A stretch of 64,000 nucleotides of DNA from Bacteroidales bacterium. Lineage in GTDB: Bacteria; Bacteroidota; Bacteroidia; Bacteroidales; UBA12077. Numbering within the stretch: position 1 is the first letter of the stretch; the number at the start of each line of letters is the position of its first letter. Position numbers and translations under genes: made by a program. The stretch covers positions 1 through 64,000 of the forward strand of contig JANQHR010000047.1 of assembly GCA_028282585.1 (NCBI GenBank), given 5' to 3'. This document shows positions 1 to 64,000 of this stretch, piece by piece. The notes under the pieces were generated by a model. That model did no database searches. It worked only from the letters and a program-made list of their open reading frames with translations, and had not been told where the DNA came from.

Positions 1-98
1 TAAAAGGCTGTTACACAGAGAACCACAAAGAAGACACAAAGTTACTCAAAGTAAAAAATACGAACAAAATTTAACTATTGTACTTTTTGGACACCCCC
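1..98. mobile_element. Right part of a MITE-like element, truncated by the window edge; second copy at 51512-51672
   Basis: Nearly identical to 51575-51672; ends in TTTTTGGACACCCCC terminal repeat. Confidence 0.7.
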
Positions 99-215
99 AT
101 ATTATTGAAATTTTCAATAATACTTTAGCTGGTAATCAATGATTAGAATCTTGATTATTGCACGATTGATATGTATAAAATTTAAATTAGAAATGAATTT
201 AATCAATAACAAAAT

Positions 216-1742
216 ATGGAGGGCAACGCTATGAAAAAGTTTAGTTTATTATTAATTGCAGCTATTCTAGGCAGCGCCCTGACAATCGGTACATTTAAAC
301 TTATTGAAACTGATAATAGTAAATCATTAAAAATTGAACATATTTCAGAAACACCAGTTGTAGGAGCTGCCTATACAGTTAATCAAAACGGAGAAGTTGT
401 TCCGCTGCAATTTACTGATGTGGCAAAAAAGGTTATGCCTGCAGTGGTGAATATTAAATCAACGCAGTTATACAGAGTAAATAACAGAGAGTATCAGGAT
501 CCTTTTCGTCATTTTTTCGATGATGATATTTTCAAGCACTTTTTTGGCCCTGACTTTAGGTTTGAATCTCCACAACCACAGCAACGAGGCCCACAAGCAC
601 GTGTCGGAACAGGTTCAGGAGTAATAATTAATTCTGATGGATATATTGTTACAAATAACCATGTAATACACAATGCAGACGATATTGAAGTCACTTTAGA
701 TGATAATAGAGTATTTAAAGCAAAGGTTATAGGTACAGATCCATCAACAGACCTTGCATTAATTCAGATCAAAGAAAAGGATTTGCCCTATGTTTCTTTA
801 GTTAATTCGGATGAGGTGCAAGTTGGTGAATGGGTTCTTGCAATTGGAAATCCTTTTAATTTAAATTCTACTGTAACTGCGGGGATTGTTAGTGCCAAAG
901 GTCGAAATATAAACATATTACAAGATCAAAGTGCAATAGAATCATTTATCCAGACTGATGCGGCAATTAATCCTGGAAACAGTGGTGGAGCCTTAGTTAA
1001 TTTGAAAGGAGGATTGGTTGGAATCAATACAGCAATTGCCAGTCCTACTGGAGCATACGCTGGTTACGGATTTGCTGTGCCTGCTAACATAGTTTCTAAG
1101 GTAGTAGAAGATTTATTAAAATATGGTATGGTGCAAAGGGGGTATCTAGGATTAATGATACGCGATGTAGATGGTAATCTAGCTAAAGAAAAAGGCCTTA
1201 AAGTTACAGAAGGAGTATACGTTGATAGCATTGCGGCAAAAAGTGCAGCTGGCGATGTTGGTGTGAAAGAAAATGATGTTATAACTCATGTAAACAATAT
1301 TGAAGTTGAAACATCTGCTAAACTGCTTGAAGCAATTGGAAGACATCATCCTGGTGATGAAGTTATGCTTAAAGTAAACAGAGATGGAAAAGTAAAAGAA
1401 TTTAATGTTACACTAAGAAACCAGGAAGGTAAGACTAACTTTAGTGAGAAAGGATCTGAAGATATGCTTGAAATTTTAGGCGTAGAATTAGAAGAGATTG
1501 GTAAAGGCCTATCCAGAAAACTTGACATTGAAGGCGGCCTTAAAATAACTAAACTAACTATTGGTAAGTTGAGCAGGCATACTGCTGTTAAAGAAGGATT
1601 TATTATTACCAAAGTGGACGGCCAAAGTGTAAAAACCATTGAAAAACTCATAGAAATACTGGAAAGTAAAGAAGGTGGTGTTATGATAGAAGGTGTTTAC
1701 GAAGACTATCCAGGTAGCTATTACTATGCCTTTGGCTTGTAA
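216..1742 (+). CDS. htrA: Do/DegQ family (HtrA) serine endoprotease with two PDZ domains
   Basis: GSGVII, TNNHV, DLAL and TDAAINPGNSGG trypsin motifs; N-terminal anchor; C-terminal PDZ regions; start may be 231. Confidence 0.95.
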   Translation: MEGNAMKKFSLLLIAAILGSALTIGTFKLIETDNSKSLKIEHISETPVVGAAYTVNQNGEVVPLQFTDVAKKVMPAVVNIKSTQLYRVNNREYQDPFRHFFDDDIFKHFFGPDFRFESPQPQQRGPQARVGTGSGVIINSDGYIVTNNHVIHNADDIEVTLDDNRVFKAKVIGTDPSTDLALIQIKEKDLPYVSLVNSDEVQVGEWVLAIGNPFNLNSTVTAGIVSAKGRNINILQDQSAIESFIQTDAAINPGNSGGALVNLKGGLVGINTAIASPTGAYAGYGFAVPANIVSKVVEDLLKYGMVQRGYLGLMIRDVDGNLAKEKGLKVTEGVYVDSIAAKSAAGDVGVKENDVITHVNNIEVETSAKLLEAIGRHHPGDEVMLKVNRDGKVKEFNVTLRNQEGKTNFSEKGSEDMLEILGVELEEIGKGLSRKLDIEGGLKITKLTIGKLSRHTAVKEGFIITKVDGQSVKTIEKLIEILESKEGGVMIEGVYEDYPGSYYYAFGL

Positions 1743-1757
1743 ATAGCAGAATCTCTT

Positions 1758-1790
1758 AAACTATAATAGTAATTTCTCCTATTATAGTTT
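1758..1790 (+). terminator. Hairpin downstream of htrA
   Basis: AAACTATAATAG / CTATTATAGTTT inverted repeat. Confidence 0.6.
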
Positions 1791-1832
1791 TCCTAGTTAA
1801 AAACAGCTTAGAAATAACCTAAAGTTTACATT

Positions 1833-2030
1833 ATGTTTGAGATACAAAAGAAAGTTTTAAAAGGAGTAAGTAACGATCAAGAATTTTTTAAGAAAGAACT
1901 AATTAAATCACATGCATGGTTAAACTCTATGGAATTAAAACAACTAAAGGAATGGGTTATGAAAGAGTTCTATCATTTATATCCTGATACAATAAATGAA
2001 GTGTTTCAGTCTGAATATGATTATGTGTAG
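1833..2030 (+). CDS. Small hypothetical protein
   Basis: 65-aa ATG ORF with protein-like composition, co-oriented with neighbours. Confidence 0.7.
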   Translation: MFEIQKKVLKGVSNDQEFFKKELIKSHAWLNSMELKQLKEWVMKEFYHLYPDTINEVFQSEYDYV

Positions 2031-2119
2031 ATAATATCAAATCATAAGCCATTAAATAATCATGATTTAATCAGGGTTGCAGCATTGTGAAGTTTGTAAA
2101 ATAGTTAAATCATAAAGTC

Positions 2120-2323
2120 ATGAAAACTAAAGTCTTTTTTGAGAAATGTAAAGTATCGTGGATGCCGGGTTATTATATTCCTGTAAGAAATAGTTGGTCC
2201 TTTCATCTTAAAAAAGTACACTTGACTGGTAAGGAGAAAGAGCAATATGAGCGGGAATTTGGAGAAAAAATCCTTTATGATTATGAATTTGAAAAATGGC
2301 ATAACAACTTAGCAATTAATTAA
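2120..2323 (+). CDS. Small hypothetical protein
   Basis: 67-aa ATG ORF; more plausible than the antisense ORF 2105-2302. Confidence 0.6.
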   Translation: MKTKVFFEKCKVSWMPGYYIPVRNSWSFHLKKVHLTGKEKEQYEREFGEKILYDYEFEKWHNNLAIN

Positions 2324-2602
2324 AGAGTATAAAGGTAAATAACTTTCTTGCTCACAATTTTAAGAGATAAAGATTTGCGAGAGTTTTAGCTTATCTCAAT
2401 TTAAACAGACACCAAAACTTGTATGCCTTTACATAGCACCCAGTGTTATACACCATACGCAGAGCTATATACTTTTCTAGTTGGCACAGAACAAGTTTTG
2501 AAAAAAATGATTTTAAGTTTGTAAAATGAGATAGGCAAAAACACCAAAATCAAAAATAATTAAAGAAAAAATATTTAATTTGCTTAGAACATAATTTGAA
2601 AA

Positions 2603-3076
2603 ATGGATTATACAGAAATTTTAATTAAAATAAGAAGAATTGTTCGTTCAATGAATCTTGAATCTAAAAAGATTCAAAAAGAACATGGTGTTAGTATACC
2701 ACAAGTATTATGTTTAAACCATCTTAACAGTTGTCAAGATTTTCAGTCAACACATAAAGACATTCGCACGTATTTAAATTTAAATTCAAGTACAGTTACT
2801 GGAATAATTGACCGATTAGAAAAAAAAGGCTTAGTTGCAAGGCTTCCTAAGAAAGAAGATAAAAGAACTACCTATATCGCTCTTACTTCTCTTGGGGCTA
2901 AGTTATTAGAAAAAATACCTGCCTTATTACATGAGAGATTGTCAGTAAAATTAAAAAACTTACCAAAAGAAAAAATTGATGAATTGGATGATGCGTTAAA
3001 TGTTCTTATTCATTATTTGGACATTTCAGATGTTGATGCTTCACCGATGATTACAATTGAAGATAATTTAGCTTAA
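2603..3076 (+). CDS. MarR family transcriptional regulator (EctR/CosR-like)
   Basis: wHTH pattern STVTGIIDRLEKKGLV..DKR..LT..G. Confidence 0.9.
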   Translation: MDYTEILIKIRRIVRSMNLESKKIQKEHGVSIPQVLCLNHLNSCQDFQSTHKDIRTYLNLNSSTVTGIIDRLEKKGLVARLPKKEDKRTTYIALTSLGAKLLEKIPALLHERLSVKLKNLPKEKIDELDDALNVLIHYLDISDVDASPMITIEDNLA

Positions 3077-3177
3077 AATATAGTTTCTATACGACACATA
3101 TTAAGCTTTTAATATTCTACACGTCCTGAAAACCATTGTATTTATGGTTTATGTTTGGCGCTCCAATAAATTATTCA

Positions 3178-3185
3178 TAAATTTG
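3178..3185 (+). promoter_or_regulatory. Bacteroidota -7 promoter box for the GNAT/racemase operon
   Basis: TAAATTTG matches TAnnTTTG, ~110 bp upstream of the GNAT start. Confidence 0.5.
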
Positions 3186-3294
3186 TCGCATAGAAACAAA
3201 TAATTAATCGAAACATTGTAATTAATTCTTTTTATGTCTTTTATAAAAATCTTAACAGAAAACGTGTTGCATAGAACAATTAAATATTTTAGTT

Positions 3295-3738
3295 ATGTTA
3301 AAATTCAAAACTTACAATCCAAACACCAAAATGTCTACTTTGGAAAAACTAAATGCTACAGAATTTTTATTTAAACACTTAGAACAATATGGTGATGAAA
3401 AGCCTGATATCGAAAGATCAGTGCAATATGCATTAAAGGAAATACCATCTTTTGGTGGTTTTATCCTTGAAGGATATGATGAAAATGCAAATGTTGTAGG
3501 AACCGTTGTAATTAATCGTACAGGCATGGGTGGATATATCCCAGAAAACATCCTTGTTTATATAGCAGTTGATAACTCCCAAAGAGGGAAAGGTTATGGA
3601 AAGGATTTAATGAACAAAGCAATTGAATTGTGCGAAGGAGATATTGCCTTGCATGTTGAAAAAGATAATCCAGCCCGGTTTTTATACGAAAAAGTTGGAT
3701 TTACAAATCCTTATTTAGAAATGAGGTTAAAAAAATAA
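3295..3738 (+). CDS. GNAT family N-acetyltransferase
   Basis: Acetyl-CoA motif QRGKGYG and NPARFLYEKVGF. Confidence 0.9.
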   Translation: MLKFKTYNPNTKMSTLEKLNATEFLFKHLEQYGDEKPDIERSVQYALKEIPSFGGFILEGYDENANVVGTVVINRTGMGGYIPENILVYIAVDNSQRGKGYGKDLMNKAIELCEGDIALHVEKDNPARFLYEKVGFTNPYLEMRLKK

Positions 3739-3760
3739 TTATTAATCCAATTTCATATTT

Positions 3761-4906
3761 ATGCCAGCTTCTGTAATTGAACTTAGTCAGTCGGCTCTTC
3801 AAAATAATTTTACTTTTTTGAAAAAACAGTTTGAGAATACCAGGATTTCTTCTGTTGTCAAAGCAAACGCTTATGGGCACGGTTTAGAACCATATTTAAA
3901 AATGGCAGTTGATTGTGGTATAGATCACTTTTCGGTGTTTAGTTCCGATGAAGCTAAAAAGGTTAAAAACATTGTTAAGCAGCCAGTTGATATAATGATT
4001 ATGGGCTGGATTAATGATGAAGATATGGAATGGGTCATCTCAAATCAGATTGAGTTTTTTGTATTTAATAACGATCGTGTAGATAAATTCTTAGAGATTT
4101 CTAAACGACTTGGCATTCCAGCTAAAATTCATATTGAGCTTGAAACAGGAATGAACAGAACTGGATTTCACTCAAGAGAATTAAACCGCCTAATTAAAAA
4201 ACTGAGCGAAAATAAGCAGCACTTTCAATTTAAAGGCATTTGTACACATTTCGCCGGAGCAGAAAGTATAGCAAATTATAAAAGAATCCACGATCAGATC
4301 AAGAAATTTAAAGTATTACATAAGCGGTTTTTGAAGAATTTATTAATTCCAAAAACAAGGCATACGGCATGTAGTGCAGCTGCCCTATCGTATCCGAAAA
4401 CACAATTTGATATGGTTCGAATTGGGATTTTACAATATGGATTCTGGCCTAGTGTAGAAACTTATATACATTTTCTAACGCATAATAATATACAATCGGA
4501 TCCTTTAAAGCAGATATTAAGCTGGACATCAGTTATTATGTCAATTAAAAAAGTAAAAACAGGTGAGTTTGTTAGCTATGGAACCAGCTACCTGGCTCAA
4601 AAAGATATGAAAATTGCTTTAATTCCGGTTGGATATTCTCAAGGATATGCTAGAAATCTTAGTAATCAGGGTAGAGTAATCATTAACGGCCAACGGGTTG
4701 GTGTAATTGGAATGGTTAATATGAATATGTTAATAGCAGATGTAACTACCATTGATAAAGTAAATATAGGAGATAAAGTTGTACTTATTGGTGCACAGGG
4801 AGATATATCTATTAATGTATCATCGTTTACTGAAATGAGTGATCAATTAAACTATGAATTATTAACAAGATTACCAGTGGAAATTCCAAGAGTAATCACA
4901 AAATAA
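3761..4906 (+). CDS. alr: Alanine racemase (PLP, fold III)
   Basis: VVKANAYGHG PLP-lysine motif, ETGMNRTG, VSYG and GYSQG motifs. Confidence 0.9.
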   Translation: MPASVIELSQSALQNNFTFLKKQFENTRISSVVKANAYGHGLEPYLKMAVDCGIDHFSVFSSDEAKKVKNIVKQPVDIMIMGWINDEDMEWVISNQIEFFVFNNDRVDKFLEISKRLGIPAKIHIELETGMNRTGFHSRELNRLIKKLSENKQHFQFKGICTHFAGAESIANYKRIHDQIKKFKVLHKRFLKNLLIPKTRHTACSAAALSYPKTQFDMVRIGILQYGFWPSVETYIHFLTHNNIQSDPLKQILSWTSVIMSIKKVKTGEFVSYGTSYLAQKDMKIALIPVGYSQGYARNLSNQGRVIINGQRVGVIGMVNMNMLIADVTTIDKVNIGDKVVLIGAQGDISINVSSFTEMSDQLNYELLTRLPVEIPRVITK

Positions 4907-4911
4907 TACTT

Positions 4912-5982
4912 ATGGCTTTTATAGTCTTAAATAGAGAAAAGTTAGCACATAACTTTACATTTTTAAATAAATTATTTAAAAAGCATAATATTGAATGGGC
5001 TGTTGTTTCCAAAATATTATGTGGAAATAAATCTTACATTCAAGAGGTAATTAATCTTGGTATAAAGCAGATATGTGATTCCAGGGTTACTAATCTAAAA
5101 GTAATAAAATCCATTGATCCAAATATTGAGACCGTATATATTAAACCACCTGCAAAAAGATCATTAAAAAGCATTGTAAAATATGCTGATATAACAGTAA
5201 ACACTGAGTTTGCCACGATTAAGCTTTTGAATGAAGAAGCTAAAAGAATGAAAAAGATCCATAAGATTATGATAATGATTGAAATGGGCGAGCTTCGAGA
5301 AGGAGTAATGGGAGAAGATTTTATTGCATTTTACGAATCTGTATTTAAACTATCAAATATCGAAGTTGTTGGTATTGGTACAAATCTAACTTGTTTATAT
5401 GGAGTGTTGCCAAATCAAGATAAATTAATTCAACTCAGTCTTTATGAGCAATTAATTGAAGCAAAATTTAACAAAAACATTTCGTATGTATCAGGAGGGT
5501 CATCTGTTACAATTCCATTAGTTTTTAAAGGTTTATTGCCAAGAAGTATTAACCATTTTAGAGTTGGGGAAACACTTTTTCTTGGTACTGATGTATATAA
5601 CGATAGTACCATCAGAAATATGGAACATAACGTTTTTCAGTTTTTTGCTGAAATAATTGAATTATCTGAGAAACCAATTGTTCCAAGTGGTGAAATGGGA
5701 ACTAATGTTGAAGGATCTGAATTTAATTTTGATGATAGTGATGTTGGTAAAAGTTCTTGTAGAGCTATTTTGGATATTGGATTACTTGATGTTGAAGAAA
5801 AGCATTTACAACCAAAAGACAATGAAATAGAAATAGCAGGTTCAAGCTCAGATATGATTGTTTTGGATTTAGGAAAAAATCCTAAGAAATACAAAGTGGG
5901 TGATTTGATTGAGTTCTCGCTTAATTATATGGGAACGTTAAGTGTATTGAATTCTAAATATATTGAGAAAAGAGTTAAATGA
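4912..5982 (+). CDS. Alanine/ornithine racemase-like PLP enzyme (YhfX/Orr-like)
   Basis: VVSK PLP lysine, DSR, EMGELREG, SGGSS, FRVGE and SSDM motifs. Confidence 0.8.
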   Translation: MAFIVLNREKLAHNFTFLNKLFKKHNIEWAVVSKILCGNKSYIQEVINLGIKQICDSRVTNLKVIKSIDPNIETVYIKPPAKRSLKSIVKYADITVNTEFATIKLLNEEAKRMKKIHKIMIMIEMGELREGVMGEDFIAFYESVFKLSNIEVVGIGTNLTCLYGVLPNQDKLIQLSLYEQLIEAKFNKNISYVSGGSSVTIPLVFKGLLPRSINHFRVGETLFLGTDVYNDSTIRNMEHNVFQFFAEIIELSEKPIVPSGEMGTNVEGSEFNFDDSDVGKSSCRAILDIGLLDVEEKHLQPKDNEIEIAGSSSDMIVLDLGKNPKKYKVGDLIEFSLNYMGTLSVLNSKYIEKRVK

Positions 5983-5992
5983 AAAAAATGAT

Positions 5993-6244
5993 ATGATAGA
6001 TAAAGAACCAAATAAGACTCAAATAAAAGAAATTCTAAACAATCCAGTAAAACAAAGAATTATTAGGAGATTAAAAGCAAATGGCAGATCTAATTTTAGT
6101 AGATTAATAAAAGATTTGTCATTGAGTGCGCGAGACGGTGTTGCTCATATTGTTGAATTAAAGAATATAGGAATAGTCTATTATGTTAAAAACTCTTCTT
6201 TAATTGAATTGAACTTAGAATTTTTAAACTCAATTGAAAAATAA
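5993..6244 (+). CDS. Small winged-HTH protein (ArsR-like)
   Basis: NPVKQRIIRRL...HIVELKNIGIV pattern; ATG at 5993 preferred to TTG at 5963. Confidence 0.6.
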   Translation: MIDKEPNKTQIKEILNNPVKQRIIRRLKANGRSNFSRLIKDLSLSARDGVAHIVELKNIGIVYYVKNSSLIELNLEFLNSIEK

Positions 6245-6270
6245 ATCATTAATATTTAAAAATATTGATT

Positions 6271-6447
6271 ATGGATTTTCCGGCAGAAGTAGTTTTCAAG
6301 GTTTTATATAAAAAACATTGTCCTTATACAAATAAGTGTTCATATTATGAAACACTTACAAAAAGCAAACCAAAGGATATTGTATGCGAGAAAGGATATA
6401 AAATCTATAAAGAATGTGAATTATATAAAAATTTTAGAGAGAAATAG
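6271..6447 (+). CDS. Small Cys-containing hypothetical protein
   Basis: Four Cys (CPYTNKC...C...C); lies within the operon. Confidence 0.5.
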   Translation: MDFPAEVVFKVLYKKHCPYTNKCSYYETLTKSKPKDIVCEKGYKIYKECELYKNFREK

Positions 6448-6474
6448 GTTAATAATTAATAAACAGTTCATTAA

Positions 6475-7887
6475 ATGCATTGGATCGATATTGTAATATT
6501 TATTTGTTATTTCTTTTTTTTAATAGGAATCGGATTCTATTTTTTTCGGAAGAATACCAGTACTGACGAATATTATGTTGGAGACAGAAATATTAAGAGT
6601 TGGCATATTGGTCTATCTGTAGTTGCTACAGACGTTGGTGGTGGTTTTTCAATAGGTTTGGGAGGACTTGGTTTTGCATTAGGAATTTCAGGTTCATGGA
6701 TGTTATTTACAGGTTTGTTGGGTGCTTGGCTAAGTGCAATTTTTCTTATCCCTAAAGTTTACCCTTTGTCTTCAAAATTAAGACTATTAACATTTCCACA
6801 GATTTTTTTAAAGCTTTCCGGGAAAAAGGTTTTTTATGCTGCAGCTGTAATTACAACAATTGGATACATTGGTTTTACAAGTTCCCAAATATTAGCAGGA
6901 GCAAAATTAGCATCGGCAGCGTTTTCTGCGATTAATTTAAAATATGCAATTATTTTAATGGGAATTATAGTAGTAGTTTATACATCGCTGGGTGGTATTA
7001 AAGCTGTAATTTATACGGATACATTACAATGGATTATCTTATTAATTGGACTAATTTTAGTCGGTATTCCTTTGGGATATATTAGCATTAATAAAGAAGT
7101 ATCCATGTTTGAAGTGCTACCCAAAGAGTTTTTTTCATTTACAAATATTTCCTGGAAGACATTTTTTAATTGGTTAATAACCATATTACCAATATGGTTT
7201 GTTGGTATGACTTTATACCAAAGAATTTATGCATCTAAAGATTTGAAATCAGCTAAAAAAGCATGGTACTTGGCTGGTATACTTGAATATCCTTTTATGG
7301 CTTTTTTAGGGGTTGTTTTAGGTTTATTTGCCAGAGTGGGTGCTGAGATTGGATTGTATGAAGTAATTGGAGGCTCAGTTGCTAATATGGATCCTGAAAT
7401 GGGATTACCAATTTTTCTAAAAACAATACTACCAGTTGGATTTTTAGGAATTATGTTAGCTGCTTATTTTTCTGCAATCATGTCAACTGCCGATAGTTGT
7501 TTAATTGCTGCATCAGGTGCAATGACAAATGATTTATTTGGGATTCGTAAAGATAAATCACTAAAGGCTTTTCAAATAATAACTCTACTTATTGGAATTG
7601 CTGCAGTTTATCTGGCTATGTCAATGACCAATGTATTAGAGATGATGTTGTATTCATATTCCATAATGGTTTCTGGATTATTAATACCTGTGTTAGCAAT
7701 ATTTTATTCCAAGCAAATAAATGAAAATGCAATATTTGGGTCAATGGTAACGGGTGGTGCTGTTACATTAATTTTGAGTTTAATGAATCTTAATTTGTAT
7801 GGGATTGATGAGAATTTCTACGGTATTGGCTCATCTTTAATTGTGTTTATTTTATTATCTAATATTAATAAAGTAAGTAAAATTTAA
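6475..7887 (+). CDS. Sodium:solute symporter family protein
   Basis: ~13 TM segments; YTSLGGIKAVIYTD and SAIMSTADS motifs. Confidence 0.92.
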   Translation: MHWIDIVIFICYFFFLIGIGFYFFRKNTSTDEYYVGDRNIKSWHIGLSVVATDVGGGFSIGLGGLGFALGISGSWMLFTGLLGAWLSAIFLIPKVYPLSSKLRLLTFPQIFLKLSGKKVFYAAAVITTIGYIGFTSSQILAGAKLASAAFSAINLKYAIILMGIIVVVYTSLGGIKAVIYTDTLQWIILLIGLILVGIPLGYISINKEVSMFEVLPKEFFSFTNISWKTFFNWLITILPIWFVGMTLYQRIYASKDLKSAKKAWYLAGILEYPFMAFLGVVLGLFARVGAEIGLYEVIGGSVANMDPEMGLPIFLKTILPVGFLGIMLAAYFSAIMSTADSCLIAASGAMTNDLFGIRKDKSLKAFQIITLLIGIAAVYLAMSMTNVLEMMLYSYSIMVSGLLIPVLAIFYSKQINENAIFGSMVTGGAVTLILSLMNLNLYGIDENFYGIGSSLIVFILLSNINKVSKI

Positions 7888-8078
7888 ACTTTTTGCTAAA
7901 AGATAGTTTGCCAATGTGTTTGTATTAAAATTTTTATTTTTTCCTAGTATAATATATTGTAATTTGCAGAAATGGTTGATAATAAATAATTAAGATATCA
8001 GCATAAATGAATACGCATCTTTAGGTGAAATTCTGATAAAAGTTGAAATATTACATTTGATAAATAATTTTAGAACTA

Positions 8079-8834
8079 ATGAATATAAATCTAGCTGTAT
8101 TAATTGATGGTGATAATATTCCATCAGTTTTTGTGAAAGAAATGATGGAAGAAATTGCTAAATATGGAAATCCAACTATTTAAAGAATCTATGGGGACTG
8201 GACAAAACCTAATTTGTCTAAATGGAAAAATATACTTTTAGAGAATGCAATCACGCCAATTCAACAGTATAGCTATACATCAGGGAAAAATGCTACAGAT
8301 TCTGCGATGATAATTGACGCTATGGATATATTATATTCAGAAAAAGTAAACGGATTTTGTATAGTATCAAGTGACAGTGATTTTACCAGGTTAGCGACTC
8401 GTTTAAGAGAAGCAGGTATGCAGGTAATAGGAATTGGTGAGAAAAAGACACCAAATCCATTTATTGTGGCATGTGACAAATTTATATACATTGAAATACT
8501 GAAAACTAAAACAAAAGAAAAAGCTTCTGAGGATGAGAAAGAACTCGACAAAGAAACTTTTGATAAAATTAGTTTAAAGGAGATAAAACTAATTGCAACA
8601 ACAATTACAGATTTATCAGACGATGATGGATGGGCATTTTTAGGCGATGTTGGAAGTTTATTGCAAAAGAAACGACCAAACTTTGACCCTAGAAACTATG
8701 GTTTTCAAAAATTGACCCCATTAATCCATTCAATAGGAAAGTTTGAAATTGAGCAAAGAGAAAGTCAAAAAGGTAAGTCGAAGTTAATTTACGTTAGAAA
8801 TAAAGAAAAGTACATAGCACGAACTAATAAATAA
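8079..8834 (+). pseudogene. NYN (LabA/DUF88) domain protein with C-terminal OST-HTH, interrupted by a nonsense codon
   Basis: ATG 8079 gives MNINLAVLIDGDNIP...GNPTI, then TAA at 8181-8183, then RIYGDW in the same frame as ORF 8214; GKNATD and SSDSDF motifs. Confidence 0.85.
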
Positions 8835-8894
8835 TCGCAATAGATAATAGATTACCCTAAATGAAAATTTATTATTAATTAACACATAAAATCT

Positions 8895-9431
8895 ATGAAA
8901 ACATATTTACAACTTTACAATCCATGGATAATAGGACTCTATGGGTTAATAATGTTTATATTTGGAATAGTATCAATTATTTATTCTGAATTAACATTAG
9001 GCTTAATAACACGCTTTTTTGGAATACTATTATTACTTAGTGGAGTTTTCTATGTACTACTTATAAAATTTAAGTCTGGCAATCTTCCAGACTATTGGTT
9101 GTATGAAGGATTAGTGCATATTGGCTTAGGATTATTATTCATAATAATCCCTAATATAGTAGCTAATATTTTTGTTATTATCATAGGTGTAATTTCATTA
9201 ATAATAGGAATTAAAAATATATGGTTTTTAACTAGAAATAAACCTAATTTTATGAAGCTTACACTAATACGGAATCTAATTTTAGTAATATTGGGGCTAC
9301 TTCTAGTATTTGTACCTTTTAAAAGTGCTGTTGTAATTATTAATGTAATAGGCCTGGTAGCAATATTCTATGGAGCAGTTACATTATATACTTCATATAA
9401 ACTTTTTGGACTTAAGAAAGAGAAAGATTAA
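8895..9431 (+). CDS. HdeD/DUF308 family membrane protein
   Basis: Six short TM helices in the repeated DUF308-like pattern. Confidence 0.75.
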   Translation: MKTYLQLYNPWIIGLYGLIMFIFGIVSIIYSELTLGLITRFFGILLLLSGVFYVLLIKFKSGNLPDYWLYEGLVHIGLGLLFIIIPNIVANIFVIIIGVISLIIGIKNIWFLTRNKPNFMKLTLIRNLILVILGLLLVFVPFKSAVVIINVIGLVAIFYGAVTLYTSYKLFGLKKEKD

Positions 9432-9440
9432 AGATATATA

Positions 9441-10394
9441 TTAAAACCATTTTTTTCTTTTAAAGTAAATTATAGGTAATATAAAACTCAAAATCATTAT
9501 AAGAACAATAAGTGGGTACCCAAAGCTCCATTTTAATTCTGGCATATGCAAAAAATTCATTCCATAAATTCCAGCAATTAATGTAGGTAACGAAATACAA
9601 ACTGTAATTATAGTTAATATTTTAAATATTTTGTTTTGCTCTAATTCAATCTTACTATTAATGTTTTCTTTTAAATCATCAAGTCTGTTAAAGTTGTACT
9701 GTAAATATTCACTAATAACTTTCAGGTCATATATTTCTTCGGTTAGCTTATTAAACTTTTCGTTTTTATAGTTTTGACTTCTTTTTAATAAATATAATAT
9801 ACGTTGGAATTCTGAAAGCGATTCTCTTATTAAAAGGTTGTTAAAATTCAGTTCAGTAATAATATCTAAGTCTTCATCACTGAACTGTGTTGAATTAAGA
9901 GTTTTCTGAAAAAGGTCTTTGATTTTCTTTGAAACTAACTCAACAATATCAGCATAATAATCTGATATTACACCAAGTTGAGAAAGAAAAAGCTGTTGAA
10001 ACGACTCAAAGCTGGTATTTTCGAAATCATATCTAGATTTGGTTAGGAGATGCAGGCTTTTTTCGATTTCTGAAGATATAAATGAAAAAACCACGTCATT
10101 TTTAATCAATATATATACATCATTTTCTTCAAAATAATTATCTGAAGAATAGTGTGGAATTGTAAAATTTAAGGATAGTTGATCTGATGTTTCAATAAAA
10201 TGGGAACTTATCTCAATATCTTCCTTTTTACTAAAAGTAGTTATATCAAGATCAAATTTTTCAGAAATATTGATCAAATTTGCCTGGTTGAAATCAATAA
10301 AACGAATACCAAATACTTCTTCTGAATCATATTCGATTTGAGCTAAAGATTCAAACTTCTTTTTTTTATTATTTTTAAAGTAAACTTCAATCAT
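9441..10394 (-). CDS. corA: CorA family Mg2+/Co2+ transporter
   Basis: YGMNF signature, MPEL loop, two C-terminal TMs, KKWF end. Confidence 0.93.
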   Translation of the reverse strand: MIEVYFKNNKKKKFESLAQIEYDSEEVFGIRFIDFNQANLINISEKFDLDITTFSKKEDIEISSHFIETSDQLSLNFTIPHYSSDNYFEENDVYILIKNDVVFSFISSEIEKSLHLLTKSRYDFENTSFESFQQLFLSQLGVISDYYADIVELVSKKIKDLFQKTLNSTQFSDEDLDIITELNFNNLLIRESLSEFQRILYLLKRSQNYKNEKFNKLTEEIYDLKVISEYLQYNFNRLDDLKENINSKIELEQNKIFKILTIITVCISLPTLIAGIYGMNFLHMPELKWSFGYPLIVLIMILSFILPIIYFKRKKWF

Positions 10395-10613
10395 TTTATT
10401 ATAACATTTTTACCTGGACGGTAATTACTTTGAGGTTTCGTATGTTCAGTTTAAAAGCAAATTACGAAATTTTATTGCAATTACTTAAATTATAACATCT
10501 AATAACTTTCAATTTACATTATAAATCTTGTAACATGCTAATTTTATTTTAGTTAAAAAGAGTTTAATTAATGCTTTTGTTTGCCAGATTCATCAAGCTA
10601 ATCCAATTAATTA

Positions 10614-10698
10614 TGCCTATAGCTCTTTTGCGAAGCCAAATGTACTCTAGTAAAATACATCGCAGCCGACACGACAGGCTGCTAAAAGAGGCGGGAAG
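10614..10698. ncRNA. Candidate structured RNA in the corA-clpB intergenic region
   Basis: GC-rich island: CTCTTTT/AAAAGAG closing stem around two hairpins (ATGTA..TACAT; GCAGCC..GGCTGC). Confidence 0.45.
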
Positions 10699-11004
10699 AT
10701 TATTTTTTTATTATCACACCGATAGACTATTCTTGAAACCTATACAGTCAAGTTCCTACAAATAGAAATAATACTTTTATCGTCAGGCCGAGATACAGTT
10801 TTGAACTTGCAAAAGATTCAAACCGATAAAAAAATAAATTTGATTTAAGAACTTGAAAAGATGAAAAGCAGTTTACCTATTCTCAAAAGGGCTCATTGTG
10901 TGTAACTTTTCTAATAAATATTACTGTTGTAAATATTGCATAAATACAATTGATGTGCAGAACTTTCCCAACAAGAACATATTTATTAAAAATTACACCT
11001 AACG

Positions 11005-11019
11005 GTGTCATAATGACAC
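11005..11019. promoter_or_regulatory. Palindromic operator/UAS upstream of clpB
   Basis: GTGTCATAATGACAC palindrome. Confidence 0.5.
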
Positions 11020-11149
11020 TATTAGGTTGTGTTTTGCAAGACAAGTTGGCATCAATATTTAATAGATGTTAAATCGTATTTATGCTAATTGCTGTAAGTA
11101 ATAGATTATAAGATAGATACGAAAGTATTTGTATTGAAACTAATTTCAA

Positions 11150-11165
11150 TGGAATATGATTTGAA
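11150..11165 (+). promoter_or_regulatory. Possible sigma54-type -24/-12 promoter of clpB
   Basis: TGGAATATGATTTGAA, GG-N10-GA spacing. Confidence 0.4.
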
Positions 11166-11217
11166 CACCTATTTATGAGAGTTAAAAGTTATTAATTCAA
11201 AAATAAAATTATTAGAA

Positions 11218-13806
11218 ATGAACTTAGATAAATTTACATTAAAGTCACAGGAAGCAATTCAAAGAGCACAGCAAATTTCTTTAGATTTAGGGCATCAGAG
11301 TATTGAGTGTGGACACTTGCTAAAGGGGGTATTTGAAATAGACGAGAATGTAATCCCATTTTTATTTAAAAAGCTCTCTGTTAATCATAATATTGTAACA
11401 CAAGCCTTAGATAAGCTAATACAAAGCTATCCTAAAGTTAATGGTGGACAACAATATTTATCAAGAGAAGCGAGCGAGGCTTTAGTAAAAGCACAAAACT
11501 ATCTAAAAGAGTTTGGTGATGAATACGTTTCTTTAGAGCATTTAATACTTGCATTGTTAAATGTAAAAGATAGCGTTTCTCAACTACTAAAAGATAGTGG
11601 TATAAATGAAAAGGAACTTAAACTAGCAATAAATGAATTGAGAAAAGGAGAAAAATCTAACAGTCTCAGTTCAGAAGATTCATACAATGCATTAGGCAAG
11701 TATGGAATAGATTTAATTGAACAAGCAAATTCAGGTAAATTAGATCCTGTAATTGGCCGGGATGAAGAAATCAGAAGGGTATTACAGATATTATCGCGAA
11801 GAACAAAAAACAATCCAATTTTAGTGGGTGAACCTGGTGTAGGAAAAACAGCTATTGCAGAAGGTTTAGCTTACCGTATTGTGAATGGCGATGTTCCGGA
11901 TGATTTGGCATCTAAACAAATTTATACACTCGATATGGGAGCATTAATTGCTGGTGCTAAATACAAAGGTGAATTTGAAGAGCGATTAAAAGCAGTGGTT
12001 AAAGAAGTAATCAGTTCTGATGGACAGATCATTTTGTTCATTGATGAAATACACACGTTGGTAGGAGCTGGTGCAAGCGAAGGTGCTATGGATGCTGCCA
12101 ATATCTTAAAACCTGCATTGGCTAGGGGTGAGTTACGTGTTGTTGGAGCAACAACTCTAAATGAATATCAAAAATACTTTGAAAAGGATAAAGCTCTAGA
12201 AAGACGATTCCAAATGGTATTGATTGATGAGCCAACTGAAGAAGATGCAATTTCAATTTTACGAGGTTTAAAAGAACGTTATGAGAATTTTCATAAAATT
12301 CGAATCAAGGATGAATCTATAATTACAGCTGTTCAGCTATCCAGAAGATACATAACTGAGCGATTCTTACCTGATAAAGCTATTGATTTAATTGATGAAG
12401 CATCGGCTCAATTGAGATTAGAAGTTAACTCAATGCCAACAGAAATAGATACTATAGAAAGAAAAATTCGTCAGTTGGAAATTGAAAAAGAAGCAATTAA
12501 AAGAGAAAAAGATAAGGAAAGATTATCTCAAATAAATAGTGCAATTGCGAATTTTGATGATGAATTAAAGCAGTTAAAGGCTAAATGGAATGAAGAAAAA
12601 GAAATAGTTACACAAATCCAGAATACCAAGCAGCAGATCGAAGATTTAAAGTATCAGGCAGAGAAAGCTGAACGAGAAGGAGAACTTGGGAAAGTTGCTG
12701 AAATAAACTATGGTGTGCTGCCACAAACAAAAGAAAAGTTAGAGCAACTCGTAGATCAATTAAAAGAATTGGAAGTTCAGGGAAAAAGATTGATGAGAGA
12801 AGAAATCACATCAGAAGATATTGCTGAGATAGTGTCAAGATGGACGGGTATTCCAATTCAAAAAATGCTATCAACAGAAAGAGAAAAACTGTTAAAAATT
12901 GAAGATAAGTTACATGAACGTGTAATTGGTCAGGATGAAGCAATACAGGCTATTTCAGATGCTATTAGAAGAAGCAGAACTGGTCTTTCAGATGAAAAAC
13001 GACCAATCGGGTCGTTCCTGTTTTTAGGAACAACAGGTGTTGGTAAAACTGAGCTTGCAAGAGCTTTAGCAGAATACTTATTCGATGATGAAAATATGTT
13101 AACTCGAATTGATATGAGTGAATATCAAGAGCGACATGCAGTTTCACGTTTAATAGGAGCTCCCCCAGGATACGTTGGTTATGACGAGGGTGGACAACTT
13201 ACTGAAGCAGTTAGAAGAAAGCCATACTCAGTTATTCTTTTAGATGAAATAGAAAAAGCACATCCTGATGTATTTAATATTTTACTTCAAGTGCTCGATG
13301 AAGGCAGGTTAACTGATAATAAAGGAAGAACTGCAAACTTTAAGAATACAATTGTTATAATGACTTCTAATATTGGATCTGGTATTATTCAGGATAATTT
13401 ACAAAACTTAGATGATAAAAATTCAGATGAGATATTAAGTAAAACAAATTCAATGGTATTTGAATTATTGAAAAAAACAGTTCGTCCTGAATTCTTAAAT
13501 CGTATCGATGAGATGATCATGTTTAAGCCATTATCAAGAACAGATATTCATGATATTGTTAAACTACAATTCAAATTTTTAGAGAAACTATTGGCAAAAC
13601 AAGAAATTACGATTGAATCAACCGAGAATACAATAGATTACATTAGTAATGTAGGTTTTGACCCACAATTTGGGGCAAGGCCAATTAAACGATTGATTCA
13701 AAAAGAAGTACTAAATCTTATTTCAAAGGCAATTTTAGAAAATAATGTAGCATCAAAATCTAAAATAGTAATGGATGTTGTTGATAATAAGATTATTTTC
13801 AGGTAA
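11218..13806 (+). CDS. clpB: ATP-dependent chaperone ClpB
   Basis: Two AAA+ modules ([16 protein letters not shown]), middle coiled coil, [12 protein letters not shown]. Confidence 0.98.
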
Positions 13807-14140
13807 TGTACATTAATGAAACACAAATAGAACTAAAAATTGCAGAAAGTGTGTTGGAGTACTAATTTTTTATTTGTCTTTACAACCAAGCTAAACTTAA
13901 AAAGTAGACTGTCAAACTGCTACAAATAAAAAAATCTTTCAGAGTCAGAATGAAATGAAATTTCCAACTCGAATAAATTGTCAAACAGTTAAAAATGATT
14001 CTTGACTTATTAATCTGAAAAAAAAGCAGTTTAGTTTTTCTGAAAAAAATCGCTTTACTTATAACTGCTTATTAACGTTAATGAGTAGCTGGAATCTGTA
14101 GCGATAATAATTAAGAAAAATTGAATATCTTTGTTTTAGC

Positions 14141-14454
14141 ATGAAAAAAAAGAATTATTAAATAGAATTAGATTGGCTGTTCAGCAGCATGATAGTGATG
14201 CCGAAATCTATTTATATGGTTCCGGAGCACGTGGAGATAATAGAGAAGATTCTGATTGGGATGTGTTTATTCTTGTAGATGAGAATAAAACTGCAAACCG
14301 AATCGAAGACAGGTTCAGAGATTCTTTATATGATATTGAATTAGAAACAGGACAAATTATTTCCATTTTGATTTATCCGAAGTTCTATTGGAATAATAAA
14401 TTGAAACATTCTCCTCTTTACAAGAGTGTAACTCACGATGGTATTCGCTTATGA
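14141..14454 (+). pseudogene. Minimal nucleotidyltransferase (MNT antitoxin), frameshifted near the start
   Basis: LYGSGARGD...SDWD motif; ATG 14141 is followed by an A8 run, and one more A would give MKKKELLNRIRLAVQ in frame. Confidence 0.7.
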
Positions 14455-14885
14455 CCAAAGAAGATTATATCAATTACAGATTGGATAGAGCTAATGAAGC
14501 ATTTGAAGATACAAAATTGCTTGCTGAAAATGAAAGGTGGAATACGGCGTTAAATAGACTATATTATGCTTCATTCTAAACAGTTATAGCTTTGTTGATA
14601 AAGAATGGCATTGAAACGCAGACTCATGATGGAGCTAGAACCCAATTCGGTTTACAATTTGTAAAGACAGGAATGGTTGACAAGAAATTTGGGAAACTAT
14701 TTTCAAAGCTGTTTGATTATCGGTTGAAAGCTGATTATGGAGATCTATTTGATTTCGGCAAAGATATCGTTGAACCGCTTTTTGAAGAAGTAGAATTATT
14801 GATAAATACAATTAGGAAAAAATATAGGCTTCCGTTATTAACATTTTTGTACTCCCGGCCTAAAAGAAAAGAATATGAAACTTAA
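14451..14885 (+). pseudogene. HEPN domain protein (MNT-HEPN toxin partner) with a nonsense codon
   Basis: ATG 14451 gives MTKEDYINYRL...NRLYYASF, then TAA at 14577-14579, then TVIALL...THDG...RLKADY in frame. Confidence 0.8.
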
Positions 14886-15621
14886 ACTTTTTCTTCTTTT
14901 TGGATTATTTGCTACACTTGATAGCTTTAGCCAAGAATTGATTGAAACGAAATATTTTGACAAAGAATGGAAAGAAGTTACAGTAAAAAAATTCCATACG
15001 AAACGTGAAATATATAAACAAGCTGATAATATTTACGTAATTAAAGATTATTTCAAGGGGAAATACCTTGAAATGACTGGTTATTTATCACAACTTGAAC
15101 CTGACGTAGAAAATGGAACGTTTACGTTTTTTGATAAGAGAGGAAACAAAATTGATGAGATAATTTATAAAAATGGAGAACCAATTGAATGGTATAGTTG
15201 GCTGGGCAATGAAAAGAAACTTGTAGCTGATTATAATTTTAGTTTGGATTATGAAAATGTAAATCAGTTGACAGAAACTACTGAAAAGAAAAATGTTGAT
15301 ACTGCTAATTTTGAAGTTGTTGAAACAATGCCATCTTTTGAAGACAAAGACGCTTCATACTTCCGCGTTTATGTACAGAAAAATCTGAAATATCCCAAAT
15401 TAGCATTCAAGTATAATCAGCATGGAATAGTATATGTTTCATTTGTTGTAAATAAAGATGGAACACTTAGTGACTTTGTTGTAACCAAGTCAATTTGTAA
15501 GTCACTTGACAAGGAAGTGGTTAGAGTTCTGCGGAATTCTCCAATCTGGAAGCCAGGGACACAAAAGGGTAAACCAGTAAAAGTAAAATTTTCATGCCCC
15601 GTCGTTTTTGCATTGTTTTAA
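14875..15621 (+). CDS. Energy transducer TonB C-terminal domain protein with signal peptide
   Basis: VETMPSF, LKYP, G.VYVSFVV..DG and W.PG.Q.GKPV motifs. Confidence 0.85.
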   Translation: MKLKLFLLFGLFATLDSFSQELIETKYFDKEWKEVTVKKFHTKREIYKQADNIYVIKDYFKGKYLEMTGYLSQLEPDVENGTFTFFDKRGNKIDEIIYKNGEPIEWYSWLGNEKKLVADYNFSLDYENVNQLTETTEKKNVDTANFEVVETMPSFEDKDASYFRVYVQKNLKYPKLAFKYNQHGIVYVSFVVNKDGTLSDFVVTKSICKSLDKEVVRVLRNSPIWKPGTQKGKPVKVKFSCPVVFALF

Positions 15622-15862
15622 AACAAAGTCAACTTATAATATGGTGTTTCCTTCATTATGGGTTTAGGTTTGCAGTCAGGCTTCTTAAAGCATTGGCTTT
15701 AGATTCAAAGCAAGAAGAGCGTATCCATTGAAAAAAGTACGTTTAATTTGAACGACTCTGTTTGACGATAAAGTGCATTCGTTTAACGAAAAAAATTGAA
15801 GAAGAGGATAAATAGGAGGTTATTTGTTTTATGATTTTACTAAAATTTTAAATTTGAAAATT

Positions 15863-16528
15863 ATGAAAGCAAAAAGAAATATTTTTATTACAGCAGTAGC
15901 TCTATTGTCACTCATATCTGGTTGTGCCGTAATTTCATTTTATCCTCTTTATACCAATGATGTATTAATAAACGACGATAGAATAATTGGTAAGTGGGCT
16001 ACAATTGAAGAATTAGGTATACACCCGAATGATATTGATACGTTGATTTGGGAAATTTCATTCAATGATAAAAAGTGGGTAAAAAAATACAATACACCCT
16101 ACGACAGGGGTAGTCATCAAGAACCCAACCGTTATACTTATTCATTATTACTATATTACGCTTCTTCTCCTGAAGATAAAGTGGAATTTCAGTTACATTT
16201 GGTAAAATTAAACGACAAAACATATATTGATTTTTATCCGGAAGAGTGGAAGATAGATAACACAATTTTAGCATTTCACCTTATAGGTGTTCATACTTTT
16301 GCAAAAGTAGATATTAACGAAGATTACATTAATATTGATTGGTTTGATTCGGAATGGTTTGAGCAAAAACTGAACGAAAATAAAATTCGTATAAAGTATG
16401 AGAAAAATAGTTCTAACATTCTTTTGACTTCAAAACCTGGAGATTTACAGAAATTTGTAATAAAATATTCCGATGATGAAAATGCATTTGATGAAGACAA
16501 TAAATATGAATTGAAGCCAATTAGATGA
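15863..16528 (+). CDS. Hypothetical lipoprotein
   Basis: MKAKR...LISGC lipobox; ATG 15863 preferred. Confidence 0.75.
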   Translation: MKAKRNIFITAVALLSLISGCAVISFYPLYTNDVLINDDRIIGKWATIEELGIHPNDIDTLIWEISFNDKKWVKKYNTPYDRGSHQEPNRYTYSLLLYYASSPEDKVEFQLHLVKLNDKTYIDFYPEEWKIDNTILAFHLIGVHTFAKVDINEDYINIDWFDSEWFEQKLNENKIRIKYEKNSSNILLTSKPGDLQKFVIKYSDDENAFDEDNKYELKPIR

Positions 16529-17562
16529 TAATAAGCAAAATTATAAAAAGAATAAACAAGGTATTTTTTCACGCCCTGTTTTGGAGCGTTTCAATATTTG
16601 TGTTTGCATTTATTTTCCGCTTGTCAGAGATTATTAGCAATCTTGATGTTATTTACTCGTTGCTTTTTCACACTACAATTATTGTTTGTGTTTACCTCAA
16701 CTTTTTAGGTATAAGATTATGGTTTGATAAAGGAAGGTATGTAAAATACGTTGGTTTTGTATTAATAAATCTTGCGGTTACCATAATTTTAAACCAATAT
16801 ACTTTTAATGTATTCGTTGATTTGATATTTCCTGACCATTACTTTGTTTCTCAATTTAATAATACGGAAATAGGATTAATTGCATTAGTATTTTTAACTA
16901 TAACATCAGCCATTAAATTATTAAAATCTTGGCTCTATTTACAAAAAATAAATCGGCAAGCTATTGAAACTGAAAAAGAGAAGATTGATAGCGAACTTCA
17001 AAGTCTAAAATCTCAGATAAACCCTCATTTTTTGTTTAATAGTTTAAATGTGATTTATTCTTTAACATTAAAAAAAGATGAATCAACACCAGAGGTTGTT
17101 TTAAAACTGTCAGATATTTTAAGATATGTCATTTATGATTCAACACAGGAAAAGGTATTATTAAGTTCCGAGATATCACTTCTTAAAAAGTATATCGATT
17201 TGCAGAAGTACAGGATTGAAGATGAAGTTTTGATAAGTTTTAGTAGTGAAATTGAGTATGATGTGATGATTGCCCCGTTAATATTTTTGACTTTGTTAGA
17301 AAATAGTTTTAAACATGGTATTAGGAGTGAAATTGAAAATGTTTTTATAGATGTAAAATTGTATTCAAATACAGAGAAAGTATATTTTGAAATAGAAAAC
17401 AATAAATCTCAAACAAAGCCAAATTCTAACGAACAAAGGGGAGTTGGATTAGAAAACATTAAAAAAAGATTAGGGCTACAATATCCCGACAAACATAAAT
17501 TAAAGGTGTTGGATAATGAAAAAACGTTTAAGGTTTATTTAGAAATTGAGCATGAAAATTAA
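16525..17562 (+). CDS. LytS-type sensor histidine kinase
   Basis: LKSQINPHFLFNSLN, LLENSFKHG and GVGLENI motifs; N-terminal TMs. Confidence 0.92.
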   Translation: MIISKIIKRINKVFFHALFWSVSIFVFAFIFRLSEIISNLDVIYSLLFHTTIIVCVYLNFLGIRLWFDKGRYVKYVGFVLINLAVTIILNQYTFNVFVDLIFPDHYFVSQFNNTEIGLIALVFLTITSAIKLLKSWLYLQKINRQAIETEKEKIDSELQSLKSQINPHFLFNSLNVIYSLTLKKDESTPEVVLKLSDILRYVIYDSTQEKVLLSSEISLLKKYIDLQKYRIEDEVLISFSSEIEYDVMIAPLIFLTLLENSFKHGIRSEIENVFIDVKLYSNTEKVYFEIENNKSQTKPNSNEQRGVGLENIKKRLGLQYPDKHKLKVLDNEKTFKVYLEIEHEN

Positions 17563-18238
17563 TTGTATTATAGTTGATGACGAACCTGCATCAAGGGAAG
17601 TACTTGAAAAATACATTTCTGATACTGATATTCTGAACCTTGTGGCGGAATGCAAGAATGCAGTTGAAGCAAATGAAGTATTAAAAAATAAGAGCGTGGA
17701 ATTGATGTTTCTTGATATAAATATGCCTAAAATTTCGGGTGTACAATTATTGAAATCATTAACGTCTCCACCTAAAGTGATTTTTACAACTGCTTTCCCC
17801 GAATATGCTATTGAGGGTTTTGAACTTGATGCCGTAGATTACCTTTTGAAACCTTTTTCATTTGAAAGGTTCTTAAAAGCAGTCAATAAATACTCATTAT
17901 TAGCTGATAAAGAGACTTCACGTGGAAATAGGACGATTTTTCTGAAATCAGAAAAGAAACTTTACAGAATTCTAATTGGTGATATTATTTATTTAGAGGC
18001 GGTTGGTGATTATGTAAAAGTTGTTTTCGGAGAGCAAACAATTATTGTGCATAGTACATTTCAGGATTTATTAGAGCAACTTTCCCATCCTAATATTGTG
18101 CGCATCCATCGTTCTTTTGCTATGGCGATTGATAAATTTGAATACATAGATGGGAATCAGATCATAGTAAAAAGCAAATCTTTACCAATTGGAAAAGCCT
18201 ATCGAAAAGAATTGTTGGCAAGACTGGAAAATTATTAA
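17552..18238 (+). CDS. LytTR family response regulator
   Basis: IVDDE, FLDINMP and YLLKP receiver motifs; RIHRSF in the LytTR domain. Confidence 0.93.
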   Translation: MKINCIIVDDEPASREVLEKYISDTDILNLVAECKNAVEANEVLKNKSVELMFLDINMPKISGVQLLKSLTSPPKVIFTTAFPEYAIEGFELDAVDYLLKPFSFERFLKAVNKYSLLADKETSRGNRTIFLKSEKKLYRILIGDIIYLEAVGDYVKVVFGEQTIIVHSTFQDLLEQLSHPNIVRIHRSFAMAIDKFEYIDGNQIIVKSKSLPIGKAYRKELLARLENY

Positions 18239-18262
18239 ACTTCAGTCCCCGACAATGCATGT

Positions 18263-18307
18263 TATGTAAAGGTATAGGTCGTGCCTATTGGTAGGTATAC
18301 TTAAAGT
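18263..18307. repeat. Intergenic repeat, copy 1 (related to 20236-20280)
   Basis: 36/45 identical positions by manual alignment. Confidence 0.6.
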
Positions 18308-18533
18308 GGCTCAAATTGAGTAAGTTTCTTTTGTTTTATCTTTGGAAAGAGTTGTGAAAGCTTAAATCAGATTAACCATGCTGTTATTTGCAAAAATCTC
18401 TGGGTAGGAGCAACTATAAGGTATGTTAATAGTTTAATAATAAACAAAAAAAATTAAATTGTTGTCCAATTTCAAAGTTTTCAATCATTATGATTATGTA
18501 CATTAATTATTTATTCATTTAAAAACAAAAGAC

Positions 18534-18884
18534 ATGAAAGATTTTATGATGCTATTCCACAGCGAACCTGATCCTAACTTTAATCCTACCCCTGAGCAAA
18601 TACAAGAAGAAGTGAAAGCTTGGCAAGATTGGATAGGAGGAATTGCTGCTCAGGGCAAACTCAAGAATGAGGGAGAAGCTTTGGGCTTTGAAGGAAAAAC
18701 TATGCATGCAGACGGAACGGTTACAGATGGCCCATACGCCGAAGTGAAAGAAATTGTAGGAGGTTTTATTATTGTCTCAGCGGATTCAGTTGAAGAAGCT
18801 GCCCAATTGGCTAAGGGTTGTCCTGGTTTAACCAATGGCGGTAAAGTAGAAATCAGAGACATTATGGTTTTTGATGGAATGTAA
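18534..18884 (+). CDS. YciI/DGPF family protein
   Basis: VTDGPYAEVKEIVGG motif. Confidence 0.9.
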   Translation: MKDFMMLFHSEPDPNFNPTPEQIQEEVKAWQDWIGGIAAQGKLKNEGEALGFEGKTMHADGTVTDGPYAEVKEIVGGFIIVSADSVEEAAQLAKGCPGLTNGGKVEIRDIMVFDGM

Positions 18885-18910
18885 TTCCTCTTAACGGGAA
18901 ATGCAGTAAT

Positions 18911-20131
18911 ATGGATGACAAAAAACTGTCCGGGATATTTAAGTCTGAGTACAGCAATTTAATTGCTGTACTCTGCAATTATTATGGATTAACTGATCTG
19001 CAATTAGCGGAAGATATTGTATCCGATACTTTTCTGAAAGCCATGAAAGCCTGGTCTCATAAGGGCATTCCTGAATTCCCAAAGGCCTGGCTCAGGAAAG
19101 TGGCTCAGAATCTATTGAACGAACATTACAGAAGAAAAAAAATCTACGAGCAAAAAATCACTCCTGAATTAGATGTTAGAAATCAGCATGTTAATTTTGT
19201 TGAGATCACTGATAAGATCATTGAAGATAGTCAGCTTCAAATGATATTTGTGCTCTGCGACCCTAAACTCAATAGAGAATCACAGCTTTGCATTGCTTTA
19301 AGAATCTTATGCGGTTTTAGTATTGAAGAGATCGCCAGAGCACTTTTGTCAAATAAAGAAACAATTAATAAAAAATTATATAGAGCTAAAAAAGCAATCA
19401 AAGAACGTAATCGAGTTGAAACGAATCTTACATCAAGCCAATATGTTTCAAGACTTGACAATGTGCTAAGAGTCATATATTTATTATTTAATGAGGGGTA
19501 TTACAGCAGCGTTAATGAAGAAAATATCCGCTATGAAATATGCTGGGAAGCCATGCGGCTTAGTCTTTTTTTGTCTGAGCAAAAAATCTTTCCAAAGCAA
19601 AAGATATATGCCCTGATAGCTTTAATGTGTTTCCATGCTTCCAGATTAGATGCAAGAAAATCAGGAGAAAACGTTGATCTTTTGTACCATGAACAAGATA
19701 AAAGGAAATGGAATAAAGACCTGATTCAAAAAGGCAGGAAATATCTTAATCTTTCTGCTGCAGGAAATGTTATAAGCAAGTATCACCTCGAAGCTGCAAT
19801 CGCTTATTGGCATACGGAAGAAACCACTGGAAAATGGAATAATATATTGCAGTTATATAATAAATTGCTTACCATAGAATATTCACCTATCATAGCTATG
19901 AATAGAACATACGCCCTTGCACAGGCTAATTCTGTTGATGAGGCTATTCAAGAGGCTCATAAATTAGAATTAAAAGATAATCACCATTATTTCTGCTTGT
20001 TAGCTGAACTTTACCGTATGAATAACAATATCGACAAAGAAGTAGAATATTTAAATAAAGCGATTGAATTTGCAAACAAGGAAAACGAAAAAGAATTAAT
20101 CAATAACAAATTAAAAAAAGTGAATCGATAA
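18911..20131 (+). CDS. ECF sigma-70 factor with C-terminal DUF6596/TPR extension
   Basis: AEDIVSDTFLKA region 2, VIYLLFNEGY and YHLEAAIA motifs; adjacent to YciI. Confidence 0.88.
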   Translation: MDDKKLSGIFKSEYSNLIAVLCNYYGLTDLQLAEDIVSDTFLKAMKAWSHKGIPEFPKAWLRKVAQNLLNEHYRRKKIYEQKITPELDVRNQHVNFVEITDKIIEDSQLQMIFVLCDPKLNRESQLCIALRILCGFSIEEIARALLSNKETINKKLYRAKKAIKERNRVETNLTSSQYVSRLDNVLRVIYLLFNEGYYSSVNEENIRYEICWEAMRLSLFLSEQKIFPKQKIYALIALMCFHASRLDARKSGENVDLLYHEQDKRKWNKDLIQKGRKYLNLSAAGNVISKYHLEAAIAYWHTEETTGKWNNILQLYNKLLTIEYSPIIAMNRTYALAQANSVDEAIQEAHKLELKDNHHYFCLLAELYRMNNNIDKEVEYLNKAIEFANKENEKELINNKLKKVNR

Positions 20132-20219
20132 TACGCTTTAAAATGCTAAAGCTATTAAAAGCGATAATTATGCTTACCCGGTATTGAAATTACAAATTTA
20201 AAGGAATTAAAATAGTTTT

Positions 20220-20382
20220 GCATAACTTGCGTTACTATGTAAAGACTTAGGCCGTGCCTAACGGCAGGTAAACTTTAAGTAGTTTAAATCAAATTAAGTA
20301 TACTGCCAGTTGTAAATGCTGGTCACATCTCACAAATGATCTTAAATCGGAGGGGGCGGCACAGGTTTACAAAAGGTTATAT
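20220..20382. repeat. Intergenic repeat, copy 2, within an imperfect long palindrome (attC-like)
   Basis: GCATAAC...GTTATAT ends with nested TGTAAA/TTTACA and GTGCC/GGCAC pairs. Confidence 0.45.
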
Positions 20383-20543
20383 ACAGTTCAAAAATAATTT
20401 TCTTTATATAAAATAAATATACGCTTTCTTAAAAAGTGGATAAATTTGATTTTTTCTTTTATTTTAGATGAGAACAATACTCTGTTTTCTATTACGTTCC
20501 GAAAGTGAATTGTTTATAACTTTTAATCATTAGGTATAATATT

Positions 20544-20990
20544 ATGAAAATACTCACTTACTCAATTGAAATCAACAAATCTCAGGATTTTGTATTCAAC
20601 AAAATTATGGATAAGACGGTATATCCTGACTGGGCGAAAGCATGGGGTGAAGGTATGGCTTATGAGGGGGAATGGAAGGAAGGTGGACATATTTCTTTCT
20701 TTGATCAATCACAAGGTGGAAGCAAAGTGATCATTGAAGAATTGAAACCGAATGAATACGTAAGGGCTAAACACATTGCCATGGTAAACCCACAAAATGT
20801 TGAAGTAGAATTAAAAGACGAAATGATGATAAAGTGGATTGGCTCTACGGAGGAATACTACTTTAAAAAAAGGAGCAGTGATGTAACGACACTTGAAATT
20901 GTTATGACCGTTAATGAAGTGTTTCAAGAAATGCTTGATGGTACCTGGCCAAAAGCTCTTCAATATTTCAAAGAAGTTTGTGAATCGTAA
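20544..20990 (+). CDS. SRPBCC/START-like domain protein
   Basis: Y..W...W.EG..I.F pattern and C-terminal WPKALQYFKEVCE helix. Confidence 0.8.
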   Translation: MKILTYSIEINKSQDFVFNKIMDKTVYPDWAKAWGEGMAYEGEWKEGGHISFFDQSQGGSKVIIEELKPNEYVRAKHIAMVNPQNVEVELKDEMMIKWIGSTEEYYFKKRSSDVTTLEIVMTVNEVFQEMLDGTWPKALQYFKEVCES

Positions 20991-21085
20991 CTACCTTAAA
21001 CTTCTTGTATGTAATGATAAAAAACAAACGATAGCTGTTATTTAGCGACATGAGATTATAATAATGCGATAAATAGAATTTTTAC

Positions 21086-21712
21086 ATGAATAAATTGAAA
21101 CAAAATAAACGAATTCTGATTTTTCCAATTCTGATAGCAATGGTAATGATGAGTGAGGTTGGCTGTTCTGATAGAGATACTTATTATTTTGATTGGAATA
21201 AGATCAGTTTGAATAATTTAGAGATTTATTATGAAAATGAATCGTTACGATATCAACAAACGGACAAGTTAACTTTTGCTCCTTTAACGTTTGGAACCAG
21301 AATAGGCTTTGATTATCAAATGATAGCTGACTTTGGGAATATAAACATTAATTTAATTCAATCGGCACATGCTTTAACAAAACCAACTGATGAATATATT
21401 TTAAAGGACAAAATACTGTCCATTTCTGTTAAGACCGTTCATGATTTTGATAACGAGCATCAAGCCGGGAGCGATATCTCACATTACTTTAAAACATTGT
21501 GGTCAGGTGACTTTATTCCAATAAATTCAAGGTTGAATGGAACTAATGGTATTAATGAACCACGAATTTCTGAAAATTATTTAAATGAGGAATACGATAT
21601 TTACCTCAGAGAAAATCCTTCGATTGGGGAAAAACACCAATTTGAAATTTTAATAGAATTTGAGTCTGGAAAAATATTGACAAAAATGACGGATGAAATT
21701 GAAATAAAATAA
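21086..21712 (+). CDS. Hypothetical lipoprotein
   Basis: Signal peptide ending in VGC. Confidence 0.7.
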   Translation: MNKLKQNKRILIFPILIAMVMMSEVGCSDRDTYYFDWNKISLNNLEIYYENESLRYQQTDKLTFAPLTFGTRIGFDYQMIADFGNININLIQSAHALTKPTDEYILKDKILSISVKTVHDFDNEHQAGSDISHYFKTLWSGDFIPINSRLNGTNGINEPRISENYLNEEYDIYLRENPSIGEKHQFEILIEFESGKILTKMTDEIEIK

Positions 21713-22024
21713 AACAATGTAATCATACAAAGTAGGGAAATTCTATATAGTTGCATACTCTGAGATTTTTACAAATAATGTGCTAAACAATAATTCAGTT
21801 ACTTCGTCTCATCGCATCAGGGATATAATTCAAAAGTGTTTTTCGCCCCCGTTGATTTTTATAAAAAGAATATTTAATCATAATTTGACTATTGATATAA
21901 TTTTTTTCTATCGATTAACGACAGTATATGTTTTTATGTTAGGTACGGTTGTAATGATAAAAGAATAGTATTCTCACACCATTTTTGCGTCTTTCAGATA
22001 ATCCGGACTGGTTAAAAGAGATAA

Positions 22025-23194
22025 TTAAAAAAACATAAACCCTATTCCTAAGCCAATATCTAATCCATTAAAGTTTTCAAGATTTAATTTTTCATTATTG
22101 AAATTATTTGAAAAATTATATCCAATTTCAAAATGAATTTTTGTTCTGTAAGTAATTTGATAATTTAAGCCCATGTTCAATTTATAGTACATCGTTGCAT
22201 TGTAAGTACTATTTTGATCCATATCCATTCCAGACATTTTCATTCTAATCCCTTTCACAGAAATCATTCCTATTGAACCTGAAACATATGGGTTTATTTG
22301 TTTTTCATTTAGTAAAAAATACCGGCTGGTTAAATATAATGGGATTATAAGACTACCGCCTCCTTCGAAATCCTGGTTATTATTTCCATAAATCGAAGAT
22401 AAATCCATTTCGGGTAAATCCTTCTTAAACCCAAAACCTGTTGAAATTCCTAGCGAATACCTATGAGTCATAAAGTAGTGTATACTTAAAATCCAATTAA
22501 TACCATTATTATCTATAAAATATTTTGTTTCATCATCTGTATTCATTGAGCTATTTGGTATGTGCCAATATGAAGAGCTAATACTAACTTCAATTCTGTC
22601 TCCGGGATGAATTATTTTATATTTTGTATGTAAATTCTTTTTTTCATTATTTAATTCAGTTAAAATACTTCCATAAAGTTGATATTTATTTAAGTAGCCC
22701 CACACGTTTTTTATAAGGTTATATTCAATATTTCCGCAGAAATCGTTATCATTTTTACATGAAGTGCTGTCCGTATATAAATTTGCCGTAGCAGCAAATA
22801 AATAAGTAATACCTGAGATGTTACTGTAATTCTCCAATTTATGAAATATGGCAAAAACTTTACTTTTGTTATATCCTTCATAATTAAAAAAGAAGTTTTT
22901 TAGTAAACCTTCATTTAAACCATTAGCCTTTATGTCCCAAACAATAAAATTTACAGGGTACTTATTACTAAAATCAACTAAATGTTTAGTTTCAAAAGAA
23001 CTTAATGAATCATCTATAAAAAGTATGATAAGTGGGATTACTTTCTTTTTATTCTCTTGATTTTCAATTTTGATTAACTCTAATTGTTCTCCGGTTGTTT
23101 CAATTTCCAGTTTTAAATGTTCTTGTGCATTAATAATATTATGTTTAAATAAAATAATTAATATAAAAGCTGGTATATTTAATTTACTTCTCAT
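22025..23194 (-). CDS. Outer-membrane beta-barrel domain protein
   Basis: Signal peptide; C-terminal amphipathic strands (INPYVSGSIG, GLGIGFMFF) with terminal Phe. Confidence 0.7.
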   Translation of the reverse strand: MRSKLNIPAFILIILFKHNIINAQEHLKLEIETTGEQLELIKIENQENKKKVIPLIILFIDDSLSSFETKHLVDFSNKYPVNFIVWDIKANGLNEGLLKNFFFNYEGYNKSKVFAIFHKLENYSNISGITYLFAATANLYTDSTSCKNDNDFCGNIEYNLIKNVWGYLNKYQLYGSILTELNNEKKNLHTKYKIIHPGDRIEVSISSSYWHIPNSSMNTDDETKYFIDNNGINWILSIHYFMTHRYSLGISTGFGFKKDLPEMDLSSIYGNNNQDFEGGGSLIIPLYLTSRYFLLNEKQINPYVSGSIGMISVKGIRMKMSGMDMDQNSTYNATMYYKLNMGLNYQITYRTKIHFEIGYNFSNNFNNEKLNLENFNGLDIGLGIGFMFF

Positions 23195-23643
23195 GTCTCA
23201 ATTTGTATTTTATACTTGATATGTTCATTAAAACTTGATTTTTCATTTGCTCTTTTTACACAATACTTACCTATCCTGTTTCGGTAAACTTCGAAATAAC
23301 TAATAGTACCACCATTCAATTCGACTAAAGGTCTATTAAATAATTCTTTACAGCCTTCATTATGAATAATCGCGATTAGGTAGGTATACTTTCGAATGTT
23401 ATTAAATAAATAGCTTGCCTTATTATATTCAACTTTAACATTTCCAAAATATAATGCATCAGATACTTTTTGAGCTGAATTTTTATCAAATAAGAGAAAT
23501 ATTACATAACCCTTATCTGATTTTAACTCATTAACCCAAACTTTAATCGTAAAATATATATTGTTTCCATTATAAAATAACGATACTAGTAACATAACTA
23601 ACAAGAAAACGAGCAAATATGTGATGGTTGGATTTAAGTACAT
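23191..23643 (-). CDS. Diverged DUF2141-like protein
   Basis: LKSDKGYVIFLLFD...YLFNNI...AIIHNE resembles the adjacent DUF2141 protein. Confidence 0.55.
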   Translation of the reverse strand: MYLNPTITYLLVFLLVMLLVSLFYNGNNIYFTIKVWVNELKSDKGYVIFLLFDKNSAQKVSDALYFGNVKVEYNKASYLFNNIRKYTYLIAIIHNEGCKELFNRPLVELNGGTISYFEVYRNRIGKYCVKRANEKSSFNEHIKYKIQIET

Positions 23644-23659
23644 ATAGGTCAGTATAAAA

Positions 23660-24097
23660 TTAAAATCTAACTTCCAGCTCTATTGTGTTTTCCTTTTTAT
23701 CAATAATAAATTTACAATTGTCGAAACTTGGAAATTGTGTGGATTCTTTGTTATTAAAGTGCAACCCTATGTTTTCTTTTGGCATGCCGAGAAAACTTTT
23801 ATCCAGCATCCCGTCAGAATTCTCATCATGTACAGCAATTGCAGCATATTCACCATAATTAAGATTCTCGAATGTATAGCTTGATTTTAAGTCCTTTATT
23901 TCAGATTTGCCATAAAAAGATGCTCTCTCCAGGTCTTTAGGAAAGCCTTTTTCATCTTCAAATAAGTAAATCAAAACCTGCCCTTTATTTGATCTTAGAT
24001 TGCTTATTGAGACTTTCAACTTTCCTTTGGGTTGATTAAATCCTGCACTAAGAAATAGAATTAGCGTTAACATAATTGGAGTTTTAAATTTTCTCAT
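23660..24097 (-). CDS. DUF2141 family protein
   Basis: NLRSNKGQV...GEYA...HDENSDGMLDK...GMPKE. Confidence 0.88.
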   Translation of the reverse strand: MRKFKTPIMLTLILFLSAGFNQPKGKLKVSISNLRSNKGQVLIYLFEDEKGFPKDLERASFYGKSEIKDLKSSYTFENLNYGEYAAIAVHDENSDGMLDKSFLGMPKENIGLHFNNKESTQFPSFDNCKFIIDKKENTIELEVRF

Positions 24098-24101
24098 ACT
24101 T

Positions 24102-25481
24102 TCAATTTTTAAAGGGTTTTACCAGCTCTCCCGCGAGCTGTTGTAAAATAAGTTCGTATAGCTTTACATTATAAGTTAAGTTATAAACCCTGTTTTTAGC
24201 ATTAATCAAATTATTCTGAGATTCTCTAACTTCGGTAGAGTTTACAATACCATTTACAAAATCATTATTTGCTTTATTAAATGAGTCTTCATATAATTTT
24301 AAGTTCTTTTTTTCTATTTCCAACTGGCTTGTTGCAAATTCGTACTGTTCATAGGTATTTAAAAGTTCTTTCTCGATTTCACCCTTTGTTTTATCTACTG
24401 TAAATTCTTGCTTATTGATATTAATTTTAGCTGACTGAATGTTATTCTTTCTTCTGCCGCCAGTGAAAATTGGTAAGCTTAAAGTAAGGCCAGAGTATAA
24501 ACCACTGTTTTCTTGCGAAACAATTAAACTTTGTTCATTTTCCTGATTGAGGTGCCTATATGAGCTTGACATACTCAAAGTTGGGAGATATGCCGATTTG
24601 GCTATTGAATAATCCAACTTGATTATTTTTAATTGTTCTTGTGATAATTTTATGTATGCATTATTAGTTAAAGCATTTTGTAATAGTGAGTCTTTACTCA
24701 ATTTAGTTTGTAGTAAAAGTGTACTTTCAACATTAAATTCAATATCAGAGCTCCTTCCCAATAAAAAATTCAGGTTTCTCTTTGCATTTACAAGAGATAC
24801 TTTGGAGCTTCTATAATCTATACTATCCGTGTTTAAATAAGCAAGAGATTGGAGGTACGCCAGGTTGGTACTGTTCCCAAATTGCTCATTTAGCCTGGTT
24901 CTTTCCACCCTTTCCTTGGAAATTTCCACTTTTTCTTTGGATAATGAAAGTGCTGCTTGTTGCCTTGCAATTTCAAAATAAGCCGTTGCAACCTGTATCA
25001 AACTGTTTTCAATTTGATTTTGCAGTTGATTTGCGCCCATCTCACTATATCCCTCCAATTGCTTGTACCTGTATCTTTTAGCAAATCCCTCAAATAGGGT
25101 ATAACTCATACTAACGCTAACCTGATAAGATTCTGAAGATAAGCCATCTCCACCTATTGAAGTATTTCCAGCACTTTCTTCAGCGCCGCTACTACTTCCT
25201 CCTTCCTGGCTTTCATCGCCGGCAACTCCAAAATCATAAACTGCATCTGTATTTTCAAGGTTATTATCATAATTAGCACTTAAACTAATATCAGGCAAGT
25301 ATCCTGCATTTCCCCTTGTATATTCATTAAGTGCTTTTTGGTAATTTTCTTCCTCAATTTTAATATCAAGGTTATTTTCAAGTGCAATTTTAAATGCATC
25401 ATCTAGTGTTAATAAATCCTGTGCCTTTACGCTTATTGTTAATACTAATAGTATACTTAGAATTGAAACCTTCATTTTCAT
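24102..25481 (-). CDS. TolC family outer-membrane efflux protein
   Basis: LTLDDAFKIALENN and repeated YLP motifs; lies in the RND operon. Confidence 0.9.
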   Translation of the reverse strand: MKMKVSILSILLVLTISVKAQDLLTLDDAFKIALENNLDIKIEEENYQKALNEYTRGNAGYLPDISLSANYDNNLENTDAVYDFGVAGDESQEGGSSSGAEESAGNTSIGGDGLSSESYQVSVSMSYTLFEGFAKRYRYKQLEGYSEMGANQLQNQIENSLIQVATAYFEIARQQAALSLSKEKVEISKERVERTRLNEQFGNSTNLAYLQSLAYLNTDSIDYRSSKVSLVNAKRNLNFLLGRSSDIEFNVESTLLLQTKLSKDSLLQNALTNNAYIKLSQEQLKIIKLDYSIAKSAYLPTLSMSSSYRHLNQENEQSLIVSQENSGLYSGLTLSLPIFTGGRRKNNIQSAKININKQEFTVDKTKGEIEKELLNTYEQYEFATSQLEIEKKNLKLYEDSFNKANNDFVNGIVNSTEVRESQNNLINAKNRVYNLTYNVKLYELILQQLAGELVKPFKN

Positions 25482-25483
25482 AA

Positions 25484-28400
25484 TTATTTAATTACACTTT
25501 TTAATTGCTTAACTGCTGCCTCTACCTCTTCAGCTTTTTTAACTTTTCCTGAAACAATTTTAATCCATAACCTTTTAAAATAATTTGTAGCTATAAGAAT
25601 TATGGGTAACAGGAATAATGGCATGATTAATCCGAATATCAACCCGTAAGCTATTGAAATGGCCGGTGGCTTAAGCATCATAGTCGCAAAGCTGTCTGAA
25701 TACAGCGTAGGGCTTAAACCAGCAACTGTTGTAATCGTAGTTAATACAATAGGTCTAAACCTGGATTTTGCAGTTTCTACTAATGCATCCATATAATCCA
25801 GCCCTTCTTTTAAATTATCATTTAAGGTTGTTGTATATACTAATGAATCATTTACAAAAACTCCAATTAAGGCGATCAACCCAAGGAAAGAGAACATGTT
25901 TATCATTGCTCCATGAATGTAATGCCCCAGTATTACTCCTATTAAAGCAAATGGGAACGTTAAAAAAATAGCTCCTGCCTGTGAAAAGGATTTTCCATTA
26001 AAAACTACAAGTGAAAAAATAATCAGTAAAATAATAGGCCCTACCACCTTTATCCTATTCATTAAATCTTGTGTTTCTTCATTTTGGCCACCAATTTCAT
26101 ATGTAATATTTCTAAAACCGCTTAAAGTTTCCAGTATCTCATTTTCTTCTAATTCTGCTAAGGTTTGAGGCGCAGAAATGTTAATATCAGCTAAATCAGC
26201 TTCTACCTTTATTTCTGTCTTTCGTTTGTTATGGTTTATTTGCAATACTCCCTCGGTAAATTCAAGGTATGCAACATCTTTTAAACGATATTCCCCATTG
26301 GTAGGAGATACAATAACCAGTTCTTCCAACTCTTCAATCGTTGAGCGTTTTTTATCATCGTAACGCAACCAAACCTTTACCTCTTCATCATTTCTTTGCA
26401 AACTCTGGATATTAAGCCCAAAATAACCACTCCTTATTTGTTGCATCACGTTATTGTGTGTAAGCCCTACGTGGTGAGCCAAAGGTTTTAACCAAATATT
26501 TATTTCCGGGTTTCCTGTTTTATCCGAGTCTTTAACATCTCTAAGTTTAGGGTTGTCCTGGAATTTCGTTTTTAATTGGTTTGCGGCTTCCCTGATTTCC
26601 TCCAAATCATCGCCATACAAGGAAACTGATATCGGTTTGCCAAACATTGTTTCTGCAGATAGACCTCCAATTGTGAAGTTTATAGCCTCAGGTATCTCGC
26701 CAATTCTGTTTTGCAGGTATTTTGTAATCTCAAAAGAATTTAAATCTCTTTCATCGCTATCAATTAAAATAATTTTTAACTGCCCTTCGTTACTTAACGG
26801 GCCAAGAATTAGTTCTGTATTTTTTATTATGTTTTGAGCAGATTTTGCTTCTTTCGTAAGTTCTTTATTAATATCCCATACCTTTTGTTCTATGCCCTGT
26901 AAAGATTTTAGGGTTATTTCTTCACTGGTACCGGGTTTTAGTTCCAGGTTAGATATTAAGAAACTATCATCCATTGTTGGGAAAAAAGATACCTTAACCC
27001 GGTTTGTCCCTACTAAGCCTAAGGTAAAAATAAGAGCCAATATGAAAACAAATAGGGCGAGCAGCTTATACTTTGAAACAATAAACCTAAAAACAGGAAT
27101 GTAAAATTTATCCCGAACCCTTAATAAACCATTGTTAAAAAACTTTTCGGCCCTTGAAGCCTTTGTTTCACTTGATAGTGAATGTGAAAGGTGGGCGGGC
27201 AAGAGAAAGAAACTTTCAATTAATGCGAAAAACAACGTTCCAATCACCACAAAAGCCAGTTCAGAGAACATATCCCCGCTTCTGCCACTAAGAAAGAAAA
27301 ATAACGAAAATGCTATTGAAGTTGTCGATAACGAGATAAATACCGGGACTAACATCTGGCTCGCTCCATCAAGTGCTGCTTTCAGAGGTTTCTTTTTGTA
27401 GTTCTCGTAATGCTGGTAAATGTTTTCGCCAATAACAATGCCGTCATCTACCAAAATACCTAAAACTAAAATAAACCCAAAAATTGATACCATATTAAAG
27501 GTTAACCCATAATAACTGCCTAGTATCAACATACCTAAAAAAGCCACAGGTATCTTTAAAGCAACCCAAAATGCTAATTTGCGCTGTAGAAATAAAGTAA
27601 GAATTATTAAAACCAGCAAAAAACCGATCACGCCATTTTGAATCATCGTATTCAGCACCGTTCTTAAATGGATAGAAGAATCGTCGATTACCTCTAATTT
27701 TACAATTTTATTGTTCCGGTTAAATTCAGAAATATATTCCTTTATGGTTTCTGCATTTTCTAATAAATTCTCGTCTGTTCGGCTTAGTACCTCAATAGTT
27801 GCTGAGGGTTTTCCATTCAAGAACCTTTTGTTTACAGCATCCGAAAAAATGTTCTCAATGCTAGCTATATCTTCCAAAAATATTATACTTCCATCCGTAT
27901 TTGCTCTTACAACAATGTTTTTTAAATCATTTGCATAATACCCTTTAGCATTTGCCCTAATGGATATATTTTGTTTGGTTGTTTTAATAGTACCGGCTGT
28001 TAGTTCAATATTGGCTTCACTAATTGCTTTAGAAACATCGTTCATGGAAAGCCGGTATGCTTTTAATTTATCTTCTGAAACCAATATCTCAATTTCCTCT
28101 TCGGGAAAACCGCTTATCAGAACAGTTGATATACCATCATCATCCAGCAGGGCATCTTTAATTTGATTCGCATAATCTTTTATTTCAAACAAGGATACGT
28201 CACCATTTACTGCAAAGCTGAATGTCCTGTTAAATACTTCTGCTTTAGAAATTACAGGCTCATCCATTCCTTCCGGAAAAGAATTAATTTTACCCACTGC
28301 ATCTTTCACATCTTGCAATACAATATTTATGTCGGACTCCTCTTTTATTAAGAGGTCCAAATAAGCAAAGCCTTCGCGGGATTCCGAAATAACTTTTCTT

Positions 28401-28633
28401 AAACCCTTGATTCCTTCCAGGTTCTCTTCTATTTTATTTACAATACTATTCTCAACTTCTTTAGGAGACGCACCTCTATATGTTACTTCAATGCTTATAT
28501 TTCTTTCTTTTGCCTGTGGTTCGCTGGTTGACTTTATTTGGGTAAAACTTATTACCCCCACAATAATGATTAGTATCAATATAAGATTAACAACTACCGG
28601 ATTCTGTATGAAATATTTAATGGCGTCTTTCAT
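25484..28633 (-). CDS. RND efflux permease (AcrB/AcrD/AcrF family)
   Basis: 1049 aa; GILVDDGIVIGEN and SRFRPIVLTT motifs. Confidence 0.95.
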   Translation of the reverse strand: MKDAIKYFIQNPVVVNLILILIIIVGVISFTQIKSTSEPQAKERNISIEVTYRGASPKEVENSIVNKIEENLEGIKGLRKVISESREGFAYLDLLIKEESDINIVLQDVKDAVGKINSFPEGMDEPVISKAEVFNRTFSFAVNGDVSLFEIKDYANQIKDALLDDDGISTVLISGFPEEEIEILVSEDKLKAYRLSMNDVSKAISEANIELTAGTIKTTKQNISIRANAKGYYANDLKNIVVRANTDGSIIFLEDIASIENIFSDAVNKRFLNGKPSATIEVLSRTDENLLENAETIKEYISEFNRNNKIVKLEVIDDSSIHLRTVLNTMIQNGVIGFLLVLIILTLFLQRKLAFWVALKIPVAFLGMLILGSYYGLTFNMVSIFGFILVLGILVDDGIVIGENIYQHYENYKKKPLKAALDGASQMLVPVFISLSTTSIAFSLFFFLSGRSGDMFSELAFVVIGTLFFALIESFFLLPAHLSHSLSSETKASRAEKFFNNGLLRVRDKFYIPVFRFIVSKYKLLALFVFILALIFTLGLVGTNRVKVSFFPTMDDSFLISNLELKPGTSEEITLKSLQGIEQKVWDINKELTKEAKSAQNIIKNTELILGPLSNEGQLKIILIDSDERDLNSFEITKYLQNRIGEIPEAINFTIGGLSAETMFGKPISVSLYGDDLEEIREAANQLKTKFQDNPKLRDVKDSDKTGNPEINIWLKPLAHHVGLTHNNVMQQIRSGYFGLNIQSLQRNDEEVKVWLRYDDKKRSTIEELEELVIVSPTNGEYRLKDVAYLEFTEGVLQINHNKRKTEIKVEADLADINISAPQTLAELEENEILETLSGFRNITYEIGGQNEETQDLMNRIKVVGPIILLIIFSLVVFNGKSFSQAGAIFLTFPFALIGVILGHYIHGAMINMFSFLGLIALIGVFVNDSLVYTTTLNDNLKEGLDYMDALVETAKSRFRPIVLTTITTVAGLSPTLYSDSFATMMLKPPAISIAYGLIFGLIMPLFLLPIILIATNYFKRLWIKIVSGKVKKAEEVEAAVKQLKSVIK

Positions 28634-28636
28634 TTT

Positions 28637-29746
28637 CTATTTATTTTTTGAAATTGCTATTTGCCCTACAAGAGGTTTATTTGGAGATTCATTCACTAAC
28701 AAAGTATTGTCATTAAGCCCGTACACAAAAACCATGTTATCCTCGAAAAACAATGGGTTTACAGGTTTTGACATGATTACAGAATCAATTAGAATATTTA
28801 CCTCATTATTTCTTTTTAAAAGCAGCCTTGGAATTCTTGCCCCTTTTAAGTTTAATGGAGAATGTATATTACCCTCCAAATACATACCTTCATAAATTTC
28901 ATCGGAATTGATGGAGGCATATACTTTAAATGATTGGTTTTGCTTATCTATTTTAGGGTTATAACGAAGTAAATAGCCTTCAAATTCCTTATCTAAATCC
29001 TGGCTATATAAAACTACCTTCTGCCCAATCTTTAAAAATTTATAATCTTGTATGGACACGATAGCTTCTAGCTCAAAAAAATCATTATTGCTAAATTCCG
29101 CCAGTTTCATTTGCGGGAGGGCCATGTCGCCACTTTTTATGTAAGTAGTCGTAATCGTTCCGTTAAATGGGGCAATTATTCGGTGTTTTGACAAGGTATT
29201 TTCCTGTGCCTTTATGGAATAATAGGTTTCGAAAAAGTTGTTGGATATTAGAAAACTTCTAAACTTTTGCCCTTCTATTTCAGGAAGTTGCGGTAAATTC
29301 TTTTTTTCAACAATTTCGTTTAAATACCTTTCCCAGGTACCGTACTCCTCGGGAAAATCGAGTTTAATAGTTGACATTAACCCGTTGAGCAAGCCAATAA
29401 ACTTGCTTTTTGAGGAATTTAAATTATACAAATTATCCGTATCGTCAATAGATAATATAACATCCCCTTTTTTATAAGAAACACCCTCATTAAAGAGATT
29501 TACGCCCTGGAAAGTTTTACCTTGTACTTCTGAAACAATGCTTATCTTTTTTGAAGATTCAATGTTTCCTCTTATTTTAATTTTTCTTTCTAAATCTTCA
29601 TTTACAATTTTAATGGTTTCGTATTGTGCAATTGGCAAGCTCTTATTCTCATTCTTTAGTTCAGCCCTGTTACAAGAACTCACTAAAAAACTTATTACAA
29701 TAAGAATAATATAAAGTGAGTTAAGCGGCCTTTTTAATCGTGTCAT
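28637..29746 (-). CDS. RND periplasmic adaptor (membrane fusion protein)
   Basis: Lipoprotein-like N-terminus, SEVQG and IIAPFNG motifs. Confidence 0.88.
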   Translation of the reverse strand: MTRLKRPLNSLYIILIVISFLVSSCNRAELKNENKSLPIAQYETIKIVNEDLERKIKIRGNIESSKKISIVSEVQGKTFQGVNLFNEGVSYKKGDVILSIDDTDNLYNLNSSKSKFIGLLNGLMSTIKLDFPEEYGTWERYLNEIVEKKNLPQLPEIEGQKFRSFLISNNFFETYYSIKAQENTLSKHRIIAPFNGTITTTYIKSGDMALPQMKLAEFSNNDFFELEAIVSIQDYKFLKIGQKVVLYSQDLDKEFEGYLLRYNPKIDKQNQSFKVYASINSDEIYEGMYLEGNIHSPLNLKGARIPRLLLKRNNEVNILIDSVIMSKPVNPLFFEDNMVFVYGLNDNTLLVNESPNKPLVGQIAISKNK

Positions 29747-29769
29747 ATTTATTAATTTTAAGTTGTCGT

Positions 29770-30582
29770 TTATTCTGTTATTATTAATGTTAGGCTATCG
29801 TTGCTATATGCGCTGAAATAACCCAGGATATTTCCTGTCCAATTCGAAATTGGGTTTCCAGGTGCGGCAGAACCACTGTTAGGCCCTGTTGAGGCTCCTG
29901 AAATGTCTGCTAACGAATTAAAATAATCATAAGATGCTTCATCAAAATGGATTAATTCCACTGCAACAGTATCTTCAAAGTCGAAAGTTTTCAAAAAGAG
30001 TGGATACCTTACTGTGTTTCCATCATTTAAATTATCGTTGAATATTTGCATATCCTCCCCGGTGTTTTGGAGCTCATCATTGAGATAATGCCTTACCCTG
30101 TAATAATTGTCGGTATTTGCGGGGTCGGTATATTTAAAATATACGACATAACCTTCATCCTGTGGGCCAAACCCCTCCTCGTATTCTGCATAAACAGTAT
30201 CAAGCTGGACTTGCCCGGGCAAGTATGATTCTGCAGTATATTCATTACCATCGAGCTCTACTCTTAAGGTATACGTTTTATTCGCTTCGGCATGTATTAA
30301 AGCTTCATACGTGCCATCATTGATGTTTGGTATTGCGTAGGTATTATCACCGCCATCACTCAATGTAACCGTTGCATTATCAATCTTTTCCGTAGGTTGA
30401 TTGTCAAAATAAGGTGCTGTTTTTGATATAATTACCTGAAAGTTGTGTAAGCCTTCCTCTAAAAGTGCCTCTATTACTAGTTCTTGGTCAGCTTCATCAA
30501 GGTCTACGTCAATAACTTTTTCGCAAGCATACTGGCTCATTATTAACAGGCTTATAATAGTACTATAAATTATCTTTTTCAT
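29770..30582 (-). CDS. DUF4249 family lipoprotein
   Basis: ACEKVID lipobox, DPANTDNYY and LGYF motifs; follows a TonB-dependent receptor. Confidence 0.85.
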   Translation of the reverse strand: MKKIIYSTIISLLIMSQYACEKVIDVDLDEADQELVIEALLEEGLHNFQVIISKTAPYFDNQPTEKIDNATVTLSDGGDNTYAIPNINDGTYEALIHAEANKTYTLRVELDGNEYTAESYLPGQVQLDTVYAEYEEGFGPQDEGYVVYFKYTDPANTDNYYRVRHYLNDELQNTGEDMQIFNDNLNDGNTVRYPLFLKTFDFEDTVAVELIHFDEASYDYFNSLADISGASTGPNSGSAAPGNPISNWTGNILGYFSAYSNDSLTLIITE

Positions 30583-30594
30583 AGGTCTTTATTT

Positions 30595-32922
30595 TTAAAA
30601 CTTAAAATTGTATGTAAAAGACGGTATCCATCTAAACAAGGAAAGCTGCACTGCTTCTGTTACTGTCGGGTCATCTTCATTAGGTTGGAAAGTAATAGAA
30701 TAGGCATTCTCTCTTCCATAAACATTATATAAGCTGAAACTCCAACTTGCTTCAAACCTTTCGGTACTTTTAGTAATCCATGTTAAGGCTAGGTCCAAAC
30801 GATGGTAGTCTGGCATTCTATATCCATTTCTTTCTGTATAATAAGGGTTAATTTTTCCATCTACTTCGTAACGTCCTGTTGGAAATGTCACAGCATCGCC
30901 GGTATAATAAATAAAATTACCTGATACGGTTAACTTGTCACTCAACCTATAAAGGGCTACAATCGAAATGTCATGTATCCTGTCTTGCCTTGATGGAAAC
31001 CAATCTCCATCATTAATCTCATCAAACTGTTTTAACGAACGCGATAAAGTATATCCCATCCAACCGGTAAGCTTCCCGGTTTTCTTTTTAACAAAAAACT
31101 CAGCTCCATATGCTTTGCCATCACCATATACCAGGTCTCCTTCTAACTGCTCATTTAAAAACACATTTGCCCCTGTCCTGTAATCAATTATGTTTTGCAT
31201 TTTTTTATAATAGACCTCTACAGATGATTCAAACATGTTATCGCTGAAATTCCTGAAATATCCCAGAGACACTTGGTCCGCTAACTGAGGTTCTACATTT
31301 TTAGAACTCATTATCCAGGTATCTGTGGGTGTTGATGAAGTTGAGTTGGTTAAAACATGTAAATATTGATAATTCCGGTTATACCCTAATTTTAAGGAGC
31401 TTTTAGAATCTAAAATATAATTAGCTGTTAACCTTGGTTCGATGCCCCCGTAAAATTGGATACTTTCCCAATCGTTGTAATATTCTTCCGACAGGTAATC
31501 TCCATTTTCATCGAACCTAAAACTTGTACCAGGGCCCAGTTGGTCAAAAAATGAATACCTGAAACCATAATTTACACTCAATCTAGAATTTATTTTTTGC
31601 TCGTTTTGAATATAAATTGCTCCTTCTATTCCATATTCTTCTTCGGCATCATCCGAATTTACCCCTGTATTTTCGCCTGCCGTAATATTACCCGGCTCAA
31701 TAGTATGGTAAATTGCATTAAATCCGAATTTAATGATGTTATTACTATTCGGGAAGTATGTAAAGTCCTGTTTTAGGTTAATATCATGAATAACAGATTG
31801 TAGTGCTATTCTATCTTCATCCGCTCCAAAACCAAACTCATAATCGTAATCACTAAATATGAAGGACGTATTCGAGAATAGTTTGCTCGAGAACAGGTGG
31901 TTCCACCTTAATGTTCCTGTTGCATTACCCCAATTTAAACCAAAATCATCGCTAAAGCCAAATACATCCCGCCCGAAATACCCGGATAAATAGATTCTGT
32001 CTTTATCTGTTATTTTATAATTGGCTTTAAGGTTAACATCGTAAAAGTATAGGGTTGTATTACTTAAATCATCATCACTTGATAGTTTCAATAGTAAATC
32101 AATATACGTTCTTCTTCCGGAAAGCATAAACGAGCCTTTATCTTTAACTATAGGCCCTTCAACCGTTAATCTTGATGCAATTAATCCAATTCCGCCTGTT
32201 ATGTCATATTCTTTCATATTACCGTCTTTCATTCGAATATCCATAACAGAAGAAGCCCTGCCACCATATTCGGGCATCATACCTCCTTTGTATAATGTTG
32301 CGCTTTTTAAAGCATCGCCGTTAAAAACAGAAAAAAGCCCTAACAAATGAGAAGGGTTATAAACCGGAGCTTCGTCCAACAACACCAGGTTTTGATCTAA
32401 GCCACCACCCCTTACATAATATCCTGAATTACCCTCACCTGCCGTTTTAACTCCGGGATTCATCTTGATTGCCTTAATAATATCCGGTTCTCCTCCAAAA
32501 GATGGCATTTCTTTAATTTCCTTGGCATCGAGTTTTGTTACGCTAACCTCATTTTTAGTTATATTATGGTCTTCTTTTTTTGCAGTTACAACTACTTCTT
32601 GCAGTTTATGAGTACTTTCCGTAAGCTCTACATTAATTTTTACATCGCTTGTAAGCGAAATTTCTTTTTCAAATGGCTCGTATCCCAAGTATTGATAAAT
32701 TATAGTATGGTTTCCTTCTTGCAGGGTTAGTGAATAAAAGCCATAAACGTTTGTTGTTGTGCCAATACCACTTATATTTTTTACCGCAACCGTAGCGAAA
32801 GGTAAATCCTCACCATTGCTGCTATCGGTTACCTGCCCGCTAACTGTATAGGTTTTGTTTTGAGCAAATGAAAAATTGGCAAATAATATAATCAGTGCTA
32901 TAACAATTGTTTTAATATTCAT
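30595..32922 (-). CDS. TonB-dependent receptor
   Basis: CarboxypepD-like N-terminus, plug YVRGG..DQN, YGGRASSV, C-terminal YNFKF. Confidence 0.93.
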   Translation of the reverse strand: MNIKTIVIALIILFANFSFAQNKTYTVSGQVTDSSNGEDLPFATVAVKNISGIGTTTNVYGFYSLTLQEGNHTIIYQYLGYEPFEKEISLTSDVKINVELTESTHKLQEVVVTAKKEDHNITKNEVSVTKLDAKEIKEMPSFGGEPDIIKAIKMNPGVKTAGEGNSGYYVRGGGLDQNLVLLDEAPVYNPSHLLGLFSVFNGDALKSATLYKGGMMPEYGGRASSVMDIRMKDGNMKEYDITGGIGLIASRLTVEGPIVKDKGSFMLSGRRTYIDLLLKLSSDDDLSNTTLYFYDVNLKANYKITDKDRIYLSGYFGRDVFGFSDDFGLNWGNATGTLRWNHLFSSKLFSNTSFIFSDYDYEFGFGADEDRIALQSVIHDINLKQDFTYFPNSNNIIKFGFNAIYHTIEPGNITAGENTGVNSDDAEEEYGIEGAIYIQNEQKINSRLSVNYGFRYSFFDQLGPGTSFRFDENGDYLSEEYYNDWESIQFYGGIEPRLTANYILDSKSSLKLGYNRNYQYLHVLTNSTSSTPTDTWIMSSKNVEPQLADQVSLGYFRNFSDNMFESSVEVYYKKMQNIIDYRTGANVFLNEQLEGDLVYGDGKAYGAEFFVKKKTGKLTGWMGYTLSRSLKQFDEINDGDWFPSRQDRIHDISIVALYRLSDKLTVSGNFIYYTGDAVTFPTGRYEVDGKINPYYTERNGYRMPDYHRLDLALTWITKSTERFEASWSFSLYNVYGRENAYSITFQPNEDDPTVTEAVQLSLFRWIPSFTYNFKF

Positions 32923-33012
32923 GCTTTTTTAGCACAAATATTTCATATCAAAATAGAATTATAAAGGGAAACAATTATGAAGCAGGCAAATTAATTATTC
33001 AAACGGGCATAA

Positions 33013-33780
33013 TTACAAACCCTTTTCCAACCAATTTAAAAACTTAGATGAATTAGCTTTACTTATTATGACTTGCTCCGGAAATTCTATTTTAGGTGTT
33101 ACCAGTAACTTTCGAGCAAAATATGGAGTAACATGGTTAACATAGTCCCTGCATATGATTACTTGCCGGTTTGCCCTGAAGAAGTTAATACCTAACATAG
33201 ATTCTAAGGTATCCATTTTATAATTGGTGTAATACTTTTCACTTTTCGTTGTGTAAATATAGGTTATCCCATTTTCTATATGCCCTAGAGCTACTTCTGC
33301 CACTTTAATCGGGATAATCTTTTCTCCTTTTTGCACCAAAATGGATCTATTTCTGGTTTCTTCATTAAATCTTTTAAACGAATTGATCGCATTTTCAAAT
33401 GCTTTAGAAAATTCACTTTTAGCTTTAATTAGTGTTTTATATTTTTCTAAAGTCTGAGATATTTTCTCTGGGTTATAAGGCTTTAAAATATAATCTATCC
33501 CATTAGCCTTAAAGGCTCCAAGCGCATAATGGTCGTATGCTGTGCAAAAAATAACGGGGACTTTGCTTTCTATTTTTTCAAAAATCTCAAAACTTAAACC
33601 ATCGGTTAATTCTATATCAGAAAAAAATAAGTCTGGCAACTCATTTTTTTTAAAGTAATCTAAAGCTTCAGCAATGGATTCCAGTTTTGCCTGAATTGAA
33701 ATACTGTGATCAGCGTTACTAATTTCTTGCTCTAAATTATCTGCCATCAAACTCTCATCCTCAATTATAACTACATTCAT
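33013..33780 (-). CDS. LytTR family response regulator
   Basis: IIEDE, DIELTDG, YILKP and FFRANRQ motifs. Confidence 0.92.
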   Translation of the reverse strand: MNVVIIEDESLMADNLEQEISNADHSISIQAKLESIAEALDYFKKNELPDLFFSDIELTDGLSFEIFEKIESKVPVIFCTAYDHYALGAFKANGIDYILKPYNPEKISQTLEKYKTLIKAKSEFSKAFENAINSFKRFNEETRNRSILVQKGEKIIPIKVAEVALGHIENGITYIYTTKSEKYYTNYKMDTLESMLGINFFRANRQVIICRDYVNHVTPYFARKLLVTPKIEFPEQVIISKANSSKFLNWLEKGL

Positions 33781-34850
33781 AGAACAATGGGTTTAAATGA
33801 TACTGAAAATTCATTTTGAGTTTCATCCCGTTTTGTAATAAAACTTTTATTACCTAATAACTCAAATCTTTGCTTTAAATTATGTAAACCTGTTTTTGTG
33901 GTAGGTTGTTCATGTTTTTTAAAAATTAGGTTATTTTTAAAGGTTAATGTACCATCCTTATTATAAAGTAGTTCTATGAATAGTGGCGTATTTTTGGAAA
34001 ACGCATTATGCTTTATTGCATTTTCTGCTAAAATTTGTAAAGTAAATACAGGGATATGGCAATTATTGATTATTTCTTCCGGCAAATCATATTTAATTCT
34101 TATGGCGTCGCTATATCTTACTCTATGCATATCAATATAGTTTAAACAGAATTGCATTTCGTCTTTAATTAATGCAGTATCTTTTACCGATTCCGATATG
34201 GAAAATCTCAAAAATGAAGATAGGTTTAAAACATAATTTTCTGCCTTTTTAGGTTCTTTTCCGATTAGTATTCTAAGCGTGTTTAGCGAATTAAATAAAA
34301 AATGGGGGTGTATTTTATGTTTTAAGTCCTCCTGTTGTGCTTTAACATTTAAGACTTCTAACTTAGCTTTTTCAATCTCTAATCTTATCCTTTGATTCTT
34401 AGAAGTTATAACAGCAATCAATAAAATAATAAAAGTATTATTTGTTAATCCTCCTATATAAGGATATACCACGGGGACAAAGCCTACATTCGGTCTATTT
34501 TTTGTAACTTGGCTCATCACTGCAATTAGAACTATTATAAAAAGATAAGATGCAATATATTTCAACCAGGAGTTCTTCTGAAAAATCTCCCTTCTATCCA
34601 GGATTCTAAAAAGAATAATATTGAAAAGCCATTGTAAAAAGAAACTAGCAGATATAACAGATATACCTATTAAAATCCTTCCGGAATCTATAAAATAAAG
34701 AAATTCTTGATTTTCAGGCTGTGCCAGAAGAAAAACCAGCATTGGTACGATAGCATAAATCCCAATTATTGGGGACGTTATAAATGCTAATCTTATAAGT
34801 TGTTTAATTTCTCGCTTACTAGGTTGGTTATATTCTTTCATCGTTTTCAC
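33777..34850 (-). CDS. LytS-type sensor histidine kinase
   Basis: IHPHFLFNSLN, ENAIKHN and TGLHNL motifs; four N-terminal TMs. Confidence 0.9.
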   Translation of the reverse strand: MKTMKEYNQPSKREIKQLIRLAFITSPIIGIYAIVPMLVFLLAQPENQEFLYFIDSGRILIGISVISASFFLQWLFNIILFRILDRREIFQKNSWLKYIASYLFIIVLIAVMSQVTKNRPNVGFVPVVYPYIGGLTNNTFIILLIAVITSKNQRIRLEIEKAKLEVLNVKAQQEDLKHKIHPHFLFNSLNTLRILIGKEPKKAENYVLNLSSFLRFSISESVKDTALIKDEMQFCLNYIDMHRVRYSDAIRIKYDLPEEIINNCHIPVFTLQILAENAIKHNAFSKNTPLFIELLYNKDGTLTFKNNLIFKKHEQPTTKTGLHNLKQRFELLGNKSFITKRDETQNEFSVSFKPIVL

Positions 34851-35024
34851 ATATTATTGAAAATCAAAAATAATTATTCTTATTTACGTTAAATAATTAA
34901 AGCAGGTTCTTGAGGGTTATAGAATGACGTTTTAAAATGGATAAATAAATATCTAAATTAAATCATATTTTAATTAATTACACAAATAGCTTATTGGACA
35001 ATAGACTTCAATATTAAAAAACAA

Positions 35025-35055
35025 TTTGTATTTTAAAAATAAATGTTTAAATTTG
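35025..35055 (+). promoter_or_regulatory. Bacteroidota sigma70 promoter of marR-rdh
   Basis: TTTG (35025-28), 19-nt spacer, TAAATTTG (35048-55). Confidence 0.65.
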
Positions 35056-35059
35056 TACT

Positions 35060-35073
35060 GTTAATATATTAAC
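35060..35073. promoter_or_regulatory. Putative MarR operator 1
   Basis: Perfect palindrome GTTAATATATTAAC, repeated before rdhA. Confidence 0.7.
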
Positions 35074-35082
35074 TGTTAATAA

Positions 35083-35508
35083 ATGAATTATAATAAAACA
35101 CTGCAAGTAGGAATAAATATCTCTCAGGTACACTGGTCCTTACAAAATTTTATCAACAAGAAATTAAGGCCAAATGGTATAACTCTAGATAAGCTACGTA
35201 TTATGAGTATTGTGAATTCAAATGAAGGTTGTTGTCAGCAATTTATTGCAGATAGTTTATTCAAAACCAAAACTGCAATTGCCAATATGACTGAAAATTT
35301 GGTAAAAGAAGATTTGGTAATTCGCATCCAGGACCCTGATAACAGGCGCTTGAATAAGATTTTTTTGACTCCGGAAGGGAAAAACTTACATGATAAATGT
35401 ATATCAGAAATAACTGACAATATGGAGCAAGTCTTTACGGATATAAAAAAAGAAGAAATTAATAATTTGCTAAAAGTCTTAGAGCAAATGAAAAATAATA
35501 TTGAGTAA
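35083..35508 (+). CDS. MarR family regulator (RdhR-like)
   Basis: wHTH with DPDNRR..IFLT..G motif; directly upstream of rdhA. Confidence 0.88.
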   Translation: MNYNKTLQVGINISQVHWSLQNFINKKLRPNGITLDKLRIMSIVNSNEGCCQQFIADSLFKTKTAIANMTENLVKEDLVIRIQDPDNRRLNKIFLTPEGKNLHDKCISEITDNMEQVFTDIKKEEINNLLKVLEQMKNNIE

Positions 35509-35523
35509 TTTTTTTATAATATA

Positions 35524-35539
35524 AGTTAATATATTAACT
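35524..35539. promoter_or_regulatory. Putative MarR operator 2
   Basis: Perfect 16-bp palindrome AGTTAATATATTAACT. Confidence 0.7.
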
Positions 35540-35554
35540 GTAAATACATATACT

Positions 35555-37000
35555 ATGATAAATTTACTAAATAAACCCAAAGGTTATTCGATCAAAGAGA
35601 AAACTAACAAAAAACAAATGTTTAGTAGAAGAGATTTTCTTAAAGTAGGTTCAGTTGGTGCGGTAATAGGAGCAACATCCGCAGGAACATTTGCTAACAA
35701 CCAAATTAGTAAAGCGGTAGATAAAGCTTCCGATAAATCATTATTTAAGGACGGTGCTTCATTAATTGAGTTTAAGGAGGGCTATAAATACCGTAGGTTT
35801 GATGAAAAAAATACCTATCAGTCATCCGGGCCAACGGAATGGGACGAAACCTTAAAAGCTAAATTCATGAAGTTCACCTGGCCCGGATTTGATAATGATC
35901 AACCCGGTTTTAGCCAGGTAGATTGGGCGCTTGCAAGAGGAAGTTCGTCGCTGAAATTTAAAATGCTAGGTATGGGCGATAAGTGGAAGCAAGATAGATT
36001 TGATTATTCCATGCTCGATTTAAAACCTGGCTCGGATGGAAAACTTCAGGGACCGAATCTACCGCAATTGATGGAGGGTAATTATGTATACCCGGAGAAA
36101 GCCTCATTTAAATCTAAGCAAGAAGCTACGGATGCTATAAAAAGAGCAGCAAGGCTTTATGGAGCAGATCTGATAGGAATAACAGAACGTGACGAAAGGT
36201 TTGATTTTTCTGCTTTTTATAATTCAATGAATGGTAGAAGGTACTGGACTGAAATTCCATTTGAGCCTAAAACTGTTATTGTTTTGGCGTTCGAAATGGA
36301 TTATGATGCCATGGCAGCTGCACCTACGCATGTTGCAAGTGGAGCAACCGGTGAAGGGTATTCAAAAATGCATAAAACCTCTTATCAACTTGCTATATTT
36401 TTAAAATGTTTGGGGTATAAGGCAATACCTTCAAATAATGATTTAGGGTTAAGTATACCTTATGCCATTAAAGCAGGATTAGGTGAGCCTGGGCGCAACG
36501 GAATGTTGATTACATATAAATACGGGCCAAGAGTTCGAATTGCTAAAGTATATACTGATTTTAACTTTGTTGAATACGATGAACCTAAAGCATTTGGTGT
36601 TGAGGAATTTTGTAAAAGGTGTATGCGCTGCGCTGATGCATGTCCTTCGGATGCTATCACAAAAGAAATAGATAAAACCTTTGAACCTGATTTTAATGAA
36701 GATAAAAATTTCTTTATAAATCCCGGGACAAAAAAGTATTATAATAACTTAAAGAAATGCTTCTATTTCTGGATGGAAAACGGGAATGGGTGTAGCTCAT
36801 GTATCACAGCTTGCCCATATAATAAACCTGATTTTTGGCATCACCGTTTGGTTGATAAAATATCGGCTTTGATGCCCGGGCCCGTTCACTCTTTTATGCG
36901 CGAAATGGATAAAGTATTTGGCTATGGAGATACTTATGATAAAGCTTCTATAAAATGCTTTTGGAGCAGGAAGAATCGTAAATATCTGGGATATAAATAA
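35555..37000 (+). CDS. rdhA: Respiratory-type reductive dehalogenase catalytic subunit
   Basis: TAT motif SRRDFLK; AGLGE.GRNG and GPRVR motifs; CX2CX2CX3CP and CX10CX2CX3CP Fe-S motifs; start may be 35618. Confidence 0.9.
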   Translation: MINLLNKPKGYSIKEKTNKKQMFSRRDFLKVGSVGAVIGATSAGTFANNQISKAVDKASDKSLFKDGASLIEFKEGYKYRRFDEKNTYQSSGPTEWDETLKAKFMKFTWPGFDNDQPGFSQVDWALARGSSSLKFKMLGMGDKWKQDRFDYSMLDLKPGSDGKLQGPNLPQLMEGNYVYPEKASFKSKQEATDAIKRAARLYGADLIGITERDERFDFSAFYNSMNGRRYWTEIPFEPKTVIVLAFEMDYDAMAAAPTHVASGATGEGYSKMHKTSYQLAIFLKCLGYKAIPSNNDLGLSIPYAIKAGLGEPGRNGMLITYKYGPRVRIAKVYTDFNFVEYDEPKAFGVEEFCKRCMRCADACPSDAITKEIDKTFEPDFNEDKNFFINPGTKKYYNNLKKCFYFWMENGNGCSSCITACPYNKPDFWHHRLVDKISALMPGPVHSFMREMDKVFGYGDTYDKASIKCFWSRKNRKYLGYK

Positions 37001-37026
37001 CAAGTTAAACATAATATAGTGACTCT

Positions 37027-38073
37027 ATGAGAAATAGAATTGGAATATCAATTATAATTGTATCGCTGGTATTATTGCCTTTTGCTCTTTTTTTTAAATC
37101 TGTTGTAAAAAATACATTGTCAGAAAAGTCTCTAAAAACCATTTTAAAACAGCAAGTTTTTGATAGTAATAATTTATCGAGATTATCGAGAGCAATCGTA
37201 AATGAAAAGGCAATTGAAGCTAAAGATATGAGGTCAGCCATGATGATGGCTATCTTCTCAAAAGCTACTACAAAAAAATGGGAAGAATTCTACAGTTTGG
37301 CACTTCCTATTGAAACTTCAGCACCCTGGATAGATAAGGTATGCAAGGAGTTATTTATTTGGCTAGATAATGATGAACCTTATCCGGCAATTGAAATACA
37401 AACAACTGCTTTTATTGAAAATATTAAACAGAATAGGACAAAACTGTTTTCATGGGCACATCAAATTATGGACCCTCCACAGGTATCCAAAAGTGAATTA
37501 GAAAGTTTGGTTGAAAAAAAATTTGGCAATAGCCTACCTGATCTCTTAATGACCGGAGTACCAGATTCTTTAGAAAATAGACTATTTGATAAAGGAGGTG
37601 ATTTGATGCTTGTACAGTTGGAAAATGCAACTATTCCTCTTGAAATAAATACTAATGAGATATTATCAGAAAAAATATCTGTAGAAAGAATATCAACTAT
37701 TAAATCCAAAATTAACAAGATATTAAAGTTTGCCAATTTATGGATACTATTAATAATACTCTTAAGCGCAGGATTGTTGCTTTGCTTCAAGAATAAGAGG
37801 TATTTATTGAGATTATCCGAAAAAACGACCTATTTCACAGGTTTTTGGCTATTTATAACCGGTTGGATGTTTACAAACTATTTATTTATCAATTTGGAAA
37901 TAAAGATTAATGAGTCTCAAGCCCCTCGGGGTGTAAGAGATCTAATTATAGAAATTTTATCAAACACTTTTGTACAAGGTAGTCAATTGCTTTATATATC
38001 AGGACTTATTCTTCTATGTATAGCAATGATATTATCATTTATAAAATATGTATTTAAAAATAGATTATCATGA
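37027..38073 (+). CDS. Hypothetical membrane protein within the rdh operon
   Basis: One N-terminal TM, a large soluble domain, three C-terminal TMs. Confidence 0.75.
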   Translation: MRNRIGISIIIVSLVLLPFALFFKSVVKNTLSEKSLKTILKQQVFDSNNLSRLSRAIVNEKAIEAKDMRSAMMMAIFSKATTKKWEEFYSLALPIETSAPWIDKVCKELFIWLDNDEPYPAIEIQTTAFIENIKQNRTKLFSWAHQIMDPPQVSKSELESLVEKKFGNSLPDLLMTGVPDSLENRLFDKGGDLMLVQLENATIPLEINTNEILSEKISVERISTIKSKINKILKFANLWILLIILLSAGLLLCFKNKRYLLRLSEKTTYFTGFWLFITGWMFTNYLFINLEIKINESQAPRGVRDLIIEILSNTFVQGSQLLYISGLILLCIAMILSFIKYVFKNRLS

Positions 38074-38351
38074 TTTTTTCCGGAATAGAATTGTTGTTTT
38101 TTGCCTTGGGAGTGCTTACAACGCTTAGTATTGTTGCTATAGTTCATTATAATAAAAAATATAAATTGAGTTGGAAAATAGTTGGGTTACTGTTAGTGTC
38201 AGCTTTTCTGGCAGTTTTTGCCGTAGCATGGTCAGGCTCATCGCTTATTGAAGGAGAAAACCAGGCAGCAGGAGTTGGAGGATTATTTTTTGGATTCCCG
38301 GCTTTTATAGGTTTTTTCATTGCTCGAAAACGAATTCTCAATTCAAAATAA
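38070..38351 (+). CDS. rdhB: Reductive dehalogenase membrane anchor
   Basis: 93 aa, three TMs, S..EGE.QAA..G..FFG.PA pattern, located in an rdh operon. Confidence 0.75.
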   Translation: MIFSGIELLFFALGVLTTLSIVAIVHYNKKYKLSWKIVGLLLVSAFLAVFAVAWSGSSLIEGENQAAGVGGLFFGFPAFIGFFIARKRILNSK

Positions 38352-38362
38352 AGGATACAATC

Positions 38363-39556
38363 ATGTGCCCGAATTCATGTAAAAGTTGCAGAACAGGTAC
38401 TATTAGAAACAAAAGCAAAGTGACTCTGATTGTTTTGGGGTTGTTGCTTTTGTCATTACTATTAGGAAATTATTTTACATCAGGCGACAATTTCAGTGAA
38501 ATTACACAAAAATTACCTGAATATCGAATAAACCCTTTAAATGAAAATATATTTGAATATTATGTTAACGATTCCTTAATGGGATTTGGGGCAATCGGAC
38601 AAAGCAAAGGCTATGGAGGCCCTTTAACGGTAGCAGTTTTGGCTTCAAGAGACACTTCAATAAGGCAGGTGGTTCCCCTTTTAAATACCGAAACTCCGTC
38701 ATTTTATCAAAAATTTATTAATCAAGAGTTTTTTAAATTTTATAGTGGAGAGTCTTTGTATGTTGAACCCGTTGTAAACGCAGTCAGTGGTGCAACTGTA
38801 ACTTCAAATGCCTATCAATTAGCTGTAAGTAAAGCAATGAACCAGCTTTTAGAAGAGCAATTTCATAAAGAAACATGGCTCATAAAACCAAAGATGAATT
38901 TTAATAAAAATGAATGGATTGTACTGGTTTTTATGCTTTGCTCTTTCTGGCTATTCAGGCTGATTAAAAACAGGAAAACAAAATTATTATGGTATTTAGT
39001 AGTGGTTGTATTAATGGGATTTATATTAAAGATTCAACTTTCATCAACCCACTTAAGCGGTTTAGCAATAAATAAAATGCCAGGTTTATATAATAATTTG
39101 AATATTTGGATATTAGTGATTGGAGTGATTTTGGGTATACTTATTTTGGGCAGGAATTATTACTGTTTTCGTATTTGTCCGTTCCATGCCCTTCAATATT
39201 TATTATCGCAAATCAGCGACATTAACATTAAAACTGGTAAAAAGCTAAACACTGTTTTAAAATATGGATTGGCCACGGTAGTTTTTCTTTACTATACCAT
39301 TACATTTATAACACATGATCCTACCAAAGCTTTGTATGAACCTTTTTCGACCCTTTTTTCATTGCAAGGTACTGGTTTGCAGTGGTTATTTCTAATTCTG
39401 ATTTTAATAGCTGCTTTTCTTATCAAAAATGTATTCTGCAGATTTATGTGCCCTGTTGGATATTCTCTAAGTTACATTCAATCATTGCGATTGATAATAC
39501 TGAACAACATTAAAAAATCAAAAAAAAACGATCATGAAAAAAATAAGATTATATGA
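38363..39556 (+). CDS. rdhC: RdhC/CprC (NosR/NirI-like) FMN-binding membrane protein
   Basis: GYGG, flavinylation-like AVSGAT, multiple TMs and two CX3CP motifs (CFRICP, CRFMCP). Confidence 0.8.
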   Translation: MCPNSCKSCRTGTIRNKSKVTLIVLGLLLLSLLLGNYFTSGDNFSEITQKLPEYRINPLNENIFEYYVNDSLMGFGAIGQSKGYGGPLTVAVLASRDTSIRQVVPLLNTETPSFYQKFINQEFFKFYSGESLYVEPVVNAVSGATVTSNAYQLAVSKAMNQLLEEQFHKETWLIKPKMNFNKNEWIVLVFMLCSFWLFRLIKNRKTKLLWYLVVVVLMGFILKIQLSSTHLSGLAINKMPGLYNNLNIWILVIGVILGILILGRNYYCFRICPFHALQYLLSQISDINIKTGKKLNTVLKYGLATVVFLYYTITFITHDPTKALYEPFSTLFSLQGTGLQWLFLILILIAAFLIKNVFCRFMCPVGYSLSYIQSLRLIILNNIKKSKKNDHEKNKII

Positions 39557-40502
39557 AATAATGAGAAAACCGCCTTTCTTTATGCGTGCTTCACATTATA
39601 TGAGAAAGGATGATAATCCGGTTAAAAGTGGAAATAAATCGCGCAAGGCAGTTATAATTCCTCTGGTACTGATGCAATTTGGAAGTATGAAAGATAAATT
39701 AGCTGCTATGGGTACTACAAAACCAGCATTTATAACTTCAATAAAGGAGATGATAAAAAGCGCTAGAGAATTAAAGAAGAACCCTAAAACCGGGAAAAAG
39801 CAAATCTCGAACAACACATTACAAGAACTTGAAATGTATGCTCGGGAACTAGGAGTTTCGCAAATAGCATACACGAAAGTAAATCCCAATTTTATTTTTG
39901 AGGGTTTTGAAATTCTTTATGAAAATGCCATGATTTTAACTATGGAGATGAAAAGAGATGCTATGAAATCTGCTCCATCAGATTATGCCACAAGCGAGGT
40001 TTGGCGGACATATTCAAATTTAGGACTGATAGTTAATAAACTTGCCGATTTTTTACGCGAACGAGGATATAACTGCCATCCAACTCCTGCGGTTGGAGGT
40101 GATGTATGTACTCCTCCTGTTGCGCAAGATGCAGGCTTTGGTGTTATTGGAAAACATGGTTTACTTATTACACCTGAATTTGGTCCATCACAGCGTATTG
40201 CAGCGGTGTTCATTGATGCTGATAATTTACCTGTAAAATCATTGCAAGAAAATGAACATCTGTGGGTAAAAGAGTTTTGCGAAACCTGTAACAATTGCAT
40301 CAAAAAATGTCCGGGAAGCGCAATTATGGAAGAAACTAAAATTCTTGATGATGGTTACCCAATTTATTTGGAAAGAGAAAAGTGCGCACCTTACTTTTCA
40401 AAAAATTGTTGCACATGCATTGCTACATGTCCATTTATTAATGGTAATTATGGAGAAATAAAGAAAGCATTTGAGAAAAAACAAGAAATTAACATGAACT
40501 AA
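39534..40502 (+). CDS. Reductive dehalogenase-like cobalamin/2x[4Fe-4S] protein without TAT signal
   Basis: AGFGVIGKHGLLITPEFGP; FCETCNNCIKKCP and C..C..C...CP motifs. Confidence 0.8.
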   Translation: MKKIRLYEIMRKPPFFMRASHYMRKDDNPVKSGNKSRKAVIIPLVLMQFGSMKDKLAAMGTTKPAFITSIKEMIKSARELKKNPKTGKKQISNNTLQELEMYARELGVSQIAYTKVNPNFIFEGFEILYENAMILTMEMKRDAMKSAPSDYATSEVWRTYSNLGLIVNKLADFLRERGYNCHPTPAVGGDVCTPPVAQDAGFGVIGKHGLLITPEFGPSQRIAAVFIDADNLPVKSLQENEHLWVKEFCETCNNCIKKCPGSAIMEETKILDDGYPIYLEREKCAPYFSKNCCTCIATCPFINGNYGEIKKAFEKKQEINMN

Positions 40503-40503
40503 A

Positions 40504-40875
40504 ATGGATTGGTATATACCCATTACTTTGTTACCTGGTATAGCATTACTAATATTATCAACTAGCAACTTTATAATTGCATTGAATGCTGAAGTTCAAA
40601 AATTAAAAGCGAATGAAGCATTATTTGGTGAAATAATCGCTTTGAAAATCAAACAACTTAAACGATTAAGTAAAGCTATATCGGGTTTATACCTTAGTGT
40701 ATTATTTTTTACTATATCCGGGCTCTTTGCCTCGATTTCTTATCCGCAAAATATTGTTTTTCTTTTCTTACTTCTTGGTATTGTAATAATGTCTGTTTCG
40801 GTTTTATTATTAATTACGTATTCAATCTTAGCTATAAAGATCAAAACAAAGCACCTTAGAATAAATCCTTTCTAA
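40504..40875 (+). CDS. Small three-TM membrane protein (DUF2721-like)
   Basis: PGIALLILSTSN motif and hydrophobic helices. Confidence 0.65.
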   Translation: MDWYIPITLLPGIALLILSTSNFIIALNAEVQKLKANEALFGEIIALKIKQLKRLSKAISGLYLSVLFFTISGLFASISYPQNIVFLFLLLGIVIMSVSVLLLITYSILAIKIKTKHLRINPF

Positions 40876-40984
40876 ATATTTGTTAAGTTCTTACTATTAC
40901 ATCGAAATATTTAAATCATTCGATTAATATTTAATATATTTGATTGCTTAGCTTTGAATATTTTAACTAACTAATACTTAAACT

Positions 40985-41371
40985 ATGAAAAGAACAATTT
41001 TATTTTTATCAGTAGTAATTGCCATTATATTCTTTAGTTGTAATTCGGTAGGTAAAAAGCATAATGATTTAATTGGGAAATGGCAAAATACCAAAGCAGA
41101 TACAGTTAATTATTTTCTTAAAATTAGCGAAGATTATGCATGGGAATATTATAAAAATGATGAACTGCTTGAAGAAGGAACATTTGAAGTAAATGAAAAC
41201 ATTTTCATTATGAAACATGCAGTTCCGGCTCACAGTCATTCTCATGAAGGTAATGATCGTTCACATGCACATACTGAAGATCATAGGTATGAGTTTAAAT
41301 TAAATGATGATAAATCTGAGCTTAGTTTTATGAGTGAAGGAAAGACTTCAGTATTTAAAAGAATAAAATAA
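40985..41371 (+). CDS. Lipocalin-like lipoprotein with His-rich loop
   Basis: FSC lipobox, LIGKW, HSHSHEGNDRSHAH. Confidence 0.7.
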   Translation: MKRTILFLSVVIAIIFFSCNSVGKKHNDLIGKWQNTKADTVNYFLKISEDYAWEYYKNDELLEEGTFEVNENIFIMKHAVPAHSHSHEGNDRSHAHTEDHRYEFKLNDDKSELSFMSEGKTSVFKRIK

Positions 41372-41434
41372 TTAATAATACCTTGCTTTGTAACATGGTA
41401 AGGTTCTAGATTAGCTAAGTAATAAAATCATTAA

Positions 41435-42058
41435 ATGAAACAACAAATAAGCTCAATTCTGGAGGTTCTTAAACTTGCAGAGAAGCTTAAATTTGAGCTT
41501 CGGCACAGTTTTACATCAAACGGAAGACAGGAAAGTGTAGCTGAACATACTTGGAGAATGTCGTTAATGGCTGTTTTAATTGAACCCTTGTTGAAGAAAA
41601 AAGTGGATATGACCAGGCTTTTAAAAATGATCATTATACATGATTTAGTCGAAGCTGAGGCAAAAGATATTTCTGCCCTGGATGTTTTAAGAAATCCTGA
41701 AATTAAACTGGAAAAAATAGAAAATGAAAAACAGGCCATTGAAAACTTGCGTTCAATGTTACAATCCACAAATGGACAGGAAATCTATGATTTGTTTTAT
41801 GAGTTTGAGAATAAGAAAACATACGAATCCAAAGTAGCAAATGCTTTGGATAAGCTGGAAGTGCAACTTCAACATAATCATGCCGATTTTTCAACCTGGG
41901 AAGAAATTGAGTATGAAATGACCTATATGATGGATAAACATGTAGAGTTTGACTCGACACTATTTGAACTGAAAACTCAAATTGAAAATGAGGCAACAGG
42001 GAAAATGCAATCAAATGGGGTTGATACAGATCTTATTAAGAGAAAAGTCAAAAAATAA
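41435..42058 (+). CDS. HD-domain phosphohydrolase (YfbR/HDDC2-like)
   Basis: ESVAEHTWR, IHDLVE and ALDKLE motifs. Confidence 0.9.
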   Translation: MKQQISSILEVLKLAEKLKFELRHSFTSNGRQESVAEHTWRMSLMAVLIEPLLKKKVDMTRLLKMIIIHDLVEAEAKDISALDVLRNPEIKLEKIENEKQAIENLRSMLQSTNGQEIYDLFYEFENKKTYESKVANALDKLEVQLQHNHADFSTWEEIEYEMTYMMDKHVEFDSTLFELKTQIENEATGKMQSNGVDTDLIKRKVKK

Positions 42059-42458
42059 GTAGAAGCTAATTCTAAAGCATAAGGTAAAAGGGTAGTTTTA
42101 CTGGTTTGACGACAACTAATAAAGTCTAGTAGATGTAATAAAGTCAAAATAAGTAGTAGTCGATTATTATACCATACACTAAAGAAATGCTAAAAATTGT
42201 CTTTTAAATTAACGTTATAATACTAATTACGTAATTTCTTCAAAAGACCAACTAATGCTTTTCTGTATTTTATTGATTTATTTAAAAATTACAGGTTAAA
42301 AATCAGCTTCGATAATTTCGATTTTCTAAGGCTTATTTGGATTTTTTATACACTTATTATTCTTATCCATACGATAAATAATTTAAAATATATGTTAGGA
42401 ATTTTTATATATATTTGCCAACCATTATTGATAAGTTATTTATTAACCTTAAACCCCA

Positions 42459-42746
42459 ATGATTATGAAAATCTTCGAAATTATCGAAAGGCTTGATCTT
42501 ATCTATAAATTAATTAAAGAACAGCAAACTGGAACAGCAAAAGAGTTTGCTCAAAAAGTAGGATTATCGCGAAGTCAGCTTTTTAACTACTTAGATTATT
42601 TAAAATCATTTGACATTGAAATAAAATACGATATTTTTTTAAACTCATATGTAATTGAAAGTAAAAAAGAGTTAAAAATTCAACAGCCCATTAGAGTTTT
42701 AAATGATTACGAACATACTAAAGTCGATGGGGAAGGAATTTTTTAA
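42459..42746 (+). CDS. Small HTH transcriptional regulator
   Basis: TGTAKEFAQKVGLSRSQLFNYLDYLK HTH; TATATTTG promoter at 42410-42417. Confidence 0.82.
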   Translation: MIMKIFEIIERLDLIYKLIKEQQTGTAKEFAQKVGLSRSQLFNYLDYLKSFDIEIKYDIFLNSYVIESKKELKIQQPIRVLNDYEHTKVDGEGIF

Positions 42747-42847
42747 ATGATTTATTTCTAGTGTAAGTAGGGATCTTATTATAAAACATAAAAATTGAAG
42801 GGTCACCCTTTCAATATTTAGGGATTAACAGCCTAATGTTAATTCTT

Positions 42848-43088
42848 ATGAAAGTATTTGAAATTATGATTGATAAAAAGATATAGTTATGCTACTATAG
42901 CAGAAAAAATTGAAAATACAAATGAGTTTGCCAGGAGAGTAGGAATAATATCACGAGGTATTTTTTTTAATCATTTTGATTATTTAAAAGCATACGAAAT
43001 TGATACTAAGTTTGAAAAGAAGAAAAACTTTTTTGTAATTTCAAATTCTGTTGAAATAGGAGTTATAGAATCTATTCAGGTAATTTAA
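42848..43088 (+). pseudogene. Frameshifted paralog of the preceding HTH regulator
   Basis: MKVFEI start (paralog has MKIFEI) is out of frame with NEFARRVG..SR..FNHFDYLKAYEI. Confidence 0.7.
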
Positions 43089-43116
43089 AATGTTAAATTT
43101 TTATAAAAAATTAAAG

Positions 43117-43258
43117 AGTCCAATTTTATTGGACTGGGTAGGTATTAAATTCGTTCACAGAACGGATGAAAACCATAAGGCGCCAAAGGTAAATATATCC
43201 GTTTTGGGCGGATACTGAAAAGCCTTAAAAGAGTAAGTATTAAACTTAAAAATAAAAA
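43117..43258 (+). repeat. Cassette head module, copy 1 (operator palindrome + promoter + leader)
   Basis: AGTCCAATTTTATTGGACT, TAAATTCG -7-like box and 81-nt leader; repeated at 45126 and 45826. Confidence 0.9.
43161..43241 (+). ncRNA. Candidate structured leader RNA, copy 1
   Basis: AACGGAT/ATCCGTT stem, GATACT/AGTATT stem, loop-loop TAAGGC/GCCTTA complementarity. Confidence 0.6.
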
Positions 43259-43426
43259 ATGGAAAATTTAGAAAATTACGGAGTTGAACTTCTTGACAAA
43301 CAAGGAGTAAAAGAAATTAATGGAGGTAAAGCTTGGCCTTGGTACGTTGCACTAGCGATTTGGATATACGATAATCGAAGTGATATTAAAGAGGGGTGGG
43401 ATTCATATGAACCAAAATATAGTTAG
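43259..43426 (+). CDS. Double-glycine leader peptide 1A (bacteriocin-like precursor)
   Basis: MENLENYGVELLDKQGVKEINGG|KAWPWYVALAIWIYDNRSDIKEGWDSYEPKYS (hand-translated, 55 aa). Confidence 0.85.
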   Translation: MENLENYGVELLDKQGVKEINGGKAWPWYVALAIWIYDNRSDIKEGWDSYEPKYS

Positions 43427-43451
43427 AAATTACTAAAGTAGAAAAGTAGTT

Positions 43452-43616
43452 ATGGAAAATCAAGAAATAAAGTTTATGGAGCTTTCCAATTTGGAAAGAG
43501 AGCAAATTAACGGTGGTGGTGATATTGCAAGGGATCTTGGTTACGCTCTTCATTGGGCATGGGATCATTGGGTACATTTCGCTGCTGATATTTTACCAAA
43601 TACTCGTATGCCATAA
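43452..43616 (+). CDS. Double-glycine leader peptide 1B
   Basis: MENQEIKFMELSNLEREQINGG|GDIARDLGYALHWAWDHWVHFAADILPNTRMP (54 aa). Confidence 0.85.
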   Translation: MENQEIKFMELSNLEREQINGGGDIARDLGYALHWAWDHWVHFAADILPNTRMP

Positions 43617-43633
43617 TATTGTAGTTAAGAATA

Positions 43634-43667
43634 ATCATATCACTTTATAACTATAAAGTGATATGAT
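43634..43667 (+). terminator. Hairpin between peptide pair 1 and the membrane gene
   Basis: 16-bp arms ATCATATCACTTTATA / TATAAAGTGATATGAT. Confidence 0.65.
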
Positions 43668-43688
43668 GTTATTTTATAAATAAAAAAT

Positions 43689-44033
43689 ATGAAAGAAAAA
43701 GTTCTAAAAAAAATAATGCCTTATGGCTATAAAGTGATCGAACATGATGATACAGTATTAATAAAGAGCTATTTTGGTAATTTAAAAATAAGTTACAATA
43801 ATAAATCTTATAGTATAACGAAAAAATTTAATTTTAGTAATTATTCTTTATTGGCTTTTTTAATTTTCTTTTTTATAGTCGTTTATGAGGGTAGACATGA
43901 TATAGATGTAATTATATATGTTATAATTTCCTTAGCTATTATTATGCAAATCTTTTATAATTCAATAATGCTTGAAATAAGAAAAAATAAATTACATTCA
44001 GTTTTAGATGAAATTTTTAATTCTTATGAATAA
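43689..44033 (+). CDS. Small membrane protein (candidate immunity)
   Basis: 114 aa, two TMs, follows peptide pair 1. Confidence 0.65.
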   Translation: MKEKVLKKIMPYGYKVIEHDDTVLIKSYFGNLKISYNNKSYSITKKFNFSNYSLLAFLIFFFIVVYEGRHDIDVIIYVIISLAIIMQIFYNSIMLEIRKNKLHSVLDEIFNSYE

Positions 44034-44110
44034 CTATTTCTGGTGAAGGATTTTTAATACTAAGGCGAATTTTTTATTTATTACCAAATAATTGATCAAT
44101 AATTTTTTTT

Positions 44111-44228
44111 ATGATTTTAGAAGATTTAAGTTTTATCAGAACTGAAAAGATCAGACACTATTAATAAAAATGGTGGAGAAAAAGAACGGTTACTTCTGTT
44201 TGGAGCTTTTGGAATTGGTGTTTGGTAG
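44111..44228 (+). pseudogene. Decayed double-glycine peptide gene
   Basis: MILEDLSF, then a frameshift to ELKRSDTINKNGG|EKERLLLFGAFGIGVW*. Confidence 0.5.
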
Positions 44229-44350
44229 GTTATAATAAATATGAACCGGAGCAGACAAATAAAGATCAGTAGTCATTTTGGAGAAAATTAAGTATGGTCA
44301 TTATTAGCTAATATTGACCATACCATAAATTATTAAATTATTAAATTCGA

Positions 44351-44710
44351 ATGGAGAAAATGGATTTAGTTTTAAATAACGGGCTGATTATTATAGGCTT
44401 ATTGTTGTCTTATTCTATTATGTCACAGGTTTTTTTAAAAAAAGAATTAGGAGGTCAAATAAGGACTAAACTAAAAGAAAATATTTTATTAATCGGATTT
44501 ACATTATATATATTCATTGGAATGTTTTTTGGTTTAGGAATCTTATTTAGTATTGGAATTTCAATAACTGTATTTGGTATTTTAAAGCTTATTCCTAATA
44601 AAATATGGGTAGAGCAGTATTTCCAAGGTTTATATATTACATTACAAGTCGCCTATATTTCAACCATAATAGTATTGTTAATATATTTTATTTTTAAGCT
44701 CATAGTTTAA
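44351..44710 (+). CDS. Small membrane protein (candidate immunity)
   Basis: 119 aa, ~4 TMs, preceded by hairpin TATGGTCA..TGACCATA. Confidence 0.7.
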   Translation: MEKMDLVLNNGLIIIGLLLSYSIMSQVFLKKELGGQIRTKLKENILLIGFTLYIFIGMFFGLGILFSIGISITVFGILKLIPNKIWVEQYFQGLYITLQVAYISTIIVLLIYFIFKLIV

Positions 44711-44910
44711 GCTAGTACAGATAAGGTAATTATTACCCATAATTTGACCTGTAATTCATAGCAAGGTTTATGAGGTTAATAACTTTTACTACAAAAAATT
44801 ACTTTATGTTGTTGATATTGAAATATTTAAAAATAAGATGAAAATGTGACTTATGTGTTCGAAGTTGAAAAATGTACCGATTTATATGTATAATTCATAT
44901 AAATAAAACA

Positions 44911-45010
44911 TTATATTCTATAAGAATTAAGCAAAACACAATTGAATATTCTTTACCAATATAATACAACCAAAAATCATGTATTATTTATTATAGTTGC
45001 TATAGCATTT
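44911..45010 (+). pseudogene. Decayed 5' fragment of hlyD, scar 1
   Basis: NTIEYSL../NTTKNHVLFIIVAIAF resembles HlyD STVEYHLTQNSTKSQVIYITVILAF. Confidence 0.55.
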
Positions 45011-45125
45011 GTTTGTATTTAAGTTTCCGAAAGAATAGTGAATACTTTTAAGATTATTTAAAACATTTATTAGTCATAAGCATATTAATAATTCAAAATG
45101 GTTAAATCATCATGCAAAATGGAAG

Positions 45126-45268
45126 AGTCCAATTTTATTGGACAGGGTGCGTATTAAATTCGTTCACAGAACGGATAAAAATCATAAGGCGCCATAGGTA
45201 AATAAATCCTTTTTAGTCGGATACTGAAAAGCCTTAAAAGAGTAAGTATTGAATTTAAAAATGATAAA
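45126..45268 (+). repeat. Cassette head module, copy 2 (leader RNA 45170-45250)
   Basis: Same palindrome and promoter; leader 74/81 identical to copy 1. Confidence 0.9.
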
Positions 45269-45421
45269 ATGGAAACAAAGGTTAAAGAACTTTCAGAACA
45301 TGAAATTATAAATATTAATGGTGGTGATGGTTTTGCTGAAGATGTTGGAGAAATTATAGGTTTTAGTATTAAATTTAATTATAATGTTTTGAAATGGGTT
45401 TATGACTCTATAATAGGATAA
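45269..45421 (+). CDS. Double-glycine leader peptide 2
   Basis: METKVKELSEHEIININGG|DGFAEDVGEIIGFSIKFNYNVLKWVYDSIIG (50 aa). Confidence 0.85.
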   Translation: METKVKELSEHEIININGGDGFAEDVGEIIGFSIKFNYNVLKWVYDSIIG

Positions 45422-45444
45422 AAGCACTTAATGATTTTTTACGT

Positions 45445-45487
45445 AATACAAGCTTAGGTTTTATTACTAAAAATCTAGGTTTGTATT
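45445..45487 (+). terminator. Hairpin after peptide 2
   Basis: AATACAAGCTTAGGTTTT / AAAATCTAGGTTTGTATT imperfect inverted repeat followed by a T-run. Confidence 0.6.
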
Positions 45488-45516
45488 TTTATAAACTTTT
45501 AATAGATAAAAAAACT

Positions 45517-45633
45517 ATGAAGATTTTTAAGCGGAAAAGAGATTTTATAGTCTTGGTTATAAGCATTATTGTTTCTTTAATAATATTTAAAAATTGGGAG
45601 TTAATAAAGGAATTCTTGAGTTCGTTATTTTAA
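45517..45633 (+). CDS. 38-aa single-TM protein (candidate immunity)
   Basis: MKIFKRKRDFIVLVISIIVSLIIFKNWELIKEFLSSLF; same position in its unit as the other membrane genes. Confidence 0.6.
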   Translation: MKIFKRKRDFIVLVISIIVSLIIFKNWELIKEFLSSLF

Positions 45634-45660
45634 AGATTTCTTAACGGGTAGGATTAGGTT

Positions 45661-45762
45661 ATGGTAGAAAAATACCCGGCAAATATTGTTGGAAGTACTG
45701 CCACATATCATTTATTTAAAAACTCAATCAAAAGACAGGTAATATATAATGCAGTGGTGTAA
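45661..45762 (+). pseudogene. Truncated 5' fragment of hlyD, scar 2
   Basis: MVEKYPANIVGSTATYHLFKNSIKRQVIYNAVV* versus HlyD MNKKVYPTDIVESTVEYHLTQNSTKSQVIYITVI. Confidence 0.75.
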
Positions 45763-45825
45763 AATTTATTATTACTTTGGTTAAGATGCTACTCGTTTTC
45801 TGCATTTTTTAAAAAAAAGGGTGAA

Positions 45826-45967
45826 AGTCCAATTTTATTGGACAGGGTGCTTATTAATTTCGTTCACGAACGGATAAAAACCATAAGGCGCCAAAGGTAA
45901 ATATATCCGTTTTGGGCGGATACTGAAAAGCCTTAAAAGAGTAGGTATTAAACTTAAAAATTATAAA
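45826..45967 (+). repeat. Cassette head module, copy 3 (leader RNA 45869-45949)
   Basis: Same palindrome and promoter; leader 79/81 identical to copy 1. Confidence 0.9.
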
Positions 45968-46141
45968 ATGGAAAATTTAGAAAATTATGGAGTAGTTTCT
46001 TTGGACACGAAAGAAATGCAAGAAACTGAAGGAGGCAACCCTTGGGCAATATTTGCTGCTGGACTTGTTTTAGGTGCTATCATTAGTGATTGGGCAGGCT
46101 TTAAAAATGGAATAATGGATGGAATTGCTGATAATCAATAA
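45968..46141 (+). CDS. Double-glycine leader peptide 3A
   Basis: MENLENYGVVSLDTKEMQETEGG|NPWAIFAAGLVLGAIISDWAGFKNGIMDGIADNQ (57 aa). Confidence 0.87.
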   Translation: MENLENYGVVSLDTKEMQETEGGNPWAIFAAGLVLGAIISDWAGFKNGIMDGIADNQ

Positions 46142-46152
46142 GAATTAATAAT

Positions 46153-46308
46153 ATGGAAAATTTAGAATTATTAAGAATAGAAGAATTAAGTAATATTAAT
46201 GGAGGTGAACCAACAAGAGATACATCGTTTGGATATGATGTAGGTTATGCTATTGGAACAATGCTTACTGCCAAATTTTGGGAAGATTGGTCAATTAGTA
46301 TACTTTAA
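46153..46308 (+). CDS. Double-glycine leader peptide 3B
   Basis: MENLELLRIEELSNINGG|EPTRDTSFGYDVGYAIGTMLTAKFWEDWSISIL (51 aa). Confidence 0.87.
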   Translation: MENLELLRIEELSNINGGEPTRDTSFGYDVGYAIGTMLTAKFWEDWSISIL

Positions 46309-46325
46309 ATAAATTTGTATTACTA

Positions 46326-46363
46326 TTATGTTCCGTAATTTGTTTTATAATTGCGGAACATAA
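46326..46363 (+). terminator. Hairpin after peptide pair 3
   Basis: TTATGTTCCGTAATT / AATTGCGGAACATAA. Confidence 0.65.
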
Positions 46364-46374
46364 ATTACTAATTA

Positions 46375-46593
46375 ATGAAATCAAATATGAAATCAATTCT
46401 ATTAAAATACATAGTTATAATTATAGCAATGTATTTCTTTCATTTAATTATTGCTAATTGGGCTTTTATAAAATCTTTGATTGAAGGCTTTCATCAAAAA
46501 AAGTTTATTTTTCTAGACCTTAAGTTGTTTATTGTAAATTTTTTTGTTGTATTAGCCTTTCTTGTTCTTGACTTATATAAAAAGATCTTTTAA
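46375..46593 (+). CDS. Small two-TM protein (candidate immunity)
   Basis: 72-aa hydrophobic ORF following peptide pair 3. Confidence 0.65.
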   Translation: MKSNMKSILLKYIVIIIAMYFFHLIIANWAFIKSLIEGFHQKKFIFLDLKLFIVNFFVVLAFLVLDLYKKIF

Positions 46594-46612
46594 TATAAAT
46601 AGGGGAAATTGT

Positions 46613-46714
46613 TTATATCTTGCGGCTATTAATGAAAGCACGGCTAAATACCATTTAGCAAAAAACTCAACAAAAAGTCAAATTATTTAAAAAGCCGTAA
46701 TTCTGCCTTTTATT
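46613..46714 (+). pseudogene. Decayed 5' fragment of hlyD, scar 3
   Basis: LYLAAINESTAKYHLAKNSTKSQII*KAVILPFI versus HlyD VYPTDIVESTVEYHLTQNSTKSQVIYITVILAFI. Confidence 0.78.
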
Positions 46715-46993
46715 TATTATAATTACGTTAGTTAACTTGATCAATTTGGTAAGGCGTTTGAAAAATTATCTAAATGAACAGCCTTAATCTGTTATCTGTT
46801 CATTGAATTTTCCAAAAAATATAACAAATTACTATTATGATCCTAATATTATGGAAATGGTAAAATTGTATAAAAGTTTATGTATTACTTTAAAAAAGTA
46901 GATATAAAAGATGAAATTTTAAAATTAAGCCTGTTGAAATTAGGGCAAATTTAGATGATAATGAAGAGTTTTATGAATATTTAACTTATCCAC

Positions 46994-48151
46994 ATGAATA
47001 AAAAAGTATATCCAACAGATATAGTTGAAAGCACAGTCGAATACCATCTAACGCAAAACTCGACCAAAAGCCAGGTAATATATATTACAGTAATTTTAGC
47101 ATTTATTGTTGCCATAGCCTTGTTACCATTTGTTTATATAAATATAACAGTACAAGGAGGTGGTATTGTAAGACCGGTTACAGAAAAAACAGAGGTAAAA
47201 GCATTGGTTTCAGGTAGAGTTGCAAATGTTTTTATAGAGAATGAGCAACAAGTTTTAGAGGGAGATACTGTGTTAATTGTTCAAAGCGATAAATTAAGTA
47301 GTCAGCATAATTTACTTCAAAAACAAATAAAAGAAAAAAGGGATTTTATAAGCGATTTAGAAAAATTGGTAATTCTTAAAGCTTCAACCTTTAATTCAGA
47401 TAAATACCAGGGAGAGTATTTTAAATTCAAAGAACAGATTACACAAGTAAAAAATAAACGAAAAAAAGCAAAAAGAGAACTTGACAGAAACAAAGTTTTA
47501 CTTGAACAAGAGTTTATAAGCAAAAAAGAATACGACGATTTAAATTATCAATACCTATTAGCAGACAATGAATACAATTTGACCGTTACCAATCAGTTAA
47601 GTGTTTGGAAGTCAGATTTAAGTCGTTGCAGGTCAACTATGGAAGACCTAAAATCACAGTTAGAACAACTACAAAAAGAACAAGAGTTTTATGTAATAAA
47701 AGCACCGGTAACCGGTACCATTGAGCAATTTGCAGGGATTTATGAAGGAACCAATATTCAGTCGGGTCAAATTATTGCAGGAATAAGCCCGGAAACCGAT
47801 TTAATTGCAGAAGTTTACATATCACCTAAAGATATCGGTTACCTTAAAGAAGGAACTCCCTTAAATATTCAGGTTGATGCATTTAATTACAACGACTGGG
47901 GAATGATCAAAGGTGAGATTATTAATATTTCAGATGACTATATTTTGCTAGAAAATCAACCGGTGTTTAAAATCCGTTGTAAAATGGAGCAAAATCAACT
48001 TAGCCTGAGAAATGGGATAACAGGAGACGTAAAAAAAGGCATGACTATTAGAGCAAGGTTTTTGTTGGCAAAAAGGTCCTTATACCAGCTATTGTTTGAT
48101 AATGTAAATGACTGGTTAAATCCTGCCCAAAACAACAATTCCAAGAAGTAA
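46994..48151 (+). CDS. HlyD family secretion adaptor of the peptide exporter
   Basis: N-terminal TM, lipoyl-like halves, coiled coil, IKAPVTG and VDAFNYNDWG motifs. Confidence 0.92.
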   Translation: MNKKVYPTDIVESTVEYHLTQNSTKSQVIYITVILAFIVAIALLPFVYINITVQGGGIVRPVTEKTEVKALVSGRVANVFIENEQQVLEGDTVLIVQSDKLSSQHNLLQKQIKEKRDFISDLEKLVILKASTFNSDKYQGEYFKFKEQITQVKNKRKKAKRELDRNKVLLEQEFISKKEYDDLNYQYLLADNEYNLTVTNQLSVWKSDLSRCRSTMEDLKSQLEQLQKEQEFYVIKAPVTGTIEQFAGIYEGTNIQSGQIIAGISPETDLIAEVYISPKDIGYLKEGTPLNIQVDAFNYNDWGMIKGEIINISDDYILLENQPVFKIRCKMEQNQLSLRNGITGDVKKGMTIRARFLLAKRSLYQLLFDNVNDWLNPAQNNNSKK

Positions 48152-48166
48152 TCAACAGATATCAGA

Positions 48167-50347
48167 ATGAAAAAATCAGTAAGAATCAAACAGCATGATA
48201 TTACCGATTGTGGGGCGGCTTGCCTGGCATCCATAGCAGCACATCATGGATTAAAATTACCTATATCAAAAATACGGCAATATGCTTCAACCGATCAAAA
48301 AGGAACCAATGTTTTGGGAGTAATAGAAGCAGCAGAAAAGTTGGGATTTACTGCAAAAGGTGTAAAAGGTCCTTTTGAAAGTTTGTTTAAGATTCCTAAA
48401 CCAACGATCGCACATATCATTGTAAAAGAAAGATTGCACCATTATGTAGTTATATATAAGACAACAAAAAAATATATTATTATTATGGATCCGGGCACAG
48501 GCAGGATTCATAAAAAAACGCATGAGGAATTTAAAAAGGAATGGACAGGTATTTTAATTCTCATTATGCCTGATAAGTCTTTTAAAAAAGGAAATGAAAA
48601 AACTTCCATAACAAAACGTTTCTTTCAATTAATACGCCCGCACAGAACTATCATGATCCAGGCACTTTTTGGAGCCATTATATACAGTATTTTGGGTTTA
48701 TCTACTTCAATCTATGTTGAAAAAATAGTTGATTATGTTTTGGTAGATGGTAATTTAAACTTGCTTAACCTTCTAAGCACAATTATGATTGCTTTATTAC
48801 TCTTGCGAGTTTATATCGGAGTGATGAAAAGTATTTTTGCCTTGAAAACGGGACAAAAGATGGATGCCGCTTTAATATTGGGTTATTACAAACACCTGAT
48901 GAGACTTCCTCAACGTTTTTTTGATACTATGCGAACAGGGGAAGTCATTTCAAGAATAAATGATGCAGTTAAAATACGAACATTTATTAACAATGTATCG
49001 CTCGATTTGGCTGTTAATGTCATGATCGTATTTTTCACCTTTTCGTTAATGTTTATTTACTCCTGGAAGTTAGCTTTAATTGTTTTGGCGGCTATTCCGT
49101 TATATATTGTAATTTATCTTATTTATAATAAGTTAAATAAGAAATACCTGCGAAGAAATATGGAAAATGCTGCAGAACTAGAATCACAACTGGTTGAGTC
49201 CATCAATGCATCATCTACCATTAAAAGATTTGGATTGGAGAAATTTGCCAATTTAAAAACAGAGACTCGTTTTATAAAGTTATTAAGTTCCACTTATCAT
49301 TCTGTAAAAAATTCCATCTTTTCAAGTAGTTCGACTACTTTTATAGCAGGTGCAGTCACAATAGCCGTTCTTTGGATAGGTTCTAGGAGTGTAGTAAGTC
49401 AGGAAATGACTCCGGGTGAATTAATGTCTTTTTATGCTTTAATAGGTTATATTCTAAGTCCACTTGCAGGTTTAATTGATACTAACAAGGTGGTTCAGGA
49501 TGCTTTGATTGCAGCAGACCGCTTATTTCAGATCATGGATTTGGAGATGGAAGAAACAGAGAAAGAAAAGATGATATTGACACCTGATATGATAGGAGAT
49601 ATTAATTTCAAAAATGTATCCTTTAGGTATGGCTCCAGAGTTACCGTTTTTGAAAACCTGGATTTAACGATTCAAAAGAATAAAATGACAGCCATAGTCG
49701 GTGAAAGTGGTTCGGGTAAAACAACGCTTATATCACTGTTACAAAACATTTATCCTTTGCAATCCGGGAATATTGAATTCGGAAAATATAACCTTAACTA
49801 CATAAGTAATGAAAGCCTTAGGGAAATGGTAAGTGTTGTTCCTCAAAAGATTGATTTATTTGCAGGCAGTATACTTGAGAATATAGCCATTGGAGATTTA
49901 GAGCCTGATATGAAAAGAACAATAGATATTTGCCAATCATTAGGAATTATGAAGTTTATCGAGAAGCTACCAGGTGGTTTTCAAACCTATGTTGGAGAGA
50001 ATGGAGTTTCACTTTCAGGAGGTGAAAAGCAAAGAATTGCTATTGCTCGGGCTTTATATAAGAATCCGGAAGTATTAATATTAGATGAGGCTACATCCTC
50101 ACTTGACTCTGCTTCAGAACAATATGTTCAACAAGCCATACAATATTTAAAAAATCAAAATAAGACCATAATCGTCATTGCTCATAGATTAAGTACCGTA
50201 ATGAATGCAGATGAAATCTTTGTTCTAAATGAAGGTAAGGTAGTTGAAAATGGAGATCATCAGGAACTAATTGATGGAAGAGGATTTTATTATAATTTAT
50301 GGAAACAACAATTTCCAATGTTAAAAGAGTTAGAATTAATGCATTGA
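48167..50347 (+). CDS. Peptidase-containing ABC transporter (C39 PCAT)
   Basis: QHDITDCGAACL and HYVV C39 motifs, TMD, GESGSGKT, LSGGEKQR. Confidence 0.96.
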   Translation: MKKSVRIKQHDITDCGAACLASIAAHHGLKLPISKIRQYASTDQKGTNVLGVIEAAEKLGFTAKGVKGPFESLFKIPKPTIAHIIVKERLHHYVVIYKTTKKYIIIMDPGTGRIHKKTHEEFKKEWTGILILIMPDKSFKKGNEKTSITKRFFQLIRPHRTIMIQALFGAIIYSILGLSTSIYVEKIVDYVLVDGNLNLLNLLSTIMIALLLLRVYIGVMKSIFALKTGQKMDAALILGYYKHLMRLPQRFFDTMRTGEVISRINDAVKIRTFINNVSLDLAVNVMIVFFTFSLMFIYSWKLALIVLAAIPLYIVIYLIYNKLNKKYLRRNMENAAELESQLVESINASSTIKRFGLEKFANLKTETRFIKLLSSTYHSVKNSIFSSSSTTFIAGAVTIAVLWIGSRSVVSQEMTPGELMSFYALIGYILSPLAGLIDTNKVVQDALIAADRLFQIMDLEMEETEKEKMILTPDMIGDINFKNVSFRYGSRVTVFENLDLTIQKNKMTAIVGESGSGKTTLISLLQNIYPLQSGNIEFGKYNLNYISNESLREMVSVVPQKIDLFAGSILENIAIGDLEPDMKRTIDICQSLGIMKFIEKLPGGFQTYVGENGVSLSGGEKQRIAIARALYKNPEVLILDEATSSLDSASEQYVQQAIQYLKNQNKTIIVIAHRLSTVMNADEIFVLNEGKVVENGDHQELIDGRGFYYNLWKQQFPMLKELELMH

Positions 50348-50455
50348 CCATAAGGGTTTAGTTTTAAAAGCCACAGAACTCATCTTATTGCTGGTATTGA
50401 TAAGGTTTATCGAGTTTTACAGGGAAGAAGATGAGCAAAACTATTTGAGATTTGT

Positions 50456-50839
50456 ATGGATAAGAAGCAAAAAACATATTTGATATTATCGATTTTTATT
50501 GTATTTACGGCACTTTTATTGACCTATTTGTATAGGCCATTTATTGTATAACAATAATATTAATGATTATGGATTTGCTGATGCAATTGGAAGTTTAGCA
50601 TCGGTTATTGCAGTATGTTTTTTCCTTTGGTCTTTTAAAAATTACCCTAACAGTGAAAAAAACAAACATATTATATTGGCTATGCTCGTTTATACAGTTA
50701 TTTGGGAGCGTTAGGCTTAATAGGTGTTCATGGTACTTTTGATTGGAAGGATATAATTGCAGTATTTATAAGTGGTGGTTTGGCATATTTATTAAAATAA
50801 ATTATAGAAAAAAGAGTTTCACATATTACTAAACTATAA
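50456..50839 (+). pseudogene. Degraded small membrane protein gene
   Basis: MDKKQKTYLILS...YRPFI / NDYGFADAIGS...IWE / GVHGTFDWKDIIA segments lie in different frames; internal stop. Confidence 0.6.
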
Positions 50840-50933
50840 TGTTCAAGAATTAGACGTAACAATATTTGCATTAATTCATCTATGCAAATTATATAACCAT
50901 AGTTCAATGAGCATACGGTACATTATAAATTAT

Positions 50934-51188
50934 ATGACAAACAAAAAAGAATTCGACCTGGTACAAATATTTGCCGGAACAACTGTTCAAGCACAAATGG
51001 TGCAAAGCATACTAAAAAGTGAAGGAATTGAGGCATTCCTAAAGGACGAATATATGGGAACTTTGTTTCCTTTTCATACTGCGCCCGGAGCGGCAGGATC
51101 AGTAAAGGTCGTTGTCCCAAACCAGGATTACGAAGCTGCCAAAAAAATTGTAGACAACTATTACAATAATATAAATTCAGATCAATAG
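50934..51188 (+). CDS. DUF2007 / putative signal-transducing protein
   Basis: AQMVQSILKSEGIEAFLKDE...VKVVV...D...AK pattern. Confidence 0.8.
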   Translation: MTNKKEFDLVQIFAGTTVQAQMVQSILKSEGIEAFLKDEYMGTLFPFHTAPGAAGSVKVVVPNQDYEAAKKIVDNYYNNINSDQ

Positions 51189-51191
51189 CTG

Positions 51192-51509
51192 ATGGATAAG
51201 AAAGTACTTTATAAGGAATTATTAAATAAATGTCCGAGGTTTGAACTTAAAGGCAAAAATATGCTTTATACTTCTGCAAACGGGCATATGTTTTCCACGT
51301 TAAATAAAGAAGGAGAATTAGGAATCAGATTCTCTAGAGAAGTTCAGGAAAAATATATAAAAGAATTGGGAACTGATTATTTTAAATCTTATGGAGCCAC
51401 CATGAAGGGTTATGTGTTAATACCTGAAATCCTCTGGAAGGATCTTGATAAACTGGCAAAATATCTGAATGAAAGCTGCGATTATGTAATGTCGCTCGAT
51501 CCAAAATAA
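51192..51509 (+). CDS. Hypothetical protein (TfoX N-terminal-like)
   Basis: NGHMF...GATMKGYVLIP pattern. Confidence 0.65.
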   Translation: MDKKVLYKELLNKCPRFELKGKNMLYTSANGHMFSTLNKEGELGIRFSREVQEKYIKELGTDYFKSYGATMKGYVLIPEILWKDLDKLAKYLNESCDYVMSLDPK

Positions 51510-51511
51510 AA

Positions 51512-51672
51512 GGAGGTGTCCAAAAATTCTTAGTGTTCTTTGTGCCTGCTTTGCGAAACTATGTGGTATAATTATAAAAGGCTGTTACACAGAGAACCAC
51601 AGAGAAGACACAAAGTTACTCAAAGTAAAAAATACGAACAAGATTTAACTATTGTACTTTTTGGACACCCCC
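51512..51672. mobile_element. MITE-like non-autonomous element, 161 bp
   Basis: Terminal inverted repeats GGAGGTGTCCAAAAA / TTTTTGGACACCCCC; second copy at 1-98; no ORF. Confidence 0.75.
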
Positions 51673-51715
51673 TTATGATTATGTATAATGGATATACCAT
51701 TTTTCTTTTGGATAT

Positions 51716-53890
<2,175 letters not shown>

Positions 53891-54126
53891 TTAAGTTAAT
53901 GAATACCCTAAATGTTGGATTTAAATTATTTCAATATAATAAGCAGAGCGAAGTAATATACGAAAATATGAGCATTGTTTCAAGCTTTGGAATACCTAAT
54001 TGTAATCTCATATTTTAGTTAACTTGTTAGATATCAATTTTATTAATAAATGTAGAACTTCTATAAATATGTAAAAATATTCCTCAATAAACTTTAAGGG
54101 ATTTTTTCTTATATTTTGTCTTAAAA

Positions 54127-54657
54127 TTAATTGGTTTTGTTTTCAAAACTTTTTTTGTACTCATCAAAAGATACTGTTTTAAAGGCGTCTTCGGCAAAAA
54201 ACATTAGAACCGGTTCCAAAGCGTCAGCTGTGTAATATCCTGGAACTGCTGTCAGTAGCTGATTGTTTTCATTTAAATATGCCATGGAAGGGTAAGACAT
54301 TTTACCTTGTAATAAAGCAACTGCTAACTGATGGGGTGACCTTCTTCCATTTCCATCGTTTACAAAAAGTTGCCCTGCAAAGTTAATCGTGTCTTTTGAT
54401 TCTGCATCAAACTTAACTGCATAATATTCTTCGTTCAGAATCTTAGCAATAGTTGGATGGGTAAATGTAGTTGCTTCCATTTTTTTGCACCACCCACACC
54501 AATCGGTATAAACATCAATAAAAATTTTTCTTTGTTCTTTCTTATTTAGCTCGATCGCCTCTTCAATACTGTACCATTTTACCTCGTTTTCCTGCCCACT
54601 AACATTTAAACACGTAATAAGGAATATAGCGATATAGCTTATCGTCCATTTTTTCAT
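54127..54657 (-). CDS. Thioredoxin-fold exported protein (DUF255-like)
   Basis: Signal peptide; YTDWCGWCKKM. Confidence 0.88.
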   Translation of the reverse strand: MKKWTISYIAIFLITCLNVSGQENEVKWYSIEEAIELNKKEQRKIFIDVYTDWCGWCKKMEATTFTHPTIAKILNEEYYAVKFDAESKDTINFAGQLFVNDGNGRRSPHQLAVALLQGKMSYPSMAYLNENNQLLTAVPGYYTADALEPVLMFFAEDAFKTVSFDEYKKSFENKTN

Positions 54658-54991
54658 ATCTGGTTCGGTTTTATTTAGAAAAATAAGTTATGTAACTATA
54701 TACATACTTATTTAGTAAACACAAATTTAAACTTTTTTGTTGCATAAATCTAATATTTTTGCAATCCATAAAGGGTTATTATATGACGAAAAACTTCTAA
54801 AAAAGTTATATCAAGGCATACATTTTAATGTTAAGATTTGTTAAAAACCGAATTTGGTAAAGTTGTACTTTAGTTAAAAAGTTATTTTTTCTAAATTTGA
54901 GCTTGCTAAATTTAAATTTGAGAATTAAACAATTCTTTTAAATCTTAGTCTGATTAAATAATTAAAAACAATAAAACGGAGGATTAATTAA

Positions 54992-56449
54992 ATGAGTGAA
55001 ATTCGCAATTTAGAACCCAAAGCTGTATGGGGAATATTTCAGGATTTATGTGATATACCACGTCCATCGAAGAAAGAGCAAAAAGCAGTAGAATTTGCAA
55101 AAAAATTTGGTGAGAATCTTGGATTAGAAACAATCGTTGATAAGATTGGAAATGTAATTATTAAAAAACCCGCAACACCAGGAATGGAGGGCAGAAAAAC
55201 TGTTGTTTTACAAGGACATTTGGATATGGTTCCTCAAAAGAACAGTAATATTGACCATAACTTTGAAACAGATCCAATTCAGCCTTATATTGACGGTGAA
55301 TGGGTTACCGCAAAAGACACAACATTAGGTGCTGACAATGGTATGGGAGTGGCTGCTGCACTGGCTGTTTTACAATCAAAAGATGCTGAGCACGGACCAC
55401 TTGAGGTTCTTCTTACGATTGACGAGGAAAGCGGAATGACAGGTGCTGAAAATTTAGAGGCTGGCATTTTAGATGCTGATATAATGATCAATACTGACTC
55501 TGAGGATGAAGGTGAGCTGTATATTGGTTGTGCTGGTGGAATTGATACCAATGCAAAGTTTCATTTTGAAAAAGAAGATGTACCTGCTGACTCAAAAGTA
55601 TTCAGGATTGATGTTAGAGGATTAAAAGGTGGTCACTCAGGAATGGATATTCCATTGGGAAGAGGAAATGCAAACAAAATTTTGAACAGGCTTTTATATG
55701 CTACAAATAAATCTTTGGATGTAAGATTGGCAGATATACAATCAGGTAGTTTGAGAAATGCTATTCCACGTGAAGGTTTTGCTGTTGTAACAGTTCCAGG
55801 ATCACAGGCAGGTGAATTCAACACAATAATAGAAGAACTTGTTCCTCAAATTAAGGCTGAATTAGAAGTTACTGAACCTGATATGGAAGTTGCAGTTAGC
55901 GAAGTTGATATGCCGGAAAAAGTTATTGACGAGAAAACAAGCAATAATTTAATCAAAGCAATCTACGGTTTTCCGAATGGTGTTATTCGTATGAGTGATG
56001 CAATGGAGGGTTTAGTAGAAACTTCTACAAACCTTGCGGTTATTAAAATGCATGAGGAATGGATTGAGATTGCATCATTACAAAGAAGTTCCGTTGAAAG
56101 TGCAAAAGAAGATTTAGCCAACATGATTCGTTGTATACTTGAGCTGGCAGGAGCTGAAGTTGTTCATGAAGGTGCATATCCGGGATGGAAACCAAACATT
56201 AATTCTCCAATTCTTAAAACAATGCAGGATGTTTACAACAATAAATGGGGTAAAGTGCCTGAAATTAAAGCTATTCATGCTGGATTGGAATGTGGAATTA
56301 TAATGGAAAATTATCCAAACTTGGATACAATTTCATTTGGGCCAACCATCCGTTACCCTCACTCTCCAGATGAGAAAGTAAATATTGAGACAGTTAAAAT
56401 GTTTTACGATTTCTTATTGGAGACTCTAAAGAACATTCCAAAAAAATAA
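54992..56449 (+). CDS. pepD: Aminoacyl-histidine dipeptidase (M20C)
   Basis: LQGHLDMV, LGADNG, DEESG, GGHSG, IHAGLECG and HSPDE motifs. Confidence 0.95.
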   Translation: MSEIRNLEPKAVWGIFQDLCDIPRPSKKEQKAVEFAKKFGENLGLETIVDKIGNVIIKKPATPGMEGRKTVVLQGHLDMVPQKNSNIDHNFETDPIQPYIDGEWVTAKDTTLGADNGMGVAAALAVLQSKDAEHGPLEVLLTIDEESGMTGAENLEAGILDADIMINTDSEDEGELYIGCAGGIDTNAKFHFEKEDVPADSKVFRIDVRGLKGGHSGMDIPLGRGNANKILNRLLYATNKSLDVRLADIQSGSLRNAIPREGFAVVTVPGSQAGEFNTIIEELVPQIKAELEVTEPDMEVAVSEVDMPEKVIDEKTSNNLIKAIYGFPNGVIRMSDAMEGLVETSTNLAVIKMHEEWIEIASLQRSSVESAKEDLANMIRCILELAGAEVVHEGAYPGWKPNINSPILKTMQDVYNNKWGKVPEIKAIHAGLECGIIMENYPNLDTISFGPTIRYPHSPDEKVNIETVKMFYDFLLETLKNIPKK

Positions 56450-56465
56450 TATATTTTGAATTTCT

Positions 56466-56501
56466 AAAAAGGTGCAGCTTTTTGAAGTTAGCACCTTTTT
56501 T
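56466..56501 (+). terminator. Intrinsic terminator after pepD
   Basis: AAAAAGGTGC...GCACCTTTTTT. Confidence 0.75.
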
Positions 56502-56616
56502 GTTTGAGTAAATTGAAGTTAATCACATGATGGCTCAATGTCATTGTTTGAATAAAATAAACTCAAAATTTACTTTACAAGTTTTTATTAGTAAATTGGT
56601 TAAAAATCAGTTTGCT

Positions 56617-57273
56617 ATGAGAACTAAACAGAAATATCTGGTATTTATAATACTTGCTTTATTCCTAGGATGCGGCCCTTATATATGGTTTAAAGTACCA
56701 CAACCTGCCGGAGGTAAAAATTTAACCGAATTTCCTGACCTTGTATTAGGCAAATATGCATCCTTAGTTGATACCAATGTTATTAGAATAAAGAAGGATA
56801 AAATCATAAGAGAATATAGAGAGAATCTTCTTATGACAAAAATTGAATTTAGAGAGGAGGTAGGAGATACTATTTCGGAAGATACTTCTTTTATGTTTAC
56901 AGATAACTGGAAAATTGATATCAGATCATACGGTGATTCAATTAAAGTTTTTTCAAGTAAAGATGAGGAACTTTTTAAAATATCGGAAATCCAATTACTA
57001 CGAGCCTATAAAAGTTATTACTTTTTAAACTATAAAGATACTAATGATTACTGGAAAGTTAAGATATTAAGATTAGTTGGTGATACATTAGAGTTTGATT
57101 TTATATTGAAGGAAGAAGATATCAAAAGCATTAAAGGAATTACTAAAATTAAAGTATCTACTGATTCTATCAAAGGTGCCTCGAAGTATTTTTTAGATCC
57201 AACAAAAAGAGAATTAAGGAAGATCTTGAAGCAGAGAAAAAAGGGTGAAAAGTACGTAAAATCTAAGATGTAG
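56617..57273 (+). CDS. Hypothetical lipoprotein
   Basis: MRTKQK...LFLGC lipobox; ATG 56617 preferred. Confidence 0.75.
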   Translation: MRTKQKYLVFIILALFLGCGPYIWFKVPQPAGGKNLTEFPDLVLGKYASLVDTNVIRIKKDKIIREYRENLLMTKIEFREEVGDTISEDTSFMFTDNWKIDIRSYGDSIKVFSSKDEELFKISEIQLLRAYKSYYFLNYKDTNDYWKVKILRLVGDTLEFDFILKEEDIKSIKGITKIKVSTDSIKGASKYFLDPTKRELRKILKQRKKGEKYVKSKM

Positions 57274-57333
57274 AAAGAATCATTTCTTTTTTTCAAATAA
57301 TGTATTTATTTTCACTTTTGAAAATAGAGAATC

Positions 57334-58446
57334 ATGATGGACCAAAATAAAGATTTACAACCTTTTAAGCCCGATAACAGAGAAGTTACAAAATACGATT
57401 TTTTAATTTGTCCTAATTGTAGTACTGAAGAGGTTGGAAAATATTGCCCTAATTGTGGCCAATTCAATAAAGATTATAATAAACCACTGAAAGAAATCTT
57501 CAGCGATTTAATGGATTCAATTAATTTAGATATCCGTTTGATTAAAACTTTAGTACCTTTCTTTTTTAAACCAGGCTATTTAACTCAAGAATATTTTAAA
57601 GGTAAAAGAAGAAGATACGTTCCTCCGATGCGAATGTATATTTTGTTTAGTGTTTTATTTTTCTTTTTGGCAAAGTTTACCGATTTAGATAGTTTAAAGG
57701 AAATGGGTAAAGTAACTGGCAATAGTATGACGGATTCAATTAACCATGAAGTATCCATGGCAATTACCGAGGCCGAAAATCAATTTAAAATAGGGATAGA
57801 GCAAGCAGGAATTCCTTTGGATTCAAGTAATGTGGTATACGCGGAAGTTTTAAAAGATACAGCAAAATGGTTTCCAAAAAATGTACAGTGGACTACTGAA
57901 ACAAATCGCGATACTACCCAACGATCATTAAATGATTTTTCTCCTGAAGAAATACAAAAGTTAAAGGATGAGATAGAAGCAGATACAACTCTTTCGAAGG
58001 GTGTGAAAGAGGTTGTTGGTGGCACTTTAAATGTTACGGAAAAAATGGACCTGTTCTGGGATAAGTTTCTTAATAATGCCTCTTATGTCTTATTTCTTTT
58101 AATGCCATTCTTTGCACTTATTCTTGCACTTACTTTGTGGAGATCGAAAAAATTATATGTGCACCATTTGATATTTTCTATTAATTACCACTCGTTTATT
58201 TTTGGTTTTTCTTCTTTACTAATAGTATTAGGAATGATTTTACCCGAGAAATTAGTTCCTTATTTATCTTATTTATTTTGGGGTTACCCACTTTACCTGA
58301 TGTTTGGCATACGAAGATTTTATAAAAGAAGTATTGTTGGTGCTTTTTTTAAAACATTTGGTATAACTTTATTGTATTCACTTATAATTTCTATTGTAGT
58401 GATTATTATAATAGTTTTTACTGCAAAAGGATTTTACGAAGGATAA
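57334..58446 (+). CDS. DUF3667 domain membrane protein
   Basis: CPNC...YCPNCGQ zinc ribbon, PG.LT.EY..G.R.RY..P, HLIFSIN.H motifs. Confidence 0.88.
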   Translation: MMDQNKDLQPFKPDNREVTKYDFLICPNCSTEEVGKYCPNCGQFNKDYNKPLKEIFSDLMDSINLDIRLIKTLVPFFFKPGYLTQEYFKGKRRRYVPPMRMYILFSVLFFFLAKFTDLDSLKEMGKVTGNSMTDSINHEVSMAITEAENQFKIGIEQAGIPLDSSNVVYAEVLKDTAKWFPKNVQWTTETNRDTTQRSLNDFSPEEIQKLKDEIEADTTLSKGVKEVVGGTLNVTEKMDLFWDKFLNNASYVLFLLMPFFALILALTLWRSKKLYVHHLIFSINYHSFIFGFSSLLIVLGMILPEKLVPYLSYLFWGYPLYLMFGIRRFYKRSIVGAFFKTFGITLLYSLIISIVVIIIIVFTAKGFYEG

Positions 58447-58458
58447 ATTTAAAAAACT

Positions 58459-58821
58459 ATGATAAAATTAGTTGATAAGCCATCTATAATTAAGGCTGCC
58501 GGAACAAAAGAAAAAATTATTGAAGAGTTTTTTGGAATAATAAACTCTGAAGATTCAAATGTAAGTATAGCTAGAATGAAAAGTCCCGAAGATTGGGAGG
58601 AGCCAGGACAAAAGCCTGAATTTGATGAATATACAATTGTACTTAAAGGGACTTTACATGTAAAAACGAAATTGAAAGAATACAATGTTACAGCTGGACA
58701 AGGAATATTAATTGGAAAAAATGAATGGGTACAATATAGTACGCCGTTTGAAGGCGGTGCAGAGTATGTTGCAATTTGCCTGCCTGCTTTTTCTCCCGAT
58801 ACCGTTAATAGAGATGAATAA
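58459..58821 (+). CDS. Cupin domain protein
   Basis: EPGQKPEFDEYTIVLKG and AICLPAFSP motifs. Confidence 0.85.
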   Translation: MIKLVDKPSIIKAAGTKEKIIEEFFGIINSEDSNVSIARMKSPEDWEEPGQKPEFDEYTIVLKGTLHVKTKLKEYNVTAGQGILIGKNEWVQYSTPFEGGAEYVAICLPAFSPDTVNRDE

Positions 58822-58844
58822 AAAACCTGCTCTAGCAGGTTTTT
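58821..58844. terminator. Bidirectional terminator between convergent genes
   Basis: AAAAACCTGC TCTA GCAGGTTTTT. Confidence 0.75.
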
Positions 58845-58851
58845 ATCATAT

Positions 58852-61800
58852 CTAGAATTTTATTCCAATAACAATTACATCATCTATCTGGTCTAATTCT
58901 CCTTTCCATTTATAAAACTTTTCTTCAAGAATTTGTTTCTGTTTACTCATGGGTTGATTTTGAATTTCACCTAGCAGTTTCTTGAAGTTTCCGCTTTTAA
59001 ATTTAGTTTGAACAGGTCCTCCAAACTGATCAACATAACCATCGGAGAAGATATAAATGCAATCACCACTTTTTAACTTTATCTCATGATTTGTAAAATG
59101 ATCTTTCTCAACATGATATATTCCAATTGGCATTCGGTCAGCCTTATAGACCTGGAGTTCACCATCTCTGAATAAATACAATGGATTATACGCGCCTGCA
59201 TACTCTAAAATATTTTTGCCTTTATGCAATATACACATGGCCATATCCATTCCATCTTTATTCTCACCTTCTTTACCCGTTTGTCGTAATGAAAATTTAA
59301 TTTTGGTACGCAGCAGTTCTAGTATTCTTGCAGCAGTTAAACCATTATTTTCGTTACCGAATATTTCATTTAATGATGATACACCCAGCATACTCATAAA
59401 TGCCCCGGGAACTCCATGACCTGTGCAATCGGCAGCAGTAAAATATAGTTTATCCTTATCTTCGGCAATCCAGTAGAAATCACCGCTTACTATATCTCTG
59501 GGTTTAAATAGAACAAAGTGATCAACAAATGCTTTTTGGAAATGATCCTTTAATGGTAAAATAGCAGTTTGTATTCTACTTGCATAATTTATACTATCCG
59601 TAATTTCTTCTTTTTGCCGAAGGATTTCATCTCGCTGTATCGTAATTTCATCTCTCTGGGCTTCAATTTCTTCTGCTTTTTCCTGAATCTCTATAGTTCT
59701 TTCATGAACTTTTTGTTCAAGCACTTTCTTATCATGAATTAATTTGCGCTCTCGTACTTTTGAAATGAACATGAAAATAGCAATTGCACCAGCCGCGATA
59801 AGAATATAAAACCAGATACTTTCAGTAAATGGAGGCTCAATAGTAAATTTTACAGATTTAATTTCGCTTTTATTTCCCCAGATATCTTGTGCTCTTACAT
59901 TTAAAGTATATTCACCGGATTTAACTATTAAATTAATATCCTGATTTGTACTCCAGTCCGACCAATCATTCATTAATCCATCAACAAAATATTGATAACG
60001 TGTAGAGTTTTTCTTGATATAAAATGGAGCAATTATTTGAACATATATTGCTTTATTATCCGGATCGAAACTCAAATCGGAAAGTTCAAATAATATTCCC
60101 TTTTCGTTCTGAATTTGATTAAAAAATATATTAAAATCGGGTCTTAAAACATGAAACTTTGAGTGGTTGATCTTATATAACTGGTTATTATTATTGATAA
60201 TCCAAATATTGTTTTTGTTGTCAGCAACTATTGACGAAATATCATCAAATAACTTAAGAATTGATTTTTCCTGATCGGACCACACCGATTCATTATTTAA
60301 ACATGACCATTCATTACTTACTTTAAGCCATGGATATGTTTGTTGATTAAGAATGAATTTTGTCCTTGTTTGTTCTTCGAAAAAATCTGGTTTATAGGCT
60401 AAGAATGAATCCACTTTCTCATCAAAATAATATAATCCTGATTCAAGAAATAAAAATAGTGAATCATTGACAAAATCTAATTTGTATTGTTCAGGAAAAT
60501 CCGTTTGAACGTTGTAATATTTTAAATCTTTTGGTTCACCTAATGAATCGATCAAAAACGAGTAAACCTGGTTATATCCTCCTAACCAGGCATTGTTTTT
60601 ATTAAGAATATTTACAGAGTAAACCGGTTCAATAAAATCAACAAAGTTATACTCTGGTTTCCATTCTTTATCTTCATAGACAATTGAAAAAAGACCATCT
60701 TCTGTAGAAATATAGTAACTGCCTGATTTGCTAATATTACTTATTTGATTGATATATCTGTTCTTAACTATTTCTTTTACTTTATAGTTGTCGATATGAT
60801 AAAGACCATTATTTGTGGCTACCAAAATACCATGTTTTGTTGAAACTAACTGGTTACACTTATCGTCCAGCTCTTCAATCTTTTTATAAATGTAATTGAT
60901 AGATTTTAACGTACTAACTGTTTTTTTTACATAAGTTGGTTTGGTTGATTTTTTAATTGGTAATTGAATACGTTTTTGCTCGCTTTCCTTTTCAGTAGCT
61001 TTTTTTTCTTCCGCTTTTTTTCCAAAAAGTCTTGAAAAAAGTTTTTTAGTGGGTTTCTTTTCTACGTTTGACTGAGTTGAAGTTTTTGTCGAAGCACTGG
61101 CTGTTGTATTTTTTCTTCTTGCAGGACTTGATTTTACCCAAACATCAACTTCATTATAATCCTTGACCTCCGATAAGTAATAAACACCTTCATTTGTAGC
61201 AACATACAGCTCGTTGTTATGCCAAACCGATGATATTAAATTTCCTTTTAATCCCGGGTAAGTGGTATAATTTCTTAAAGGTAAATTGAAGTCAACCCGA
61301 CTAACGCCAAATTCATGCGTTATCCATAATCCATTATTATTATCGAGACCTAAAGCATAGATTTCGTCATCGAGTAATCCATTTTGATAATTAACTGTGT
61401 AAACTATTTTACCGGTTTTTTTATTTACAATTTCAACTCCACCGAATAACGTTCCAAAGGCATATAAAGTATCCGATATTATTTGTCCATCGGCAAGTAT
61501 ACTTTCCGCTAAATAACCTTCATCATTTATATCATAGTTGTAATATTTTATTCCATCAAAAGTATAAAGCTCACTTTCATCGGTACCAACTAATACTCTG
61601 CTATCATTATAAGGTAAACTAAAAAGGATTTCACTACTTTCAGTATAAAACCCTGTTACTATAGGAAATAAAGTGTCACTTTCCAAACGATATAGACCTT
61701 CGCTAAAAACATTAAAAAAAGTATTTTTATGAGTTGTGAACATACCTGTGAAAGGCTTGTTATCTTTTGCATTCCAACGTTTATATTCATCATAATTATT

Positions 61801-62244
61801 AACTGAATGCCTGGTTATTGTACTTTCCCCATAGAAAAAAATTGTTGAATCTGTAAAAAATATTTTAGTTATCATTCCAACATCGGTTGTATCCGGAATC
61901 AGTGAATTATACTCAATTTCTCCTTTGCTATTTCTTTCTAAAAAACCATAGTTGTTGTTCGCACCTACGTACACTTTTTGATTTATTGGATTCTTCTTGA
62001 TAGCGAATGGAATAAACTGAAGTTTTATAAGATCCCAATTTTGACCATCGAATGTAATTATACCTTTTCGATTTGCAAATAGCATAACATTTTGATTATC
62101 CTGACTTATAGACCAGTTTTTGGTTTCAATTTCCTTACTCTCTTTAAAATGCGTTATAAAGGGAGTTCCGTCCTGAGCAAGAGTTGTATCGTTTAGAATA
62201 AACAGTACAAAAATCAAACTTGCAAGCAAAAGATTTTTTATCAT
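58852..62244 (-). CDS. Membrane sensor: periplasmic beta-propeller/YYY domain + coiled coil + SpoIIE (PP2C) phosphatase
   Basis: Signal peptide, propeller repeats, TM; VSGDFY, ADCTGHGVPGA, SDGYVDQFGG and QIDD motifs. Confidence 0.92.
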   Translation of the reverse strand: MIKNLLLASLIFVLFILNDTTLAQDGTPFITHFKESKEIETKNWSISQDNQNVMLFANRKGIITFDGQNWDLIKLQFIPFAIKKNPINQKVYVGANNNYGFLERNSKGEIEYNSLIPDTTDVGMITKIFFTDSTIFFYGESTITRHSVNNYDEYKRWNAKDNKPFTGMFTTHKNTFFNVFSEGLYRLESDTLFPIVTGFYTESSEILFSLPYNDSRVLVGTDESELYTFDGIKYYNYDINDEGYLAESILADGQIISDTLYAFGTLFGGVEIVNKKTGKIVYTVNYQNGLLDDEIYALGLDNNNGLWITHEFGVSRVDFNLPLRNYTTYPGLKGNLISSVWHNNELYVATNEGVYYLSEVKDYNEVDVWVKSSPARRKNTTASASTKTSTQSNVEKKPTKKLFSRLFGKKAEEKKATEKESEQKRIQLPIKKSTKPTYVKKTVSTLKSINYIYKKIEELDDKCNQLVSTKHGILVATNNGLYHIDNYKVKEIVKNRYINQISNISKSGSYYISTEDGLFSIVYEDKEWKPEYNFVDFIEPVYSVNILNKNNAWLGGYNQVYSFLIDSLGEPKDLKYYNVQTDFPEQYKLDFVNDSLFLFLESGLYYFDEKVDSFLAYKPDFFEEQTRTKFILNQQTYPWLKVSNEWSCLNNESVWSDQEKSILKLFDDISSIVADNKNNIWIINNNNQLYKINHSKFHVLRPDFNIFFNQIQNEKGILFELSDLSFDPDNKAIYVQIIAPFYIKKNSTRYQYFVDGLMNDWSDWSTNQDINLIVKSGEYTLNVRAQDIWGNKSEIKSVKFTIEPPFTESIWFYILIAAGAIAIFMFISKVRERKLIHDKKVLEQKVHERTIEIQEKAEEIEAQRDEITIQRDEILRQKEEITDSINYASRIQTAILPLKDHFQKAFVDHFVLFKPRDIVSGDFYWIAEDKDKLYFTAADCTGHGVPGAFMSMLGVSSLNEIFGNENNGLTAARILELLRTKIKFSLRQTGKEGENKDGMDMAMCILHKGKNILEYAGAYNPLYLFRDGELQVYKADRMPIGIYHVEKDHFTNHEIKLKSGDCIYIFSDGYVDQFGGPVQTKFKSGNFKKLLGEIQNQPMSKQKQILEEKFYKWKGELDQIDDVIVIGIKF

Positions 62245-62469
62245 AAGAATGGAGTTCTGTTAATAATAATCAGGCTTATAATTTACTAAAAATTATCGTA
62301 CCTAAAGATTTACAAATGATATTTTTATGTTAAAACTTTTGTAAATTCATATAGTTTATTTATCTAATAAAATTGTATATTCATGTAAATTATTGTTATC
62401 TCTCTTTTTGATTAGGTAACTTGCAAAAATTGGAATCGTAAATATGTAATGTCTTTGAATTATTAGGTT

Positions 62470-63552
62470 TTGAGTATAAAAAATGAAAACATATTAGAAC
62501 TCTCTGATGAAACAATAATTCCGTTAAGTAAGTTTTCAAAAAGATCACTTAACTCTTTCGAAAACAAAAATCTAATGGAATATGGTGTTTTTAGCGAAGA
62601 GGTTCATCAAAAACTTAAAGAATTAAAGAAGCTTCACAATAAAAAACAAATTCCTATATTAGTTACAGGGAAAACAGGCTCCGGAAAAGAAGTAATTGCT
62701 AAATACATACAGTACGAAGTTGATAATAATGAAGGACCATACGTAGCGATTAACTGCTCAAATGTTAACAAGGAAGTGTTCGAGGCAGAGCTATTTGGCT
62801 ACAATAAAGGAGCATTTACGGGCGCCAATAGTGATGGAAAAAAAGGGTACATTGAACTAGCAGAAAATGGTACTTTATTTTTAGATGAGATAACTGAAGT
62901 GGAAAGAGATGTACAGGTAAAACTATTAAGAGTACTTCAGGAAAGAGAATATTACAGATTAGGAGGTGATAAAAGTTATAATGTAAATTGCCGGATAATA
63001 GGAGCTACAAATAGAGATATAAGAGAGTTGGTTAAAAAGGGAGAGTTTCGAGAAGATTTATTTTACAGATTAAATATTGTAGAGCTGAATGTTCCGGGTT
63101 TAAAAGATAGAAAAGATGAAATTATCCCATTGTTAGGTTGGTTTATTAAAAATTTAAACAAACAATTTGGTAAAAACATAAATTTTGTTGAGGCAAAGGT
63201 TTTAAAGTTGTTCTATCACTATGATTGGCCTGGTAATATTAGGGAGTTAAAGAACCTCATTACGCAGGTAATGATATTTATAGAAAGTGATACTATTAAA
63301 TTTGAGCATTTACAGATAAAAGATAAACTGGATAGACTGCATACAGAACAAATGTCTACTAATATTAAAATTGATTCTTATAGTAAAGAAAACATAATAG
63401 AAAAACTCCTGGAAAATTCCTTTAATGTGGAAGAGTTCACGCTTGATATTGTTAGAGCTGCACTTAAAAAATTTGAAGGAAACAAAACAAAAGCAGCTAA
63501 ATATCTGGGACTAAAAAGAGAACAGTTGTATAATCGGTTTAAATTAAACTAA
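62470..63552 (+). CDS. Sigma54-dependent enhancer-binding protein (AAA+ plus Fis-type HTH) without a regulatory domain
   Basis: GKTGSGKE, GAFTGA, LFLDEI, FREDLFYRL, WPGNIREL and GNKTKAA motifs. Confidence 0.9.
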   Translation: MSIKNENILELSDETIIPLSKFSKRSLNSFENKNLMEYGVFSEEVHQKLKELKKLHNKKQIPILVTGKTGSGKEVIAKYIQYEVDNNEGPYVAINCSNVNKEVFEAELFGYNKGAFTGANSDGKKGYIELAENGTLFLDEITEVERDVQVKLLRVLQEREYYRLGGDKSYNVNCRIIGATNRDIRELVKKGEFREDLFYRLNIVELNVPGLKDRKDEIIPLLGWFIKNLNKQFGKNINFVEAKVLKLFYHYDWPGNIRELKNLITQVMIFIESDTIKFEHLQIKDKLDRLHTEQMSTNIKIDSYSKENIIEKLLENSFNVEEFTLDIVRAALKKFEGNKTKAAKYLGLKREQLYNRFKLN

Positions 63553-63553
63553 G

Positions 63554-63666
63554 TGTAAGTTTTCTTACAGTTCAAATTCCTTGACTATTTTAACAAATTT
63601 ATTACTTAATATTAAAATTGTAAGATTTCTTACAATTTTATTTCTTTTTTTGTTTAATTTCTTACA
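63554..63666. promoter_or_regulatory. Three TGT-N10-ACA upstream activator sites
   Basis: TGTAAGTTTTCTTACA (63554), TGTAAGATTTCTTACA (63619), TGTTTAATTTCTTACA (63651). Confidence 0.7.
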
Positions 63667-63728
63667 ACTACAACTATTTAGAACGTGTTTAAATAGTTAA
63701 AAATTTGATTATCATTTAGTTGAAAATT

Positions 63729-63745
63729 TTGGTATAAGTGTTGAA
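63729..63745 (+). promoter_or_regulatory. Putative sigma54 -24/-12 promoter
   Basis: TTGGTATAAGTGTTGAA, GG-N10-GA, downstream of the UAS sites. Confidence 0.6.
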
Positions 63746-63778
63746 TATTTTAAAACCGGGTTAATAAATTATACCAAA

Positions 63779-64000
63779 ATGAAAATTCTAGTAGTCGACG
63801 ATTCAACAATAAACAATATTTTACTTCAGAACTTTCTTGAAGAAAATAAGTTTGAGGTAGTTACTACTCTTAATGGCCCGGACGCCATTGATATTCTCTC
63901 AAAAGAAAAAATTGAATTGGTTATACTTGACGTTATGATGCCAGAGTTTAGTGGTTTTGATTTTTTGAATCATTTAAATAAGCACCAAATTGAGACACCT
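63779..64000 (+). CDS. Response regulator receiver domain protein (partial, runs off the window)
   Basis: MKILVVDDS...VILDVMMPEFSG (hand-translated; absent from the ORF track). Confidence 0.88.
   Translation, partial: MKILVVDDSTINNILLQNFLEENKFEVVTTLNGPDAIDILSKEKIELVILDVMMPEFSGFDFLNHLNKHQIETP

What the first reader, a model, noticed from the sequence alone, without database searches (positions are those of the whole stretch)
42459..50347. Tandem cassette array of secreted double-glycine peptides, each unit bounded by a conserved head module and an hlyD scar
Seen: three units with the same layout. Each has a ~142-bp head (palindrome, promoter, structured leader), one or two GG-leader peptides, a hairpin, a small membrane gene and a decayed hlyD 5' end. 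An intact HlyD and C39 PCAT follow, and an HTH gene plus its dead duplicate precede the array. Leaders are 74/81 and 79/81 identical to copy 1, while peptide cores and membrane genes are unrelated between units. Known: PCAT/HlyD systems cleave after GG and export bacteriocins or signalling peptides. Inferred: a polymorphic peptide/immunity system that grows by adding whole cassettes between two conserved anchors while sharing one exporter. Most components are below the ORF-track cutoff. I do not know of this architecture being described, but cannot exclude it.
Basis: partly seen in the sequence, partly recalled or inferred. Interest (0 to 1): 0.9.

Follow-up and report, generated by a model that had tools for sequence, protein, structure and literature searches.

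The report
Stacked bacteriocin cassettes sharing one exporter
An uncultured Bacteroidales bacterium carries three stacked gene cassettes for small secreted peptides (probably two-peptide bacteriocins with their immunity genes) in front of a single export pump, and leftover fragments of the neighbouring genes at each cassette border show how such weapon arrays are rebuilt by recombination.

Summary
Three about 180-nt heads (90-93% alike), five double-glycine (GG) peptide genes, hairpins, small membrane ORFs and three hlyD 5' remnants lie upstream of intact HlyD and a C39 PCAT. There are four corrections.

1. The last 35 nt of each head are the known Rfam motif DUF805b. In this genus that motif often precedes GG-peptide genes.
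2. The 5' part of the head is a relic of the regulator gene's 3' end. It holds a palindrome next to a promoter-like box.
3. The peptides form two leader families, which suggests two-peptide pairs. The second family shares a short core motif, so the cores are not all unrelated.
4. The current hlyD-PCAT carries a remnant of a different upstream gene, which suggests the exporter was replaced.

Two same-genus species have the same anchors (HTH ... hlyD-PCAT) with one peptide region of different content and no hlyD remnants. Extra hlyD 5' remnants and repeated heads recur in distant relatives.

Best reading: a class II microcin / class IIb-like locus whose bacteriocin-immunity region is polymorphic, comparable to the pneumococcal blp locus. 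It is rebuilt by recombination at conserved flanks.

In passing: most homologous regulators carry a canonical GG leader motif plus a tail and lie near PCATs.

This is a new variant of a known kind. No function was tested.

The parts
42459..42746 (+). HTH1, a 95-aa winged-helix regulator of the small HTH_11-like family. Its C-terminus reads G-E-G where relatives have G-G followed by a tail.
   Evidence: Pfam HTH_11 E 7e-4, below the cut-off. It matches a family of 271 homologues. It is 59% identical to the G427 regulator and 57% to the G016 regulator. C-termini compared.
42845..43088 (+). HTH2, a frameshifted and decayed second regulator copy (pseudogene) that abuts head 1.
   Evidence: tblastn: 37% identity to HTH1 over 67 aa. 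The N-terminal 8 codons lie in another frame and a stop follows at 42881-42883.
43087..43266 (+). Head 1. It contains the palindrome 43118-43134, a -7-like box 43146-43153, a conserved block 43172-43187 and DUF805b 43205-43239. The 5' part is a relic of the HTH tail-coding region.
   Evidence: (38.5 bits, gathering score 35.6). ORF 43090-43218 resembles the HTH tails listed.
43259..43426 (+). pepA1, a type-1 GG-leader peptide (55 aa, 'NYGV' leader, GG at residues 22-23).
   Evidence: It appears among the top hits of the leader profile as P0135.
43452..43616 (+). pepA2, a type-2 GG-leader peptide (54 aa).
   Evidence: NCBIfam gives only weak bacteriocin hits.
43634..43667 (+). Hairpin with perfect 16-nt arms and a T-rich tail, between the peptides and the membrane gene.
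43689..44033 (+). 114-aa membrane ORF (2 hydrophobic segments), candidate immunity gene of unit 1.
   Evidence: No Pfam or NCBIfam family.
44351..44710 (+). 119-aa membrane ORF (3-4 hydrophobic segments), second candidate immunity gene of unit 1.
44899..45013 (+). hlyD 5' remnant 1: hlyD nt 1-114, frameshifted, about 65% nt identity. It is the most decayed of the three.
   Evidence: two colinear matches, each E 0.02. (score 36; the best of 300 shuffles was 33)..
45096..45275 (+). Head 2, with palindrome 45127-45143 and a DUF805b match 45214-45248 that is below the gathering score.
   Evidence: (26.2 bits).
45269..45421 (+). pepB, a type-2 GG-leader peptide (50 aa). Unit 2 has no type-1 partner.
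   Evidence: It is 58% identical over 31 aa to the type-2 peptide of G427.
45445..45487 (+). Imperfect hairpin (18-nt arms, 83% complementary).
45517..45633 (+). 38-aa membrane ORF with one hydrophobic segment (50 aa if it starts at TTG 45481), candidate immunity gene of unit 2.
45661..45773 (+). hlyD 5' remnant 2, open as a 33-codon ORF, 71% nt identity to the resident hlyD.
   Evidence: (E 4.7e-6).
45795..45974 (+). Head 3, with palindrome 45827-45843 and DUF805b 45913-45947. A 1-nt deletion breaks the relic reading frame, yet DNA conservation continues past it.
   Evidence: (42.9 bits).
45968..46141 (+). pepC1, a type-1 GG-leader peptide (57 aa). The core contains a G-x-x-x-G stretch.
   Evidence: Pfam Bacteriocin_IIc E 0.022.
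46153..46308 (+). pepC2, a type-2 GG-leader peptide (51 aa).
   Evidence: Pfam Bacteriocin_IIc 21.5 bits, against a cut-off of 27.1.
46326..46363 (+). Hairpin (15-nt arms, 93% complementary).
46375..46593 (+). 72-aa membrane ORF (2 hydrophobic segments), candidate immunity gene of unit 3.
46604..46714 (+). hlyD 5' remnant 3, with one in-frame stop. It is closer to the hlyD of same-genus G016 (82%) and G019 (78%) than to the resident hlyD (68%).
   Evidence: (E 1e-6).
46933..46998 (+). Relic of the last 22 codons of a 189-aa gene. That gene precedes hlyD intact in L021 and in G016.
   Evidence: tblastn: 68% over 22 aa, E 1e-5. Intact homologues at L021 238-807 and L152 11080-11652.
46994..48151 (+). 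Intact HlyD-family membrane fusion protein (385 aa).
   Evidence: Pfam HlyD_3 E 4e-16. Orthologues 73-79% identical.
48167..50347 (+). Intact PCAT (726 aa) with C39 peptidase, ABC membrane and ABC ATPase domains. Gln9, Cys15, His92 and Asp108 are invariant across the 9 homologues aligned.

Best explanation
This is a chromosomal locus for unmodified double-glycine peptides. They are most likely two-peptide bacteriocins of the class IIb / class II microcin kind, each encoded with small membrane immunity proteins.

How it is laid out (shown): three transcription units stand in tandem. Each starts with the same regulatory head, which holds a 17-nt palindrome next to a Bacteroidetes-type promoter-like box and about 105 nt that end in the DUF805b hairpin motif roughly 20 nt before the start codon. 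One or two precursor genes follow, then a hairpin, then one or two small membrane genes.

How it works (inferred): the palindrome is the operator of the small winged-helix regulator. The hairpin lowers read-through into the immunity gene. All precursors are cut after GG and exported by the single downstream PCAT with its HlyD partner.

How it evolved (partly shown, partly inferred): the region between the regulator and hlyD is a polymorphic bacteriocin/immunity region. It is rebuilt by recombination that uses the conserved head-plus-leader and the hlyD 5' end as flanks. Events that add rather than replace leave a truncated hlyD 5' end behind the older unit and an HTH 3' relic in front of the newer one. 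Older units seem to lie further from the exporter. The last event brought in the present hlyD-PCAT together with a relic of its former upstream gene.

Shown here: the anatomy, the homologies, the polymorphism among relatives and the recurrence of the remnants. Inferred: expression, cleavage, export, killing, immunity, operator binding and the order of events.
For: Exporter: the PCAT has all three domains, and its C39 catalytic residues are invariant in the 9 homologues aligned. HlyD is intact.

Peptides: all five small ORFs have GG at residues 18-23, preceded by the usual hydrophobic and acidic pattern. A profile of the type-1 leader finds 1569 protein clusters at E<=0.001. Of the 149 top hits read, 122 have the NYGV-type signature plus GG, followed by hypervariable hydrophobic cores.

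Pairing: a type-1 gene followed by a type-2 gene is seen in units 1 and 3, in L021, L073 and G427.

Immunity candidates: every unit has small ORFs with hydrophobic segments. In L021 the corresponding neighbour hits Pfam Rce1-like/CPBP at E 8e-6, and tblastn homologues of that protein lie in L065, L073 and L077. [quoted passage not shown]

Heads under constraint: heads are 90-93% identical, while the hlyD remnants are 65-71% identical to hlyD. Conservation continues past a frameshift in head 3. The palindrome, a 16-nt block and DUF805b are conserved in the G427 head, where the promoter-like box reads as an exact TAnnTTTG.

Polymorphism: G427 and G016 have the same anchors with different content. 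In L025 the HTH gene is followed directly by hlyD.

Recombination at the flanks: in L028 a 235-nt head plus leader is 99% identical between two units, and a 56-nt hlyD 5' piece is 98% identical to the resident hlyD. The peptide cores diverge right after GG.

Recurrence: extra hlyD 5' remnants occur in 5 of the 15 related loci with at least 1.9 kb upstream.

Order of events: remnant identity to any hlyD allele rises towards the exporter, with best values about 68%, 77% and 82%. Window 46933-46998 is a relic of the gene that precedes hlyD in L021 and G016.
Against: No function was tested and there are no expression data.

Curated bacteriocin models are not reached. Pfam PF10439 scores 21.5 bits against a cut-off of 27.1, and TIGR01847 scores 13.4 against 15.7.

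The membrane ORFs have no known family, so calling them immunity genes rests on position alone.

Unit 2 has only a type-2 peptide.

All three window remnants end at the same hlyD position (nt 114-117). That fits one founding junction followed by amplification of the unit as well as, or better than, three separate additions.

The identity gradient rests on stretches of about 100 nt.

The order of the units depends on how the assembler resolved 35-67-nt repeats.

No TolC-like outer-membrane partner is encoded in the locus (ORF list).

In 10 of the 15 related loci with enough upstream sequence, no remnant was found.
Confidence: 0.68

Rival explanations
1. The peptides are signalling peptides (pheromones) or have some other non-killing role. 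The small membrane proteins would then be receptors, or unrelated.
For: PCATs also export quorum signals (abstract of PMC7018657 in the listing; passages of PMC4860687). None of the curated bacteriocin models is reached. In relatives the linked regulator family carries a GG motif of its own, which hints at peptide-based regulation.
Against: The cores are hypervariable and hydrophobic behind a near-invariant leader in the top hits of 1569 clusters, and each peptide set has its own membrane gene. That is the pattern of toxin/immunity diversification. Signals usually co-vary with one receptor. In L021 the neighbour hits Pfam Rce1-like/CPBP, a family counted among immunity genes in blp loci, and its homologues lie in L065, L073 and L077. 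No sensor kinase is encoded in the locus.
Confidence: 0.15
2. The array arose in place. One ancestral junction (hlyD nt ~115 joined to the region upstream of a head) was amplified by unequal crossing-over between heads, and the cargo then diverged or was converted. No stepwise import of foreign cassettes would be needed.
For: All three remnants end at hlyD nt 114-117. The heads are 90-93% identical, which is enough for homologous exchange.
Against: Remnant 3 is closer to the hlyD of G016 (82%) and G019 (78%) than to the resident hlyD (68%). The peptide cores and membrane genes of the units cannot be aligned, although the heads are 90% alike. The stretch between each remnant and the next palindrome differs in length (113 nt against 53 nt) and in sequence. 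The relic of the 189-aa gene shows that at least one event brought in foreign flanking DNA.
Confidence: 0.25
3. Units 1 and 2 are dead relics. Only the unit next to the exporter is functional, and the upstream peptides are decaying leftovers.
For: Their hlyD remnants are the most decayed. The DUF805b match of head 2 scores below the gathering score (26.2 bits). A dead regulator copy precedes unit 1.
Against: All five peptide ORFs and all membrane ORFs are open and have intact GG leaders. Heads 1 and 2 keep the exact palindrome and are 90% identical to each other, while the neutral remnants have fallen to 65-71%.
Confidence: 0.1
4. The conserved 3' part of the head (DUF805b) is a DNA-level promoter for an alternative sigma factor, not a structured RNA leader.
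For: It sits at a fixed 17-25 nt from the start codon in most of the 29 loci read. It has two conserved blocks about 16 nt apart and precedes mostly genes for exported products. These three copies give no covariation (0 of 35 predicted pairs changed on both sides).
Against: The short stem covaries across genomes: GGC/GCC, AGC/GCT, GGT/ACC, GGA/TCC, CCC/GGG in the sequences printed. It is curated as an RNA family. In several loci a standard promoter-like box lies 30-45 nt upstream of the motif (my reading).
Confidence: 0.2

Closest known systems
Pneumococcal blp locus, whose bacteriocin-immunity region is served by the BlpAB exporter
   Same: A variable set of GG-leader bacteriocin genes and membrane or CAAX-protease immunity genes lies beside one shared PCAT. 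Leaders are conserved and cores are variable. Recombination is the proposed driver of diversity (passages of PMC4860687).
   Different: blp is Gram-positive and is controlled by a peptide pheromone and a two-component system. Here the regulator is a roughly 95-aa winged-helix protein, an HlyD partner is present, every unit has the same palindrome/DUF805b head, and truncated pieces of the flanking transporter and regulator genes mark the unit borders. I found no mention of such border remnants in the passages read.
Class II microcin / colicin V systems (GG precursor, immunity gene, PCAT, membrane fusion protein, TolC)
   Same: Gram-negative export of unmodified GG peptides by a PCAT and an HlyD-family protein. 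Such peptides are reported as abundant in Bacteroidaceae (passages of PMC12219008; passages of PMC12648112).
   Different: Those papers catalogue single peptides. The passages read describe neither tandem units with repeated heads nor anchor remnants. The leader family here (NYGV type) is distinct and reaches no curated model.
Bacteroidetocins
   Same: Bacteroidales GG-leader peptide toxins that depend on a PCAT (passages of PMC6671954).
   Different: Bacteroidetocin regions hold four genes: a TM protein, the peptide, a thiol oxidoreductase and the PCAT. Their mature peptides have four cysteines, their leaders are 15-16 aa, and no immunity was found. The mature cores here have no cysteine, the leaders are 18-23 aa, HlyD is present, and no oxidoreductase is adjacent.
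Rfam RF02914, the DUF805b RNA motif
   Same: Heads 1 and 3 score above the family's gathering score and head 2 scores below it. The motif is a short hairpin with a conserved loop and a 3' tail, placed just upstream of a start codon.
   Different: By my recollection, the family was described as lying upstream of DUF805 membrane-protein genes; the main text of PMC5737381 does not mention it and its supplement could not be read. Here it precedes GG-peptide genes: 6 of 7 copies in this genome, and 8 clear cases among the 19 above-threshold loci read in the genus.
Orphan or displaced toxin-immunity modules of CDI and Rhs systems (from recall; the polymorphic-toxin paper PMC3482391 was seen only in search listings)
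   Same: Older modules stay next to the active gene. Each keeps a fragment of the conserved gene part that served as a recombination flank.
   Different: In those systems the conserved fragment belongs to the toxin gene itself and the variable part is its C-terminal domain. Here the fragments belong to the neighbouring transporter and regulator genes, and the cargo is whole small genes.

Membership tests
Peptidase-containing ABC transporter (PCAT) | An N-terminal C39 peptidase domain with the catalytic Cys and His, plus Gln and Asp. | tested here: met
   Pfam Peptidase_C39 E 2e-37. Gln9, Cys15, His92 and Asp108 are invariant in the 9 homologues aligned.
Peptidase-containing ABC transporter (PCAT) | An ABC transmembrane domain and an ATPase domain in the same chain. 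| tested here: met
   ABC_membrane E 5e-48 and ABC_tran E 6e-30.
HlyD-family membrane fusion protein | Match to the HlyD family models above their cut-offs. | tested here: met
   HlyD_3 scores 60.1 bits (cut-off 22.2) and HlyD_D23 scores 36.6 bits (cut-off 30).
Double-glycine leader peptides (PF10439 / TIGR01847) | An N-terminal leader of about 15-25 aa that ends in GG, with hydrophobic residues at -4 and -7. | tested here: met
   All five ORFs show it. The type-1 leader profile finds 1569 clusters.
Double-glycine leader peptides (PF10439 / TIGR01847) | Score at or above the curated cut-off. | tested here: not met
   Best PF10439 score 21.5 bits against 27.1. TIGR01847 scores 13.4 against 15.7. 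TIGR03949 scores 14.1 against 21.5.
Double-glycine leader peptides (PF10439 / TIGR01847) | Cleavage after GG and export by the PCAT. | not testable with these tools
   This needs peptidomics or an in vitro C39 assay.
Class IIb (two-peptide) bacteriocins | Two adjacent precursor genes followed by an immunity gene. | tested here: inconclusive
   Units 1 and 3, and relatives L021, L073 and G427, have a type-1 plus type-2 pair followed by membrane gene(s). Unit 2 has one peptide only.
Class IIb (two-peptide) bacteriocins | Activity requires both peptides. The cores carry GxxxG-type helix-packing motifs. | not testable with these tools
   A G-x-x-x-G stretch is visible in pepC1 only. Activity was not tested.
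Rfam DUF805b (RF02914) | Covariance-model score at or above the gathering score of 35.6 bits. | tested here: met
   Head 3 scores 42.9 and head 1 scores 38.5. Head 2 scores 26.2, which is below.
Bacteroidetocins | Four conserved cysteines in the mature peptide and an adjacent thiol oxidoreductase gene. | tested here: not met
   The five mature cores contain no cysteine and no such neighbour is present. The features are taken from PMC6671954.
blp-type quorum-regulated bacteriocin locus | A pheromone gene plus a histidine kinase and response regulator that control the units. | tested here: not met
   Between 42300 and 50400 every ORF of 100 aa or more is accounted for as a membrane ORF, HlyD or the PCAT. 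The only regulator-like genes are the small HTH pair.
Integron-like site-specific cassette array | An adjacent integrase and a recombination site at each cassette end. | tested here: inconclusive
   Where scanned, the ORFs of 100 aa or more in 39534-56449 have other identities (HD domain, DUF2007, TfoX_N), but not all of them were scanned. The junctions after the remnants differ in sequence and length, which speaks against a fixed site.

The most novel reading that the evidence does not exclude
The small winged-helix regulator of this locus family is itself a substrate of the exporter's C39 protease. Most homologues carry a canonical double-glycine leader motif (Glu -8, Leu -7, Ile -4, Gly-Gly) between the DNA-binding domain and a C-terminal tail with a median length of 24 aa. 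The PCAT would cut there and either export the tail as a signal or switch the regulator. That would couple exporter activity to transcription from the palindromic operator, which in some loci lies inside the tail-coding DNA and is copied with every head. The window's HTH1 (GG changed to GE, 2-aa tail) would be an uncoupled variant. The orphan RNA motif DUF805b would be a leader element for exported peptides and proteins in Bacteroidales.
Probability: 0.35. Interest if true: 0.85.

Novelty: new variant of a known kind. Interest (0 to 1): 0.6.

Why it matters
It gives a worked example, in an uncultured marine-associated Bacteroidales genome, of how a Gram-negative bacteriocin arsenal is diversified.
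- The conserved regulatory head plus leader on one side, and the 5' end of the transporter partner gene on the other, appear to act as recombination flanks.
- The leftover fragments record the history of additions and of an apparent exporter swap.
- The work places a very large, uncurated family of Bacteroidota GG peptides (1569 clusters at 50% identity) in a defined genetic system.
- It gives the orphan Rfam motif DUF805b a concrete association that can be tested.
- It turns up a family of regulators that carry a secretion-leader motif. If these are cleaved by the PCAT, that would be a new way of wiring a transcription factor to a transporter.

Tried and rejected
- Exact palindrome plus GGGT in metagenome contigs: 0 hits.
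- Full 163-180-nt head by DNA search. In the 40 relatives searched, the hits outside this genome match either the DUF805b part or, weakly (E 3.6e-4 to 4.7e-4; L013, L014, L015), the first 65 nt of the head. In the 400 genomes of the order most hits cover the DUF805b part. Two are weak palindrome-only hits (L034, L035), which showed no peptide genes. Several others proved to be A/T-rich chance matches when read.
- Rfam on the related HlyD/PCAT loci: no DUF805b. L021, L024, L025 and L026 were searched at E<=1. L022, L023, L027-L029 and L060-L084 were searched at the gathering score. Among the loci found through HlyD, the DUF805b version of the head is therefore seen only in this genome and in G427.
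- Word-based protein search with pepC1: it found only itself. The exhaustive profile search was needed.
- Complex prediction of the L025 C39 domain with the L025 GG-tailed HTH: no verdict (score 0.01 against a mark of 0.32, controls not run). This is not evidence either way.
- Foldseek of the HTH model: no match at E<=0.001. The best were BirA/NiaR-type winged helices at E 0.1.
- Consensus folding of the three heads: no covariation. The single-sequence z-score was -2.2.
- Sigma-70 promoter scan: 49 sites against 51.3 expected, so uninformative.
- Sequencing runs: no RNA holder is listed. The only holder is the likely source sample. One 'joint', 43852 to 46895, has 21 nt on its shorter side and was taken as spurious.
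- Papers: searches for DUF805b found no paper that discusses the motif; the single hit is an RNA-alignment methods paper. Searches for NYGV-type leader strings found nothing relevant in main texts. Sequences usually sit in figures and supplements, which were not searchable.
- Integron-like and transposon-like mechanisms were considered. No recombinase was seen near the locus, but not every neighbouring ORF was scanned.

Full report
**What is there.**
The window is contig C125 of a 4.9-Mb genome in 173 contigs. Record titles of the nearest loci name uncultured Bacteroidales.

Between 42.4 and 50.4 kb the + strand carries, in this order:
- a 95-aa HTH gene, followed by a frameshifted second copy;
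- three units;
- an intact hlyD and an intact PCAT.

Each unit begins with a head of about 180 nt. After the head come:
- one or two GG-leader ORFs;
- an inverted repeat (43634-43667, 45445-45487, 46326-46363);
- one or two small ORFs with hydrophobic segments;
- a fragment of the hlyD 5' end.

The three fragments (44899-45013, 45661-45773, 46604-46714) each beat all 300 shuffles of their region, and all end at hlyD nt 114-117. The first is weak and frameshifted.

Contigs of the likely source run, assembled independently, break only within the repeated DUF805b core. Each unit body is joined to the 5' part of the next head. The tandem nature is therefore robust, but the unit order relies on the assembler.

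**Anatomy of the head.**
An exact 17-nt palindrome occurs only at the three heads. Next comes a box, TAAATTCG, one base away from the Bacteroides -7 consensus TAnnTTTG. That consensus is recalled, not tested here. In the homologous head of same-genus G427 the box reads TAGCTTTG.

The remaining elements are an invariant 16-nt block and a 35-nt match to Rfam DUF805b (42.9, 38.5 and 26.2 bits; gathering score 35.6). The palindrome, the block and DUF805b are the parts conserved between the window heads and the G427 head.

Head 3 has a 1-nt deletion, yet stays conserved past it. The constraint is therefore on DNA or RNA, not on a protein.

The 5' part of the head is a relic of the regulator gene's 3' end:
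- ORF 43090-43218 resembles the C-terminal tails of homologous regulators.
- In G016 the palindrome lies inside the tail-coding region.
- In L073 the head palindrome coincides with sequence that reads like such a tail.

**DUF805b and GG peptides.**
This genome has 7 matches, 5 of them above threshold. Six precede GG-leader ORFs by about 20 nt: the three heads plus C149, C123 and C65. One precedes a lipoprotein-like ORF.

In the genus, 27 of 37 genomes have a match. I read the first downstream ORF at 29 loci by eye:
- Above threshold (19 loci): 8 clear GG peptides, 3 ambiguous, 8 proteins with signal-peptide-like N-termini.
- Below threshold (10 loci): no GG peptide.

In ten further stretches fetched from five genomes of the genus, a regular expression of my own found 11 motif copies. 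Eight precede clear GG-leader peptides and three precede signal-peptide-like proteins. One of the eight has a degenerate G-x-G site. Some of these sites also appear among the 29 loci.

Elsewhere in the order the motif precedes mixed genes. I recognised it in about 15 of the 28 loci, and 3 of those precede GG peptides.

I found nothing in print on this link. The searches turned up no discussion of the motif, and the main text of PMC5737381 lacks the term. Its supplement, which may list the downstream genes, was closed.

**The peptides.**
There are two leader families.
- Type 1 (pepA1, pepC1) has an N-terminal NYGV-type leader. A 9-sequence profile finds 1569 clusters at E<=0.001. Of 149 top hits read, 122 have the signature plus GG, followed by hypervariable and mostly hydrophobic cores.
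- Type 2 (pepA2, pepB, pepC2) shares, besides the leader, a short acidic-x-Gly motif at the start of the core. Peptides of L021, L073, L081 and G427 share it too.

Type 1 followed by type 2 recurs in units 1 and 3 and in L021, L073 and G427. This suggests two-peptide bacteriocins.

The curated models are not reached. The mature cores lack cysteine and no oxidoreductase is nearby, so these are not bacteroidetocins.

**Relatives.**
Scans based on HlyD gave 9 genome loci and 25 metagenome loci. The family combines a small HTH gene, hlyD, a PCAT and NYGV-type peptides. Gene order varies, and L021 carries a Pfam Rce1-like/CPBP gene (E 8e-6) whose homologues lie in L065, L073 and L077.

In the genus, 3 of 36 other genomes have an orthologue at 73-78% identity.
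- G427 has HTH, a head 76-77% identical over about 170 nt (with palindrome and DUF805b), a type-1 peptide, a type-2 peptide, a 47-aa membrane ORF, a 272-aa membrane ORF that I read as CPBP-like by eye, then hlyD and the PCAT. That is one cassette with no remnant.
- G016 has HTH, one type-1 peptide, a 410-aa gene, the 189-aa gene, then hlyD and the PCAT.
- In L025 the HTH gene is followed directly by hlyD.

So the anchors are shared and the content between them differs.

**Remnants recur.**
I screened the 27 related loci that have an intact hlyD start, using hlyD N-termini as queries. Extra 5' fragments turned up in L028, L071, L074 (two), L075 and L082. L075 and L082 look like the same organism. 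That is 5 of the 15 loci with at least 1.9 kb upstream.

Repeated heads are also general. The copy numbers are 2 in L028 and L071, 3-4 in L075, and 5 leader copies in L073.

L028 is the clearest case. A 235-nt head plus leader is 99% identical between two units, and a 56-nt hlyD piece is 98% identical to the resident gene. The cargo differs, and the peptides diverge exactly after GG. This is what recombination at conserved flanks with different cargo would produce.

**History in the window.**
The best identity of each remnant to any hlyD allele rises towards the exporter: about 68%, 77% and 82%. Remnant 3 is nearer to G016 (82%) and G019 (78%) than to the resident hlyD (68%). Intact orthologues are 77-80% identical to the resident gene over the same stretch.

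Just before the resident hlyD lies a 22-codon relic of the 189-aa gene that precedes hlyD in L021 and G016.

I read this as older units lying further from the exporter, with a last event that brought in the present hlyD-PCAT. The shared end-point of the three remnants leaves room for a rival: one founding junction that was later amplified. These numbers rest on about 100 nt each.

**Noticed: regulators with a secretion-leader motif.**
The regulator family has 271 hits at E<=0.001. Of the 120 sequences listed:
- 83 have GG at one conserved place, about 85-90 residues in;
- 13 have AG, GA or GS there;
- 9 end before that place;
- 4 have none;
- 11 could not be anchored.

The residues before the GG are Glu (57 of 83), Leu (40 of 83) and Ile (49 of 83) at positions -8, -7 and -4. 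That is the canonical GG-leader pattern. The tails have a median length of 24 aa.

An AlphaFold model of the L025 protein is a confident winged helix up to about residue 70. The GG region and the tail have pLDDT below 50.

I fetched 20 homologue loci from 20 genomes of the class:
- 7 have such a tail, and 6 of these have a PCAT within about 9 kb. The seventh sits at a contig end.
- 13 are untailed, and 2 of these have a PCAT nearby.

Fisher's exact test gives p = 0.004, but related genomes are not independent. The complex prediction gave no verdict.

In the window, HTH1 reads G-E-G followed by 2 residues, where G427 and G016 have G-G followed by 7 or 22 residues. It has probably lost the site.

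No paper found describes such regulators (search; passages read).

**Comparison and verdict.**
In kind, this is a GG-peptide bacteriocin/immunity locus with a PCAT and a membrane fusion protein. That kind is known from class II microcins and, as a polymorphic multi-gene region, from the pneumococcal blp locus.

Four things are new in variant:
- the Bacteroidales system itself, with a small HTH regulator;
- the repeated head with palindrome and DUF805b;
- the very large NYGV-leader family;
- the recurrent truncated pieces of both flanking genes at unit borders.

Everything functional remains inferred.

Noticed in passing
L025 9617-9934; L024 7645-7962; L073 4898-5263; L077 13276-13590; L021 4183-4533; L152 8906-9244; L151 (reverse strand; 6072-6365 in reverse-complement coordinates); window 42459-42746: Most homologues of the small HTH regulator carry a canonical double-glycine leader motif (Glu -8, Leu -7, Ile -4, GG) after the winged-helix domain, followed by a tail with a median length of 24 aa. 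This holds for 83 of the 120 listed. Tailed forms lie near PCATs (6 of 7) more often than untailed forms (2 of 13). The window's HTH1 has GG changed to GE.
   Followed up: partly
G000 contigs C149:7449-7484, C123:1809-1841, C65:25151-25182 (-), C130:236-270; genus loci L085-L113: The Rfam motif DUF805b sits about 20 nt upstream of GG-leader peptide genes in many genomes of this genus, and otherwise upstream of genes whose products have signal-peptide-like N-termini. The motif seems tied to exported products.
   Followed up: partly
L114 and L115 (G427:C70:38094-55448, - strand): At least five DUF805b copies lie within 17 kb. The four recovered by my pattern precede Cys-rich peptides (one with a degenerate G-x-G site) and one signal-peptide-like protein. 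This may be a multi-precursor modified-peptide cluster.
   Followed up: no
G000 C65:25334-25579 (-): A second copy of the HTH family, broken by two stops, lies directly upstream of a DUF805b match and a 68-aa GG-leader ORF. tblastn with the window's PCAT found no match on that contig.
   Followed up: no
G000 C149:7449-17163: DUF805b and a Cys-rich 64-aa GG peptide lie about 6 kb upstream of a second full-length PCAT (33% identical) and an HlyD homologue.
   Followed up: no
window 50456-50800: Three short overlapping ORFs in shifting frames, each hydrophobic, follow the PCAT directly. They look like one membrane gene broken by frameshifts, or like sequencing errors.
   Followed up: no
L028 7104-7307: An open 67-codon ORF fuses the first 22 codons of hlyD in frame to a GG motif and an HTH-type tail. 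It is a chimera made by the junction between two units.
   Followed up: partly
window 43172-43187, 45182-45197, 45880-45895: A 16-nt block with a central GGCGCC is conserved in heads 1 and 3 and in the G427 head. Head 2 differs from it at two positions. It can pair with the 3' arm of the DUF805b stem in the predicted fold, which would make alternative structures possible.
   Followed up: no

Follow-up and report, generated by a model that had tools for sequence, protein, structure and literature searches.

Three peptide cassettes in the window, here the whole 64,000-nucleotide stretch of DNA that was analysed, are each preceded by a copy of the same leader, which raises the question of what kind of signal this leader is and on what it acts. 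An 81-nt leader RNA had been described before each cassette in the original prediction; the three copies are there, but the repeated unit is a promoter-leader module of about 180 nt, located at 43087, 45096 and 45795, which also includes a 17-bp palindrome and a promoter and shows a mean column identity of 90% in an alignment of the copies. Each module precedes a small open reading frame with a double-glycine leader, starting at 43259, 45269 and 45968. On the forward strand, as are the other genes named in this and the next paragraph, these frames encode peptides of 55 aa in cassette 1 (…EINGG|K…; 43259–43426), 50 aa in cassette 2 (45269–45421) and 57 aa in cassette 3 (45968–46141), and a second peptide gene is present in cassette 1 (43452–43616) and in cassette 3 (46153–46308). 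Searches of the peptides against Pfam and NCBIfam returned sub-threshold matches only, to class II bacteriocin leader families. A terminator-like hairpin with a T tract (43634–43667, forward strand) lies 3' of the first peptide pair.

The same locus encodes an HlyD-family protein (46994–48151; Pfam HlyD_3, 4e-16) and an ABC exporter with a C39 peptidase domain (48167–50347; Peptidase_C39, 2e-37; ABC_membrane, 5e-48; ABC_tran, 6e-30), which on the evidence of these domains are the predicted export and processing machinery for double-glycine peptides. The whole is an export locus for double-glycine peptides of a class II bacteriocin-like kind, and its three cassettes are autonomous. A candidate regulator is the 95-aa helix-turn-helix (HTH) protein encoded at 42459–42746, which gives a weak HTH_11 match (E = 7e-4, below the cut-off), and a 72-aa paralogue of this protein is encoded at 42870–43088; the HTH proteins have no Pfam or NCBIfam match above threshold. 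A protein search located relatives of them in 55 of 401 genomes of the order, and in G025, G230, G404 and G059 these relatives adjoin leaders of the same type. A 42-codon open reading frame at 43090–43218 was rejected as a gene because copies 2 and 3 contain no listed counterpart.

The palindrome, GTCCAATTTTATTGGAC, is a perfect 17-bp inverted repeat of the form GTCCAAT-N3-ATTGGAC, invariant in the three copies and located on the forward strand at 43118–43134, 45127–45143 and 45827–45843. Relative to the predicted transcript start it extends from about -40 to -24, and it overlaps each promoter's -33 region. Related palindromes occupy the equivalent position in G025, in G038 (L017) together with its relatives L252 and L262, in L190 and in G404. 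The palindrome is a candidate operator of each cassette and probably acts as such. The TAnnTTCG -7-like boxes previously reported upstream of all three leaders were confirmed in position, and correspond to the Bacteroidota sigma-A type TAnnTTTG: TAAATTCG in copies 1 (43146–43153) and 2 (45155–45162), and TAATTTCG in copy 3 (45855–45862), all on the forward strand. According to the available passages of a study in Flavobacterium psychrophilum, the sigma-A box TAnnTTTG of that organism spans -12 to -5 (PMC9723704). When this position is applied to the window, transcripts are predicted to start near 43158, 45167 and 45867.

The original prediction read the 81 nt as one fold, in which a TAAGGC loop pairs with a GCCTTA loop, and suggested a cis-regulatory RNA, for example an antitermination element, a riboswitch or a stability element. 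The letters it quoted are all in place (AACGGAT starting at 43161, 45170 and 45869; TAAGGC at 43176–43181; GCCTTA at 43222–43227), and the three exchanges between Watson-Crick and G-U pairs that it noted among the copies are real: G43168 versus A, C versus T in the inner ACC, and A versus G in GAGTA(A/G)G. The whole 81-mers fold no better than shuffled sequences, with z values of -0.75, -0.42 and -0.66. Invariance among the three copies is attributable to recent duplication and says nothing about structure. Given this duplicated identity and the lack of a fold excess, the window alone cannot show structure, and support can come from relatives only.

A cmscan search against Rfam release 15 identified the 3' 35–37 nt of the leader, end to end in all three copies, as RF02914 (DUF805b, clan CL00115), which Rfam lists as a cis-regulatory candidate. 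The element of copy 1 (43205–43241, forward strand, as are the other two) is matched at 43205–43239 with 38.5 bits, that of copy 2 (45214–45250) at 45214–45248 with 26.2 bits (E = 0.00017), and that of copy 3 (45913–45949) at 45913–45947 with 42.9 bits; copies 1 and 3 exceed the curated cut-off of 35.6 bits and copy 2 falls below it. The leader, which the original prediction did not recognise as a named family, thus belongs to one in its 3' half; the 5' 45 nt match no Rfam family.

DUF805b elements have a P1 hairpin of 3–5 bp with a 12-nt loop, GGANNCNGAAAA, and a conserved tail, AGAGUAGG, in which GGN forms a pseudoknot with the loop bases NCC; they are located in 5' UTRs of Bacteroidota, some 20 nt upstream of the start codon. 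All of these features are found in the window, where the distance is 21–22 nt. In copy 1, P1 is formed by GGGC (43206–43209) and GCCT (43222–43225); in copy 2 it is weakened to AGTC/GCCT, with one mismatch. P1 GGGC/GCCU closes the loop GGAUACUGAAAA in the window. The pseudoknot helix pairs GATACT (43211–43216) with AGTATT (43236–43241), the latter reading GGTATT in copy 3, and GAA (43217–43219) lies opposite AGTA (43232–43235). The window copies differ from the family in that ACU…AGU or ACU…GGU replaces NCC…GGN and the pseudoknot is extended to 6 bp. They also differ in the genes served, which encode double-glycine peptides, whereas the family is named after DUF805-domain proteins. With four of the five family features present, the 3' half of the leader is an ordinary member of DUF805b. 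The structure line of RF02914 printed by cmscan shows P1 only. GAA opposite AGUA beside a helix recalls the loop E or sarcin-ricin (bulged-G) motif, a likeness of sequence signature alone.

DUF805b was probably first described in PMC5737381, in whose main text the name does not occur; the pseudoknot, the tie to exported proteins and an upstream hairpin may already form part of that description. A literature search returned no paper on its function, and the name itself only in an unrelated benchmarking paper. The accessible main-text passages of PMC9723704, for which the name DUF805b was outside the terms searched, contain no mention of this motif, and the only computationally inferred flavobacterial motif that they name is Flavo-1. 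The genome that contains the window (4.89 Mb, 173 contigs, 31.9% G+C) holds seven RF02914 matches at E <= 0.001, five of them over the cut-off, and three of the four located outside the window also precede double-glycine peptides. Among 101 related genomes, 76 contain RF02914 at E <= 0.001 and 47 contain it over the cut-off. This distribution and the TAnnTTTG-type -7 box suggest that the host belongs to the Bacteroidota, probably to the Flavobacteriales.

For the comparison of the DUF805b helices, 116 distinct instances were collected from fetched loci with three P1 pairs required, and the 110 instances in which P1 and GAAAA are 7 nt apart, the standard spacing, were aligned. The covariation score in these was 0.435, compared with 0.160 in shuffles, and none of 500 shuffles reached the observed value; slid controls all gave 0.147 or less, and in a separate count of pairing none of 2000 permutations reached the observed one. 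As the filter makes the inner three P1 pairs 100% paired by construction, the evidence for P1 consists only of the variety of its pair types, which include G-C 75, A-U 22, C-G 9 and U-A 4 times among the 110 instances. The pseudoknot was not selected for. Its first two pairs are C-G in 98 and 105 of the 110 and U-A in 5 and 4, and its third pair, formed in 95 of the 110, uses all four Watson-Crick types (G-C 34, A-U 28, U-A 16, C-G 9; G-U 7; unpaired 15). Pairs 4–6, present in the window, are formed in only 33–44% of the relatives. In window copies 1 and 2, a C-to-U change in the loop is accompanied by a G-to-A change in the tail, a compensatory exchange. Neither GAAAA nor AGUA varies in any of the 110 aligned relatives, in keeping with the loop-E-like signature noted in the original prediction. 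These comparisons firmly support both P1 and the pseudoknot. The GATACT/RGTATT pairing that had been drawn as a second hairpin therefore does covary, but it is the pseudoknot helix of DUF805b.

The 5' part of the leader would form a hairpin of its own, hairpin 1, on the forward strand at 43159–43205 (constrained fold -10.3 kcal/mol), 45168–45214 and 45867–45913. In copy 1, the outer stem pairs 43159–43168 with 43196–43205 around the core AACGGAT/ATCCGTT, the inner stem pairs ACC (43172–43174) with GGT (43188–43190), and the loop carries AAGGCGCCAA at 43177–43186. Hairpin 1 was evaluated by holding the loop unpaired and shuffling its flanks, with 300 shuffles per leader. No shuffle folded as well as window copies 1 and 3 (both AACGGAU/AUCCGUU), and the same was found for G038 (L017), whose arms GCUUUGAGUU/AAUUCGAAGC contain two G-U pairs and also occur in two metagenome contigs, and for L262, whose arms are those of G038. 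One shuffle did so for G025 (AACGGGU/AUUCGUU, two G-U pairs), three for L252 (GCUUCG/CGAAGC) and four for G230 (AACAGUU/AACUGUU, two compensatory changes). As previously proposed, copy 2 weakens hairpin 1: its 3' arm reads ATCCTTT and its inner stem ATC/GGT, and 130 of 300 shuffles folded as well, with the loop motif intact. Leaders L291, L283, L285 and L286 contain short A-U stems only, L270 and L259 have no stem flanking the loop, and none of these six is better than its shuffles.

Strong-stem versions of hairpin 1 thus represent about five independent lineages. In other genomes, the loop RGGCGCCAA is nearly invariant and the flanking stems are unrelated in sequence. This conservation of stem and loop argues that hairpin 1 is real; the pairing originally proposed for it is borne out by the arms of the relatives as well as by the flank shuffles. 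The predicted start at 43158 lies one base 5' of the 10-bp form of hairpin 1, and in six of the seven strong-stem leaders the strict -7 box ends 47–52 nt before P1 (101 nt in L193), which would place hairpin 1 at the extreme 5' end of the transcript. The relatives hence support the earlier view of a structured 5' leader whose beginning coincides with, or adjoins, the predicted transcript start. No general rule for transcript starts of DUF805b follows, since only 38 of the 116 instances have a strict TAnnTT[TC]G box no more than 120 nt away, and its distance varies.

Searches for further leaders of this type proceeded by several routes. BLAST in the family recovered one full-length relative, in G025 (C76), with 76% identity, and the search with the HTH proteins led to leaders in G230, G404 and G059. 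Pattern scans added G038 and its two metagenome relatives, G164 (two copies), G343, G151, G278, G374 and L259. Within the family of the host, 3 of 56 genomes carry a leader of the hairpin-1 type. The metagenome pattern scan gave 49 stretches, five of which hold the DUF805b core (L252, L262, L259, L253 and L264); in L253 and L264, GGCGCC lies far upstream, without a clear hairpin. By inspection, true leaders made up 8 of the 24 places from the order-wide pattern scan and 5 of the 24 from the family scan. A control with the reversed pattern matched at a comparable rate, which means that the scan pattern itself is not enriched. Sequences within two mismatches of AAGGCGCCAA occur upstream of DUF805b in 13 of the 116 instances, a set enriched by the GGCGCC-based scans, versus one match in the control stretches. 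Among instances found by the Rfam model only, GGCGCC is located upstream in 4 of 99, versus none in controls. The 64-kb window contains GGCGCC four times, three of them in the leaders, with about one expected.

A search of Rfam with the region 43150–43206 at E <= 10 gave only a chance-level match to UPD-PKc (13.9 bits, E = 2.8), and in the same region of 14 related loci Rfam returned DUF805b only. The possibility that hairpin 1 is a decayed second DUF805b unit was also considered and rejected, with no such match at E <= 10. Hairpin 1 is uncatalogued in Rfam 15. Its recurrence in several genera, before genes for peptides, lipoprotein-type proteins and others, identifies it as a variant architecture of the known DUF805b motif, not as a novel type of RNA.

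A palindromic core so near a promoter could also be read as DNA, namely as an inverted repeat around GGCGCC that serves the neighbouring HTH proteins as a second operator. Hairpin 1 does abut the promoter and has a palindromic core of 6 bp, and its strong-stem versions occur at loci that also carry an HTH gene and the upstream palindrome. However, the arms pair through G-U, which would be mismatches in DNA (two in G025, two in G038), and the conserved box AAGGCGCCAA is asymmetrical beyond the 6 bp; both features favour RNA. Moreover, L270 and L283 have the box before lipoprotein-type genes, and the GTCC…GGAC palindrome was not seen in the stretch inspected there. We consider this DNA reading very improbable. 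A scan of the genome contigs with the 17-bp palindrome revealed no DUF805b-type leader after it among the 120 matches listed.

If hairpin 1 is an RNA element, as we favour, its displayed loop may have a partner. The genome contains 62 overlapping pattern matches with at least 8 nt of the loop complement, among which no candidate partner in trans emerged; apart from those on the opposite strand of the leaders themselves, most belong to long open frames or to a contig-end repeat. The sequence AGGCGCCA is not enriched genome-wide, with 16 sites versus 20 for the control. Within the leader, a pairing between the 3' arm of hairpin 1 and the DUF805b loop (UAUCCG/CGGAUA) is possible in the window and in G025, and was rejected as not conserved, being absent by eye from G230 and G038.

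The other intramolecular partner to be weighed is that of the original prediction. TAAGGC and GCCTTA are indeed complementary and identical in all three copies, and the minimum-energy fold of each of the three uses their helix. The relatives, in contrast, provide no support for a pseudoknot between the loops. As the 3' strand of P1, GCCU covaries with the adjacent GGGC in the 110 relatives, and the two pairings are mutually exclusive. In leaders whose P1 3' flank departs from UU, it is the 5' strand of P1 that has changed to match, and the upstream loop remains AAGGC. That TAAGGC and GCCTTA are complementary follows from the loop and the 5' strand of P1 having the sequence AAGGC in common. In a comparison of 16 leaders with GGCGCC upstream of a DUF805b core, a run of at least 5 bp between the loop and the 3' strand of P1 exists in nine (the three window copies, L038, L259 and L270, and in shifted register L276, L285 and L286), and in copy 2 and L270 this run, at 6 bp, exceeds P1 with its 2–3 bp. 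In the other seven leaders, the loop pairing amounts to 4 bp or less (L193, L017, L252, L262, L291, L283 and L264); it drops to 3 bp in L193, L291 and L283 and to 4 bp in L017 and L262, L259 being neutral, while P1 has at least 4 bp in 13 of the 16. Furthermore, the fold is no better than shuffles (z about -0.7) and the leader lacks a terminator. Changes in the P1 flank are thus compensated by the adjacent strand and not by the loop, which indicates that the loop-loop knot is not conserved, and as an account of the whole leader it appears distinctly unlikely. The same helix may nevertheless form as an alternative conformer at the window locus, especially in copy 2 with its P1 of 2 bp.

The same letters allow a related reading, in which the AAGGC-GCC loop copies both strands of P1 and acts as a decoy that invades it, so that the leader would alternate between the folded knot and an invaded, inactive state, with the balance set by some signal or by the ribosome. 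The loop does read AAGGC plus GCC next to a P1 consensus of AAGGC…GCCUU; both alternative helices are possible, and the invaded state is the predicted minimum-energy structure (-14.8 kcal/mol, in a computation of pseudoknot-free folds). In L276, P1 is CAGGGU/ACCCUG and the upstream box reads CAGGGG-CGCC. Covariation with the loop is, however, absent in L193, L291, L283 and L017, and L285 and L286 keep GGCGCC although their P1 is GGGU/ACCU; neither a ligand nor an expression platform is evident. We regard such a switch as rather unlikely. If true, it would provide post-transcriptional control for each bacteriocin cassette and a first handle on the role of DUF805b.

The position of the knot before the gene bears on what it may do. 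In cassette 1, the pseudoknot ends at 43241 and is followed by 17 A/U-rich bases and the ATG. Across the family, the ATG lies 17–28 nt after GAGUAGN in 106 of the 116 instances, with a mode of 22 (21–22 in the window). In the order as a whole, the end of the knot precedes the start codon by about 21–23 nt, and most of the genes concerned encode exported proteins. The downstream genes of the 116 instances, as classified by a simple heuristic script rather than by a signal-peptide predictor, comprise 61 of signal or transmembrane type, 35 small double-glycine peptides and 17 others, and three instances have none. On the forward strand, neither the interval 43158–43259 nor the leaders of cassettes 2 and 3 contain a terminator-like site, so an antitermination role is unlikely, and a terminator-type riboswitch would have no hairpin between transcript start and ATG on which to act. 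The fixed distance to the ATG, together with this lack of a terminator, suggests that the knot influences translation initiation or a factor that binds at this site, and the stem at the very 5' end suggests protection from decay. We infer that the leader affects translation or mRNA stability.

Both kinds of effect have precedents. Stem-loops at the 5' terminus protect bacterial mRNAs from 5'-end-dependent decay, as in the leader of E. coli ompA. The window stem resembles such stabilisers in beginning about 1–3 nt from the predicted 5' end. Stabilisers of this type need no particular loop, whereas here a loop of 9–10 nt is nearly invariant across genera. The bacterial group of the host largely lacks the use of Shine-Dalgarno sequences. 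The available passages on tisB describe a standby-site pseudoknot, located upstream of the ribosome-binding region, that helps translation (PMC7708055). Judging from these passages, the window leader shares with it a compact 5' UTR pseudoknot, a set distance to the start codon and the absence of a terminator after it, without any relation in sequence.

Taken together, these observations lead us to propose, with moderate confidence in the explanation as a whole, that the leader consists of two modules, a 5' stem-loop and a DUF805b knot. Each peptide cassette would have its own Bacteroidota-type promoter and palindromic operator and be transcribed with this leader. The first module (43159–43205) would be an accessory stem-loop that starts a few bases at most from the predicted 5' end and displays the RGGCGCCAA loop, and it may both protect the 5' end and present the loop to some partner. 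In the second module (43205–43241), the 12-nt loop closed by a P1 of 3–5 bp pairs with …AGAGUA-GGN in the tail, and the result is an H-type pseudoknot with the invariant GAAAA opposite the invariant AGUA. This module probably acts on the mRNA beside the ribosome-binding region, through translation initiation or the binding of a factor, and would not, in our opinion, act on transcription termination. In copy 2, hairpin 1 is lost and P1 is weakened, yet an intact peptide gene follows; either module may therefore be dispensable.

In summary, the 3' half of the leader is the already known DUF805b motif, and what is new is the 5' hairpin with its conserved loop. Each peptide cassette is an autonomous promoter-operator-leader unit. 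DUF805b is very common in related genomes, often with several copies in each, and its spacing to the start codons of the exported proteins that follow is fixed. The hairpin-1 subclass is a natural experiment, in which the same knot occurs with and without an extra module, and it provides a concrete set of mutants for testing the effect of the knot on translation.

A perfect 17-bp palindrome, GTCCAATTTTATTGGAC, occurs once in each cassette promoter (43118–43134, 45127–45143 and 45827–45843), overlapping the -33 region, and in other genomes the related palindromes GTCCAATTTAATTGGAC, GTCCGAGGTTACCGGAC and GTCCAAGGTTACTGGAC occupy the same promoter position. Two small paralogous HTH genes (42459–42746 and 42870–43088) adjoin the palindrome-bearing promoters. 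The palindrome and the HTH genes look like an operator-regulator pair for the bacteriocin cassettes. At three related loci, L270, L291 (genome G164) and L283 (genome G343), a different box, AAACATG(T/C)T…(T)AACATA, is shared about 70 nt 5' of the leader and may be the site of another regulator; the leaders at these loci contain the AAGGCGCCAA loop, and the genes they serve are not peptide cassettes. Within the window, an inverted repeat, TTCGTTC-ACA-GAACGGA (43154–43167), covers the -7 box together with the opening bases of hairpin 1, the 5' hairpin of the leader, with which it would compete if the transcript started further upstream.

The genes that follow the DUF805b pseudoknot mostly encode exported proteins: among the 116 instances collected from loci L001–L356, 61 precede genes with signal- or TM-type N-termini and 35 precede double-glycine peptides. 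The distance from DUF805b to the ATG codon is nearly fixed across the 116 instances, with a mode of 22 nt. The strands of its hairpin helix P1 read AAGGNGG (5') and NCCUU (3'), a possible likeness to a Shine-Dalgarno motif and the strand that pairs with it. Tandem pairs of DUF805b units were observed ahead of a single gene at loci L036, L338 and L318.

In 11 of the 99 unbiased instances (those retrieved by the Rfam model only), versus 0 in the control stretches, another GC-rich palindrome, (C)GAGCTC, stands immediately 5' of the DUF805b hairpin. It is located 3–4 nt before P1 at L008, L010, L011, L012, L020, L021, L022, L298 and L306, loci that all belong to the same genus. When any GC-rich palindromic hexamer upstream of DUF805b was counted, the figures were 21 of the 99 unbiased instances versus 7 in controls.

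A repeated non-coding element carrying two copies of (A/T)TTGGC(G/A)CCA(A/G), the 10-nt palindrome TTGGCGCCAA among them, is located near the ends of contigs C103, C140, C58 and C90 of the genome to which the window belongs; its recurrence at several contig ends suggests a multi-copy mobile element.

Each peptide pair in the window is followed by small hydrophobic ORFs (43689–44033, 44351–44710, 45481–45633 and 46375–46593), which gave no family match and, by their position, are candidate immunity proteins. An 84-nt repeat (45672–45755, 46615–46698 and 47008–47091; 68–74% identity) matches the beginning of the HlyD-family gene, which starts at 46994, and the short ORFs 45661–45762 and 46562–46690 read similarly to the N-terminus of that gene's product. 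Cassettes 2 and 3 therefore each close with a leftover piece of the beginning of hlyD, a pattern that would fit the addition of cassettes by recombination at that site.
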